Of a stretch of 64,000 nucleotides of DNA, positions 1-64,000 are shown in pieces. The translations under genes were made by a program, and so were the position numbers. The notes under the pieces were generated by a model. The model saw only the letters and a list, made by a program, of their open reading frames with translations, had not been told where the DNA came from and did not search any database. The first letter of the stretch is position 1. Each line of letters opens with the position of its first letter. The DNA is taken from positions 64,001 to 128,000 of the forward strand of contig JAXHLW010000013.1 of assembly GCA_034521815.1 (NCBI GenBank), given 5' to 3'. This DNA is from Trueperaceae bacterium (GTDB taxonomy: Bacteria; Deinococcota; Deinococci; Deinococcales; Trueperaceae).

Positions 1-25609: not shown

Positions 25610-26422
25610 GTGTCCGGCGTGTTGGCCAAACGGATCATCGCTTGCCTGGACGTGCACGCCGGCCGCGTGACGCGTGGACAGCAGTTCGGTCGGGCCGAGG
25701 CCGGCGAGCTCGCCGACGTCGGCGATCCGGTCGCGCTGGCGCTGCGTTACGACGCGCAGGAAGCGGACGAGCTGGTGCTGTACGACATCACCGCCACGGC
25801 GGAAGGGCGCGACGCCATCCTGGACGTCGCGACCCGCGTGGCCGAGAGCTGCTTCATGCCGCTCACCATCGGTGGAGGCGTCCGAACCTTGAGCGACGTC
25901 CGAGCCCTGTTCCTGGCGGGGGCCGACAAGGTGTCGATCAACTCGGGCGCGGTGGCGGATCCGGAGCTGATCCGCCAGGCGTCGGAGCACTACGGCGCGC
26001 AGGCGGTCGTGCTGTCGATCGACGTCGCGAGGCGCGCGGCCGGTGGCGGCTGGGACGTGTTCGTGGCGGGCGGCCGAAGGTCCACCGGCTGGGACGCGGT
26101 CGAATGGGCCCAGCGGGGCCAGGCGCTGGGCGCGGGCGAGATCGTGCTGAACTCGATCGACGCCGACGGGATGAAGACCGGCTACGACCTAGGGGCCACG
26201 CGGGCCGTGGCTCGCGCGGTCGACGTGCCGGTGGTCGCGTCGGGCGGGGCCGGAAACGCCGATCATATGCGCGAGGTTCTCGAGCTCGGCGAGGCCGACG
26301 CGGCGCTGGCGGCGGGCATCTTCCACCGCGGCGAGACGACCGTCGGCGAGGTCAAGCGGCGCCTGGCGGCCGCCGGCGTGCCGGTGCGACTGGACGAGCT
26401 CGGTCCGGAGCCTGCGAGGTGA
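25610..26422 (+). CDS. hisF: Imidazole glycerol phosphate synthase cyclase subunit
   Basis: [33 protein letters not shown]; start may be 25619. Confidence 0.96.
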
Positions 26423-27600
26423 GCGGCGACCGGGACGACGCCGAGCTGCGCTTCGAGACGCTGGCCGTGCACGGCGGTCACGCGCCCGATCCCGCCAGCG
26501 GCGCGGTCACGCCGCCGATCCACCCCTCGACCACCTTCGTGCGTGATCCGGGCGGACAGCCCCGCGCCGAGTGGGTCTATACGCGGGCCGAGAACCCGAC
26601 GCGCCACGCCCTGGAGGCGGCGCTCACGGCGCTGCAGCCGGGCGCGGGCGCGTGCGCGGCGTTCGCGTCCGGCTCCGCCGCCGCCTCGGCCGTGCTCCGG
26701 ACGGTCGAGCCGGGTGGCCGCCTGCTGGTGCCGGACGACATGTACCACGGCGTTCGCACGCTGCTCGAAGGGGAGCGCGACCGCTGGGGAGCCGAGGTGG
26801 CGTACGTGGACATGGCCGATCCTGCGGCGCTGAGGCGGGCCCTGGAGCCGGGCGCCTCGCTGGTGTGGGTCGAGACGCCGTCGAATCCTCGCTTGAAGCT
26901 GACCGACCTCCGCGCGGCGGCCGACGCGGCGCACGCCGCGGGGGCGCGCCTGGCGGTGGACGCCACCTGGACGCCGCCGCCGCTGTCCGACCCGTTCGCG
27001 CTGGGGGCGGACGTGGTGATGCACTCGACCACGAAGTACCTGGCGGGGCACAGCGACGTGCTGGGCGGGGCGGTGCTGGCGCGCAGCGAGGACGATCCGA
27101 CGTTCGCGCGGGTCCGCTGGCTGCAGCGCCAGGAGGGGGCCGTGCCCTCGCCGTTCGACGCCTGGCTGACGCTGCGCGGCCTCCGGACGGTGGCGCTTCG
27201 CGTCCAGGCGGCGTGCACCGGTGCCGAGCGGCTCGCGGCGTTCCTGGAGCGGCATCCGGCCGTGATCGAGGTGCGCTACCCGGGGCTGCCGTCGCACCCG
27301 CAGCACCGGTTGGCTCGCGAGCAGATGACCCGCCCCGGCGCGATGCTGTCGTTCCGCGTCCGCGGCGGCGCCCAGGCGGCCGACCGCGTGGCGTCGGGCA
27401 CGCGGCTGTTCGCGCGCGCCACCAGCCTGGGCGGCGTCGAGAGCCTGATCGAGCACCGCGCCCCGGTCGAGGGCCCGGACACGCCCACGCCTCCCGACCT
27501 GCTACGCGTCTCGGTCGGTATCGAGCACGCGGACGACCTGATCGCCGATCTGGAGCGGGCGCTCGCCCGTGCGGACCTGGCCCGTGCGGACCTGGGTTAG
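26419..27600 (+). CDS. Cystathionine gamma-synthase/lyase family PLP enzyme (canonical type)
   Basis: [41 protein letters not shown] overlaps the hisF stop. Confidence 0.9.
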
Positions 27601-27639
27601 GGCGGCCGCTCTCCAGGATGGGCAGGTAGACTCGCGGGC

Positions 27640-28296
27640 ATGACGAAACCCCGTGCCGCGTTCGGCATCGACGACGTCGTCTTCGGCGAGACCGGTCTCG
27701 TTCCGGTCGTGACGCAGGACGCCGCCTCCGGCGAGGTGCTCATGCTGGCGTGGGCCGACCTCGAGGCGCTCGAGGCGACGCTCGCGAGCGGCGACGCTCA
27801 TTACCACAGCCGCTCGCGCGACGAGCTCTGGCGCAAGGGCGCCACCAGCGGCCACGTGCAGCGCGTGGTCGAGGTGGTGCTGGACTGCGACGGCGACGCC
27901 GTGCTCTACCAGGTCCGCCAGACCGGGCCGGCCTGCCACACCGGTGAGCGCAGCTGCTTCCACCGCCCGATCGTCGAGGCCGAGGCGGGGGTGCCCGCGT
28001 CCGCGTTCGGCCTGCTGCAGCGGGTGGTCGACCAGCGCCTCGCCGAGCTTCCCGAAGGGTCGTACGTCGCGAAGCTCCATGCGCGCGGCCTCGGCTACGT
28101 CGCGCAGAAGGTGGTCGAGGAGTCGGGCGAGACGATCGTCGCGGCCCTCGAGGGCGACCTGGACGGCATGCGGAACGAGGCGGCCGACCTGCTGTTCCAC
28201 CTCACCGTGCTGCTGCGCGAGCGCGGCGTCGGCCTCGACGAGGTGGCCGAGACGCTGATCGCCCGGCATCGCGGTCGGAACGACGCCGAAGGCTGA
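27640..28296 (+). CDS. hisIE: Bifunctional phosphoribosyl-AMP cyclohydrolase / phosphoribosyl-ATP pyrophosphatase
   Basis: [40 protein letters not shown]. Confidence 0.95.
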
Positions 28297-28405
28297 GCTC
28301 GGGAACCGAGGCCAGGCCGGGCGGGACGTCGCCGACAGGACCGAACGGATCGCACGGTGTGCGTACAACACCGGCCAGCTCGCGTCCGCGGGTCACAGTG
28401 GACGC

Positions 28406-29416
28406 ATGAACGACATGACGCACCCCGCAGCCGACGCGACCGCCCTCGAACGCGCCCTCGTCCTCGACACGGTCCGGGTGACCGAACAGGCCGCCATCGC
28501 TGCCGGCCGCGTCGCCGGGATGGGGGACGAGGACATCGTCGACGTCGCCGGTACCGAGACGATGCGCCGCGTGCTGAACGAGCTCGAGATCGACGGCAAG
28601 ATCGTCATCGGCGAAGGGGAGCGCGACCACGCGCCGATGCTCTACATCGGCGAGCGGGTGGGGCGCGCCGGCGAGGGCGCCTGGGCGGTGGACATCGCCG
28701 TCGATCCGGTGGAGGGCACCGGCATCACCGCTCGCATGGTGAACGGCTCGGTGGCGGTGATCGCGATCTCGGAGCGGGGCGGTCTGCTGCACGCGCCCGA
28801 CGTGTACATGGACAAGCTCATCGTCGGCCCACCGGCGGTCGGGATGGTGGATCTCGACTGGCCGGTGGCCGCGAACCTGCAAGCGATCGCCTCCAGCCTG
28901 GACCGGAGCGTCCGCGACCTGACGGTGGTGATCCTGGACAGGCCCCGGCACGAGGAGCTCCTGGCCAAGGTCCGGGAGACGGGCGCACGCGTGAAGCTGA
29001 TCGGGGACGGCGACGTCATCGCCGCGCTGTCGGCGACGGTGCGGGGCACGAACATCCACGCGGTGATGGGCACGGGTGGCGCGCCCGAGGGCGTGCTGGC
29101 CGCGGCCGCGCTGCGATGCCTGGGAGGGGAGATCGTGGGCCGGTTCGTGCCCAGGGACCAGGCCGAGCGCGACCGGCTGGACGCGGCCGGGATCGAGCAC
29201 GGACGCTCGTACCGCACCACCGACCTGGCGCCGGGGTCGCAGATCGTGTTCAGCGCCACCGGCATCACCGACGGCGACCTGCTCAGGGGCGTCAAGTTCT
29301 TCGGCTCCGGTGCACGGACCCACACCGTCTCGATGGGCCTTCGCTCGCGCGTGATCCGCTTCTCCGACGCGGTCCACCTGCTGGGCGAGGACGCGCGCGT
29401 CCACATCCAGGTCTGA
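28406..29416 (+). CDS. glpX: Fructose-1,6-bisphosphatase class II
   Basis: [47 protein letters not shown]. Confidence 0.95.
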
Positions 29417-29422
29417 GCTGGC

Positions 29423-29453
29423 CGGCCCGCGCCCGGTCAGCGGGCGCGGGCCG
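29423..29453. terminator. 13-bp hairpin between convergent glpX and eutD-like genes
   Basis: CGGCCCGCGCCCG-GTCAG-CGGGCGCGGGCCG. Confidence 0.6.
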
Positions 29454-29454
29454 C

Positions 29455-30618
29455 TCAGCGCACGAACAGCTCGCGCGGGAAGTCGGTGATGCGCTCGGCG
29501 CCCTCCGCGGTGACGCGGATGGTCTCGGTGCAGCCGATCCCGCCCTTGCCCGGCATCTGCACCCAGGGGAGCAGGTGGAAGGTCATGTTCTCCTGCAGGG
29601 GCCGGGTCTCGCCCGGTTTCATGCTGAGGATGTGGCCCTCGCCCCAGTCGGGCGGCACGGCGATCCCGACGGAGTAGGCGACACGGGACGCCTGGGTCCC
29701 GCCGAACCCGCTCTGCGCGATCACCTGGCGGGCGACGCGGTCGATCTCGCCGGCCGGCACGCCCGGGCGGATCGCGGCCAGCGCGGCGTCGAACGCCGCC
29801 TGGACGGCGTCGAAGGCGTGCACGGCGTCGTCGTCGGGTTCGCCGACCACCACGGTACGCATCATCGGAGCGTGGTAGCGGCTGCGACAGCCGGACACCT
29901 CCAGGAACACCGTGTCGTGCGCACGCACCACGCGCCCCGCCCAGGTGGCGTGACCGATCGCGCCGCGCTCGCCGCTGGCGACGAACGGCACGATCGACGG
30001 CCAGTGGCTGCCGGCGCGCACCATCGCGCCCATCAGCTCGGCGGCGATCTCGTTCTCGCTGACGCCGGCGCGCACGGCGTCGATCCCTGCGGCCATGCCC
30101 GCCTCGGTGGTTCGCGCAGCGGCGGCGATGCGGTCGATCTCGCGCTGCGTCTTGACCACGCGGCCTTCCTCGACCAGGCCGGAGGCGTCGACCCAGTCGA
30201 CCTCCGGGAGGAGCGAGAACAGCCGGTCCTGCTGCGCCGCCGTGAAGAACCAGCCGTCGCGCTCGAACCCGATCCGGCCGCGGTCGAAGCCCATGTGGGT
30301 CAGCGTGCCGACGAGGACCTCCATCGGGTCCTGGTCGTCGCGGTAGCCGACGTTGTGCTCCGGCTCGATCCAGCTGAGGGCGGTCATGCCGCTGATCTCG
30401 AGCAGGCGCGAGACGGTGGTCGGCTCGCCGATGAGCGACACGACCATGCCCTGCCACCAGTAGTGGCCCGGACTCTCGAACCCGGTGAGGTAGGTGACGT
30501 TCTCGGGCGTGGTGGTCAGCATCGCGACCAGGCCCCAGTCGTCCATGCGGGCGCGCAGCCCGTCGAGCCGGCTCTGGTACTCGTCCACGGGGAAGGGCAG
30601 CTGGTCGTGGTCTCGCAA
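29455..30618 (-). CDS. M24B-fold ectoine hydrolase-like protein (EutD/DoeA homologue, divergent)
   Basis: LPF..EY..RL N-terminus, FLEVSGC..RYHAP..RT, YSVGI..PPDWGE, MTFHLLP, FPRELFV; TTG start 30618 behind GGGAGG; adjacent to ehu/eut genes. Confidence 0.8.
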   Translation of the reverse strand: MRDHDQLPFPVDEYQSRLDGLRARMDDWGLVAMLTTTPENVTYLTGFESPGHYWWQGMVVSLIGEPTTVSRLLEISGMTALSWIEPEHNVGYRDDQDPMEVLVGTLTHMGFDRGRIGFERDGWFFTAAQQDRLFSLLPEVDWVDASGLVEEGRVVKTQREIDRIAAAARTTEAGMAAGIDAVRAGVSENEIAAELMGAMVRAGSHWPSIVPFVASGERGAIGHATWAGRVVRAHDTVFLEVSGCRSRYHAPMMRTVVVGEPDDDAVHAFDAVQAAFDAALAAIRPGVPAGEIDRVARQVIAQSGFGGTQASRVAYSVGIAVPPDWGEGHILSMKPGETRPLQENMTFHLLPWVQMPGKGGIGCTETIRVTAEGAERITDFPRELFVR

Positions 30619-30685
30619 GGCGACCTCCCGGTCGGCGCGTCCGCGAGGGACGAAAGCGGTGCCTGGCTCGGGTCCCCGGCGCCGC

Positions 30686-30714
30686 TTGACAACGGCGGGG
30701 CGAGCCCCTAGACT
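30686..30714 (+). promoter_or_regulatory. Sigma70-type promoter of the gntR-lyase-hom-aldh-ehu-eut operon
   Basis: TTGACA 30686-30691, 17-nt spacer, TAGACT 30709-30714. Confidence 0.8.
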
Positions 30715-30730
30715 TTCCAACGAAAGCGAC

Positions 30731-30740
30731 CTGTATACAA
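30731..30740. promoter_or_regulatory. Candidate GntR/FadR-family operator
   Basis: Palindrome cTGTATACAa just downstream of the -10 box, in the divergent intergenic region upstream of a GntR gene. Confidence 0.65.
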
Positions 30741-30871
30741 CCTGCGTACGAGTGGGATTCTACGGCCGGCCCGCCGCCGCGGTCAATCCTCACGAGGAGA
30801 CCGGCCCCAACGACCCGCCCTAGCCCGGACCCGCCCAGCGCGCGCCGAGCCGCGCCCGGAAAGGGGACACC

Positions 30872-31591
30872 GTGTCCGAAGGACGCGACATCCAGACCAT
30901 CTACGCCAAGCTGCGCGAGCGCATCTCGCTGCTCGACTACCCGCCCGGAACGGCGCTCAGCGAGAACCGGCTCGCGGCCGAGTTCGGCGTCAGCCGCACG
31001 CCCATCCGCCAGGTCCTGCACCGCCTCGAGTTCGACGGCCTCGTCACCATTCGCCGCGGGGTGGGCAGCCTGGTCACGTCGATCGACGTGCGTTACCTCA
31101 AGCAGGTCTACGACCTGCGCGTGAAGCTGATCGACGTCATCGCCGACCTCGACCCGGCCGCCATCGACCAGCGCGACATCGCTCGGATCGACGCGTTGCG
31201 CGACGAGGTGCGCGCGCTCCGCGGCCGCCGCGACCCTCGCACCCTCGCCCTGGCCTACCTCGAGTTCAACCGGGCGGTCACCCGGGCGATCGGCAACGAG
31301 CCGCTGCGCGAGATCGCCGACCGCCTCTACCACCAGACCTCGCGCCTGTGGATCGACGCCCTGCCGGCCCTGACCTGGGTGCACGAAGTCGACGCCGTCG
31401 AGCAGGAGATCGACGACACCGTGCGCGCCCTGCGCGCCGGCGACATGCGTGCGGTGGCCGAGGTCCGCAAGCGCCACATGATCGACTGCATCGCCCGCGT
31501 CGGCGCCTACCTCGGCCGGTTCGACGCCATCGCAGGCGCCCCTTACACGCACCGCACGCCCCTGTCCCCGTCCGAAGGAGGACCCTCATGA
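30872..31591 (+). CDS. GntR family transcriptional regulator (FadR/FCD type)
   Basis: wHTH: YPPGT.LSE..LA.EFGVSRTPIR..L..L..DGLV; helical C-terminal domain; no aminotransferase domain. Confidence 0.92.
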   Translation: MSEGRDIQTIYAKLRERISLLDYPPGTALSENRLAAEFGVSRTPIRQVLHRLEFDGLVTIRRGVGSLVTSIDVRYLKQVYDLRVKLIDVIADLDPAAIDQRDIARIDALRDEVRALRGRRDPRTLALAYLEFNRAVTRAIGNEPLREIADRLYHQTSRLWIDALPALTWVHEVDAVEQEIDDTVRALRAGDMRAVAEVRKRHMIDCIARVGAYLGRFDAIAGAPYTHRTPLSPSEGGPS

Positions 31592-32787
31592 ACGACAACG
31601 CCCCGAAGCAGAGCACCCTCACCGTCTGGGCCGGCGAGGAGGGCGTCCGCATCGCCGGCGCGACCCAGATCCCGGTCGTGCACAGCGTCTCGTTCGGCTA
31701 CGACGACCTCGACCACTGGCGCGACGTCGCCCTCGGCGACGCCGACGGCCACATCTACGGCCGCAACACCAACCCCACCACGGCGGTGTTCGAGGAGAAG
31801 ATCCGCATTCTCGAGGACGCCGAGGCGGCCACCAGCTTCGCGACCGGCATGGCCGCCATCTCGAACACCCTCTACACCCTGCTCGCCCCCGGCGATCGCG
31901 TGGTGACGGTCAAGGACACCTACGGCGGCACGAACCGCGTGTTCCTCGACTGGCTCCCCCGCATCGGCGTCGACGTCGCGATGTGCGACACGCACGACGA
32001 GGAGGCGATCCTGGCCGCCATCGACGAGGGGCTGGCGCTCCTCTACCTCGAGACGCCCACCAACCCGACCTGCAAGATCCTCGACATCGAGAAGCTCGCC
32101 GCGCGCGCCAAGGCGAAGGGCGCGACGGTGGTCGTGGACAACACCTTCGCCACGCCCATCAACCAGTCGCCGCTCGCGCTCGGCGCCGACCTGGTGGTGC
32201 ACAGCGCCACGAAGTACCTCGGCGGTCACGCCGACGCGCTGGGCGGCGCCCTGTGCGGCAGCGAGGAGCTGGTGCGGCGCGTGTTCGGCTACCGCGAGAT
32301 CAACGGCGCCACCCTCCATCCAGAGGCCGCCTACCTGCTGATTCGCGGCATGAAGACGCTCCAGCTGCGCATCGAGCGCCAGAACGCCAGCGCCGCGCGG
32401 ATCGCCTCGTTCCTCGAGGCGCATCCGGCCGTCGAGCGGGTGTTCCACCCCTCGCTCGCCAGCCATCCGAACCACGACGTCGCGGCCCGGCAGATGCGAG
32501 GCTTCGGGGGGATGCTGTCGTTCGCGCTGGTCGGCGGGTTCGACGCCGTGCGAACCTTCCTGCCCAAGCTCCGCTTCGCCCACCGCGCCGCCAACCTCGG
32601 CGCCGTCGAGACGGTCGTGGCGCCGCCCCGCACCGGCAGCCACGTCGAGCTGACCGAGGCCGAGCGGGCCGCGCTGGGCATCCCCGAGGCGCTGGTGCGC
32701 TACTCGACCGGGATCGAAGACGTCGGCGACCTCGAGGCCGACCTCGAGCAGGCGCTCGAGGGCGTGACTGCAGGACGCACGGAATGA
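31588..32787 (+). CDS. Cys/Met-metabolism PLP-dependent gamma-lyase family protein (non-canonical subgroup)
   Basis: IYGRNTNPT, GMAAIS, ETPTNP, DNTFATP, HSATKYLGGH, AANLGAVET; AGGAGG RBS, ATGA overlap with gntR. Confidence 0.9.
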   Translation: MNDNAPKQSTLTVWAGEEGVRIAGATQIPVVHSVSFGYDDLDHWRDVALGDADGHIYGRNTNPTTAVFEEKIRILEDAEAATSFATGMAAISNTLYTLLAPGDRVVTVKDTYGGTNRVFLDWLPRIGVDVAMCDTHDEEAILAAIDEGLALLYLETPTNPTCKILDIEKLAARAKAKGATVVVDNTFATPINQSPLALGADLVVHSATKYLGGHADALGGALCGSEELVRRVFGYREINGATLHPEAAYLLIRGMKTLQLRIERQNASAARIASFLEAHPAVERVFHPSLASHPNHDVAARQMRGFGGMLSFALVGGFDAVRTFLPKLRFAHRAANLGAVETVVAPPRTGSHVELTEAERAALGIPEALVRYSTGIEDVGDLEADLEQALEGVTAGRTE

Positions 32788-33827
32788 GCGCGCTCCGCCT
32801 CGCGCTGATCGGCTTCGGGACCGTCGGCCAGGGGCTCGCGCGGATCCTGGCCGACCGCGGCGCGGACCTGCGCGAGCGCTACGGCCTGGACGTCCGCATC
32901 ACCGCCGTCGCCGACCTGCGGTGCGGCAGCGTGCACGCCGCCGACGGCCTGGACCCGGCGCGGCTGCTGGCGGCCGCGGGGGCGGACGGCACGTTCGATG
33001 CGGTCGACGCCGAGGATCGCGGCTGGGACGCCCTGACCACCATCCGCGAGGCGCAGGCCGACGTGGTCGCCGAGCTGGCGTTCACCGACCTGGCCACCGG
33101 CGAGCCGGCGCTGACGCACGTCCGCACCGCGCTGGAGCACGGCCGCCACGTGATCACCACCAACAAGGGACCGGTCGCGCTGGCGTGGCCGGAGCTGGCG
33201 GCGACCGCACGCCGGCGCGGCGTGCGCCTCGAAGCCGAGGGGACCGTGATGAGCGGCACGCCCGCCCTGCACCTCGGGGCCGAGCTGCTCGCCGGCGCCG
33301 GGGTGACGCGGATCGAAGGGATCCTCAACGGCACCACCAACTACGTCCTCACCCGCATGGAGGCCGGCGCCGACTTCGGCGAGGCGCTCGCCGAGGCGCA
33401 GGCCGAGGGCTACGCCGAGGCGGACCCCAGCGGCGACGTCGAGGGGATCGACGCCGCCGGCAAGGTGGTGATCCTGGCGAACCGGGTGATGGGCGCCGAG
33501 CTGACGATGGCCGACGTCGCCCGCGAGGGCATCGCCGGTCTGACCCGCGCGGACGTCGAGGCGGCCGCCGCCGCCGGCGAGCGCTGGAAGCTGATCGGGC
33601 GCGTCGAGCGGGACGGCCAGACGGTCCGCGCCTCCGTAGCGCCGCGGCGCGTTCCGGCCACGCACCCGCTGGCTTCGGTGGGCGGCGCGACCAACGCGGT
33701 GACGTACACCACCGAGCTGCTGGGCGACGTGACCCTGATCGGTCCCGGTGCCGGCAAGCTCGCCACCGGCTACGCCCTGATCGCCGACCTGTTGGCGATC
33801 CATCGCGCCACGGGAGGTGCGGCGTGA
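32784..33827 (+). CDS. hom: Homoserine dehydrogenase, short form without ACT domain
   Basis: IGFGTVG, HVITTNKGP, EGTVMSGTP, GILNGTTNY, GYAEADPSGDVEG.D, GPGAG. Confidence 0.93.
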   Translation: MSALRLALIGFGTVGQGLARILADRGADLRERYGLDVRITAVADLRCGSVHAADGLDPARLLAAAGADGTFDAVDAEDRGWDALTTIREAQADVVAELAFTDLATGEPALTHVRTALEHGRHVITTNKGPVALAWPELAATARRRGVRLEAEGTVMSGTPALHLGAELLAGAGVTRIEGILNGTTNYVLTRMEAGADFGEALAEAQAEGYAEADPSGDVEGIDAAGKVVILANRVMGAELTMADVAREGIAGLTRADVEAAAAAGERWKLIGRVERDGQTVRASVAPRRVPATHPLASVGGATNAVTYTTELLGDVTLIGPGAGKLATGYALIADLLAIHRATGGAA

Positions 33828-35248
33828 AGATGCTGCTCGAAGGACGCTGGGTCGATCGCGAGGCCCGCACCGAGATCCTCGACCCCGAAAGCGGCGCCAC
33901 CGTCGATACCGTGCCGCGCGCGGACGCCGCCGACGCCGAGCGTGCGCTGGCGCACGCCGAGAAGGCCGCCGAGACCGCGCGGCGCTGGCCGATCCACGAG
34001 CGCATGCGTGTGCTGAGCGGCGCCGCACGGCTGCTGGACGAGCGCCGCGAGACGTTCGCCGAACGGATCGCCCGCGAAGGCATCAAGACCATCCGCGAGG
34101 CGAGACGCGAGGCGGCCCGCTGCGCCGACACGCTCCGGCTGGGCGCCGAGGAGGCGCGCCGGCTGCACGGCGAGACGGTGCCGTTCGACCAGGCGCCCGG
34201 CTCGGAGCGGCGGGTCGGCGCCTGGCGACCCGAGCCGGTCGGCATCGTGGTGGCGATCACGCCGTACAACGACCCGCTGAACCTGGTGGCGCACAAGCTC
34301 GCCCCGGCGCTCGCCGCCGGCAACGCGGTGATCCTCAAGCCGGACAGCCGCACCCCCCTGTCCGCCCTGGCGCTGGTGGAGGCGCTGCTCGAGGCGGGAC
34401 TCCCGGAGGAGATCGTGCAGGTGCTGACCGGACCCGGCAGCGAGGTCGGCGCCGCGCTGGTCCGCGACCCGCGTCCGCGGACGGTGTCGTTCACCGGCGG
34501 CAAGGTCACCGGCGAGCGGATCGCCCGCGAGGCCGGCCTCAAGAAGCTGTCGATGGAGCTCGGCTCGAACGCCCCCGCCATCGTGCTGCCCGACGCCGAC
34601 CTGGACGCCGCCGTCGCGGCCTGCGTCGCCGGCGCCTACGCCGCGGCGGGGCAGAACTGTCTGCACGTGCAGCGCCTGCTGCTGCACCGCGACATCGCCG
34701 ACGCCTTCACCGAGGCGTTCGTGGCCGGTGCCCGCGGCGTCTCCACCGGCCCCAAGCTCGACGAGGCGACGGACATGGGACCGATGATCGACGAGCAAGC
34801 CGCGCTGCGGGTGGAATCGATGGTCCAGGACGCCCAGGCCGCGGGGGCGACGGTGCTGACCGGCGGGGGGCGCAGCGGTACCGTTCTGGCGCCGACGGTG
34901 GTCGCCGGCGTGCCGCTTGGTCACCCGCTGGACGTGGACGAGGTCTACGGACCTGTTACGGTCGTACGAACGTTCGAGGATTCGTCGGAAGCGGTCGCAC
35001 GCGCGAACGCGGTCGACTTCGGTCTTCAGGCGGGTCTGTTCACCCGCGACCTCGACGCGGCCTTCCACATCGCGGACGGCTTGCGCTACGGCGGGGTCGT
35101 GGTCAACGATAGCAGCGACTATCGGATCGACGCGATGCCGTTCGGCGGCGTGAAGGGCTCCGGCCTGGGACGTGAAGGCGTCCGCTACGCCATGGAGGCG
35201 ATGACCGAGCCCAAGCTCGTCTGTTTCGCGTTGTCGTCACGCAGCTAG
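33824..35248 (+). CDS. NAD(P)-dependent aldehyde dehydrogenase (candidate non-phosphorylating aspartate-semialdehyde dehydrogenase)
   Basis: ITPYNDP, SFTGG, MELGSN, catalytic [24 protein letters not shown]. Confidence 0.92.
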
Positions 35249-35318
35249 CACCCCGTCAAGGCCTGCCTACGCGGCCGTCCGCGGCCGACGTGGCGCGCGG
35301 CAGGAAACGAGGAGGAAC

Positions 35319-36143
35319 GTGACCCAACCGACCGTGGAACCCGAAGGAGGCGCGTCGCCCGCCGACGCCTCGTCCCCTCCGATGATCCGCTTCGAGAAGG
35401 TCCGCAAGGCCTTCGGCGATCTCGTCGTGCTGGACGACCTCGACTTCGAGGCCGCCGAGAACGAGAAGGTCGCCATCATCGGTCCGAGCGGGTCGGGCAA
35501 GACCACCATCCTCCGCGTGCTGATGACGTTGGTCAAGCCGGACGGCGGCAAGGTCTTCGTCGACGACCGCCCGCTGTGGCACCAGGAAGTGAACGGCCGC
35601 GTCGTGCCGGCCGGCGAGAAGCACCTGCACGAGGTGCGCGGCGACATCGGGATGGTGTTCCAGCACTTCAACCTGTTCCCGAACATGAGCGTGCTGCGCA
35701 ACGTCACCGAGGCGCCCATCCACGTGCGTGGCATCGCGCGCCAGGAGGCCGAGGAGCGCGGCATGGAGCTGCTCGACATGGTCGGCCTGTCCGACAAGGC
35801 CAAGGCCTTCCCGGTCCAGCTTTCCGGCGGTCAGAAGCAGCGCGTCGCCATCGCCCGCGCCCTTGCGATGGAGCCGAAGGTGATGCTGTTCGACGAGGTC
35901 ACCAGCGCGCTGGACCCCGAGCTCGTCGGCGAGGTGCTGGCGATCCTGCGCAAGCTCGCCGAAGAGACGCAGATGACGATGTTGATCGTCACGCACGAGA
36001 TGGGCTTCGCCCGAGACGTCGCCGACCGGGTGATCTTCTTCGACGCCGGCCAGGTCGCCGAAGAGGGACCGCCCGAGAGGATCTTCAGCAAGCCGGAGAA
36101 CCCGCGGACCCAGGAGTTCCTGAGCGCCGTGCTGACGCACTGA
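35319..36143 (+). CDS. ehuA: Ectoine/hydroxyectoine ABC transporter ATP-binding protein
   Basis: Polar amino acid ABC ATPase ([26 protein letters not shown]) with the EhuA-like LWH...VPA.EKHL insert; gene context. Confidence 0.85.
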
Positions 36144-36145
36144 CG

Positions 36146-36205
36146 ACGAACCACGCACCGACGCACCACGCACCGACGAATCACGAACCGACGGACCACG
36201 CAGCG
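36146..36205 (+). repeat. 4 x 15-bp degenerate tandem repeat (ACGAACCACGCACCG)
   Basis: Units start at 36146, 36161, 36176 and 36191, directly after the ehuA stop. Confidence 0.85.
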
Positions 36206-36394
36206 AAGACGTATCGAAGACGTTCCGAAGACGGAAGGAGGCGTCGATGAACCCGTACCGAGATCGGCCCGACCGGCCTACTCCCGTGCACGGGACCGGC
36301 TTGGCCCCACCGACGGGGTCGCCGGTCGAACATGGCGCCGCGGCATTCGGCCGCGCTGCGCAACACCGATAGACCTTTGGAGGTAACGAACGTG

Positions 36395-37252
36395 ATGAAG
36401 AGACTTTCGACCCTATTGATCGCCGCCCTGACCCTCGGCCTGGTGACCGGCTTCGGACTCGCCCAGCGCTCCTGGAGCGATATCCAGGAGAGCGGCACGG
36501 TCCGCGTCGTGACCGCGAACGAGATCCCGTACGGCTGGATCGACGACGAGGGCGTCGCCCACGGCATCGCTCCCGAGGTCGCCATCGCCGTCCTCGAGTC
36601 GATGGGCATCACCGACATCGAGTGGACCGTGACCGAGTTCGGTCAGCTGATCCCGAGCCTGATCGCGGGCCGCGCCGACATGACCGCCGCCAGCATGGCG
36701 ATCCTTCCCGACCGCTGCCAGCAGGTCGACTACGCCCGCCCGAACTCCTCGTACGGCGAGGGCTTCCTGGTCGCCGCGGGCAACCCGCAGGACATCCACA
36801 GCTACCAGGACTTCGTGGACAACCCCGACCTGACCATGGGCATCGTCTCCGGCGCCGACCAGATCGATTTCGCGCAGGCGATGGGCATTCCGCAGAACCA
36901 GATCTCGTTCATCAACGCGAACGCGGACGCTCCCTCGGCCGTCTCTTCGGGCCGCATCGACGCCTACGCCGGGACCGGTCTGACCGTCGCGAACCTCGCC
37001 GACTCCTCCGACCGCGTCGAGATCGCCGATCCGTTCGAGGATCCCGTCGTCGACGGTGAGCCGGTCCGCAGCTGGGGCAGCTTCAACTTCCACGCCGACG
37101 CCGACGACTTCAGCGAAGCGTTCGACGCCGCGCTCGGCGAGTTCCAGCAGACCGACGAGTACCGCGACATCCTTCTCAGCCACGGCCTGAGCGACGGCGA
37201 CATCGACGCCGCCCTCGCCGCCAGCACCGAGGACCTCTGCAGCGCAGAGTGA
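36395..37252 (+). CDS. ehuB: Ectoine/hydroxyectoine ABC transporter substrate-binding protein
   Basis: Signal peptide; ANEIPYG, G.APE, TEFGQLIPSL.AGR.D, ILPDRCQQV, C-terminal LC; start could be GTG 36392. Confidence 0.85.
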   Translation: MKRLSTLLIAALTLGLVTGFGLAQRSWSDIQESGTVRVVTANEIPYGWIDDEGVAHGIAPEVAIAVLESMGITDIEWTVTEFGQLIPSLIAGRADMTAASMAILPDRCQQVDYARPNSSYGEGFLVAAGNPQDIHSYQDFVDNPDLTMGIVSGADQIDFAQAMGIPQNQISFINANADAPSAVSSGRIDAYAGTGLTVANLADSSDRVEIADPFEDPVVDGEPVRSWGSFNFHADADDFSEAFDAALGEFQQTDEYRDILLSHGLSDGDIDAALAASTEDLCSAE

Positions 37253-37261
37253 CCTGGTGAC

Positions 37262-37300
37262 GGCAGGCCCGCTTCGGCGGGCCTGCCCTTCCTCTCTTTT
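37262..37300 (+). terminator. Stem-loop/terminator between ehuB and ehuC
   Basis: GGCAGGCCCGC-TTCG-GCGGGCCTGCC followed by a pyrimidine tract. Confidence 0.75.
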
Positions 37301-37354
37301 CCACGCTTTCTTGCACGTTCCGCACCGTATTTCGCTTCACCACCGGGAGGATCG

Positions 37355-38026
37355 ATGGAAGACCTACGGCAACTCCTCGTCCCGCTGCTGAAGGGCACCA
37401 CCGTCACCCTGCAGCTGGCGCTGGCGTCGACGTTGTTCGGCGGCATCCTGTCGTTCGCCGCCGGGATCGGCAAGCTGTCGGGCAATCCGCTGGTGCGCTG
37501 GCTCTCCGTCGGCTACATCGAGATCTTCCGCGGCACCTCGCTCCTGGTGCAGATGTTCTGGCTCTACTTCGCGCTTCCGCTGATCGGGATCCGGCTCCCC
37601 CCCGTCACCGCCGGCATCCTCGCACTGTCGCTCAACATCGGCGCCTACGGCGCCGAGGTCGTGCGCGGCGCGATCCAGGCCGTGCCGAGGGAGCAGTACG
37701 AGGCCGCCATCGCGGTGAACTTCACCCGCCGCTTCACGCTCTGGCGGGTCGTGCTGCCGCAGGCGCTGGTCGAGATGATGCCGCCGTTCGGGAACCTGGT
37801 GGTCCAGAACCTGAAGGACACCGCCCTGGTCTCGCTCATCTCGCTCAGCGACCTCACCTTTAGGGCGCAGAACTATCGGAACCTCACGTACGAGACCGTC
37901 CCCGTCTTCACCGCCACGTTGTTCATCTACTTCTTCCTGGCGCTGGCGTTCATGGCGGTCATGCGTCTGCTGGAGCGCTGGATCGCGGTCCGCGTCGGCG
38001 TCGCGCAGGGGAGGGCGAGGGCCTGA
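37355..38026 (+). CDS. ehuC: Ectoine/hydroxyectoine ABC transporter permease
   Basis: YIEIFRGTSLLVQ.FWLYF.LP, GAYGAEVVRGAI, MMPPFGN. Confidence 0.87.
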   Translation: MEDLRQLLVPLLKGTTVTLQLALASTLFGGILSFAAGIGKLSGNPLVRWLSVGYIEIFRGTSLLVQMFWLYFALPLIGIRLPPVTAGILALSLNIGAYGAEVVRGAIQAVPREQYEAAIAVNFTRRFTLWRVVLPQALVEMMPPFGNLVVQNLKDTALVSLISLSDLTFRAQNYRNLTYETVPVFTATLFIYFFLALAFMAVMRLLERWIAVRVGVAQGRARA

Positions 38027-38718
38027 TGCTGTTCGGCGTCGAATGGGACACCAGTAGCAACCTCGCCTTCGCGGTGTCGATCTTCCCGATCCTCCTCCGG
38101 GGCCTGTGGGTCACGGTGCAGGCCACCGTGCTCGGAATGGCGATCGCCCTGGTGCTGGGCCTGATCCTGGCGCTGCTCAGGATGGTGCCCCTGAAGATCG
38201 TGTCGTGGCCGACCGCCTTCTTCCTCGAGTTCGTGCGGGACACGCCGCTGCTGGTACAGCTCTACTTCCTGTTCTTCGTGCTGCCCGACTTCGGGATCAT
38301 CCTCCCGGCGTTCCTCACCGGCGCCATCGCGCTCGGGATCCAGTACAGCGGCTACACCGCCGAGGTGTACCGCGCCGGGATCGAGGCGGTGCCGCGAGGC
38401 CAGTGGGAGGCCGCCACGGCGCTGAACATGCCGGCCACCCTCACCTACCGGCACGTCATCGTCCCGCAGGCGATCCCGCGGATCGTGCCCGCGCTGGGCA
38501 ACTACCTGGTGTCGATGCTCAAGGACACCGCGATCCTCTCCGCCGTCACGGTCCTGGAGATGCTGAACGTGGCGATGCTGCTCGGGGACCGGACCTTCAA
38601 GTACTTCGTCCCCCTGACCATGGTCGGCGGCCTGTTCCTGGTGGTCACGCTGGCGGCGTCGTCGCTGGTTCGCTTCTTGGACAACCGCCTTCCGAAGTCG
38701 GGGATCCCGCTCCGGTGA
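38026..38718 (+). CDS. ehuD: Ectoine/hydroxyectoine ABC transporter permease
   Basis: EFVRDTPLLVQLYFLFFVLP, Y.AEVYRAGI, PQAIP...PALGNYL. Confidence 0.87.
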   Translation: MLFGVEWDTSSNLAFAVSIFPILLRGLWVTVQATVLGMAIALVLGLILALLRMVPLKIVSWPTAFFLEFVRDTPLLVQLYFLFFVLPDFGIILPAFLTGAIALGIQYSGYTAEVYRAGIEAVPRGQWEAATALNMPATLTYRHVIVPQAIPRIVPALGNYLVSMLKDTAILSAVTVLEMLNVAMLLGDRTFKYFVPLTMVGGLFLVVTLAASSLVRFLDNRLPKSGIPLR

Positions 38719-39774
38719 CGCCGTCGCGACCCGACCGGGTCGCGGTGACGGTGCGGGAGGTGTGGCGCGCCCGCGCCCGCATCCACGGGCTGGTGCGCCG
38801 CACGCCGTTGCTGAGCGATCCGGTGCTGGGTCCGGACATGGGGTCCGGACATGGATCCGGACGTGGGGCCGGGCGGCCCGGGCGCGTCCCACGGCGTGTG
38901 GATCAAGGACGAGACGGCGCAGCCGACCGGCTCGTTCAAGGTGCGTGGCGCCGCCAACGCCCTGCTGTCGCTCGATCCGGAGCGGCGCGCGGCCGGCGTC
39001 GTGGCCGTCTCGACGGGCAACCACGGGCGGGCCGTGGCGTACGTCGCACGCCGGCTGGGAGCGCGCGCCGACGTGTTCGTCTCGGAGCGGGTGCCGCCAG
39101 GCAAGCTGGACGCGCTGCGGGCCGAAGGCGCCACCGTCCACGTCGGTGGCGACTCGCAGGACGCGGCCGAGGAGCACGCTCGCGCCTTCGCCCGCGAGCG
39201 CGGCGCGACGCTGATCCCGCCGTTCGACCACCCAGGCGTGATCGCCGGGCAGGGCACCCTGGGCCTGGAGCTGCTCGACGAGCTTCCGGAGCTGGCCACC
39301 CTGATCGTGCCGGTCTCCGGCGGCGGGCTGATCGCCGGGACGGCGCTGGCCGTCCGTTCCGCCGCGCCGGACGTGCGAATCGTGGGCGTGTCGATGGAGG
39401 AGGGCGCGATCATGCACGCCAGCCTGCAGGCCGGGCGGCCGATGACCATGCCCGAGGCGGACACCCTGGCGGACAGTCTTCAGGGAGGCCTGGGCGCCGA
39501 CAACGCCTACACCTTCACGATGGTGCGCGAGCTGGTCGACGAGATCGTCCTGGTGCCCGAAACGGCGCTGGCCGCCGCGATGCGCCACGGCTTCCGGGTG
39601 CACCGCCGCGTGTTGGAGGGCGGCGGCGCGGCCGCCATCGCCGCGCTGGCGAGCGGCGCGGTAGGGGTGCGCGGCCCGACGGTGGCCGTGGCCTCCGGCG
39701 GCAACGTGGACGAAGCGACGTTCGCGCGCGTGCTAGCGGAAGGAGGCGACGATGAGCCCCACCGACAGACGTGA
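38715..39774 (+). CDS. eutB: Hydroxyectoine utilisation dehydratase (threonine dehydratase family), +1 frameshift near 38841
   Basis: RRTPL in one frame; K.E..QPTGSFKVRGA, STGNHGRA, LADSL.GG, SGGNVD in the next frame; lies between ehuD and eutC. Confidence 0.82.
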
Positions 39775-40735
39775 CCTGGACGGCGCGCCCCGCGTGGTGA
39801 GCGAGACCGAGATCCGGCGTCACGCCGTGCTCGGCGAGGACGCGCTCGCCGCCGTCGCGGACGGCTTCGTGCGGCTCGCCCGTGGCGAGGTGCGGCAGCC
39901 GCCCGTCCTGTCGCTGGACCTGCCCGAGGTGCACGGCGAGATCGACGTCAAGACCGCCTGGGTGCGCGGCTGGGACGGATTCTGCGTCAAGCTCTCGACC
40001 GGCTTCTTCGACAACCCCGCCCGCGGCCTGCCCTCGGCGTCGGGGATGATGATCGTCTTGGACGGGGCCACCGGGCGGCCCCGGGCGGTGCTGCTGGACG
40101 GAGGCGTTCTCACCGAGCTGCGGACCGCGGCGGCGGGCGCGCTGGCGGCACGGACCCTGGCCCGGCCGGATGCGTCGCGTGCCGCGATCCTCGGCGCCGG
40201 CTCGCAGGCGCGCTGGCAGCTGCGCGCCCTCGCGACGGTCCGCGAGCTGCAGGCGGTGCGGGTCTGGGCCCGCCGGCCCGAGGCGGCGGACGCCTACGCG
40301 CGCGAGATGGCGGACGCGTGCGGCGTCGAGGTGCGCGTCGCGGCGACGCCCGCCGCCGCCGTCGCCGACGCCGACGTGGTGGTCACCACCACGCCCGCCC
40401 GCGAGCCGCTGCTCGAGGACGGCGACCTTCCGGCCGGCGTGCACGTCACCGCCATGGGCGCAGACGGCGCCGGCAAGCGCGAGCTGGCGCCCGAGACGCT
40501 GGAGCGCGCCGACGTGCTGGTCGTCGACGACCTGGCGCAGAGCCGACGCATCGGCGAGCTCCAGGGCGTCCGGCAGGACCGCGCCTCCGGCGCCGTCGAG
40601 CTGGGTGCGGTGCTCGCCGGTGACGCGCCGGGACGCCGTGACGCGGCGCAGCGCACCGTCTGCGACCTCACCGGGACCGGCGTGCAGGACACGGCGATCG
40701 CGCGCTGGCTGCTGCGGCGTCTCGAGGCCGGTTGA
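39752..40735 (+). CDS. eutC: Ectoine utilisation cyclodeaminase (ornithine cyclodeaminase/mu-crystallin family)
   Basis: GEIDVKTA, GFFDNP..GLPS, LRTAAAG, GAGSQA, MGAD, CDLTGTGVQDTAIA. Confidence 0.9.
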   Translation: MSPTDRRDLDGAPRVVSETEIRRHAVLGEDALAAVADGFVRLARGEVRQPPVLSLDLPEVHGEIDVKTAWVRGWDGFCVKLSTGFFDNPARGLPSASGMMIVLDGATGRPRAVLLDGGVLTELRTAAAGALAARTLARPDASRAAILGAGSQARWQLRALATVRELQAVRVWARRPEAADAYAREMADACGVEVRVAATPAAAVADADVVVTTTPAREPLLEDGDLPAGVHVTAMGADGAGKRELAPETLERADVLVVDDLAQSRRIGELQGVRQDRASGAVELGAVLAGDAPGRRDAAQRTVCDLTGTGVQDTAIARWLLRRLEAG

Positions 40736-40807
40736 CGGCCGCGGTATCGTGCGACCCGCAGCCGGCGTAAGAAGGTACGTCGGTGACACCTCGGACGGAG
40801 CTCATCG

Positions 40808-41752
40808 TTGTTGGACGTCGCCGCCATCGCCATCGGAATCGCCCTGCTGTTCAGCGGCGGCGAGCTCCTCGTCCGCAACGCCAGCGCGCTGGCGCGCGTC
40901 TGGGGGCTCAGCCCCATGGTCGTCGGCCTGACCATCGTCGCGTTCGGCACCTCGTCGCCCGAGCTGGCCGCGAGCCTCACGGCCACGCTGCAAGGATCGC
41001 CTCAGATCGCGCTCGGCAACGTCGTCGGCTCGAACATCGCCAACATCGCGCTGGTCCTCGCGCTGGTCGCTCTGGTGCAGCCGCCGAGGGCTACGGCGAG
41101 CTTCCTGCGGCGCGAGGTCCCGATCATGGTGGGCGCGTCGGCGCTGCTCGTCGTTGTGCTCGTGGGCGGCGTCGTGGGGAGGGCCGAGGGAGCGCTGCTG
41201 CTCCTCTTGCTTGTGGCCTACTTGCTGTTGCTTCTTCGTCGGGGCGAGGAGACGAGCGCGGTCCGCGAGGAGTTCGCGCAGGCGTACGGCGGACCCGCGC
41301 GACGCTCGACCTGGATGGCCGTGCTGCTGGTCGTCGTAGGTCTGGCGCTGCTGGTGGGTGGAGCGAACGTCCTGGTCGTGGGCGCGACCTCGCTGGCTCG
41401 CGGGTTCGGCCTGCCCGAGATGGTGATCGGCTTGACGCTCGTGGCGGTCGGGACCAGCCTTCCGGAGCTCGCGACGTCGCTGGTCGCAGCCGCCAAGCGT
41501 CAGCCCGACATCGCCCTGGGCAACATCGTCGGCTCGAACATCTTCAACGTCCTGGGCATCGTCGGCGCGACGGCCGTGACGCGGCCCCTGAGGGTTCCGT
41601 TCGAGGTGGTCGCGATCGATCTGTGGGTGATGCTGGGTCTCAGCGTTCTGCTGGTTCCGTTCCTGGTGTCCGGGCTGCGGCTCGGTCGGCGCGAAGGTGC
41701 CGTCCTCGTGGCGCTCTACGTCGGCTACGTGGCGTACCTGTACCTGGCGTGA
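40808..41752 (+). CDS. Calcium/sodium antiporter (YrbG/CaCA family)
   Basis: Two alpha repeats: GTSSPE..GNVVGSN and GTSLPE..GNIVGSN. Confidence 0.93.
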   Translation: MLDVAAIAIGIALLFSGGELLVRNASALARVWGLSPMVVGLTIVAFGTSSPELAASLTATLQGSPQIALGNVVGSNIANIALVLALVALVQPPRATASFLRREVPIMVGASALLVVVLVGGVVGRAEGALLLLLLVAYLLLLLRRGEETSAVREEFAQAYGGPARRSTWMAVLLVVVGLALLVGGANVLVVGATSLARGFGLPEMVIGLTLVAVGTSLPELATSLVAAAKRQPDIALGNIVGSNIFNVLGIVGATAVTRPLRVPFEVVAIDLWVMLGLSVLLVPFLVSGLRLGRREGAVLVALYVGYVAYLYLA

Positions 41753-41860
41753 TCGGGTTGCCGAGGGACGCGTGGGACGTCGCCTGACTCGGAGGACGCG
41801 CAGCCGCTGCGTCTTGGACCGGGCCCTGCGGGCCGGGCCGGATGCAGGTGGCCGCTATGC

Positions 41861-42548
41861 TTGGGCATGGCAACGACTCGTTCGCAACGACGCCGCCCCC
41901 GCCCTCTGCGGGCTTCGAGGCCGCTGATGGCATTTCTGATCCTCGCCTCGATGGCACTGATGAGCGCGCCCGTCGCCGCGCAGCGCGTCGTGTCGACCCG
42001 CATCATCGTGAACGCTTTCGGTCCTGCCGTCATCGGTCTGATCGAGAACGATACGGCCCAGAGCGTGGACGTCGTGAGCGTGAGCGTCACGCTACTGGAC
42101 GCGAATGGGAATTTCCTCGCCCGGCAGACCGGCGTTCCCGACCTGCGCGTGATCGCGCCCGGTGACCGCAGCCCCTTCACCGTGCCGTCCTTCGATCCGT
42201 TCCACTCGGCCGCGGCGACGGCGACAGTGGACCTGAACGTGCGTCCCGCCGAGGCCCCACCGGAGGACCTCGCCGTGCGCGAGGTGCATGCGGAGCGGAG
42301 CACCGCCGGCACGCGCGGCGTGCACCGGCACCGTCGTGAACCTCGGCGACGCGCCGAGGACCTTCATCAAGGTGAGCGCCACGGCGCTCGGCCCGAACGA
42401 CGAGATTCTCGGTACCAGCGCGCACTACGAGAACATTCGAACGTTGGCGCCCGGCGCGTCGATGCCCTTCTCGGTGTTCTTGCCGGGATTGCAGGAGGCA
42501 GCGGCAGCGTGGCTGGTCCGCGCCGGCGACGGGCGCAACGCGTTCTGA
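41861..42548 (+). CDS. Exported FxLYD-like domain protein (two repeats), frameshift near 42320
   Basis: Signal peptide; two G.[IV].N...V.V...L...N......[IL]APG...PF repeats split over two frames. Confidence 0.6.
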
Positions 42549-42702
42549 GTTCGGGCGCGCGGACCACGCGGGGCGCCAGCATCGGCTGGCACCATTCGAG
42601 GACGTTCACGTCTCCGCCGTGGCCACCGAAGCGCTCACCCGCTTCGGTGGTACGCGGCACAGGGCGTAGCGCGGTGCCGACGCGGCGTAGCATCATGGGG
42701 GC

Positions 42703-43413
42703 ATGATCCGTCTCGCCGTGCGCACGACGCTCATCGCCCTAGCCCTTCTCCTTGCCGCGCTCGCGCCGGCCCAGACGCCGCCCGATGCCGCCTACGCGCC
42801 AGGGGCGATCGTACCACGGCCGACGATGCTCGAGGTGGCGGTGCGGACCGATGTCGGGCCGCACGGTGATCCGCTACCACCGACGACTGACGTGGCGCGG
42901 ACGCGCTGGTGCGGGCCTGCTACGCCGGGATGCGGTCGGCGAGGTGTGACGACGCGCGACGGACGACGGCGGCTGAGGGCCGACGCGCTCGATGGATCCG
43001 CTGCTGAGCGCCGTGGTCGGACCACCTGACGCTCGAGCGAGGCGCGTGCTCCTCACCCGATGTCCGTTGCGACGGTCGAGGCGAGGACGAGGTGGCCGGT
43101 CGGCGCGACTCGCCGCATGGACATCGAGCAGCCCGGGCTGGGTTCCAGCGCCGTGGTGGATCCCACCACGCCCGAGCACGGCGTGTGCTCCTCACCCGAC
43201 GTCCGTTGCGAGGTCGAGGGCGAGGAGGAGGTGGCCGGTCGCGCGACTCGCCGCATGGACATCGAGCAGCCCGGGCTGGGTCCGGCGACGGTCTGGGTGG
43301 ACCTGGCGACCGGCCTGGCGATCGCCAGCGAGGCCGGCGGCGAGCCCCCGGTCCGCAGCGAGCTGGTGCGGCTCGACGAGGGGGCGCCGGACCCCAGCCG
43401 ATTCGAGCCCTGA
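42703..43413 (+). pseudogene. Exported LolA/DUF4412-like protein disrupted by indels and an internal duplication
   Basis: Signal peptide at 42703; C-terminal fragment EEVAGR.T...VWVD.ATGL.I..E.....GAPDPSRFEP in another frame. Confidence 0.45.
43006..43285 (+). repeat. Imperfect tandem duplication, period about 139 bp
   Basis: GTGCTCCTCACCCGA...GCGCGACTCGCCGCATGGACATCGAGCAGCCCGGGCTGGGT at 43046 and 43185. Confidence 0.9.
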
Positions 43414-43531
43414 CCGCGGTCCTGGCCGCCCCGCCCTGCGTGTAGGCACCACCGGGGCCCGCCACAAAGGGAAGTGACCCCGCGGAAACGGAGCCACTTC
43501 GAACTTACGAGCCGTGTGGGACGGCATGTGC

Positions 43532-43608
<77 letters not shown>

Positions 43609-43709
43609 AAGCGTCCTGGAGTGTACCGCAGGGTCTCAGGGCCGTCAACGAAGCGTGACGCGAAGCGAAGCGGGGTTGGTCTGCGGTCGAGGGCTGTAGA
43701 ATGCCGTAG

Positions 43710-45479
43710 ATGAGCGATCGAGCTTCGTCCGACGTTCCGCCGCCCGAACGCTCGGGGGAGACGCTGTGGGTGGTCGACGTGACCGCGCCGTTGGCCCCGG
43801 GTCGCGTCCGTTGGGTCGCGGGCGAGGCGGCGGCGCGGCTTCAGCTTCCCGCCGAGAAGCTCGTAGCGCTGCTCGAGAATCGCATCGGCCCGGTGACGAA
43901 GCCGCTCCCCAAGGCGTCGGCCGATCGTGTGGCGGAGGTGCTGGACCTGGCCGGCGCCGAGGTCGCCATTCGCGCTGCCGGCTCCGCGGACGGCGGACAT
44001 GCTTCCGTGGAGGGCCGCGAGCCTAGCGAGCCAGCCGCCGGTGGCGCTGCGTCGGAGAGCGCGTCCGAGGACGCGTCCGCACCGGAGGAGCCCGTACCCG
44101 CGGACGGACCGCAGTCCGAGCCCGCTTCCGAGCCCGATCCCGATCCCGCGTCCGACACCGCACCGGATTCCGCACCACGCTCCACGGCTGCCCCTCCGAC
44201 AACGCGAGCGACCCAGCACCCGACGGACGGCGCGGCGCGAGCCGCGAGGGACGCCGACACGGACGCCCCCGCCTCGACCGCATCCGACGCCGAGACGCAC
44301 GTCGAGGTCGACACGGGCGACGCCAGCGTCGACGTCGGCGCCAGGGAAGAGCCCCGCGGCCGGCAGGAGATCGCTGATCCGCAGGAGACCCCTCGGACGA
44401 CGACGGACGATCGGCCGACCGAGGCTTCAGCAGCGGGGGACGAGGTGGGTCCTGGGACGCCCCGGCGGGAGCGGGCCGAGGCGGCGTCACCGCCACCGGT
44501 GGGACGTCCCGGCACGACCGCGAGGGACGCGGGCGCACGCGACGATCCTTGGAAGAGCCTCGACGACGACGAGGACGAAGCGATGCTGGGGGCGTGGACG
44601 CACCGGGCCGCCTCGGCACCGAGCGACGCGGCCGCCAAGGCGGCTTCGGCCGGCTCGTCGAGTCAGAGCGCCGGTCTCGGCGCCGCGGCGCGCGCGACGC
44701 GGCGCCCAGCGCCGCCGGCGCCGGCGGCGACCGGATCGCCGGGCGGCGGACCGACGAGCTCCGTCGTTCCGCCGTTCGACCCGAGCGAATCGCCGGACGT
44801 GATGATCGATCGCACGGCGGATGCGGACGGGACGGACGACGAGGACGAGGACGAAGGATGGGCGTACGGCCTGCGGGATCCGTTCGAGGAGGCCGAGCGT
44901 CAGGAGCGGGCGATGCGTCGCTGGGCCCTCGCGTTCGCTTTGCTGGTCGCGCTCGGCATCTTCCTGGTGCTCCAGTGGGCGTACTCGCGACCCGGGCTGG
45001 GCGACCGGACGCCGCCTGGCTACGACGTGGGTCTGACGGCGTATCGCGACGGGGCGTTCGTCAGCGCGGCGCGCGCCTGGGCGCCCCGAGCCGAGGCGGG
45101 CGACGTGGACGCGATGTTCATGCTCGGCTGGATGGCCGAGTACGGTCAGGGGCGTCCCTGGTCCAACCGCGAGGCGGCCGGCTGGTACGGCCAAGCCGCC
45201 CAGAGGGGCCACGCGCCGTCGCAGCTGAGGCTCGCCGATCTCTATGCGCGAGGGCTGGGCGTAGCGTTCGATCCGGACGTCGCGGCGCGCTGGTACCTCG
45301 CTGCGGCCGAGGGGGGTCTCCCGCGCGCTCAACGCGAGGCGGCCCTGGCGATGGCCCGCGACGGCCGGCACGCCGAGGCGGCAGCGTGGCTGGACCGGGC
45401 CGCCGCGCACGATCCGGACGCAGCGGCGTGGCTCGCGTTGGTGGACGCGGCTCGCACGCTCAATCCACGTTCAGAGTGA
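43710..45479 (+). CDS. Membrane-anchored Sel1-repeat protein with long disordered linker
   Basis: TM segment WALAFALLVALGIFLVLQW followed by Sel1 repeats (AEAGDVDAMFMLG, AAQRGH..SQL.L..LY..GLGV). Confidence 0.82.
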   Translation: MSDRASSDVPPPERSGETLWVVDVTAPLAPGRVRWVAGEAAARLQLPAEKLVALLENRIGPVTKPLPKASADRVAEVLDLAGAEVAIRAAGSADGGHASVEGREPSEPAAGGAASESASEDASAPEEPVPADGPQSEPASEPDPDPASDTAPDSAPRSTAAPPTTRATQHPTDGAARAARDADTDAPASTASDAETHVEVDTGDASVDVGAREEPRGRQEIADPQETPRTTTDDRPTEASAAGDEVGPGTPRRERAEAASPPPVGRPGTTARDAGARDDPWKSLDDDEDEAMLGAWTHRAASAPSDAAAKAASAGSSSQSAGLGAAARATRRPAPPAPAATGSPGGGPTSSVVPPFDPSESPDVMIDRTADADGTDDEDEDEGWAYGLRDPFEEAERQERAMRRWALAFALLVALGIFLVLQWAYSRPGLGDRTPPGYDVGLTAYRDGAFVSAARAWAPRAEAGDVDAMFMLGWMAEYGQGRPWSNREAAGWYGQAAQRGHAPSQLRLADLYARGLGVAFDPDVAARWYLAAAEGGLPRAQREAALAMARDGRHAEAAAWLDRAAAHDPDAAAWLALVDAARTLNPRSE

Positions 45480-45496
45480 CCTGCTACGCTGCCTCC

Positions 45497-46153
45497 ATGA
45501 CGATCGACTGTTCCGTTCGACCCTGGTTCCGGCGGCTTTCCGCCGTCGTCTTCGCTCTCGCCACGATGGCGTGGTGGGGGGCCGCCGTCGCGCAAGCCGA
45601 CGGCATCGTGTTCGACATCGAGATCCTTCGCGTGGACCTGGTCCGCGGCGAGGACGGCGACATCGTCGAGCGCTTCGTTCCCGTCGAGGAGGCCGTGCCC
45701 GGCGAGGTGATCGAGTACCGCGTCACCGCCGTGAACGAAGGCGACATCATCTACCGCCCCGGCACCGTCGTGGTGACCCTGCCGTTCGGCGAGGGCCTCG
45801 CCTACATCGAGGACAGCGCCACGCCCAGCTCGGACCGCGTGGTGACGGAGTTCACCGCCGACGGCGGCGCGTCGTACTCCGAGCCGCCGGTGTTGATCGC
45901 CGACACCGGGACGCCCGAGGCCGATTCCGACGCCGAGTCGGACCCGCCCGGTCCGCGCGACGACGATTCCACCGACGACGATTCCACCGCCGGCGATCAG
46001 GACGCCGGCGATCAGGACGACGGCGACGCTGCCGACGAGGCCGGCCAGAGAGCCGCGCGACCGGCGGAGTACGATGCGATCCGTTGGACGTTCTCGGTGC
46101 CGTTCGAGCCCGGGCAGGAAGAGCTGCTCGTCTACCGGGTCGAAGTGCTCTGA
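45497..46153 (+). CDS. Secreted DUF11-like hypothetical protein
   Basis: Signal peptide; PGEVIEYRVTAVN, YIEDSA, FTADGGASY, YDAIRW. Confidence 0.65.
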   Translation: MTIDCSVRPWFRRLSAVVFALATMAWWGAAVAQADGIVFDIEILRVDLVRGEDGDIVERFVPVEEAVPGEVIEYRVTAVNEGDIIYRPGTVVVTLPFGEGLAYIEDSATPSSDRVVTEFTADGGASYSEPPVLIADTGTPEADSDAESDPPGPRDDDSTDDDSTAGDQDAGDQDDGDAADEAGQRAARPAEYDAIRWTFSVPFEPGQEELLVYRVEVL

Positions 46154-46189
46154 TTCACCGCGGCCGCTGTGCGCCCGAAGCGCATCGCG

Positions 46190-46230
46190 ACGAGAAGGAC
46201 GACCGGCGACGTGCCGGTCGTCCTTCTCGT
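46190..46230. terminator. 18-bp perfect inverted repeat between convergent genes
   Basis: ACGAGAAGGACGACCGGC-GACGT-GCCGGTCGTCCTTCTCGT. Confidence 0.7.
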
Positions 46231-46357
46231 GTCCGTTGGGAGGGTGGCGACGCCAGGAGGTGCGCCTTTCCTCATCGCCAAGGTAGGACATCGGCCTGAG
46301 GCGCGCCTGTGACGACGGTGAGAGTCGTGAGGCCGGTCGGGCGATCGCGGATCGCGG

Positions 46358-48409
46358 TCAGTCGTCGCCCGTCCCGGCCGCCCGTTCCTGGTACTGCAGC
46401 TCGTACAGGCGACGGTAGTAGCCGTCTTGACGCAGGAGCTCGGCGTGGCTTCCCTGCTCGGTCAGCTTGCCCTTGCGCATCACCATGATCCGGTCGACGT
46501 TCTGGATCGTCGAGAGGCGGTGGGCGATGACGATGCTGGTGCGCCCCTGCATCAGCTTGGCGAGGGCGTCCTGGATCAGGTCCTCGGTCTCGGTGTCGAC
46601 GTTGGCGGTCGCCTCGTCGAGCACCAGCAGGATGTCGGGGTTCTGCACCAGCGCGCGCGCGAACGCCAGCAGCTGCTTCTGCCCGGTGCTGAAGCCGGCG
46701 CCTCGCTCCCGGACGGGCGTGTCGTAGCCGTGCTCGAGCTTCTCGATGAAGCCGTGCGCGTTCACGAACTTGGCGGCCTCGATCACCCGCTCCAGCGGGA
46801 TCGTGTCGTCGTCCAGCGTGATGTTGCTGCGGACCGTGCCCGAGAACAGGAACGGGTCTTGCAGCACGATGCCGACGTGGCGGCGCAGCTCGACCTGGTC
46901 GTAGTCCCGCACGTCCTTGCCGTCGATCCGTACGGCGCCCTGCTGGACGTCGTAGAAGCGACTGACCAGACTGATGATCGTGGTCTTGCCGGCGCCGGTG
47001 TGGCCCACGAACGCGACCGACTCGCCCGGGCGGATCGTGAAGTCCAGGTCGCGTAGCACCCAGTCGTCGCCGTCGTACGCGAACCGGACGTTCTCGAACG
47101 TCACCTCGCCCCGGAACGCCGTCTCGAACTTGTCGGGGTCGGGCTTGTTCGCGATCTGCTCGGGCGTGTCGAGAAGCCCGAAGATCCGCTCGCTGGAGGC
47201 CATCGCCGCCTGGATGATGTTGAACTTGTCCGACAGGTCCTGGAGCGGCCTGAAGAACATCTGCGCGTACTGCTGGAACGTGATCAGCACGCCGATGGTG
47301 ATCGCGTCCGCAGCGCCCGCGCCGAGCAGGTGGAACGAGGCGTACCAGAGGATCAGCGCGGTCGAGACGGCGCTCGCGACGTTCACCGACGGCCAGAACA
47401 GGCTGAACCAGCGGACCTGCTCGGCGTGCGCGTCGAGGAGCTGCAGGTTCAGGTGGTCGAACGCCTTCTGGTTGCGGACCTCGCGATTGAACAGCTGGAC
47501 GGTCTTGATGCCGCCCAGGTTCTCGGCCAGGTACGAGTTGGACTTGCTGGTGCGGAGCCGCACGCTGCGGTAGGCGTCGCGGAGTCGGAACCGGAGGAAC
47601 GTCAGCAACCAGAAAAGGAGCGGCATGACGGTCAGGGTGATGAGCGCCAGCCGCCAGTCGATCGTGAACATGTACACCATCAGGCCCACGAGGATGCCGA
47701 CGTCGGCGATGAGGCCGACCAGGCCGTCCGTCATCATCATCTGGATCGCATCGACGTCGCTGGTGATGCGCGTGATCAATCGTCCGACCGGCGTCCGGTC
47801 GAAGAAGCCCATGTGCAGACGCTGGATCTTGCCGAAGATCGCCTTGCGGATGTCGTAGACGATGTGCTGCCCCATCCACGCCACGATGTAGGTATAGCCG
47901 TAGCGCAGCACGAAGTTCACGAGCCCCAGGCCGATGTAGATGCCGACGATCAGCAGCAGTCCATCCAGGCGCTGGTCCGTGCTCAGCGACGCCCACGGCT
48001 GGCTCCCCGCGATCAGGTAGCGGTCGACGGCGCGTCCGATCAGGCTGGGGAAGATGGGCGCGATGGCGCTGTACCCCAGCAGCAGGGTGATGCCTGCCGC
48101 CAGTTGCAGGCGGTACGGCTTCAGGAACGCCAGCAGCCGGCGCATCAGCTCCCAGTCGAACGCCTTCTCCATCGCCAGGCCGTCCTCGTCGAACTTCCCT
48201 TCGTACCGGAGACCGTCGACGTACTGCTTGCGGTTGGCGCGGTAGGAGGCCTTGACCTGGTCGATGTGGTAGCTCGGGTCGTGCATGTCGGTCAGGTCGG
48301 CCGGGGGCGTGCGCGGGGACGGGTTCGGGGCCGTCTCGTTCGCGGACGGCTCGTCGCGTTTCGGATCGCGCGGATCGGAACCTTGCGGGTCGGAACCTTG
48401 GCGGCTCAT
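46358..48409 (-). CDS. Heterodimeric ABC exporter subunit (TmrA-like; TMD plus NBD)
   Basis: GHTGAGKTT, degenerate signature FSTGQ, canonical Walker B LDEATA, AHRLST. Confidence 0.92.
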   Translation of the reverse strand: MSRQGSDPQGSDPRDPKRDEPSANETAPNPSPRTPPADLTDMHDPSYHIDQVKASYRANRKQYVDGLRYEGKFDEDGLAMEKAFDWELMRRLLAFLKPYRLQLAAGITLLLGYSAIAPIFPSLIGRAVDRYLIAGSQPWASLSTDQRLDGLLLIVGIYIGLGLVNFVLRYGYTYIVAWMGQHIVYDIRKAIFGKIQRLHMGFFDRTPVGRLITRITSDVDAIQMMMTDGLVGLIADVGILVGLMVYMFTIDWRLALITLTVMPLLFWLLTFLRFRLRDAYRSVRLRTSKSNSYLAENLGGIKTVQLFNREVRNQKAFDHLNLQLLDAHAEQVRWFSLFWPSVNVASAVSTALILWYASFHLLGAGAADAITIGVLITFQQYAQMFFRPLQDLSDKFNIIQAAMASSERIFGLLDTPEQIANKPDPDKFETAFRGEVTFENVRFAYDGDDWVLRDLDFTIRPGESVAFVGHTGAGKTTIISLVSRFYDVQQGAVRIDGKDVRDYDQVELRRHVGIVLQDPFLFSGTVRSNITLDDDTIPLERVIEAAKFVNAHGFIEKLEHGYDTPVRERGAGFSTGQKQLLAFARALVQNPDILLVLDEATANVDTETEDLIQDALAKLMQGRTSIVIAHRLSTIQNVDRIMVMRKGKLTEQGSHAELLRQDGYYRRLYELQYQERAAGTGDD

Positions 48410-50175
48410 CGGGTCTCCAGGTCCTGCTCGAGCTGCTGCCGCCGGTCCATGTCGGCGTACCAGCCGTCGAGGGCGACGAGCTCGGCGTGGCTGCCCTCTT
48501 CGACGATCCGGCCGTCCTCGAGCACGAAGATGCGGTCGGTGGAGCGGAAGGCGCTGATGCGGTGGGCGACGATCAGGGTCGTGCGGTCCTGCTGCACGCG
48601 GTCCAGGCCGTCCAGGATGGCGGCTTCGGTCTGGGTGTCGACGGCGGACAGCGCGTCGTCCAGGATCAGGATGGCGGGCTCACGGATGAACGCCCTGGCC
48701 AGCGCGGTGCGCTGCCGCTGACCGCCCGACAGGGTGACGCCACGCTCGCCGAGGCGGGTCTCGTACCCCATCGGGAAGTCGATGACGTCCTCGTCGAGCT
48801 GCGCGAGCTTCGCGACCTCGCGGACGCGTGGCATCATCTCGTCCACGTCGGTCACGGGCAGGCCGTAGGCGATGTTCTCCGCGATCGTGTCGCTGAACAG
48901 GAACGGCTCCTGCGGCACCACGCCGATGAACCGCCGTAGCACCTCGACGGGGAACTCGCGGATGGGACGACCGTCGATGAAGATCTCGCCTTCGTCGGGG
49001 TCCATGATCCTTCCGATCAGGTTCACGATCAGGGTCTTGCCCGCGCCGGTACGTCCCGTCAGGCCGATCGTCTCGCCGTCGCGAACGTGGAACGACACGT
49101 GGTCCAGCGCGGTCAGCGGACCGTACCGAACGGTGACGTCACGGAACTCGATCTCGCCTCGCACCTCCCTGAGGCCGTAGTCGACCTCGGGACCGTCCTG
49201 GATGGTGGGCTCGGTGTCGAGGATCTCGCGCAGCCGCATCCAGCTGGTGGTGCCGCGCTGCACCATGTTCGCGATCCAGCCCAGCGCGATCAGCGGCCAC
49301 TGGATGCCGAGGAACAAGAAGATGAACGCGCTGAAGTCCCCGATCGTCATCGACCCGCCGGCGCCGAGCACCTGACGGCCACCGAGCAGCAGCAGCGCGC
49401 TGATCGTCAGGCCGAAGAACAGCTCCATCAGGGGGAAGAGAGGGCCGTCGATGCGCGTGAGCGCGAGGTTGCGTCGGATGAACTCGTCGTTCAGCCGCTC
49501 GAACGACGCTTCCTCGCGGTTCTCGATGCCGAAGCCCTTGACGACGCGGATGCCGGAGAAGTTCTCCTGCGCCATGGCGCTGACGTTGCTGAACTGCTCC
49601 TGCACGCGCTGGTAGCGACGATGGATGATGCGCAGCATCACGAAGAACGTGAGCGTGATGAACGGCACGACCAGCAGCGTCAGGAGCGTCAGGCCGACGC
49701 TCAGCGTCGCCATCCTGGCCAGCGTGAACAGCAGCAGCAGCGCGGTGTTCGTGCCCATGAACACGGCCACGCCGACGACCATGCGGACGGCGTTGAGGTC
49801 GGCCGTCAGGCGGGCCATCAGGTCGCCGACACGGTGGTCGTCGTAGTAGCCGGCGTCGAGATGCGTGAAGTGCCGGAACAGGTCGTGGCGGATGTCGAAC
49901 TGGATCTCCCACGACGCGTTCAGGATCGTGCGCCGAACCAGGATCATCGCGCCGGCGGCGAGAAGCATCACGCCCACCAGCAGCGCGATCGTCCGCAGCG
50001 CCGCGCCGTAGCTGCCGTCCACCGGGCCGCGCTCCAGCAGGTCGACGACACGGCCGATGAGGATGGGGGCGAACGTGGTGAGCGCGGCGAACGCCACGAG
50101 CAGGGACAGGCCGAGCAGGTACTGCACCGGGTAGTTGCGGGCGTAGCGGTAGAGGTCGCGGATCGTGCGTCTCAA
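48406..50175 (-). CDS. Heterodimeric ABC exporter subunit (TmrB-like; TMD plus NBD)
   Basis: GRTGAGKT, LSGGQ, degenerate Walker B LDDALS. Confidence 0.92.
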   Translation of the reverse strand: MRRTIRDLYRYARNYPVQYLLGLSLLVAFAALTTFAPILIGRVVDLLERGPVDGSYGAALRTIALLVGVMLLAAGAMILVRRTILNASWEIQFDIRHDLFRHFTHLDAGYYDDHRVGDLMARLTADLNAVRMVVGVAVFMGTNTALLLLFTLARMATLSVGLTLLTLLVVPFITLTFFVMLRIIHRRYQRVQEQFSNVSAMAQENFSGIRVVKGFGIENREEASFERLNDEFIRRNLALTRIDGPLFPLMELFFGLTISALLLLGGRQVLGAGGSMTIGDFSAFIFLFLGIQWPLIALGWIANMVQRGTTSWMRLREILDTEPTIQDGPEVDYGLREVRGEIEFRDVTVRYGPLTALDHVSFHVRDGETIGLTGRTGAGKTLIVNLIGRIMDPDEGEIFIDGRPIREFPVEVLRRFIGVVPQEPFLFSDTIAENIAYGLPVTDVDEMMPRVREVAKLAQLDEDVIDFPMGYETRLGERGVTLSGGQRQRTALARAFIREPAILILDDALSAVDTQTEAAILDGLDRVQQDRTTLIVAHRISAFRSTDRIFVLEDGRIVEEGSHAELVALDGWYADMDRRQQLEQDLETR

Positions 50176-50303
50176 AGGGTCTCCCTGAACCTACGATGGT
50201 GGCGTGAGCAGCGAGCGACCCACCGAACGAAACGAACGATCGGCGGGGCCCGATGAAAGCACCGAAGAATACACCCTGCCCCGCGCGGGCGCGTGGCCAG
50301 GCG

Positions 50304-52022
50304 CTACGGTCCGTCGACCTCGCGGTTGACGCGGACCTCGGCGTACGGGACGTCGTTGAGGAACAGCTCGAACATGACAGGACCGGGCGCCAGCGTGGGC
50401 CAGGTTCCTTCGATCACGTCGCCGCCACGAACCTCGCGCCGCGTCACGACCGCCGTGTCGCCGCCGGCGGTGCGGGCGCGGATCTCGGCCGACTGGGCCG
50501 GGATGCCCGGCTCGACCAGGAACCGGTAGGGAACCCAGCGAAGCCTGGGCGCGAGAATCCGCGCTTCGGGCGTGGGCAGCGGCAGCCGCACCGGCCTGGC
50601 GTTGACGAAAAGGCGGACCGGGCCGCCTGCACGGCTTCCGGGGGGCGGATCCTGAAGCACGACCGCCTCGGGGAGGGCGCGATCGACGGTGCGAGCGACC
50701 GTGGCGCCACGTCCGGCCTGGGACAGGATCGTCCGGGCCCGATCCAAAGAGAGGCCGACGACGTCGGGCACGGCCGGGGCGTCCGTGGCTCCGGCGTCGG
50801 CTCCGCTGCCGCCCGGATCGGAGACGAGCAGGCGGAGGGTGGCGTCGTTCACGCGGAACGGTCGCCAGGCGACGGGCGTCATGCCGACCACCTGTCCGGC
50901 GGGCGCGCCTGTAACGGTGACGGCGTCCACCAGCACGCGGTCCGCCGGGAGGCCGGCGAGGCGCGCCAGCTCTCGCGCATCGGCGACGTCGCTGCCGACC
51001 AGATCGGGGAGGAAGCTGAGCTCTGGGCGCGGACCGTCGCTGACGAGCACGTGAACCTCGTCGCCCGGCTCGCTCCGTGCGCCCGGCGAGGGTCGCTGCG
51101 CCAGCACCGTGCCGATGGGCAGGCGTGCTGGTACCCGAGCGACGTCGCCCAGGACCAGATCGCTGGCGGTGAGCCGGCGCGCCGCATCGTCCGCCGTCGC
51201 GCCCGCGAGGGAGGGCGTCTCGACCGTCGCCGCCCCGTCTTGGGGAAGCACGTAGCTCAGTCGTACCGTGCGCCCCGGTCTGAGGGCCACCCCCGCGGCC
51301 GGATCGGTCGCGACGACGGTGCCGGCGGGTCCCCCGGACGCCACGGTCCGCGCGGTGACGACGAGGCCGAGGTCGTGCAGGGACTCGGCGCCGACCTGAG
51401 CAGGAAGGCCCGTCACGTCGGGCACCGAGACGACGACGGCGTTGGCGTCCCGGGTCCAGCCGACGAGGAGAAGCGCGAACGCCGCGAGAAGCACCAGAAG
51501 GCCCGTGAGCCAGGTACGCGCCGAGGTCGACAGCGACGGTAGCGAGGCGCGACGGAGCCCTCGCCGGAACGACGGAGCGGGGGAGGCCGTGGGGTCCGAG
51601 GTGTCGCCGAGGCCCCCTGCGCTCCCGGGTTCGGGCTCGTCCCAGTCGAGTCCCGCCAGCACGGTCGCTCGTCCGCGCCGGCGAATGTCGGCGCTCGCCG
51701 GATCGAGTCCGTGCACGGCGAGGCGCTCGCGCCAGTCGGCGTCCAATGCGGCGGGAGCCGCCTCGTCGGCGTCCTCCCAGACCGCATAGCGTGCGCCGGG
51801 ACGCGACACGACCTCGCGGAGCAAGACGTCCGGCTCCCGGCCCAGCCGGCGAAGCGTGCGGCGGTACCGTTCGAACGCAGCCTCGGCGTCGGTGGGGACG
51901 TCGTACCAGACCAGGCGGACCGGGCGGCCGTCCGGATCGGTGGCGTGCACCAGCGTTCGACCGTCGGCGAGCGGTCGCTGGTCCAGGATCTCGTAGGTTC
52001 CGTCGATCAGGGGCACGTGCAC
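50304..52022 (-). CDS. PASTA-domain membrane protein with degenerate kinase-like N-terminus
   Basis: One TM; about four PASTA repeats (VPDVTG, TPSLAG, LPDLVG, VPDVVG); no intact kinase motifs. Confidence 0.8.
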   Translation of the reverse strand: MHVPLIDGTYEILDQRPLADGRTLVHATDPDGRPVRLVWYDVPTDAEAAFERYRRTLRRLGREPDVLLREVVSRPGARYAVWEDADEAAPAALDADWRERLAVHGLDPASADIRRRGRATVLAGLDWDEPEPGSAGGLGDTSDPTASPAPSFRRGLRRASLPSLSTSARTWLTGLLVLLAAFALLLVGWTRDANAVVVSVPDVTGLPAQVGAESLHDLGLVVTARTVASGGPAGTVVATDPAAGVALRPGRTVRLSYVLPQDGAATVETPSLAGATADDAARRLTASDLVLGDVARVPARLPIGTVLAQRPSPGARSEPGDEVHVLVSDGPRPELSFLPDLVGSDVADARELARLAGLPADRVLVDAVTVTGAPAGQVVGMTPVAWRPFRVNDATLRLLVSDPGGSGADAGATDAPAVPDVVGLSLDRARTILSQAGRGATVARTVDRALPEAVVLQDPPPGSRAGGPVRLFVNARPVRLPLPTPEARILAPRLRWVPYRFLVEPGIPAQSAEIRARTAGGDTAVVTRREVRGGDVIEGTWPTLAPGPVMFELFLNDVPYAEVRVNREVDGP

Positions 52023-52157
52023 CGCCTCCCGGAACGATACCGCGCCGCCCAGACGCGTGCGCGACGCCGTCGAAGGCGTCGCGCACGCGTCCGTCGCGCA
52101 TCCTGCGTCACCGTCGCCGCGAGCGCCTGGGCACCCTCAGCGCCCGGCGCCGACGCG

Positions 52158-54170
52158 TCAGTCGCCGGCGTCCGGCGCAGGACGGTGTGGCATCGTGGGC
52201 GCGGACCGGTCGGGGCGGTCCTCCTTCTCGCGAGTCCGCTCGCCGTCCTCGGCGGTGGCCTCGTCGCCGGCGCTCGCCTCTTCCTGCTCCTCCTCGTCGT
52301 CGTCGTCCTTCGACGCCTCGCGGACGAGCCAGTCGACGATCTCCTCGGTCGGTTCTCCGGCTTCGGAGCGCCGATACGCTTCGTGGATCAGTCGGCCGTC
52401 GATCGTCTCGCGCCGAAGCAGCGCTTCGGCGACGGCTTCGACGGCGGGCCAGTGCTCCTCGACCAGCTGCTCGCAGGCGCGGTAGCTGGACTTGAGCACC
52501 TCGGCGACCTGCTCCTCGAGCTCGCGGGCGGTCTCTTCGCTGAAGTCCTTGCGGCGCGAGATCTCGCCGCCCAGGAAGATCGGACCCTGGTCGGATCCCC
52601 ACGCCACGTACTCGGAGTCGCCCATCCCCAGGTCCAGGATCATCTGCTTCGCCATGGTCGTCGCCTGTTTCAGGTCGTTGCTCGCGCCCGAGCTCAGCGT
52701 GCCGGTCGCGTGCTTCTCGGCGACGCGCCCACCGAACGCGACGACGAGCTGCGCCTTGAACCGCTCCACGCTGTAGAACATCTCTTCCTTGGCGAGCGGC
52801 GCCATGAAGCCGCCCGCGCCTCCCCTGGGCATGATCGTGACCTTGCGGATCTGCCCGAGCGTCTCCTGAGCCGCGAACGCCACGGCGTGCCCCGCCTCGT
52901 GGTAGGCGAGGATCCTGCGCTCCTCGGGCGTGGGGACCAGGCTTCCGCGCCGCAAGCCCAGCGTGATCCGGTCCAACGCCTCGTTGAAGTCGGTCCAGGT
53001 GATCGACTGGCGGTCGCTTCGCGCCGCGACCAGCGCAGCCTCGTTGGTGAGGTTCTCGAGGTCCGCGCCCGAGAACATCGGCGTCGCCTCGGCCAGGCGA
53101 CGCAGGTCGACGTCGCCGACCGGCTTGTTGCGGACGTGCACGCCCAGGATCTCCTCGCGTTCCCGCATCGTGGGAAGGCCGATCGTCACCTGGCGGTCGA
53201 ACCGGCCCGGCCGCAACAGGGCGGGGTCGAGGATGTCGGGACGGTTGGTCGCGGCGATGATGATCACGGACGTGTCCTGCTCGAAGCCGTCCATCTCGGA
53301 CAGGATCTGGTTCAAGGTCTGCTCGCGCTCGTCGTGGCCGCCGCCGATTCCGGCGCCACGACGCCGCCCGATCGAGTCCAGCTCGTCGATGAAGATGATC
53401 GCGGGGCTGGACTTGCGCGCCTCCTCGAACAGGTTGCGGACGCGGCTCGCGCCGACGCCGACGAACATCTCCATGAACTCCGATGCGGAGACCGTCAGGA
53501 ACGGGACGCCGGCCTCGCCGGCCACCGCCCGCGCGAGCAGCGTCTTGCCCGTGCCGGGAGGTCCGACGAGCAGCATGCCCTTGGGAATCTCGGCCCCGAT
53601 GCGCAGGTACTTCTGCGGGTTCTTGAGGAAGTCGACGACCTCGAGGAGCTCCTCCTTGGCCTCCTTGTGGCCGGCCACGTCGTCGAACGAGGTCTTGACC
53701 TTGTTCTCGCGGCCGTACGTCTTGGCCTTGGACTGCCCGAACTGCATCACCTGGTTCGGTCCGCCCTGAGCGCGCATGAACACGAACCAGAAGAACGCGA
53801 TCAGGATGACGATCGGGAGCACCGAGACCAGGAAGCCGATCCACTGGGGCGGGTTTCGGACGGTCACCTCGGGAACCTGCTGCTGGAGATCCTGCAAGAG
53901 CGAGTCGGTGATGATCGCCGTGGTGCTGAACCGCTCGATCGTGCGGGCCTGGCCGTCGATCGTGACCTGGCTGGGGCCGGTGAGCGCGCCTTGGATGTCG
54001 CCGTTGGAGCGCTCGATGGTGACCTCGGCGACGCGTCCGTCCTCGACGAGCTGCCGGAAGGTGGTGAGGTTGATCTCGCTGCTACCGCCGCCAGCGTTGA
54101 ACTGGTTGAACACGAAGATGCTCAGGATGATGAGCATCACGATCAGCCAGGGATTGAATGAGCGTTTCAA
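52158..54170 (-). CDS. ftsH: ATP-dependent zinc metalloprotease FtsH
   Basis: Two TM, GPPGTGKT, FIDELD, ATNRPD.LDPALLRPGRFD, HEAGH, GASNDL. Confidence 0.97.
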   Translation of the reverse strand: MKRSFNPWLIVMLIILSIFVFNQFNAGGGSSEINLTTFRQLVEDGRVAEVTIERSNGDIQGALTGPSQVTIDGQARTIERFSTTAIITDSLLQDLQQQVPEVTVRNPPQWIGFLVSVLPIVILIAFFWFVFMRAQGGPNQVMQFGQSKAKTYGRENKVKTSFDDVAGHKEAKEELLEVVDFLKNPQKYLRIGAEIPKGMLLVGPPGTGKTLLARAVAGEAGVPFLTVSASEFMEMFVGVGASRVRNLFEEARKSSPAIIFIDELDSIGRRRGAGIGGGHDEREQTLNQILSEMDGFEQDTSVIIIAATNRPDILDPALLRPGRFDRQVTIGLPTMREREEILGVHVRNKPVGDVDLRRLAEATPMFSGADLENLTNEAALVAARSDRQSITWTDFNEALDRITLGLRRGSLVPTPEERRILAYHEAGHAVAFAAQETLGQIRKVTIMPRGGAGGFMAPLAKEEMFYSVERFKAQLVVAFGGRVAEKHATGTLSSGASNDLKQATTMAKQMILDLGMGDSEYVAWGSDQGPIFLGGEISRRKDFSEETARELEEQVAEVLKSSYRACEQLVEEHWPAVEAVAEALLRRETIDGRLIHEAYRRSEAGEPTEEIVDWLVREASKDDDDEEEQEEASAGDEATAEDGERTREKEDRPDRSAPTMPHRPAPDAGD

Positions 54171-54459
54171 CGGATCCTCCAGGTTCGCGTCATGGGGGTA
54201 CGGCGCGATGAGTACGGCGCGGTCGGTACGCTACGCCTCGAGTGCTGCCCGATGGGCGCTGCGCAATGGCCACGACAGCGACGTTCGCGCGCGCACGGTC
54301 CGGGCACGATAGCACCCCCCCCGGACCCCGGGCTGTAACCCGAGGGACCATGATCTTGCACCGTCCTGCACGTGAGAACGGCGGTCCGCGGCTCACGCCG
54401 TTCTCACCCTCTGTCCGGCCCTGGTCCGAGCGAGCTCCGCCGGCCCGGTCTCGGTCCCC

Positions 54460-54525
54460 TCAGAAGCGGCGCCTCAGAAGCGGCGCGTCAGAAGCGGCGC
54501 GTCAGAAGCGGCGCGTCAGAAGCGG
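54460..54525. repeat. 14-bp tandem repeat (TCAGAAGCGGCGCG) x4.7 overlapping the glgC stop codon
   Basis: Units start at 54460, 54474, 54488, 54502 and 54516 (partial). Confidence 0.92.
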
Positions 54526-55763
54526 TAGGACTTCGGAACGGCGGTGACGCCCGACTCGGTCACGGTGAAGCCCCGAGCCCGATCCTCGTCGGCGTCCACG
54601 CCGACGGTCGTCCCGTCGGGGATCTCGACGTTCTTGTCCAGGATGGCGTTACGGATCACGCAGTCGCGACCCACGACGACAGCGTCCAGCAGGACCGAGC
54701 GCTCGACCAGCGAGTAGCTGTTCACGCGGGCACGACGCGACAGGACCGACTGGCGCACGGTGCCGCCCGAGACGATCACCCCGCCGGCCAGAGAGCTGTT
54801 GAACGCTTGGCCACGGCGCTCGCCGTCCTCGTGCACGAACTTGGCGGGCGGCGAGTACTCCGACGAGGTCCGCAGCGGCCACTCGTCGTTGTAGAGGTCG
54901 AACTCCGGCTGGACCGCGACGAGGTCCATGTTGGCCTCGTGGTAGCTGTCCAGCGTTCCCACGTCGCGCCAGTACGTGTTGGGCCCGTCCTGGCCAGGAA
55001 TCGGGTTGCGGGCGAAGTCGTACGCCAGCAGCTTCCGTCCTTTGGCCAGCGCGTCGGGCAGCACGTTCTTGCCGAAGTCGTGCTCGCTGGCGGGGTCGGC
55101 GGCGTCCGCGGTCAGCATCTCGAACAGCGCGTCCCGACTGAAGATGTAGTTCCCCATCGACGCCAGCGCCCGCGTCGGATCGCCGGGGATCGGATTCGGC
55201 TGCGCGGGCTTCTCCTGGAACTCGGTGATATGGAAGTCGTCGTCGACCTGGAGCACGCCGAAGCGGGTCGCGTCCTCGACCGGCGTCGGGTACGCCGCGA
55301 CCGTGACGTCGGCGCCCTTCTCGAGGTGGTAGTCGATCATGTGGCTGATGTCCATCTTGTAGATGTGGTCGCCCGAGAAGATCGCGACCAGGTCCGCGAC
55401 GTTGTTGTCGATCAGGTGCAGGTTCTGGTAGATCGCGTCGGCGGTGCCGCGGTACCACTCGGCGCCGAGCTCCTCGTACAGGTACATCTGCGCAGGCGCG
55501 AGGGTGATGAAGTAGTCGGAGAGCACCCCCCCGAAGCGCCAGTTGCGCTGGATGTGCTCGGTCAGCGACTGCGCCTTGAACTGGGTGAGCACGTACATCC
55601 CGAAGATGCCGGAGTTGATCATGTTGTTCAGCGCGAAGTCGATGATGCGGTACTTGCTGCCGAACGGTACCGCGGGCTTGGTGCGCTTCCAGGTGAGCGG
55701 ATGAAGGCGTGTGCCTTTCCCGCCGGCGAGCACCATGCCCACCGTCTTGATCCTCTTCGCCAT
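54516..55763 (-). CDS. glgC: Glucose-1-phosphate adenylyltransferase
   Basis: [49 protein letters not shown]. Confidence 0.97.
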
Positions 55764-55945
55764 GGTGTGGTCGCCTCCTCGAGAGGTGCCTGAGACGTCG
55801 GCGAGCCGCAGACGTCAGCGTGCCGTCGGATGAGCGCATGGTAGCGCGTCGGCCGTCCGCCCGCTACGGGATCGCCGGGCGCGCGGAGGCCGACACCGTG
55901 ACACCGCCCGCGGAGACCGCCCGCGGCCCCGGGTAGCGTGCCGGG

Positions 55946-56497
55946 GTGAACCGATCGCGGCGGGGCCCGCCGAGCCGACACCACGAAGCGCTGCTCGAGT
56001 ATCAGGACTACCTGCTGGCCTACCGTCTGCGTGCCCAGGTCGGTGGCGCGCTCAGGCCCGGCGGCCGCCAGCTGCGGCTCGGAGAGTACGCGTCCAGGCG
56101 GCTCGAGCGGCAGCGGCTGGCGCGGGCGCTGCTGCGCGAGTCGGACTACCGCGCCACGATGCGCGTCGTGGACGCTCTGACCGACGAGCTGAACTTCGGC
56201 TTCTGGCACAACCCCTCCGAGACCGTCGCCGTGCTCCGGAAGATCGCCGACGCGGGCGGCAGCCGTGCGCTGGAGGACGAGGACGGCTTCGCCGACGAGC
56301 TCCTCACGCGCCGCGAGCGGACCGTCCTGGGCCCCGACGGCGTGCGCTCCGTGGCGCGCTACTACCTGGGGCTGGTGCGAGCCAGCGCGGCTTACCTGGA
56401 TCCCGAAACGTTCACGAGGCTCCGTGCCGAGGTCGAGCCGTCGCGAGCGTCGATGCCCGTCTTCGTCCTGGTCGGATCGGATCCCGCCGTCGCCTGA
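55946..56497 (+). CDS. Hypothetical protein
   Basis: GC3-rich 183-aa ORF with globular-looking sequence (ELNFGFWHNP) filling the gap before rlmN. Confidence 0.7.
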   Translation: MNRSRRGPPSRHHEALLEYQDYLLAYRLRAQVGGALRPGGRQLRLGEYASRRLERQRLARALLRESDYRATMRVVDALTDELNFGFWHNPSETVAVLRKIADAGGSRALEDEDGFADELLTRRERTVLGPDGVRSVARYYLGLVRASAAYLDPETFTRLRAEVEPSRASMPVFVLVGSDPAVA

Positions 56498-56566
56498 GGC
56501 CGGCCGGGCCGTCGAGCGTCGCGACCGAGGCGGGCGCCGCGCGGAGCGCGTGCTAGCCTCCGCCCG

Positions 56567-57628
56567 ATGACCGACGCCGCCCTGCCGCTGCTCCTCGACC
56601 TCGAGCCGGACGGCCTGCCCGCGGACGGCGACCGTGCCTACCGCCGCGATCAGCTCGCCGGCTGGATCTATCGCCGGGGTGCCCGCACCTTCGATTCCAT
56701 GACCGACCTCCCCAAGACGTGGCGCGCCGAGCTCGACGCCGGCTGGCGTCTCGATCCGTTCGACGAGGTGCGACGCTTTCCGTCGCAGGACGGCTCCGTC
56801 CGGTACCTGTTCGTCCTCCCCGACGGCCGGCGCACCGAAGCCGTCTACATGCCGTACGAGCGGCGCAAGACGGTGTGCGTGTCCTCCATGGTGGGCTGTC
56901 CGGCCGGCTGCACCTTCTGCGCGACCGGTGCCCTGGGCTTCGGACGGAACCTGAGTCGCGGCGAGATCGTCGGGCAGCTGCTGGCGGTCGCCTGGCACGA
57001 GGGATTCGAGCCCACCGAGATCCGCAACGTGGTGCTGATGGGCATGGGCGAGGCGCTGCTGAACTACCGCGAGGCGGTCGCGGCGGTCAGGCGCATGATC
57101 GATCCGCGTGCGCTGGACATGTCGCCGCGTCGGATCACGCTGTCGACCGTCGGCCTGCCGGGCAAGATCGAGCAGCTCGCGGAGGAGGGGCTGGGCCTGA
57201 CGTTGGCGGTGTCGTTGCACGCACCCGACGAGGCGACGCGCCGAGCCATCGTTCCCACCGCGCACGCTCACGGGATCGACGAGATCGTGGCGTCGCTCCG
57301 CGTCTGGCAGGAGCGGACCGGGCGGAGGGTGTCGATCGAGTACACGATGCTGGCCGGCGTGAACGATCGACTCTGGCAAGCGGACGGTCTGGCGAAGCTC
57401 CTGCGCGGCATGACGGCCCACGTGAACCTGATTCCGTTCAACGCCTGGGCGGGGTCCGGTCACCGTGGGACGGACCGGGAGGGCATCGAGGCGTTCCGGC
57501 GTCGGCTCGAGGCGCGTGGGGCGTCGGTGTCGGTACGCTTCAGTCGTGGCCAGGACACCGGTGGAGCGTGCGGTCAGCTGTCGCTCCAAGGCGACGCCGA
57601 TTCCGAAGCGGTGGCCGGAGCGCTCTGA
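56567..57628 (+). CDS. rlmN: 23S rRNA (adenine2503-C2)-methyltransferase
   Basis: Radical SAM CPAGCTFC, MGMGE, SLHAP, VNLIPFN, GACGQL. Confidence 0.95.
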   Translation: MTDAALPLLLDLEPDGLPADGDRAYRRDQLAGWIYRRGARTFDSMTDLPKTWRAELDAGWRLDPFDEVRRFPSQDGSVRYLFVLPDGRRTEAVYMPYERRKTVCVSSMVGCPAGCTFCATGALGFGRNLSRGEIVGQLLAVAWHEGFEPTEIRNVVLMGMGEALLNYREAVAAVRRMIDPRALDMSPRRITLSTVGLPGKIEQLAEEGLGLTLAVSLHAPDEATRRAIVPTAHAHGIDEIVASLRVWQERTGRRVSIEYTMLAGVNDRLWQADGLAKLLRGMTAHVNLIPFNAWAGSGHRGTDREGIEAFRRRLEARGASVSVRFSRGQDTGGACGQLSLQGDADSEAVAGAL

Positions 57629-57782
57629 TTCGGTCGAGAATCCCCGTGCCATACGAGAAATCGCGGTGTATGATTTCACATGGGTCGGTGCGGCCGTGCG
57701 TGTAGACTCGAACGACTCTACCGACCGACCCGCGTGGCGGTGGACGGCCCTTCGGGCCCCCACGAGCGATCTGGAGGCAGGC

Positions 57783-59318
57783 ATGAAGATCAAGAGTGGA
57801 ACGCGATTCGCACGGCCTCTGGCGTGGGCGATCGTCGCGCTCGTGCTTCTTACGGGCGTCGCCTCGGCGCAGTCGACCACCGACGAGCTCCGTCAGGCGG
57901 CCGAGGCCGCCACGGACGACCCGCGACCGTGGGTCGAGCTGGGCAACGCGCTCCTCGCCGAGGATCGGTCCGAGGCCGCGAAGACCGCGTTCCTCGAGGC
58001 GGTCGCGATCGACTACCGTAGCTGCGACGCGCACTACGGCTTGGGGCTCTCCGAGTTCCAGCGCGGCGATCACGCGGCCGCCCTGTTCTCGTTCAACGAA
58101 GTGACGCGCCTGTGCGAGGAGCGTTTCGACGGTCACTACAATCGTGCCGTGACGCTGGCCCGCCTTCGCAGGCCGGCCGAGGCGGCCGAGGCGTTCCGCG
58201 ACGCGATCGCCGAGGCCGAGCCCGAGGCGTCTTCAGGCGACCGCGTGAACGCCTGGGTGGGCGTGGCGGGGCAGCGCAAGCGCACCGGAGAGTACGACGC
58301 CGCTGCCGAGGCGTACGGCTCCGCCCTCCAGATCCGCCCTACCGACGACGAGCTGATCTTTCTTCGCGCCGACGCGTTATGGCGCGCTGGCAAGGGCCTC
58401 GAAGCGCTTCCCGACCTCACCGAGCTCGAGGGGCGTAGCAGCGACTATCGCGTGAGCGCCCTGATCGCCGACATCTACGTCGATGCGGGCCAGGTCGACT
58501 ATTCGCTCCGCTCGCTCCAACGCGCTCTCAGGCGCGCCGAGGACGCGAACGCCGACGCCGCGCAGGCGCGGCTGCTGGTGAAGCTGGGGCTGCTGCAGCG
58601 CAGCCTCGGACGCGACGGCGAGGCGGCCGCCTCCTTCCGCGAGGCGACCGCGATCGACGACTCGAGCTGGGAAGCGCACTACAACTTGGGCGTGAGCCTT
58701 CTCGAGGCGGGCCAGACCCGCGATGCGCTGGAGCCGCTCGAGATCGCCGACGAGCTCGCTCCCGAGAGCGGCGAGGTCGCCCTCGCCTTGGCCAGCAGCT
58801 ACGATCAGCTCGGGCGGCCCGGCGACGCCTACTCCGCGGCGCAGCGTGCCTTGGCGACGCTGTCCGAGCAGGAGGCGCTCACCGAGGCGCGCTTCATCGC
58901 GGGACGGAGCGCCTACCGACTGGCCGACTACGCGACCGCCCGCACACAGCTCGAGCGCGTCGTCGACGCGCGTCCCGGGTCCGCCGCCGCGCAGCTCTGG
59001 ACAGGGCTCGCCGCCTACCAGGCGGGCGACTACGCCGGCGCGGCGCCGTACTACGAGCGTGCCGTGCAGCTCGACCCGAACGACACCACCGCCCGGGTGA
59101 ACCTGGGCGCCGCCTACCTGGCGGCCGAGCGCTACCAGGACGCCGAGACGGTGTATCGACTGCTGGTGGAACAGAACGCCTCCGACACCGAGAGCTTCTA
59201 CAATCTGGGCTGGGCGTTGATCGGTCAGGAGCGCCGCGGTCCCGCCCGTGACGCTTGGGCGCAAGCTTGCGATCTCGGCTACCGCGCGGCCTGCGACGCC
59301 TTGGCCGAGTACTTCTGA
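57783..59318 (+). CDS. Exported TPR-repeat protein
   Basis: GGAGG RBS, signal peptide, many TPR motifs (AHYGLG, AHYNLG, ARVNLG, SFYNLG). Confidence 0.88.
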   Translation: MKIKSGTRFARPLAWAIVALVLLTGVASAQSTTDELRQAAEAATDDPRPWVELGNALLAEDRSEAAKTAFLEAVAIDYRSCDAHYGLGLSEFQRGDHAAALFSFNEVTRLCEERFDGHYNRAVTLARLRRPAEAAEAFRDAIAEAEPEASSGDRVNAWVGVAGQRKRTGEYDAAAEAYGSALQIRPTDDELIFLRADALWRAGKGLEALPDLTELEGRSSDYRVSALIADIYVDAGQVDYSLRSLQRALRRAEDANADAAQARLLVKLGLLQRSLGRDGEAAASFREATAIDDSSWEAHYNLGVSLLEAGQTRDALEPLEIADELAPESGEVALALASSYDQLGRPGDAYSAAQRALATLSEQEALTEARFIAGRSAYRLADYATARTQLERVVDARPGSAAAQLWTGLAAYQAGDYAGAAPYYERAVQLDPNDTTARVNLGAAYLAAERYQDAETVYRLLVEQNASDTESFYNLGWALIGQERRGPARDAWAQACDLGYRAACDALAEYF

Positions 59319-59355
59319 TCACGCCCGATCGAGGCGTCCGAGGGGGCCCCACCCG

Positions 59356-60441
59356 ATGGACTGGTTGAGACGCAATTGGCCGGACCTGCTGATCGGCCTC
59401 GCGCTGATCGCCGTGATCGCCGGCATCGTCGCCACCCTGCTGACCGGGGGCTCGTTCTTCCCGCTGGGAGGCCCCACGGTGCAGCCTCAGCCGTCGTCGC
59501 CCAGCGTATCGACGCCCGCCCCCGACGTCGCTCCTCCAGCGGGCGGCGACGAGGCGACGCGAGAGAGCGACGGACCGGACGTCGCCGTCCTGCCACCGTC
59601 CACCACCCCGGCCGATACGACGCCCCCAGGCGCGCCGTCCACCGACGTCGCCGAGGACACCGGTGCCGAGGCCGCGCCTTCCCAGGTCACACCGTTGTCG
59701 CCGGATGCGTCGGACGGTGACGCAGCGGCGTCCGACGAGGACGCCGCAGGCGCCGCGCCCGAGACGGCAGCGGCCGCAGGCGATGCGGCGGCGACGCCCG
59801 CTGCGCCGTCCACGCCTTCGACCACGCCGTCGTCCACGCCGTCGACCAGCGCACAGCCGAGCACGGCGTCCGATCCGGCTCCCAGCGCGCCGTACCGCGT
59901 CGCCGTCGGCGCGTTCAGCCAGCGTGAGAACGCCGAAGCGCAAGCCGCCCGCTTCCGCGCCTCCGGCTACCCGGTGTTCATCGCGGCGCAGGACGCGCTC
60001 ACCCTCGTGCTCGTCGGTCCGTACGACGACGAGACGGTGGCGCAGCGCGTTGCGGCCGAGATCCGCTCCGGCGACTACGACGTCGACCCGGTGATCTACC
60101 TGTTCGAGCCGGACGACGGTACGTCCTCCGCCGCACCCGACGCCGACGCCGCGTCGGCGACCACGTCCGAAGCGTCCACGGCAGCCGCGCCCGAGAGCTC
60201 GCCCACGGCGTCGCGAGCGCCCGAGGCGGAGAGCCAGGGGACGCGACTCCAAGCCGGCGCCTACGCCGATCCCGAGGCCGCGCAGCCGCAAATCGAGCGA
60301 CTGCAGTCGCTGGGGTTCGCGGTTCAGACCGTCTCCGAGGGCGGATTCGTGAAGCTGCTCGTCGGACCGTTCACGGGCGGCGCATTGACTGACGCCCGCG
60401 TCATCCTCGACGGGGCCGGAATCGAGTATTTCGCGCGCTGA
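59356..60441 (+). CDS. SPOR-domain cell division/envelope protein (two SPOR domains)
   Basis: N-terminal TM, P/A/T/S-rich linker, YRVAVGAFS..ENA and RLQAGAY..VGPF domains. Confidence 0.85.
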   Translation: MDWLRRNWPDLLIGLALIAVIAGIVATLLTGGSFFPLGGPTVQPQPSSPSVSTPAPDVAPPAGGDEATRESDGPDVAVLPPSTTPADTTPPGAPSTDVAEDTGAEAAPSQVTPLSPDASDGDAAASDEDAAGAAPETAAAAGDAAATPAAPSTPSTTPSSTPSTSAQPSTASDPAPSAPYRVAVGAFSQRENAEAQAARFRASGYPVFIAAQDALTLVLVGPYDDETVAQRVAAEIRSGDYDVDPVIYLFEPDDGTSSAAPDADAASATTSEASTAAAPESSPTASRAPEAESQGTRLQAGAYADPEAAQPQIERLQSLGFAVQTVSEGGFVKLLVGPFTGGALTDARVILDGAGIEYFAR

Positions 60442-61082
60442 TGGCTTCGATTCCGACCGCGACGGTCAGTCGCCTCGTCAGCTACCTGAGGATCCTCTCC
60501 CAGCTCGACGAGGCCGAGGTGACGAAGACCTCCAGTGAGCATCTGGCGGCCGAGGCGCACGTCTCCGCCTTCCAGGTGCGCAAGGACCTCGCCTACTTCG
60601 GGAAGTTCGGAACACGGGGTACGGGCTACACGGTCCAATCGCTTCGAGACGAGCTGAAGCAGATCCTGGGCCTCACGCGGCCTTGGAACGTCGCGATCGT
60701 CGGGATGGGCCGCTTGGGCGAGGCGCTCGCCGTCTATCCGAACCTGGCCAGGTACGACTTTCGTCTCGCGTCCGCATTCGATGTCGATCCGGCGAAGGTC
60801 GGGCGCGAGATCGGTGGCATTCGGGTCCGTCACGTCGACGACATCCCCACCGCGGTCGGCGATCTGGAGATCGAAATCGCGCTGCTGACCGTGCCGACCG
60901 ATGCCGCGCAGGCAGCGGCGGACGCACTGGCGGCCGCAGGCGTGGCCGGTATCCTGAACTTCGCGCCGACCGTGATCGATGCGCCGCCGGGCGCGCATGT
61001 GGAGCCCGTGGATTTTCTGGCAGGCCTGAAGCGCTTGTCGTTCTACATTCAACGTTCGAAGACCAAGGAGGCAACGACATGA
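60441..61082 (+). CDS. rex: Redox-sensing transcriptional repressor Rex
   Basis: IP.AT.SRL..Y, QVRKDLAYFG.FG.RG.GY, VGMGRLG.AL, GILNFAP. Confidence 0.96.
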   Translation: MASIPTATVSRLVSYLRILSQLDEAEVTKTSSEHLAAEAHVSAFQVRKDLAYFGKFGTRGTGYTVQSLRDELKQILGLTRPWNVAIVGMGRLGEALAVYPNLARYDFRLASAFDVDPAKVGREIGGIRVRHVDDIPTAVGDLEIEIALLTVPTDAAQAAADALAAAGVAGILNFAPTVIDAPPGAHVEPVDFLAGLKRLSFYIQRSKTKEATT

Positions 61083-61645
61083 AACGAGTGGTGCACGGTT
61101 CGATACTCATCCTGGCGTCGGTCCTGCTGCTCGGCGCGTGCAGCGGCATTCCCGGCCTCGGAGGCGTCGACGTCGAGGTCGGGTTCACGCCCACCAGCCT
61201 CGGGTTCGAGGTGGACGACGAGGGCAAGATCACGGTGGCCAGTCACACCGTCGTGTTCTCGTCCGCCCCCGGCTCCTCGGCGGCCGTCGCGACCGGATTC
61301 GACGTGACGTACTACGACCAGGACGGCGATCCGTTCTTCGGGACGGTCGCGGCGAGCACCTTCACCAACCGCGACGCGTTCGCGCATCCGATTCCGGCCG
61401 GGCTCGTCTGCGTCGAGTCGGTGCCGTGCCGCGCGACGAGTCCGGACGCTTCGTTCGCGCGGGTCCAGTCCGAGCCTCTCGCCAACGTCGTCACCCTTCC
61501 CGGCGCGATCGCGGTGGAGCTGCTCGCCAGGGGCGACGGCGCCGGGTACGCCGACTTCACGGTGTACGTGACGAGCGACGGCGGCGGCGACGTCGAGCTT
61601 CCCGTGCGCGTGCAGTTCACGTACCCCGTGGGCGGCGGCGGCTGA
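61079..61645 (+). CDS. Hypothetical lipoprotein
   Basis: AAGGAGG RBS, ATGA overlap with rex, lipobox LGAC. Confidence 0.8.
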   Translation: MKRVVHGSILILASVLLLGACSGIPGLGGVDVEVGFTPTSLGFEVDDEGKITVASHTVVFSSAPGSSAAVATGFDVTYYDQDGDPFFGTVAASTFTNRDAFAHPIPAGLVCVESVPCRATSPDASFARVQSEPLANVVTLPGAIAVELLARGDGAGYADFTVYVTSDGGGDVELPVRVQFTYPVGGGG

Positions 61646-61707
61646 GCATCGAACGCAGGCGCCAGGCGTCTGCGCGCCTCGTCGTTCCCGCGCGGTACCA
61701 TCCCCCA

Positions 61708-62656
61708 ATGTTCGAGCGGGTCCGGGAACGTCTAGAACGGTTCGAAGGTCGCTTGGCCGAGGTGGTTCGCTCGGACGTGGCCTTCATCGAGGCGATCGGC
61801 GACGATCTGGTCGCGGCGGGAGGCAAGCGGCTCCGGCCGGTTCTGTCGTTCCTCGCCTCCGACCTGGTGGACGCGGACGACGTCGCGGGCATGCGCGTCG
61901 CCCTCGCGGTCGAGCTGCTGCACTCCGCGTCGCTGCTGCACGACGATCTCATCGACGACGCCGCCACGCGTCGCGGGGCCGAGGCGGCGTTCCGCCGCTA
62001 CGGGAACGTCGTCAGCGTGATGTCCGGCGACTTCCTGCTGGCGCGGGTGCTGGGCTTGCTGGCCGAGACGGGCGACCCGGTGTTCACCAAGCGGATGTCC
62101 GACACCGCCGCGCAGATCTGCGAGGGCGAGGTCCTACAGTTCCAGATGGCCACGCTCGAGACCTGGTCGCTGGAGGAGTACCGTCGCGTGATCGAGGGCA
62201 AGACCGCCGTGCTGCTGGCGACCGCCATGATCGGGCCCGGCCTGCTGGCCGGTGCCGACCCCGAACGACTCGCGGCGCTGGAACGGTACGGCATGGCGTA
62301 CGGCCGTGCGTTCCAGATGCAGGACGATCGGCTCGACCTGCTGGGCGACCCGGAGACGCTGGGCAAGCCGGTCGGCGGGGACCTGCGCGAGGGCAAGGTG
62401 ACGCACCCCGTCCTGGTGCTCCTGGAGCGGAACGTGACCGAGGCTGGCCGACATCGTGCGCCGGCACGCCAGGCGCGAGGGCGACGTGGAGAGGATGCGA
62501 GAGCTGGTGCGCGACCACGGGGCCGACGACGCCACCCGCGACGCCATCCGCAGCGAGGTGCGCGCCGCGACCGAGGCGCTAGGCGTCTTCGACGACGGCG
62601 CCGCGAAGATCGATCTGACGACGCTGGCGGAGCGGGAAGTGGCCAGGCTGGGCTGA
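61708..62656 (+). CDS. Polyprenyl diphosphate synthase (HepT/IspB-like), frameshift near 62445
   Basis: GGKRLRP, SLLHDDLID...RRG, GKTA, AFQMQDD, GKPVGGDLREGK; C-terminus continues in ORF 62456..62656. Confidence 0.9.
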
Positions 62657-62686
62657 CGCGGTCGCGTCCTCGCGCCAGCGAGCTTC

Positions 62687-64000
62687 TCAGTCGCCGAGCG
62701 TCGTCCCGTGCTCGGCGCGGCGTGCGATCTTGCGGGCCATGCTGGGGAAGACGAGCGCGTGCAGCGGCGTCACCGCGGTCCAGTACAGAAAGCCCGCGAG
62801 CCCCTTCGGCTCGAAGAACGCGGTCTGGCGTAGCTCGGTCGCCCCGTCCGCGAGCGGTGCGAGGTCGAAGCGCAGCCACGCCCGGCCAGGGAGCTTCATC
62901 TCGGCGCGCAGCTGCAGCAGACGTCCCGGCTCGACCGCCTCGACCCGCCAGAAGTCCACGACGTCGCCGGGCAGGAGCTCGTCGGGATCGCGGCGGCCGC
63001 GCCGCATCCCGATCCCACCGACCAGCCTGTCCATCACGCCCCGCAGCTCCCAAAGCCAATCGAACGCGTACCAGCCTTCGTCGCCGCCCAGACGCGAGAT
63101 CTCCCGGTAGCACCGGTCCGGGTCGGCCTCGATGCGCACCACGCGACGATCGACGCGCATCCCCTCCTCGTCCGTCCACTTGTCGCTCGGCGGGCTGCCG
63201 CGAGGTACCGCCGAGACCGCGTCGCTCCACAGCGTGAGGACGGCGCCCTGGTCGGTGCGATCGAGGGCCAGCTCGACCGCCGAGCGGTAGTCCAGCGGCT
63301 CGACCCGGTAGCGCTTGGCCGGCTCGGGATCGCGCACGATCACTTCGGAGGTGAGACCGTCGACGAGCGGCCGGGCGATGCTGGCCGGGATCGGCGTGAC
63401 CAGGTTGATCCAGTAGCTCGACAGCCTCGGGCTGAGCACCGGCGTGGAAACGAACCAGCGACGCAAGCCGCGGGCCTCGGCGTACTGCGCCATCATCGAG
63501 CGGTAGTCGAGCACGTCCGGACCGCCGATCTCGACGATCTCGTGTCCCTGGGCGGGATGGGCGACGGCGCGGCGTAGGTACGTCAGCACGTCACGCACGG
63601 CGATGGGCTGCACCTTCGTGCCGACCCACCTCGGCGTGACCATGACGGGGAGGCGCTCGGTGAGGTAGCGGATCATCTCGAACGACACCGATCCGCTCCC
63701 CACGATGATGGCCGCCCGGAACTCGGTGACGGGGACGCCCGATTCGGCCAGGACGCGTCCGGTCTCCTGGCGCGAGGCGAGGTGCCTGCTCATCCCCTTG
63801 TCGGGATCGCCCAGCCCGCCGACGTAGACGATGTGGCGAACGCCCGCTCGGGACGCCTCGCCGGCGACGTTCGCCGCAGCGTTGCGGTCGCGGTCCTCGA
63901 ACCCCTCCTCGCGGGCGCCCATCGAGTGGATCAGGTAGTACGCCGTATCGCAGTCGTCGAAGGCGCCCGACAGGCTGCCTCGGTCGAGAGCGTCGCCCTC
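62687..64000 (-). CDS. SDR-like NAD(P)-binding protein with DUF2867 domain (YbjT-like), 5' truncated by window edge
   Basis: AYYLIHSM, HLASRQETG, FRAAIIVGSGS.SFE, GD..DFWRV, AEMKLPGRAWL. Confidence 0.88.
   Translation of the reverse strand, partial: EGDALDRGSLSGAFDDCDTAYYLIHSMGAREEGFEDRDRNAAANVAGEASRAGVRHIVYVGGLGDPDKGMSRHLASRQETGRVLAESGVPVTEFRAAIIVGSGSVSFEMIRYLTERLPVMVTPRWVGTKVQPIAVRDVLTYLRRAVAHPAQGHEIVEIGGPDVLDYRSMMAQYAEARGLRRWFVSTPVLSPRLSSYWINLVTPIPASIARPLVDGLTSEVIVRDPEPAKRYRVEPLDYRSAVELALDRTDQGAVLTLWSDAVSAVPRGSPPSDKWTDEEGMRVDRRVVRIEADPDRCYREISRLGGDEGWYAFDWLWELRGVMDRLVGGIGMRRGRRDPDELLPGDVVDFWRVEAVEPGRLLQLRAEMKLPGRAWLRFDLAPLADGATELRQTAFFEPKGLAGFLYWTAVTPLHALVFPSMARKIARRAEHGTTLGD

Follow-up and report, generated by a model that had tools for sequence, protein, structure and literature searches.

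An ectoine-type import and catabolism gene cluster of a Trueperaceae bacterium without the usual deacetylase and transaminase genes

Introduction

The canonical catabolism of ectoine and hydroxyectoine, as it occurs in S. meliloti, R. pomeroyi and H. elongata, proceeds by EutD/DoeA, EutE/DoeB, Atf/DoeD, Ssd/DoeC and EutABC, is supplied by the Ehu or Ueh transporters, and is controlled by EnuR/AsnC regulators. The cluster described here, at 29455-40735 of the window (the whole 64-kb stretch of DNA that was analysed), shares with this system EhuABCD, an M24 hydrolase homolog, homologs of EutB and EutC, an aldehyde dehydrogenase (ALDH) able to fill the DoeC role and, presumably, aspartate as the end product. 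It differs in being without EutE/DoeB, the DoeD transaminase, EutA, EnuR and AsnC, a GntR/FCD regulator occupying the place of EnuR/AsnC; in possessing an extra Cys/Met-family PLP enzyme (referred to below as the lyase) and a homoserine dehydrogenase (Hom); and in having a hydrolase which is nearer to the DoeA_2 model than to the EutD model but under both cut-offs. It is a set of ectoine-type import and catabolism genes without the usual deacetylase and transaminase, and it appears, to judge from the homologous loci, to be a variant of the known pathway which occurs in several bacterial phyla.

Part of this variation is already in print: a paper of 2026 (PMC13188858) describes, in Bacillota and Actinomycetota, “putative ectoine catabolism clusters” with the composition pucR-eutBCD-atf plus abgB-thrA-adh. 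According to the available portion of that paper, these clusters share with the window the hydrolase, EutC, PLP enzyme, Hom, ALDH and EutB and the absence of EutE, and the same gene order is found on the Priestia plasmid pBMV_1 and in Halobacillus loci, with a CGS-family gene at the “atf” position. The window differs from them in lacking the M20 “abgB” amidohydrolase and PucR, and in having GntR and the Ehu transporter inside the operon. The newness which had been suggested for the window cluster is thus smaller than supposed. The same portion of the paper names the PLP gene “atf” and takes its product for an aminotransferase; neither a lyase nor a route by way of homoserine is put forward in it. 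Deinococcota, the window's phylum, is likewise unmentioned there (0 occurrences of “deinococc”).

A described system with the same module logic is the pathway by which Pseudomonas canavaninivorans and Rhizobiales break down canavanine. In it, in the part of the source available, a PLP enzyme described as a gamma-lyase yields homoserine, an NAD-dependent Hom converts this to aspartate semialdehyde and an ALDH produces aspartate, and, as in the window, ABC importer and regulator genes lie in the same cluster (PMC9533460). The likeness of the two lyases is one of description, and the leaving groups differ: hydroxyguanidine departs via oxygen in the canavanine pathway, whereas ammonia or an amide would depart via nitrogen here.

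Organization of the gene cluster

All eleven genes attributed to the cluster in a preliminary description were confirmed at their coordinates by profile searches and by reading of the sequence, with the qualification that eutB is not one intact frame but is split over two. Scores are in bits and are set against the NCBIfam equivalog cut-off where one applies. The gene for the DoeA_2-like ectoine hydrolase (29455..30720, minus strand), a member of the M24 “pita-bread” family with a creatinase-type N-domain (Pfam PF00557 and PF01321), is divergent from a gntR-led operon, and translation may in fact begin about 35 codons inside the ORF. The operon, on the plus strand, begins with the GntR-family regulator with an FCD ligand domain (30872..31591; PF00392 71 bits, PF07729 35 bits) and continues with the lyase (31588..32787), of the PRK08249 “cystathionine gamma-synthase family protein” type (PF01053 418 bits; NF006097 651 > 600), Hom (32784..33827; NF004912 425 > 373) and ALDH (33824..35248; PF00171 496 bits), which reaches no NCBIfam equivalog cut-off. 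The coupling of these first four genes by three 4-bp overlaps was read directly from the sequence, as ATGA (gntR/lyase), ATGA (lyase/hom) and GTGA (hom/aldh).

The transporter genes follow: ehuA, the ABC transporter ATPase (35319..36143; TIGR03005 399 > 345); ehuB, the substrate-binding protein (36332..37252; TIGR02995 247 > 191); and the permeases ehuC (37355..38026; TIGR03004 277 > 197) and ehuD (38026..38718; TIGR03003 309 > 205). Directly 3' of ehuB, a G+C-rich hairpin and then a T-rich run, read by eye from the sequence (37262..37302, plus strand), look like a terminator or attenuator. The last two genes are eutB (38745..39774), encoding a threonine-dehydratase-like PLP enzyme, the long ORF of which (38851-39774) scores 372 against 413 for NF005680, and eutC (39752..40735), of the ornithine cyclodeaminase / mu-crystallin family and imine-reductase-like (PF02423 226 bits), which is below cut-off for both NF006141 (393 vs 408) and TIGR02992 (340 vs 472). 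The cluster is flanked upstream by hisIE and glpX and downstream by a family-less ORF and an FxLYD-domain ORF. As had been described, EutE/DoeB, DoeD, EnuR and AsnC are absent: neither a deacetylase nor a class-III transaminase is encoded in the cluster, nor are the regulators EnuR and AsnC, and the intergenic gaps are too small for any of these genes.

Proposed route

What the analysis observes is which genes are present, to which families they belong, how they are coupled and that they recur together; each enzymatic step, and the substrate and product of the lyase above all, we infer. EhuABCD would import the solute, and the hydrolase would open the ring to give N-acetyl-DABA, from which an amidohydrolase encoded outside the cluster would remove the acetyl group. 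The lyase, proposed to be a gamma-lyase/hydratase acting on L-2,4-diaminobutyrate (DABA), would then take the place of DoeD, with gamma-elimination of ammonia and addition of water giving L-homoserine; the translationally coupled Hom would oxidize this to aspartate semialdehyde, and ALDH, for which a DoeC-like role as aspartate-semialdehyde dehydrogenase is proposed, would complete the path to aspartate. The PLP enzyme, Hom and ALDH would thus together probably stand in for the transaminase. Against the lyase step counts that no Cys/Met-family enzyme is known to us to take ammonia from DABA. EutB (a dehydratase) and EutC (an imine reductase) would strip the hydroxyl from the hydroxyectoine-derived amino acid, and the GntR/FCD protein would repress both divergent promoters. 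That the locus is a substrate-inducible ectoine/hydroxyectoine import and catabolism cluster of non-canonical architecture, working by these very steps, has in our estimation an even chance of being right.

Recurrence of the lyase beside ectoine hydrolases

The hydrolase scores 378 against a cut-off of 575 for NF038259 (DoeA_2), a model which appears to derive from M. alcaliphilum DoeA, and 242 against 613 for TIGR02993; its full-length alignment with the structure of H. elongata DoeA (6TWK) scores 199 bits, compared with at most 108 for prolidases. All four Ehu proteins are above their equivalog cut-offs, and EhuB aligns over its full length with S. meliloti EhuB (2Q88) at 127 bits. Orthologs of the hydrolase with 49-85% identity adjoin the lyase in the loci of 11 relatives, and in relative L139 the same gntR-lyase-ehu-eutB-eutC operon carries a terminal hydrolase which is above the EutD equivalog cut-off (726 > 613).

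The lyase forms its own clade (SH-aLRT 100), and the PDB entry most similar to it, at 325 bits, is a methionine gamma-lyase. Across three surveys and five named phyla, a DoeA-like hydrolase was found beside the lyase in 31 of 87 informative loci: at less than 9 kb in 8/20 informative genome_contigs loci, 12/20 loci of the window's order and 11/47 informative metagenome loci. The same-order 12 also carry ehu beside the lyase, and 7 of them have the window's full gene set, a recurrence which argues that the arrangement is not due to chance. The adjacency extends over Deinococcota, Bacillota, Actinomycetota, Pseudomonadota (Klebsiella, Pseudothioglobus) and metagenomes, and lyase and ectoine genes also occur together on Klebsiella and Priestia plasmids, the former with a doeA-doeB-lyase operon next to ehuABCD and a MocR-type regulator. 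The association of the lyase with the ectoine pathway that had been put forward is thus borne out by its conserved partnership with ectoine hydrolases across the surveys.

Deacetylation and the substrate of the lyase

The preliminary description had the hydrolase produce N-gamma-acetyl-DABA and the lyase act on it directly to give homoserine and acetamide, which would make a deacetylase unnecessary, and it raised the question of whether the trio of lyase, hom and aldh excludes eutE and doeD. Class-III aminotransferases are rare in the vicinity of the lyase (7 of 125 loci), which favours its replacing the transaminase. Of the 19 hydrolase-linked loci from other orders than the window's, 9 have a deacetylase linked to the lyase. 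This deacetylase, in some loci a canonical DoeB and in others an M20 amidohydrolase, mostly adjoins the lyase and is present on both ectoine-gene plasmids. The lyase adjoins a bona fide DoeB in L013 (TIGR02994 436 > 403) and an M20 amidohydrolase in Bacillota, and lies directly 3' of canonical doeA-doeB on the Klebsiella plasmid; the lyases in such company in other lineages are 58-68% identical orthologs. In Pseudothioglobus only doeA and the lyase are together, with a bona fide EutE elsewhere in the genome (556 > 403). With a deacetylase accompanying the lyase outside the window's family, free DABA, rather than N-gamma-acetyl-DABA, would be the likeliest substrate.

Within the window's order, a deacetylase is found in 0 of the 12 hydrolase-linked clusters, nor is one in the window cluster, and the search for eutE, extended to the whole order, gave 0 of 201 genomes above cut-off. 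Both absences favour direct release of acetamide, as does the free alpha-amino group that both PLP enzymes of the cluster require by the established mechanism of such enzymes. An FmdA_AmdA-family gene in 13 of the 13 cluster-bearing genomes points the same way, yet it is so common across the order (109/201 genomes) that its presence says little. We know of no precedent for an amide nitrogen as the leaving group, and the lyase orthologs beside deacetylases, the Pseudothioglobus EutE and the bona fide EutD of L139 all speak against the direct reaction. The isomers produced by DoeA bear on both sides: in the parts of the sources available, the H. elongata enzyme is reported to yield both ADABA isomers, the gamma isomer not being a DoeB substrate (PMC5924519), while the major product of M. 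alcaliphilum DoeA is N-alpha-acetyl-DAB (PMC7192451). Entry by N-gamma-acetyl-DABA seems unlikely, though it keeps some weight. For the route through free DABA, the best candidate deacetylase is an M20 enzyme (contig C1:495-1880), which scores 298 against a cut-off of 550 for DoeB_2 and is present in 143 of the 201 genomes, cluster or no cluster; given this weak score and independence of the cluster, its role is a guess.

Homoserine as the product

The homoserine part of the route proposed earlier remains plausible. The window Hom is a second copy, only 38% identical to the other hom of the genome, and Hom and ALDH share 50% and 51% identity with a Hom-ALDH pair encoded in the same order, and with overlapping ends, on a Rhizobium leguminosarum plasmid (locus L265), where Hom adjoins ALDH and homoserine kinase genes. 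The pair, reportedly described by Vanderlinde in 2014 (cited in PMC10228743), is said to lie near homoserine catabolism genes. In that case the homoserine comes from the plant, whereas in the window's bacterium it would be an intracellular product of the lyase. Hom of the rhizobial plasmid kind is, in the available text, close to a homoserine-catabolism cluster and of an oxidation-biased Hom family (PMC10228743), and the canavanine gamma-lyase, Hom and ALDH provide an experimentally reconstituted precedent, again from a source available in part (PMC9533460). These three lines make plausible a passage from homoserine through aspartate semialdehyde to aspartate, analogous to that of the canavanine pathway, in which the window Hom would probably run in the oxidative (catabolic) direction; its N-terminus (GFGTVG...AVAD) suggests a preference for NAD.

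The lyase might instead carry out an ordinary gamma-elimination of DABA or another gamma-substituted amino acid to 2-oxobutyrate and ammonia, with Hom and ALDH an add-on serving, for example, homoserine scavenging. Methionine gamma-lyases are indeed its closest solved relatives, and hom and aldh are missing from the Klebsiella plasmid, from the Pseudothioglobus locus and from 5 of the 12 clusters of relatives with a linked hydrolase, which fits 2-oxobutyrate equally well. Against this, hom and aldh come after the lyase in 8 of the 20 loci from relatives (7 being among the 12 with hydrolase) and in 6 of the 8 hydrolase-linked genome_contigs loci. Where present, they always stand immediately 3' of the lyase or of lyase plus M20 gene, and in the window 4-bp overlaps couple them to it; the canavanine enzyme, as its partly available source describes it, also provides an instance of homoserine release within the family. 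We regard 2-oxobutyrate as an improbable product, on a par with acetamide release. In one locus (L017) the lyase adjoins a ThrC-like gene, which again speaks for homoserine.

Considerably less probable is that the lyase is a passenger enzyme of sulfur amino acid metabolism, DABA being transaminated by a promiscuous, GABA transaminase-like class-III aminotransferase and ALDH filling the DoeC role. The genome, which is only 83.5% complete, encodes seven class-III aminotransferases (six of them classified), one of which, at 503.5, falls just short of the GABA-transaminase cut-off (506.65), and stand-alone lyase orthologs occur among unrelated genes (L124-L127), in genomes without a DoeA-like ortholog; these copies nest in the tree among cluster copies, so the activity of the lyase is not limited to ectoine catabolism. 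Such a passenger would not be expected to recur beside the hydrolase across so many lineages, sulfur metabolism is already served by three other Cys/Met-family paralogs, and no role would be left for Hom. Least probable of all is that the compound imported and degraded is not ectoine but a cyclic amidine or amino-acid derivative akin to it, a reading for which the sub-cut-off scores of hydrolase, EutB and EutC and an Ala in EhuB opposite a Phe of 2Q88 that we take to be an aromatic-cage position might be cited, but against which stand four Ehu subunits above cut-off and homologous clusters with a bona fide EutD (L139) or RefSeq-named doeA and doeB.

Regulatory region and the eutB frame

The candidate GntR operator is a palindrome, cTGTATACAA (30731..30740, no strand assigned), in the divergent promoter region; TGTATACA occurs there and nowhere else in the 64-kb window, and TTGTATACAA is found in the hydrolase-gntR intergenic region in 10 of the 10 relatives examined. 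The regulator presumably binds this palindrome, and the proposed repression would be exerted through it. In the window, eutB is broken across two frames at a 13-bp tandem repeat (38828-38853): residues 3-32 of a relative's EutB align to 38742-38831, and residues 39-327 to 38896-39759 in the other frame. Contigs of two public runs which bridge this site are one base shorter there.

Gene content and regulation of the cluster

The cluster at 29455-40735 is a real and conserved variant of ectoine catabolism, with an enzymology that is predicted from sequence. It comprises a DoeA-like M24 hydrolase on the minus strand (29455-30720) and a divergently transcribed operon, gntR-lyase-hom-aldh-ehuA-ehuB-ehuC-ehuD-eutB-eutC, and every gene listed in the preliminary description was confirmed. 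The 4-bp overlaps that it reported among the first four operon genes can be read directly from the sequence as ATGA (gntR/lyase), ATGA (lyase/hom) and GTGA (hom/aldh). Its claim that the cluster has no deacetylase, class III transaminase, EnuR or AsnC was borne out by family searches of the cluster and its flanks; the flanking genes are hisIE and glpX upstream and a family-less ORF and an FxLYD-domain ORF downstream, so all four are absent from the cluster.

The hydrolase (PF00557 and PF01321) is nearest to the NCBIfam ectoine hydrolase models, yet it falls under both cut-offs (NF038259 DoeA_2, 378 against 575; TIGR02993, 242 against 613). Its end-to-end alignment with the H. elongata DoeA structure 6TWK scores 199 bits, while prolidases give at most 108 bits. 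The lyase (31588-32787, plus strand) scores 651 against a cut-off of 600 for NF006097 (PRK08249), “cystathionine gamma-synthase family protein”, and both this curated cut-off and its placement in the corresponding clade assign it to that family. The hom product is a homoserine dehydrogenase (NF004912, 425 against 373), and the aldh product is an aldehyde dehydrogenase that reaches no NCBIfam equivalog cut-off. EhuA, EhuB, EhuC and EhuD each exceed their own equivalog cut-off, which identifies an ectoine-specific importer (Ehu or Ueh) in the cluster; EutB (372 against 413) and EutC (393 against 408) fall below theirs.

The sole regulator in the cluster, encoded by the first gene of the operon, has a GntR and an FCD domain. 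A palindrome, TTGTATACAA, lies between the hydrolase gene and gntR in 10 of the 10 relatives examined, and the window copy, cTGTATACAA at 30731-30740, is the only TGTATACA within the 64 kb. Its shape is that of a GntR/FadR-type operator, and the palindrome is a candidate operator to which the GntR protein may bind.

Comparison with known systems

The canonical EutD-EutE-Atf-Ssd cluster shares the Ehu type of ectoine-specific importer with the window, but it includes an N-alpha-acetyl-DABA deacetylase (EutE/DoeB; DABA is L-2,4-diaminobutyrate) and a class III DABA transaminase (Atf/DoeD), both of which the window cluster lacks, and it is regulated by EnuR (MocR) and/or AsnC, whereas the window cluster has GntR-FCD only. 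DoeA_2 and DoeB_2 models are already in NCBIfam, and they probably derive from published methylotroph work (PMC7192451).

A report of April 2026 describes, and calls tentative, “putative ectoine catabolism clusters” of Bacillota and Actinomycetota (pucR-eutBCD-atf with abgB-thrA-adh, and eutE absent; PMC13188858). Set against this Gram-positive type, the window cluster contains a hydrolase, a PLP enzyme, Hom, ALDH, EutB and EutC but neither the M20 gene abgB nor PucR. The text of that report names the PLP gene atf, puts forward neither a lyase nor a homoserine route, and is silent on Deinococcota. Matching gene order in the comparison loci L143 and L003 suggests that this “atf” is the cystathionine gamma-synthase (CGS)-family gene. 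Literature searches on ectoine catabolism through a lyase or homoserine returned no paper proposing the route.

The Hom and ALDH of the cluster share 50% and 51% identity, respectively, with a plasmid-borne Hom-ALDH pair of Rhizobium leguminosarum that adjoins homoserine kinase, Lrp/AsnC and ABC-transporter genes. This Hom is probably the published rhizobial enzyme, which is encoded close to a homoserine catabolism cluster and belongs to a family strongly biased to the oxidation of homoserine to aspartate semialdehyde (PMC10228743). Both the window Hom and the Bacillota Hom have an acidic residue after the first Rossmann strand/beta-2 (AVAD). An acidic residue at this position is generally related to NAD preference in Rossmann folds, so the window Hom is predicted to prefer NAD.

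Search of the genome for a deacetylase and a transaminase

The preliminary description anticipated that intact doeB/eutE and doeD genes might lie elsewhere in the genome, but no gene over cut-off was found in the assembly (2.63 Mb in 13 contigs, 83.5% complete, about 71% G+C), with six of its seven class III aminotransferases scanned. The best match in this 83.5% complete genome to EutE (TIGR02994) reaches 91 bits against a cut-off of 403 and is an AstE/AspA-family gene on contig C8, adjoining genes for a GNAT and a GGDEF-EAL protein; a PF04952 search of the genome gave no match. For the alternative, M20-family deacetylase DoeB_2 (NF038260), the best match reaches 298 bits against 550, at positions 495-1880 of contig C1, and adjoins an AEC-type transporter and FeoB. 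No ectoine genes were found around either candidate. The M20 candidate is of a common, housekeeping type: the M20 amidohydrolase occurs in 143 of the order's 201 genomes, among them members of families that have no lyase, and its phylogenetic profile is uninformative. The FmdA_AmdA profile (109 of 201 genomes) was equally uninformative for telling the rival readings apart. EutE exceeds its cut-off in none of the 201 genomes, and no deacetylase was found in the flanks of five of the relatives' clusters (L123, L129, L130, L137 and L139).

None of the six class III aminotransferases scanned, out of the genome's seven, reaches the DABA-transaminase cut-off; they resemble GABA transaminase (503.5 against 506.65), PRK08117, LysJ/ArgD, two omega-transaminases and HemL. 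The genome also contains a second, housekeeping-like hom (38% identical to the cluster hom) and three other Cys/Met-family paralogs. Searches for eutA (TIGR02990) and EctC (PF06339) matched nothing in the genome, but the control genomes were equally blank, so absence cannot be read from these two models.

Conservation within the order

Close homologs of the lyase carry Trueperaceae as their source name. Lyase orthologs occur in 32 of the 201 genomes of the order, in 23 of 53 genomes of family f1 and 8 of 19 of family f5, and in none of families f2, f3 and f4. Among 20 lyase loci fetched with wide flanks, 7 have the full window gene set, which keeps the window's order in L130 and L132-L136 (L136 ending at a contig edge after ehuD) and is rearranged in L131. 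In five loci (L123, L128, L129, L137 and L139) the hydrolase, lyase, ehu genes and eutB are present but hom and aldh are missing, and a single locus (L140) combines pucR and lyase with an S41 peptidase, hom and aldh. The hydrolase of L139 exceeds the EutD equivalog cut-off (726 against 613), which ties this operon type to ectoine.

In the remaining 7 of the 20 loci the lyase lies amid unrelated genes, which in L124-L127 are VTC, DUF4956, CotH, YceD and fatty-acid synthesis genes. No hydrolase ortholog was found in the five genomes with a stand-alone lyase that were examined, the best matches having 29-33% identity and one genome having no match at all. A quick maximum-likelihood tree groups the whole PRK08249-type family in a single clade (SH-aLRT 100), separate from other Cys/Met enzymes, and places the stand-alone copies among those from clusters. 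The HPxxMTH of other family members is replaced in the PRK08249 type by the specific segment [AG]P[PA]x[TV][TG]SHVE.

Recurrence in other phyla, plasmids and metagenomes

True lyase orthologs, with 56-73% identity and from many phyla, were present in 22 of the 80 loci returned from genome_contigs. Since a first family-specific DNA motif matched the window's lineage only, a second was used to scan metagenomes, and of the 80 loci obtained 69 have a lyase ortholog and 11 have none. Neighbours were counted as near when within 9 kb of the lyase, and loci as informative when they include 2.5 kb or more of sequence to one side of it. On this basis a DoeA-like hydrolase is near the lyase in 8 of 20 informative loci from genome_contigs (6 of the 8 with a deacetylase), in 12 of 20 from the window's order (none with a deacetylase) and in 11 of 47 from metagenomes (3 with a deacetylase), while hom and aldh are both near it in 6, 8 and 3 loci, respectively. 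Only 7 of 125 loci have a class III aminotransferase near the lyase. As to the linkage of lyase, hom and aldh to ectoine genes, to the exclusion of eutE and doeD, which the preliminary description proposed to survey, the lyase does recur with the hydrolase, but hom and aldh are found in only some of such loci, and outside the window's order some of them have a deacetylase.

Six Bacillota loci have the arrangement hydrolase-(eutC)-lyase-[M20 amidohydrolase]-hom-aldh. In five of them the M20 gene separates lyase from hom; in the sixth (L010) it is found about 5 kb upstream, on the other strand. The Priestia megaterium plasmid pBMV_1 carries PucR, eutB, pdxS, M24, cyclodeaminase, CGS-family, M20, hom and aldh genes. 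In Acidimicrobiales, locus L013 combines the lyase with a PhyH dioxygenase, a DoeA-like hydrolase and a bona fide DoeB (436 against 403). A Pseudothioglobus chromosome (L012) has lyase-hydrolase-asnC and, at a distance of about 700 kb, a bona fide EutE (556 against 403). The unit of asnC, DoeA-like hydrolase and lyase is the minimal one of SUP05-type marine loci (L012, L149, L186 and L218). In an Anaerolineales locus (L017, 5790-9001) the lyase has an AsnC regulator on one side and a threonine-synthase-like gene on the other.

The lyase-based variant also has a mobile form, on a Klebsiella pneumoniae plasmid (L144, NZ_CP013713.1) which carries ehuABCD, a MocR-type regulator and an operon of doeA, doeB and a CGS-family gene (RefSeq names), with no doeD, doeC, hom or aldh on the plasmid. 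The Klebsiella ectoine cluster sits on plasmids of the IncFIB/IncHI1B type; 43 Klebsiella records match the lyase, and 18 of the 25 matches listed are from Klebsiella, at 58% identity.

Proposed pathway and alternatives

Ectoine hydrolases have the lyase as a conserved partner, with no transaminase alongside, and the task that DoeD performs after ring opening in the canonical route most likely falls to the lyase. Cys/Met-family PLP enzymes require a free alpha-amino group, which narrows the substrate to DABA or its N-gamma-acetyl form. In lineages other than the window's family, the lyase generally comes with a deacetylase, be it linked or encoded at another place in the genome, and the lyases are 58-68% identical across those lineages; one common substrate is more economical, which favours DABA.

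The lyase would then convert DABA to homoserine, which Hom would oxidize to aspartate semialdehyde and ALDH to aspartate. What argues for the release of homoserine from a gamma-substituted 2-aminobutyrate is the adjacency of Hom and ALDH. The module would follow the logic of the canavanine pathway, whose reconstitution runs through homoserine (gamma-lyase) and aspartate semialdehyde (NAD-only Hom) to aspartate (ALDH) (PMC9533460). EutB and EutC would jointly remove the hydroxyl group, acting in turn as a dehydratase and an imine reductase, a role suggested by matches to BhcB and BhcD models and by published proposals (PMC13188858, PMC5924519). We tentatively propose, with a confidence somewhat short of even, that the PRK08249 type is an undescribed DABA gamma-lyase/hydratase forming homoserine (perhaps acting instead on N-gamma-acetyl-DABA in the deacetylase-less family of the window) and that, with Hom and ALDH, it provides a transaminase-independent ectoine route across Deinococcota, Bacillota, Actinomycetota, marine SUP05-type Gammaproteobacteria and Klebsiella plasmids.

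The homoserine route of the preliminary description is supported by the Hom-ALDH context, but its acetamide chemistry, in which the lyase of the window's family uses N-gamma-acetyl-DABA directly, is the less likely version and appears improbable. It would account for a family with no deacetylase in any cluster, no canonical EutE and an M20 candidate of so widespread a type, and on these grounds it keeps a small probability there; however, the similarity of the lyase to those of deacetylase-bearing lineages speaks against it. Room should also be left for a lyase that yields 2-oxobutyrate or has a broader substrate range, as the clusters without hom and aldh and the stand-alone lyases would allow.

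Ectoine is a major osmolyte and nutrient pool of saline and marine habitats, and surveys in which consumers are counted by EutD plus EutE, or through DoeD, would overlook all genomes with the lyase variant. If the PLP enzyme does turn DABA into homoserine, this would be a new reaction in the Cys/Met family, one that removes the gamma-amino group without an amino acceptor, and it would give a function to a large and strongly conserved family, 56-73% identical across phyla, that is now annotated just by its family name. The absent deacetylase of the window's family poses a second, testable question.

Other features of the window

The eutB gene is split across two frames at 38745-38896, where a 13-bp tandem repeat (GGGTCCGGACATG twice, 38828-38853) includes a run of four G. 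Contigs that bridge the break in two public sequencing runs (X1 record 5 and X2 record 9), which come from related strains with 7-8 other differences, are shorter by one base, at 38840 or 38844, and this would place both parts of eutB in one frame; the break is either an assembly homopolymer error or a strain-level mutation. Two further runs, X4 and X6, gave no contig across 38818-38891. The 188-bp spacer between ehuA and ehuB (36144-36331) contains imperfect short repeats of the types CACGCACCGACG and GAAGACG, and an ATG at 36247 within it has a good Shine-Dalgarno sequence but is out of frame with ehuB.

A further Cys/Met-family PLP paralog at about 26458-27555 (plus strand), inside an ORF at 24805-27600 just upstream of hisIE, is 35% identical to the lyase (tblastn) and is presumably a methionine or cysteine biosynthesis gene. 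A tRNA-Ala (CGC) gene lies at 43533-43608 on the minus strand, about 2.8 kb downstream of eutC and beyond two ORFs without informative families. At 14001-16000 the G+C content falls to 0.60, the rest of the window being at about 0.71, and this segment may have been acquired or may be a region of RNA genes.

Follow-up and report, generated by a model that had tools for sequence, protein, structure and literature searches.

The DNA analysed here (the window, 64,000 nt) comes from a Trueperaceae-like bacterium (Deinococcota) whose genome is 83.5% complete. It carries an ectoine/hydroxyectoine locus comprising a DoeA-like gene, a GntR-type regulator gene, genes for a lyase, a homoserine dehydrogenase (Hom) and an aldehyde dehydrogenase (ALDH), ehuABCD, eutB and eutC. 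The gene identities and the operon structure are established. The first gene of the operon encodes the GntR-family regulator (30872..31591, + strand), with weak matches to the GntR-type PhnR and HutC models. It is followed on the same strand by a PLP-dependent gamma-lyase of the PRK08249 family (31588..32787, 399 aa, NF006097), an ACT-less Hom of the catabolic type PRK06270 (32784..33827, 347 aa, NF004912) and the ALDH (33824..35248), to which oxidation of aspartate semialdehyde is putatively assigned by likeness to a canavanine-cluster ALDH. All three ORFs of the trio singled out by the initial annotation (31588..35248) were confirmed at these positions, the ALDH starting at GTG 33824 or ATG 33830. 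Stop and start codons overlap at the GntR/lyase and lyase/Hom junctions (ATGA in both) and at the Hom/ALDH junction (GTGA), indicating that the four genes are translationally coupled.

Downstream on the + strand lie the genes of the ectoine/hydroxyectoine ABC transporter, all four of which exceed the curated cut-offs of their NCBIfam profiles: the ATPase EhuA (35319..36143; TIGR03005, 399.2 bits, cut-off 345.4), the substrate-binding protein EhuB (36332..37252; TIGR02995, 247 bits, cut-off 190.9) and the permeases EhuC (37355..38026; TIGR03004, 276.8 bits, cut-off 196.95) and EhuD (38026..38718; TIGR03003, 309.2 bits, cut-off 205.2). These are followed, still on the + strand, by an EutB-like hydroxyectoine utilisation dehydratase (38851..39774; NF005680, 372.1 bits, cut-off 413) and an EutC-like protein of the cyclodeaminase/imine reductase family (39752..40735; NF006141, 393.4 bits, cut-off 408; TIGR02992, 339.6 bits, cut-off 471.65). 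Divergent from the operon, on the - strand, is a gene for a putative ectoine hydrolase of M24 fold (29455..30720). It reached 378.4 bits with NF038259 (ectoine_DoeA_2; cut-off 575) and 241.7 bits with TIGR02993 (cut-off 613), while PepQ, ranking next, gave only 118 bits. Because the curated DoeA cut-offs are not reached, we call it DoeA-like; it is the sole gene of its kind in the genome.

The lyase scored 650.9 bits against NF006097 (cut-off 600), the next family reaching 374 bits. PRK08249 is entered in NCBIfam as "cystathionine gamma-synthase family protein" and, as the initial annotation had predicted, close relatives are publicly named 'cystathionine gamma-synthase (family protein)'. The phylogeny that it had called for placed the lyase outside ordinary cystathionine gamma-synthases (CGS), methionine gamma-lyases (MGL) and canavanine gamma-lyase, in a distinct and tightly conserved clade (SH-aLRT 100, branch length 0.45). 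The catalytic residues Y57, R59, Y112, D184, K209 and R371 are kept, and the family has invariant residues of its own (W14, N60, T61, K109, E237, A335, E354 and Y372). An ordinary enzyme of the CGS, CGL, MGL or sulfhydrylase type would share the superfamily and these catalytic residues, and would be in line with the many family members that stand alone or in diverse contexts. We nevertheless consider this very unlikely, since the lyase scores under every curated cut-off for these types (353 bits vs 513 for CGS, 374 bits vs 549.7 for MGL), forms a separate clade and resides in a genome already holding three other paralogues, while its recurrent proximity to ectoine genes across several phyla, together with the stop/start overlaps, argues against chance.

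Asn60, which adjoins the phosphate-binding Arg59, was found in 51/51 family rows and 1/48 outgroup rows of the alignment. The single outgroup row is the canavanine gamma-lyase orthologue, with which only four positions are shared in this manner, approximately the chance expectation. The motifs AANLGAVET in the lyase and ATSLGGVES in the paralogue at 26419-27600 are both present, and their difference had been read as a marker of a different substrate pocket. The Ser-to-Asn change is indeed unusual (Ser in 47/48 outgroup rows, Asn in 40/51 family rows); however, 11/51 family rows retain Ser and the change is therefore not family-defining. The Ser-keeping rows include Denitromonas and Azoarcus, whose lyase genes adjoin DoeA and DoeB.

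Hom (347 aa) matched positions 2-340 of 343 of NF004912 (427.6 bits, cut-off 373) and has no ACT region. The length and the missing ACT domain were thus as initially described, but not their reading as a sign of a catabolic role: a second Hom encoded in this genome (C13:350717), presumably the housekeeping enzyme, is likewise short and ACT-less, so that the absence of ACT is a lineage trait and alone no mark of catabolism. With the plasmid-borne Homs of rhizobia, among them the canavanine-cluster enzyme and that of R. johnstonii 3841 (NC_008383.1), Hom shares 50-53% identity and an insert absent from the second Hom. The ALDH meets no curated NCBIfam family cut-off (best 466.6 bits vs 650) and shows 51% identity, across 455 residues, to its counterpart in the rhizobial canavanine cluster. 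In this cluster, located on the R. leguminosarum plasmid pRLN3 (L084), Hom is also 51% identical to that of the window, and the top NCBIfam matches of both proteins are the same. Both proteins are thereby established as homologues of their canavanine-module counterparts.

The canavanine pathway cited in the initial annotation is in print: in PMC9533460, homoserine released by a gamma-lyase is passed to a homoserine dehydrogenase, and aspartate semialdehyde then to an aldehyde dehydrogenase, the Pseudomonas counterparts of Hom and ALDH having been shown to turn homoserine into aspartate. This module (CangL, HD, AC/AH; Pseudomonas canavaninivorans, Rhizobium leguminosarum) resembles the window in its Cys/Met gamma-family PLP enzyme and its ACT-less, catabolic-type Hom immediately before the ALDH, and the gamma-elimination and water addition giving homoserine would be shared with the reaction proposed here. 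In contrast, the lyase subfamily differs and the hydrolase of the window is of the ectoine type. The lyase has the fold of canavanine gamma-lyase without being its orthologue, with only 35% identity to the enzyme of the Rhizobium cluster, which belongs to another clade and fails NF006097 (277 bits vs 600). The window also lacks the guanidine exporter, B3/4-domain and aspartate ammonia-lyase genes of L084, and its transporter is of the Ehu ectoine type. Despite the homologous Hom and ALDH, a canavanine utilisation module as in Pseudomonas and Rhizobiales is therefore extremely improbable here.

Conservation of the linkage was examined in 33 orthologous loci with a lyase identity of at least 60%. 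DoeA and/or EutB/EutC were present in 10/33 (from Deinococcota, Bacillota, Betaproteobacteria, Gammaproteobacteria, Actinomycetota and Thermodesulfobacteriota) and no ectoine genes in 23/33. The lyase lies directly beside true or near-cut-off DoeA and DoeB in Denitromonas (L024), Azoarcus (L015) and Acidimicrobiales (L031), and an ALDH is found in none of these DoeA-DoeB-lyase loci. A same-phylum set (20 loci from 20 genomes) contained 13 loci with ectoine genes and seven without, one of which (L136) still has Hom-ALDH; a GntR gene upstream of the lyase is conserved in 13/20. Among 301 genomes of the phylum, the lyase occurred in 30/35 with a DoeA-like gene vs 16/266 without, a signal overstated by the non-independence of related genomes. 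Of the lyase-bearing genomes of the phylum, 16/46 have no DoeA-like gene. DoeA (E below 1e-30) was found in 0/5 genomes with a lone lyase, so that the core role of PRK08249 is not tied to ectoine.

Wherever it accompanies the lyase, Hom-ALDH comes directly behind it, as in the window and in L002 (same contig as L146), L012, L136, L138, L139, L140, L144 and L151, whereas in L003 an M20 amidohydrolase gene separates them; the lyase-Hom-ALDH order recurs in Deinococcota and Bacillota. Lyase-less arrangements also occur. In L158 the order is GntR-Hom-ALDH-EutB-EutC-DoeA, and no PRK08249 member was found in this genome (best 379 bits vs cut-off 600); in the relative L157, an ALDH 65% identical to that of the window directly follows GntR. 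The linkage is conserved. The initial suggestion that the module serves another substrate in an osmolyte setting agrees both with the ectoine locus without DoeB and DoeD and with the recurrence of the family next to genes for ectoine hydrolase across phyla.

Compared with canonical ectoine catabolism (DoeA/EutD, DoeB/EutE, DoeD/Atf, DoeC/Ssd, EutABC, Ehu or Ueh), the window has the hydrolase homologue, EhuABCD, the EutB-like and EutC-like proteins and an ALDH as the counterpart of the last enzyme, DoeC, with aspartate as the expected end product. It differs in that its DoeA, EutB and EutC homologues all score under curated cut-offs, its regulator is of GntR type instead of EnuR or AsnC, and a CGS-family lyase and Hom take the place of DoeB and DoeD. 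In the genome (83.5% complete), neither DoeB (best match 91 bits, cut-off 402.7), nor the L-2,4-diaminobutyrate (DABA) transaminase DoeD (255.6, cut-off 401.6), nor EctA was found. No gene resembling DABA transaminase and close by was found in any of 52 distinct lyase loci, nor within 14 kb in the window.

We favour, with about even confidence, a reading in which the trio would be the downstream half of an operon for ectoine/hydroxyectoine import and catabolism. Ectoine would be imported via EhuABCD and its ring opened by the DoeA-like hydrolase to N-acetyl-2,4-diaminobutyrate, from which DABA would be freed by a deacetylase encoded, we infer, outside the cluster. As proposed from gene context for both its substrate and its product, the PRK08249 enzyme would then eliminate ammonia from the gamma position and add water to give L-homoserine, a type of chemistry attributed to canavanine gamma-lyase. 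Hom, of a class reported to favour oxidation, would convert homoserine to aspartate semialdehyde, and the ALDH the latter to aspartate. Lyase and Hom would thus probably replace the usual transaminase step of DoeD, making the route a homoserine variant of known ectoine breakdown. In L003, L018, L001 and L150, deacylase genes adjoin the lyase or lie in its vicinity, in keeping with a substrate that is a free amino acid, DABA for example. Against this reading stand the many PRK08249 members without ectoine neighbours and the related cluster L158, in which Hom-ALDH is retained although the lyase is missing.

No deacetylase is encoded in the Trueperaceae clusters carrying the lyase, and no DoeB or M20 gene was found in the window or in 13/13 same-phylum lyase-plus-ectoine loci, while DoeB adjoins the DoeA-like gene in two lyase-less relatives (L157 and L160). 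The substrate could therefore be the acetylated intermediate: the lyase would take N-gamma-acetyl-2,4-diaminobutyrate, an aza-analogue of O-acetylhomoserine, directly, releasing acetamide and adding water to give homoserine, the rest of the route being the same and no deacetylase needed. The position that binds the distal carboxylate in CGS and CGL moreover stays basic, being K or R in 42/51 rows. On the other hand, in other phyla the lyase adjoins DoeB (L015, L024, L031) or has an M20 amidohydrolase nearby (L003, L018), and amides leave poorly, with no known precedent in this enzyme family. Characterised DoeA enzymes, according to PMC7192451, also yield mainly the N-alpha isomer. In this isomer the alpha-amino group required by PLP chemistry is blocked. 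We consider direct use of the acetylated compound unlikely.

Another reading concerns the product. The closest solved structures to the lyase are methionine gamma-lyases (e.g. 6lxu, 4mkk; E = 9e-96, almost full length), whose fold and catalytic residues it shares, and an alpha,gamma-elimination of the MGL kind would convert DABA (or homoserine) to 2-oxobutyrate and ammonia, placing Hom and ALDH in a separate branch. Such a product would fit the seven same-phylum ectoine clusters with lyase but without Hom-ALDH, as well as the two Zoogloeaceae loci (Denitromonas, Azoarcus) where lpd comes after the lyase and genes for PDH-type E1 and E2 lie close by, a setting that resembles mdeA-mdeB of Pseudomonas putida. 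These two loci are, however, close kin and count as a single observation. Beyond its own invariant residues and MGL score, the lyase has Gly114 at the site of the functional Cys of MGL. Hom, for its part, would be left without a role even though ten loci of two phyla have it after the lyase, and its class is reported to favour homoserine oxidation. Formation of 2-oxobutyrate therefore appears rather improbable. As a point against the favoured homoserine route, a transaminase may still operate in Denitromonas, Salimicrobium and Salipaludibacillus, whose genomes encode elsewhere a DABA transaminase above cut-off.

A related gene set has been reported in Bacillales. In the available text of a 2026 paper (PMC13188858), putative Gram-positive ectoine clusters 'pucR-eutBCD-atf ... 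abgB-thrA-adh' are presented with no mechanism; abgB, thrA and adh are treated there as genes of unclear role, and that text mentions neither a gamma-lyase/homoserine route nor Deinococcota. The Salimicrobium locus L003 has the same order (EutB, a 557-aa ORF, DoeA, EutC, lyase, M20 amidohydrolase, Hom, ALDH), from which we infer that the Bacillales 'atf' is probably the PRK08249 lyase. As far as the gene set is described in that source, the window is its Deinococcota version.

All three open reading frames of the initial annotation were found as placed. The PLP-dependent gamma-lyase (hereafter the lyase; 399 aa) lies at 31588-32787 on the forward strand and the homoserine dehydrogenase (Hom, 347 aa) at 32784-33827, while the aldehyde dehydrogenase (ALDH) ends at 35248 and starts at a GTG (33824) or at an alternative ATG (33830). 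A GntR gene (30872-31591) lies upstream of the lyase. Stop and start codons overlap at each junction (ATGA for GntR/lyase and lyase/Hom, GTGA at 33824 for Hom/ALDH), and the four genes form a single translationally coupled unit. The complete ectoine locus reads: a divergent DoeA-like M24 hydrolase, GntR, the lyase-Hom-ALDH trio, EhuA-EhuB-EhuC-EhuD (ectoine/hydroxyectoine transporter), and EutB-like and EutC-like genes. The four Ehu subunits all exceed the curated ectoine-transporter cut-offs, and the EutB-like and EutC-like genes score slightly under theirs. The DoeA-like hydrolase reaches 378.4 bits against a cut-off of 575 (NF038259, DoeA_2 model) and 241.7 against 613 (TIGR02993), scores that point to a relative of DoeA/EutD and not a certified member. 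A Trueperaceae MAG, whose genome is labelled as of the same family, carries a fully syntenic locus (L002, same contig as L146) with a lyase 76% identical, which assigns the window to Trueperaceae.

No operator-like inverted repeat was detected in the divergent intergenic region (30700-30900), and Rfam gave no family match in 28000-42000, which includes the repeats of the ehuA-ehuB spacer. In this spacer, 4.2 copies of a 15-nt unit (consensus CGACGAACCACGCAC, 83% matches) stand in tandem at 36144-36206, and an 11-nt repeat comes next (36204-36233). The G+C content of the window is ~71%; between 14001 and 16000 it falls to 0.60, compared to ~0.71 elsewhere.

The lyase matches NF006097 (PRK08249, 'cystathionine gamma-synthase family protein'), a family without an assigned reaction, at 650.9 bits for a cut-off of 600, over profile positions 6-397 of 402. 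It stays below every curated cut-off for cystathionine gamma-synthase (CGS), cystathionine gamma-lyase, methionine gamma-lyase (MGL) and sulfhydrylase: 353.2 bits versus 513 (NF005871) and 319 versus 504.55 (TIGR02080) for the CGS (MetB) models, and 374 versus 549.7 for the model of MGL (TIGR01328), its runner-up NCBIfam family. The nearest solved structures are also MGLs (E = 9e-96), none of them close. As the initial annotation had predicted for automatic naming, close relatives are publicly called only 'cystathionine gamma-synthase (family protein)'.

Gamma-family enzymes share a Schiff-base Lys, a PLP-stacking Tyr, an Asp at the pyridine nitrogen, an Arg for the alpha-carboxylate, and a Tyr and an Arg of the neighbouring subunit at the PLP phosphate. 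When 51 family rows were compared with 48 outgroup rows, the columns of Y57, R59, Y112, D184, K209 and R371, which align to MGL structures, showed conservation of at least 95% in the former and at least 90% in the latter. Judged by these signature residues, the lyase is a Cys/Met-metabolism PLP-dependent enzyme of the gamma-family, fold type I. MGL has an active-site Cys after the PLP-stacking Tyr; Gly114 of the lyase aligns to this position. Residues W14, N60, T61, K109, E237, A335, E354 and Y372 are invariant and family-specific. E237 aligns with Asp240 of Citrobacter MGL, and one may speculate that E237 and E354 bind the gamma-ammonium group of a substrate. Among the 48 outgroup rows N60 occurs in the canavanine enzyme only, one of four coincidences, about the number expected by chance.

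The motifs AANLGAVET in the lyase and ATSLGGVES in the CGS-like paralogue at 26419-27600 are both present as quoted. The Ser-to-Asn change between them, proposed as a marker of a different substrate pocket, is common in the family (40 of 51 rows) but not universal, being absent in the Denitromonas and Azoarcus enzymes. The paralogue, whose nearest NCBIfam type is PRK07811 CGS, sits between hisF and hisIE (25610-28296). A same-genus locus (L153) shares this order (HisF, CGS-like, HisIE, GlpX and lyase) but is without DoeA-like, GntR, Hom or ALDH genes.

A search for related loci gave 80. The tree comprised 78 rows, with 73 of these loci (L019, L029, L032, L033, L042, L068 and L072 were left out at ORF extraction) alongside the window lyase, three paralogues from its genome and the canavanine-cluster enzyme. 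Thirty PRK08249-like rows, the window lyase among them, form one clade (SH-aLRT 100, branch length 0.45), and the canavanine-cluster enzyme branches well outside it (end branch 1.37).

The canavanine pathway given in the initial annotation is accurate according to PMC9533460: in P. canavaninivorans a PLP gamma-lyase releases homoserine, which an NAD-specific homoserine dehydrogenase and aldehyde dehydrogenases convert to aspartate. With the window Hom as query against plasmids, 134 records were retrieved, mostly rhizobial, at 50-53% identity. One of them, on R. leguminosarum pRLN3 (L084), encodes a B3/4 domain, an ABC importer, a PLP enzyme, an SMR exporter, Hom, ALDH, dapA and aspartate ammonia-lyase, the gene set of the published rhizobial canavanine cluster. 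Its ALDH is 51% identical to that of the window over 455 residues and its Hom 51%; both give the same NCBIfam profile as their window counterparts, and the window ALDH passed no curated NCBIfam model. The PLP enzyme of this cluster, in turn, is 35% identical to the lyase and scores 277 bits on NF006097, under the cut-off. This identity and the separate clade rule out the lyase as an orthologue of canavanine gamma-lyase, an enzyme that forms homoserine and hydroxyguanidine from canavanine. The resemblance between modules is accordingly confined to the homologous Hom and ALDH, the two lyases being distinct proteins with a common fold. Of the genes expected around a canavanine gamma-lyase (guanidine exporter, amino-acid ABC importer, Hom and ALDH), Hom and ALDH are present; the window transporter is of the Ehu type, and inspection of the annotated neighbouring genes revealed no SMR/Gdx exporter.

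Hom matches NF004912 (PRK06270) at 427.6 bits for a cut-off of 373, its 347 aa covering the 343-position profile. It has no ACT region, as noted initially. However, this absence does not discriminate a catabolic role in this lineage, because the second Hom of the same genome (C13:350717-351721) is also short and ACT-less. An insert is common to the window Hom and the rhizobial catabolic Homs, and the second Hom is without it. The Hom family takes in a match (H32) on the R. johnstonii 3841 record NC_008383.1, which is taken to be pRL80071, a putative assignment; PMC10228743 places pRL80071 in a dehydrogenase class favouring homoserine oxidation. The initial idea of a portable module was right in outline, with the same homoserine-to-aspartate module joined to a different gamma-lyase for a putative role in osmolyte catabolism; the arguments from the Ser-to-Asn change and from the missing ACT domain carry little weight.

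Ectoine is among the most abundant microbial osmolytes and is a traded product. To our knowledge, its breakdown has been worked out solely in a few Proteobacteria, via DoeA (hydrolase), DoeB (deacetylase), DoeD (transaminase) and DoeC (dehydrogenase). Neither DoeB nor DoeD is encoded in the window. In the 2.63-Mb, 83.5%-complete genome, the best DoeB match reached 91.2 bits versus a cut-off of 402.7, and the best match for a transaminase of L-2,4-diaminobutyrate (DABA) 255.6 versus 401.6. Two bona fide DABA transaminases used as queries against all loci and the window gave only weak, distant matches (L032, L001 and window 16.5-17.4 kb; 25-35% identity). EctA was not found in this 83.5%-complete assembly either; since genes for ectoine uptake and breakdown are present, the organism looks like an ectoine consumer, not a producer.

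Deacetylase candidates were sought in several places. An M14-type match on contig C8 was rejected, being just 30-32% identical to real DoeB. The DoeB2 model gives 298 bits for an M20 amidohydrolase (C1:549-1661), but 184 of 301 phylum genomes contain relatives of this protein (E of 1e-90 or better), whether or not the lyase is present; it was discarded as a pathway-specific enzyme and stays a possible candidate without specificity. Further window genes (19.7-24.4 kb and 41.9-45.5 kb), scanned with NCBIfam, included no amidase or deacetylase, and none of the lyase-bearing Trueperaceae clusters encodes a deacetylase.

Many phyla contain relatives of the lyase that are 60-79% identical to it. With orthology set at 60% identity or more, orthologues were found in 33 of the 80 loci, from at least eight phyla. 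In the sequence available around them, DoeA and/or EutB/EutC genes accompany ten (L002, L003, L012, L013, L015, L016, L018, L024, L028 and L031). Salimicrobium (L003) has EutB, a 557-aa ORF, DoeA, EutC, lyase, M20 amidohydrolase, Hom and ALDH, and Salipaludibacillus (L012) DoeA, lyase, Hom and ALDH. DoeA and DoeB accompany the lyase in Denitromonas (L024: EutB, EhuR, EutC, DoeA, DoeB, lyase) and Azoarcus (L015: DoeA, DoeB, lyase), where both exceed their cut-offs, and in an Acidimicrobiales locus (L031: lyase, DoeA, DoeB), where DoeB does and DoeA is slightly under (607.8 bits versus 613). No ALDH was found in these DoeA-DoeB-lyase loci. In Denitromonas iodatirespirans (L024:6516-8923), two tandem DoeA-like copies, 92% identical by tblastn, read as one 751-aa ORF, which could be a real duplication/fusion or an assembly artefact. 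A class-I (AspC-like) aminotransferase lies near the lyase in L004, L013 and L018 (Chloroflexota, Desulfotignum and Lutispora, respectively), the last two also carrying DoeA. An Lrp-type regulator is present in just 4 of 53 locus records.

Certified DoeA and DoeB together yield DABA, and in the loci that encode them the sole unassigned enzyme alongside is the lyase, which suggests DABA as its substrate. Where Hom-ALDH accompanies the lyase, it lies immediately 3' of it, and the pair is homologous to the proven homoserine-to-aspartate pair, which points to homoserine as the product. Elimination of a gamma-substituent followed by water addition has an experimental precedent among gamma-family PLP enzymes in canavanine gamma-lyase. 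Ectoine would accordingly pass through N-acetyl-DABA, DABA, homoserine (lyase) and aspartate semialdehyde (Hom) to aspartate (ALDH), on gene content the simplest pathway employing each gene once. Oxidation of aspartate semialdehyde by ALDH (the DoeC/Ssd or AC/AH role) is putative, from its 51% identity to the rhizobial canavanine-cluster ALDH. In clusters without Hom-ALDH, homoserine could pass to housekeeping enzymes. We tentatively propose, at somewhat under even confidence, that PRK08249 enzymes are DABA gamma-lyases catalysing hydrolytic deamination to homoserine and forming, with a catabolic Hom and ALDH, a transaminase-free, 2-oxoglutarate-independent branch of ectoine/hydroxyectoine breakdown that spans Deinococcota, Bacillota, Actinomycetota, Proteobacteria and Thermodesulfobacteriota, and would serve free-DABA assimilation or detoxification where ectoine genes are missing.

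Alternatively, the lyase product may be 2-oxobutyrate, which would suit the lpd and PDH-type E1/E2 genes beside the lyase in two Zoogloeaceae loci. In these (L024:11228-18086 and L015:3784-12455), the next gene after the lyase, in the same orientation, encodes a ~600-aa dihydrolipoyl dehydrogenase with ~130-140 extra N-terminal residues outside the match; the orientations of the PDH-type E1 and E2 genes differ between the two genomes. A DABA transaminase is encoded elsewhere in the Denitromonas, Salimicrobium and Salipaludibacillus genomes.

Within the phylum of the window, the family model matches 46 of 301 genomes, nearly all from the window's own family. Twenty of the 45 other matching loci were examined, picked for longer contigs and different genera. 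Ectoine genes are present in 13 of the 20. Hom-ALDH directly follows the lyase in seven, among them L136, where the available 13.6 kb is free of ectoine genes; another seven have GntR-lyase-Ehu and similar genes without Hom-ALDH, and in six the lyase is alone. Thirty-five of the 301 genomes encode a DoeA-like protein; the lyase is present in 30 of these 35 versus 16 of the 266 without DoeA-like, a link that a nominal Fisher p-value overstates since related genomes are not independent.

Five phylum genomes have a DoeA-like gene but no lyase (L156-L160). In L157 (G225:C31), from the same bacterial family as the window, DoeA-like-DoeB occurs with GntR-ALDH-EhuABCD-EutBC, without lyase or Hom. This layout fits the predicted function of ALDH as aspartate-semialdehyde dehydrogenase, with lyase and Hom exchangeable against different steps. 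By the same token, the lyase may substitute for DoeB as well and act on N-gamma-acetyl-DABA. L158 (G207:C56), also from this family, reads GntR-Hom-ALDH-EutB-EutC-DoeA, with a flanking SsuC/TauB-type ABC transporter; the lyase is absent genome-wide and no other PLP enzyme is nearby, showing that Hom-ALDH is able to persist without the lyase. The others are a DoeA-like-DoeB pair on a short contig (L160), a DoeA-like gene with GntR then directly EhuA on a 5.6-kb contig (L159), and a DoeA-like gene standing outside any cluster (L156).

Gram-positive ectoine clusters were described in 2026 (PMC13188858), where, in the sections consulted, abgB-thrA-adh is given as a Gram-positive feature of unknown role. 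Their gene order is identical to that of the Salimicrobium locus, with the PRK08249 lyase at the position of 'atf', and the 'atf' of Bacillales is probably this lyase. The same sections mention neither Deinococcota nor cystathionine-type enzymes, and homoserine only once, as the product of aspartate semialdehyde reduction by thr, with no catabolic route. Neither a DABA gamma-lyase nor an ectoine-to-homoserine pathway appeared in the literature searched; the PLP-dependent conversion of DABA to homoserine, if true, would have no described enzyme. The lyase family is uncharacterised yet widespread, its key reaction being putative. Were the proposal correct, a large family annotated as 'cystathionine gamma-synthase' would gain a real function, correcting metabolic reconstructions that place the gene in methionine biosynthesis; a second ectoine-to-aspartate route would be defined, the Gram-positive 'function unknown' clusters explained and a new deletion target provided for ectoine production strains. 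The homoserine-to-aspartate gene pair would be a portable module, paired with a different gamma-lyase for each gamma-substituted amino acid.

The remaining 23 of the 33 orthologous loci show no ectoine genes in the sequence available and lie in mixed contexts. Neighbour clustering and NCBIfam scans gave no common theme for lone-lyase loci, and DoeA (E <1e-30) was absent from all five lone-lyase genomes examined. An ArgE/DapE-family deacylase adjoins the lone lyase in an Ilumatobacteraceae MAG (L001:11244-12491) and in a Deinococcota locus with no ectoine genes nearby (L150:10480-11631).
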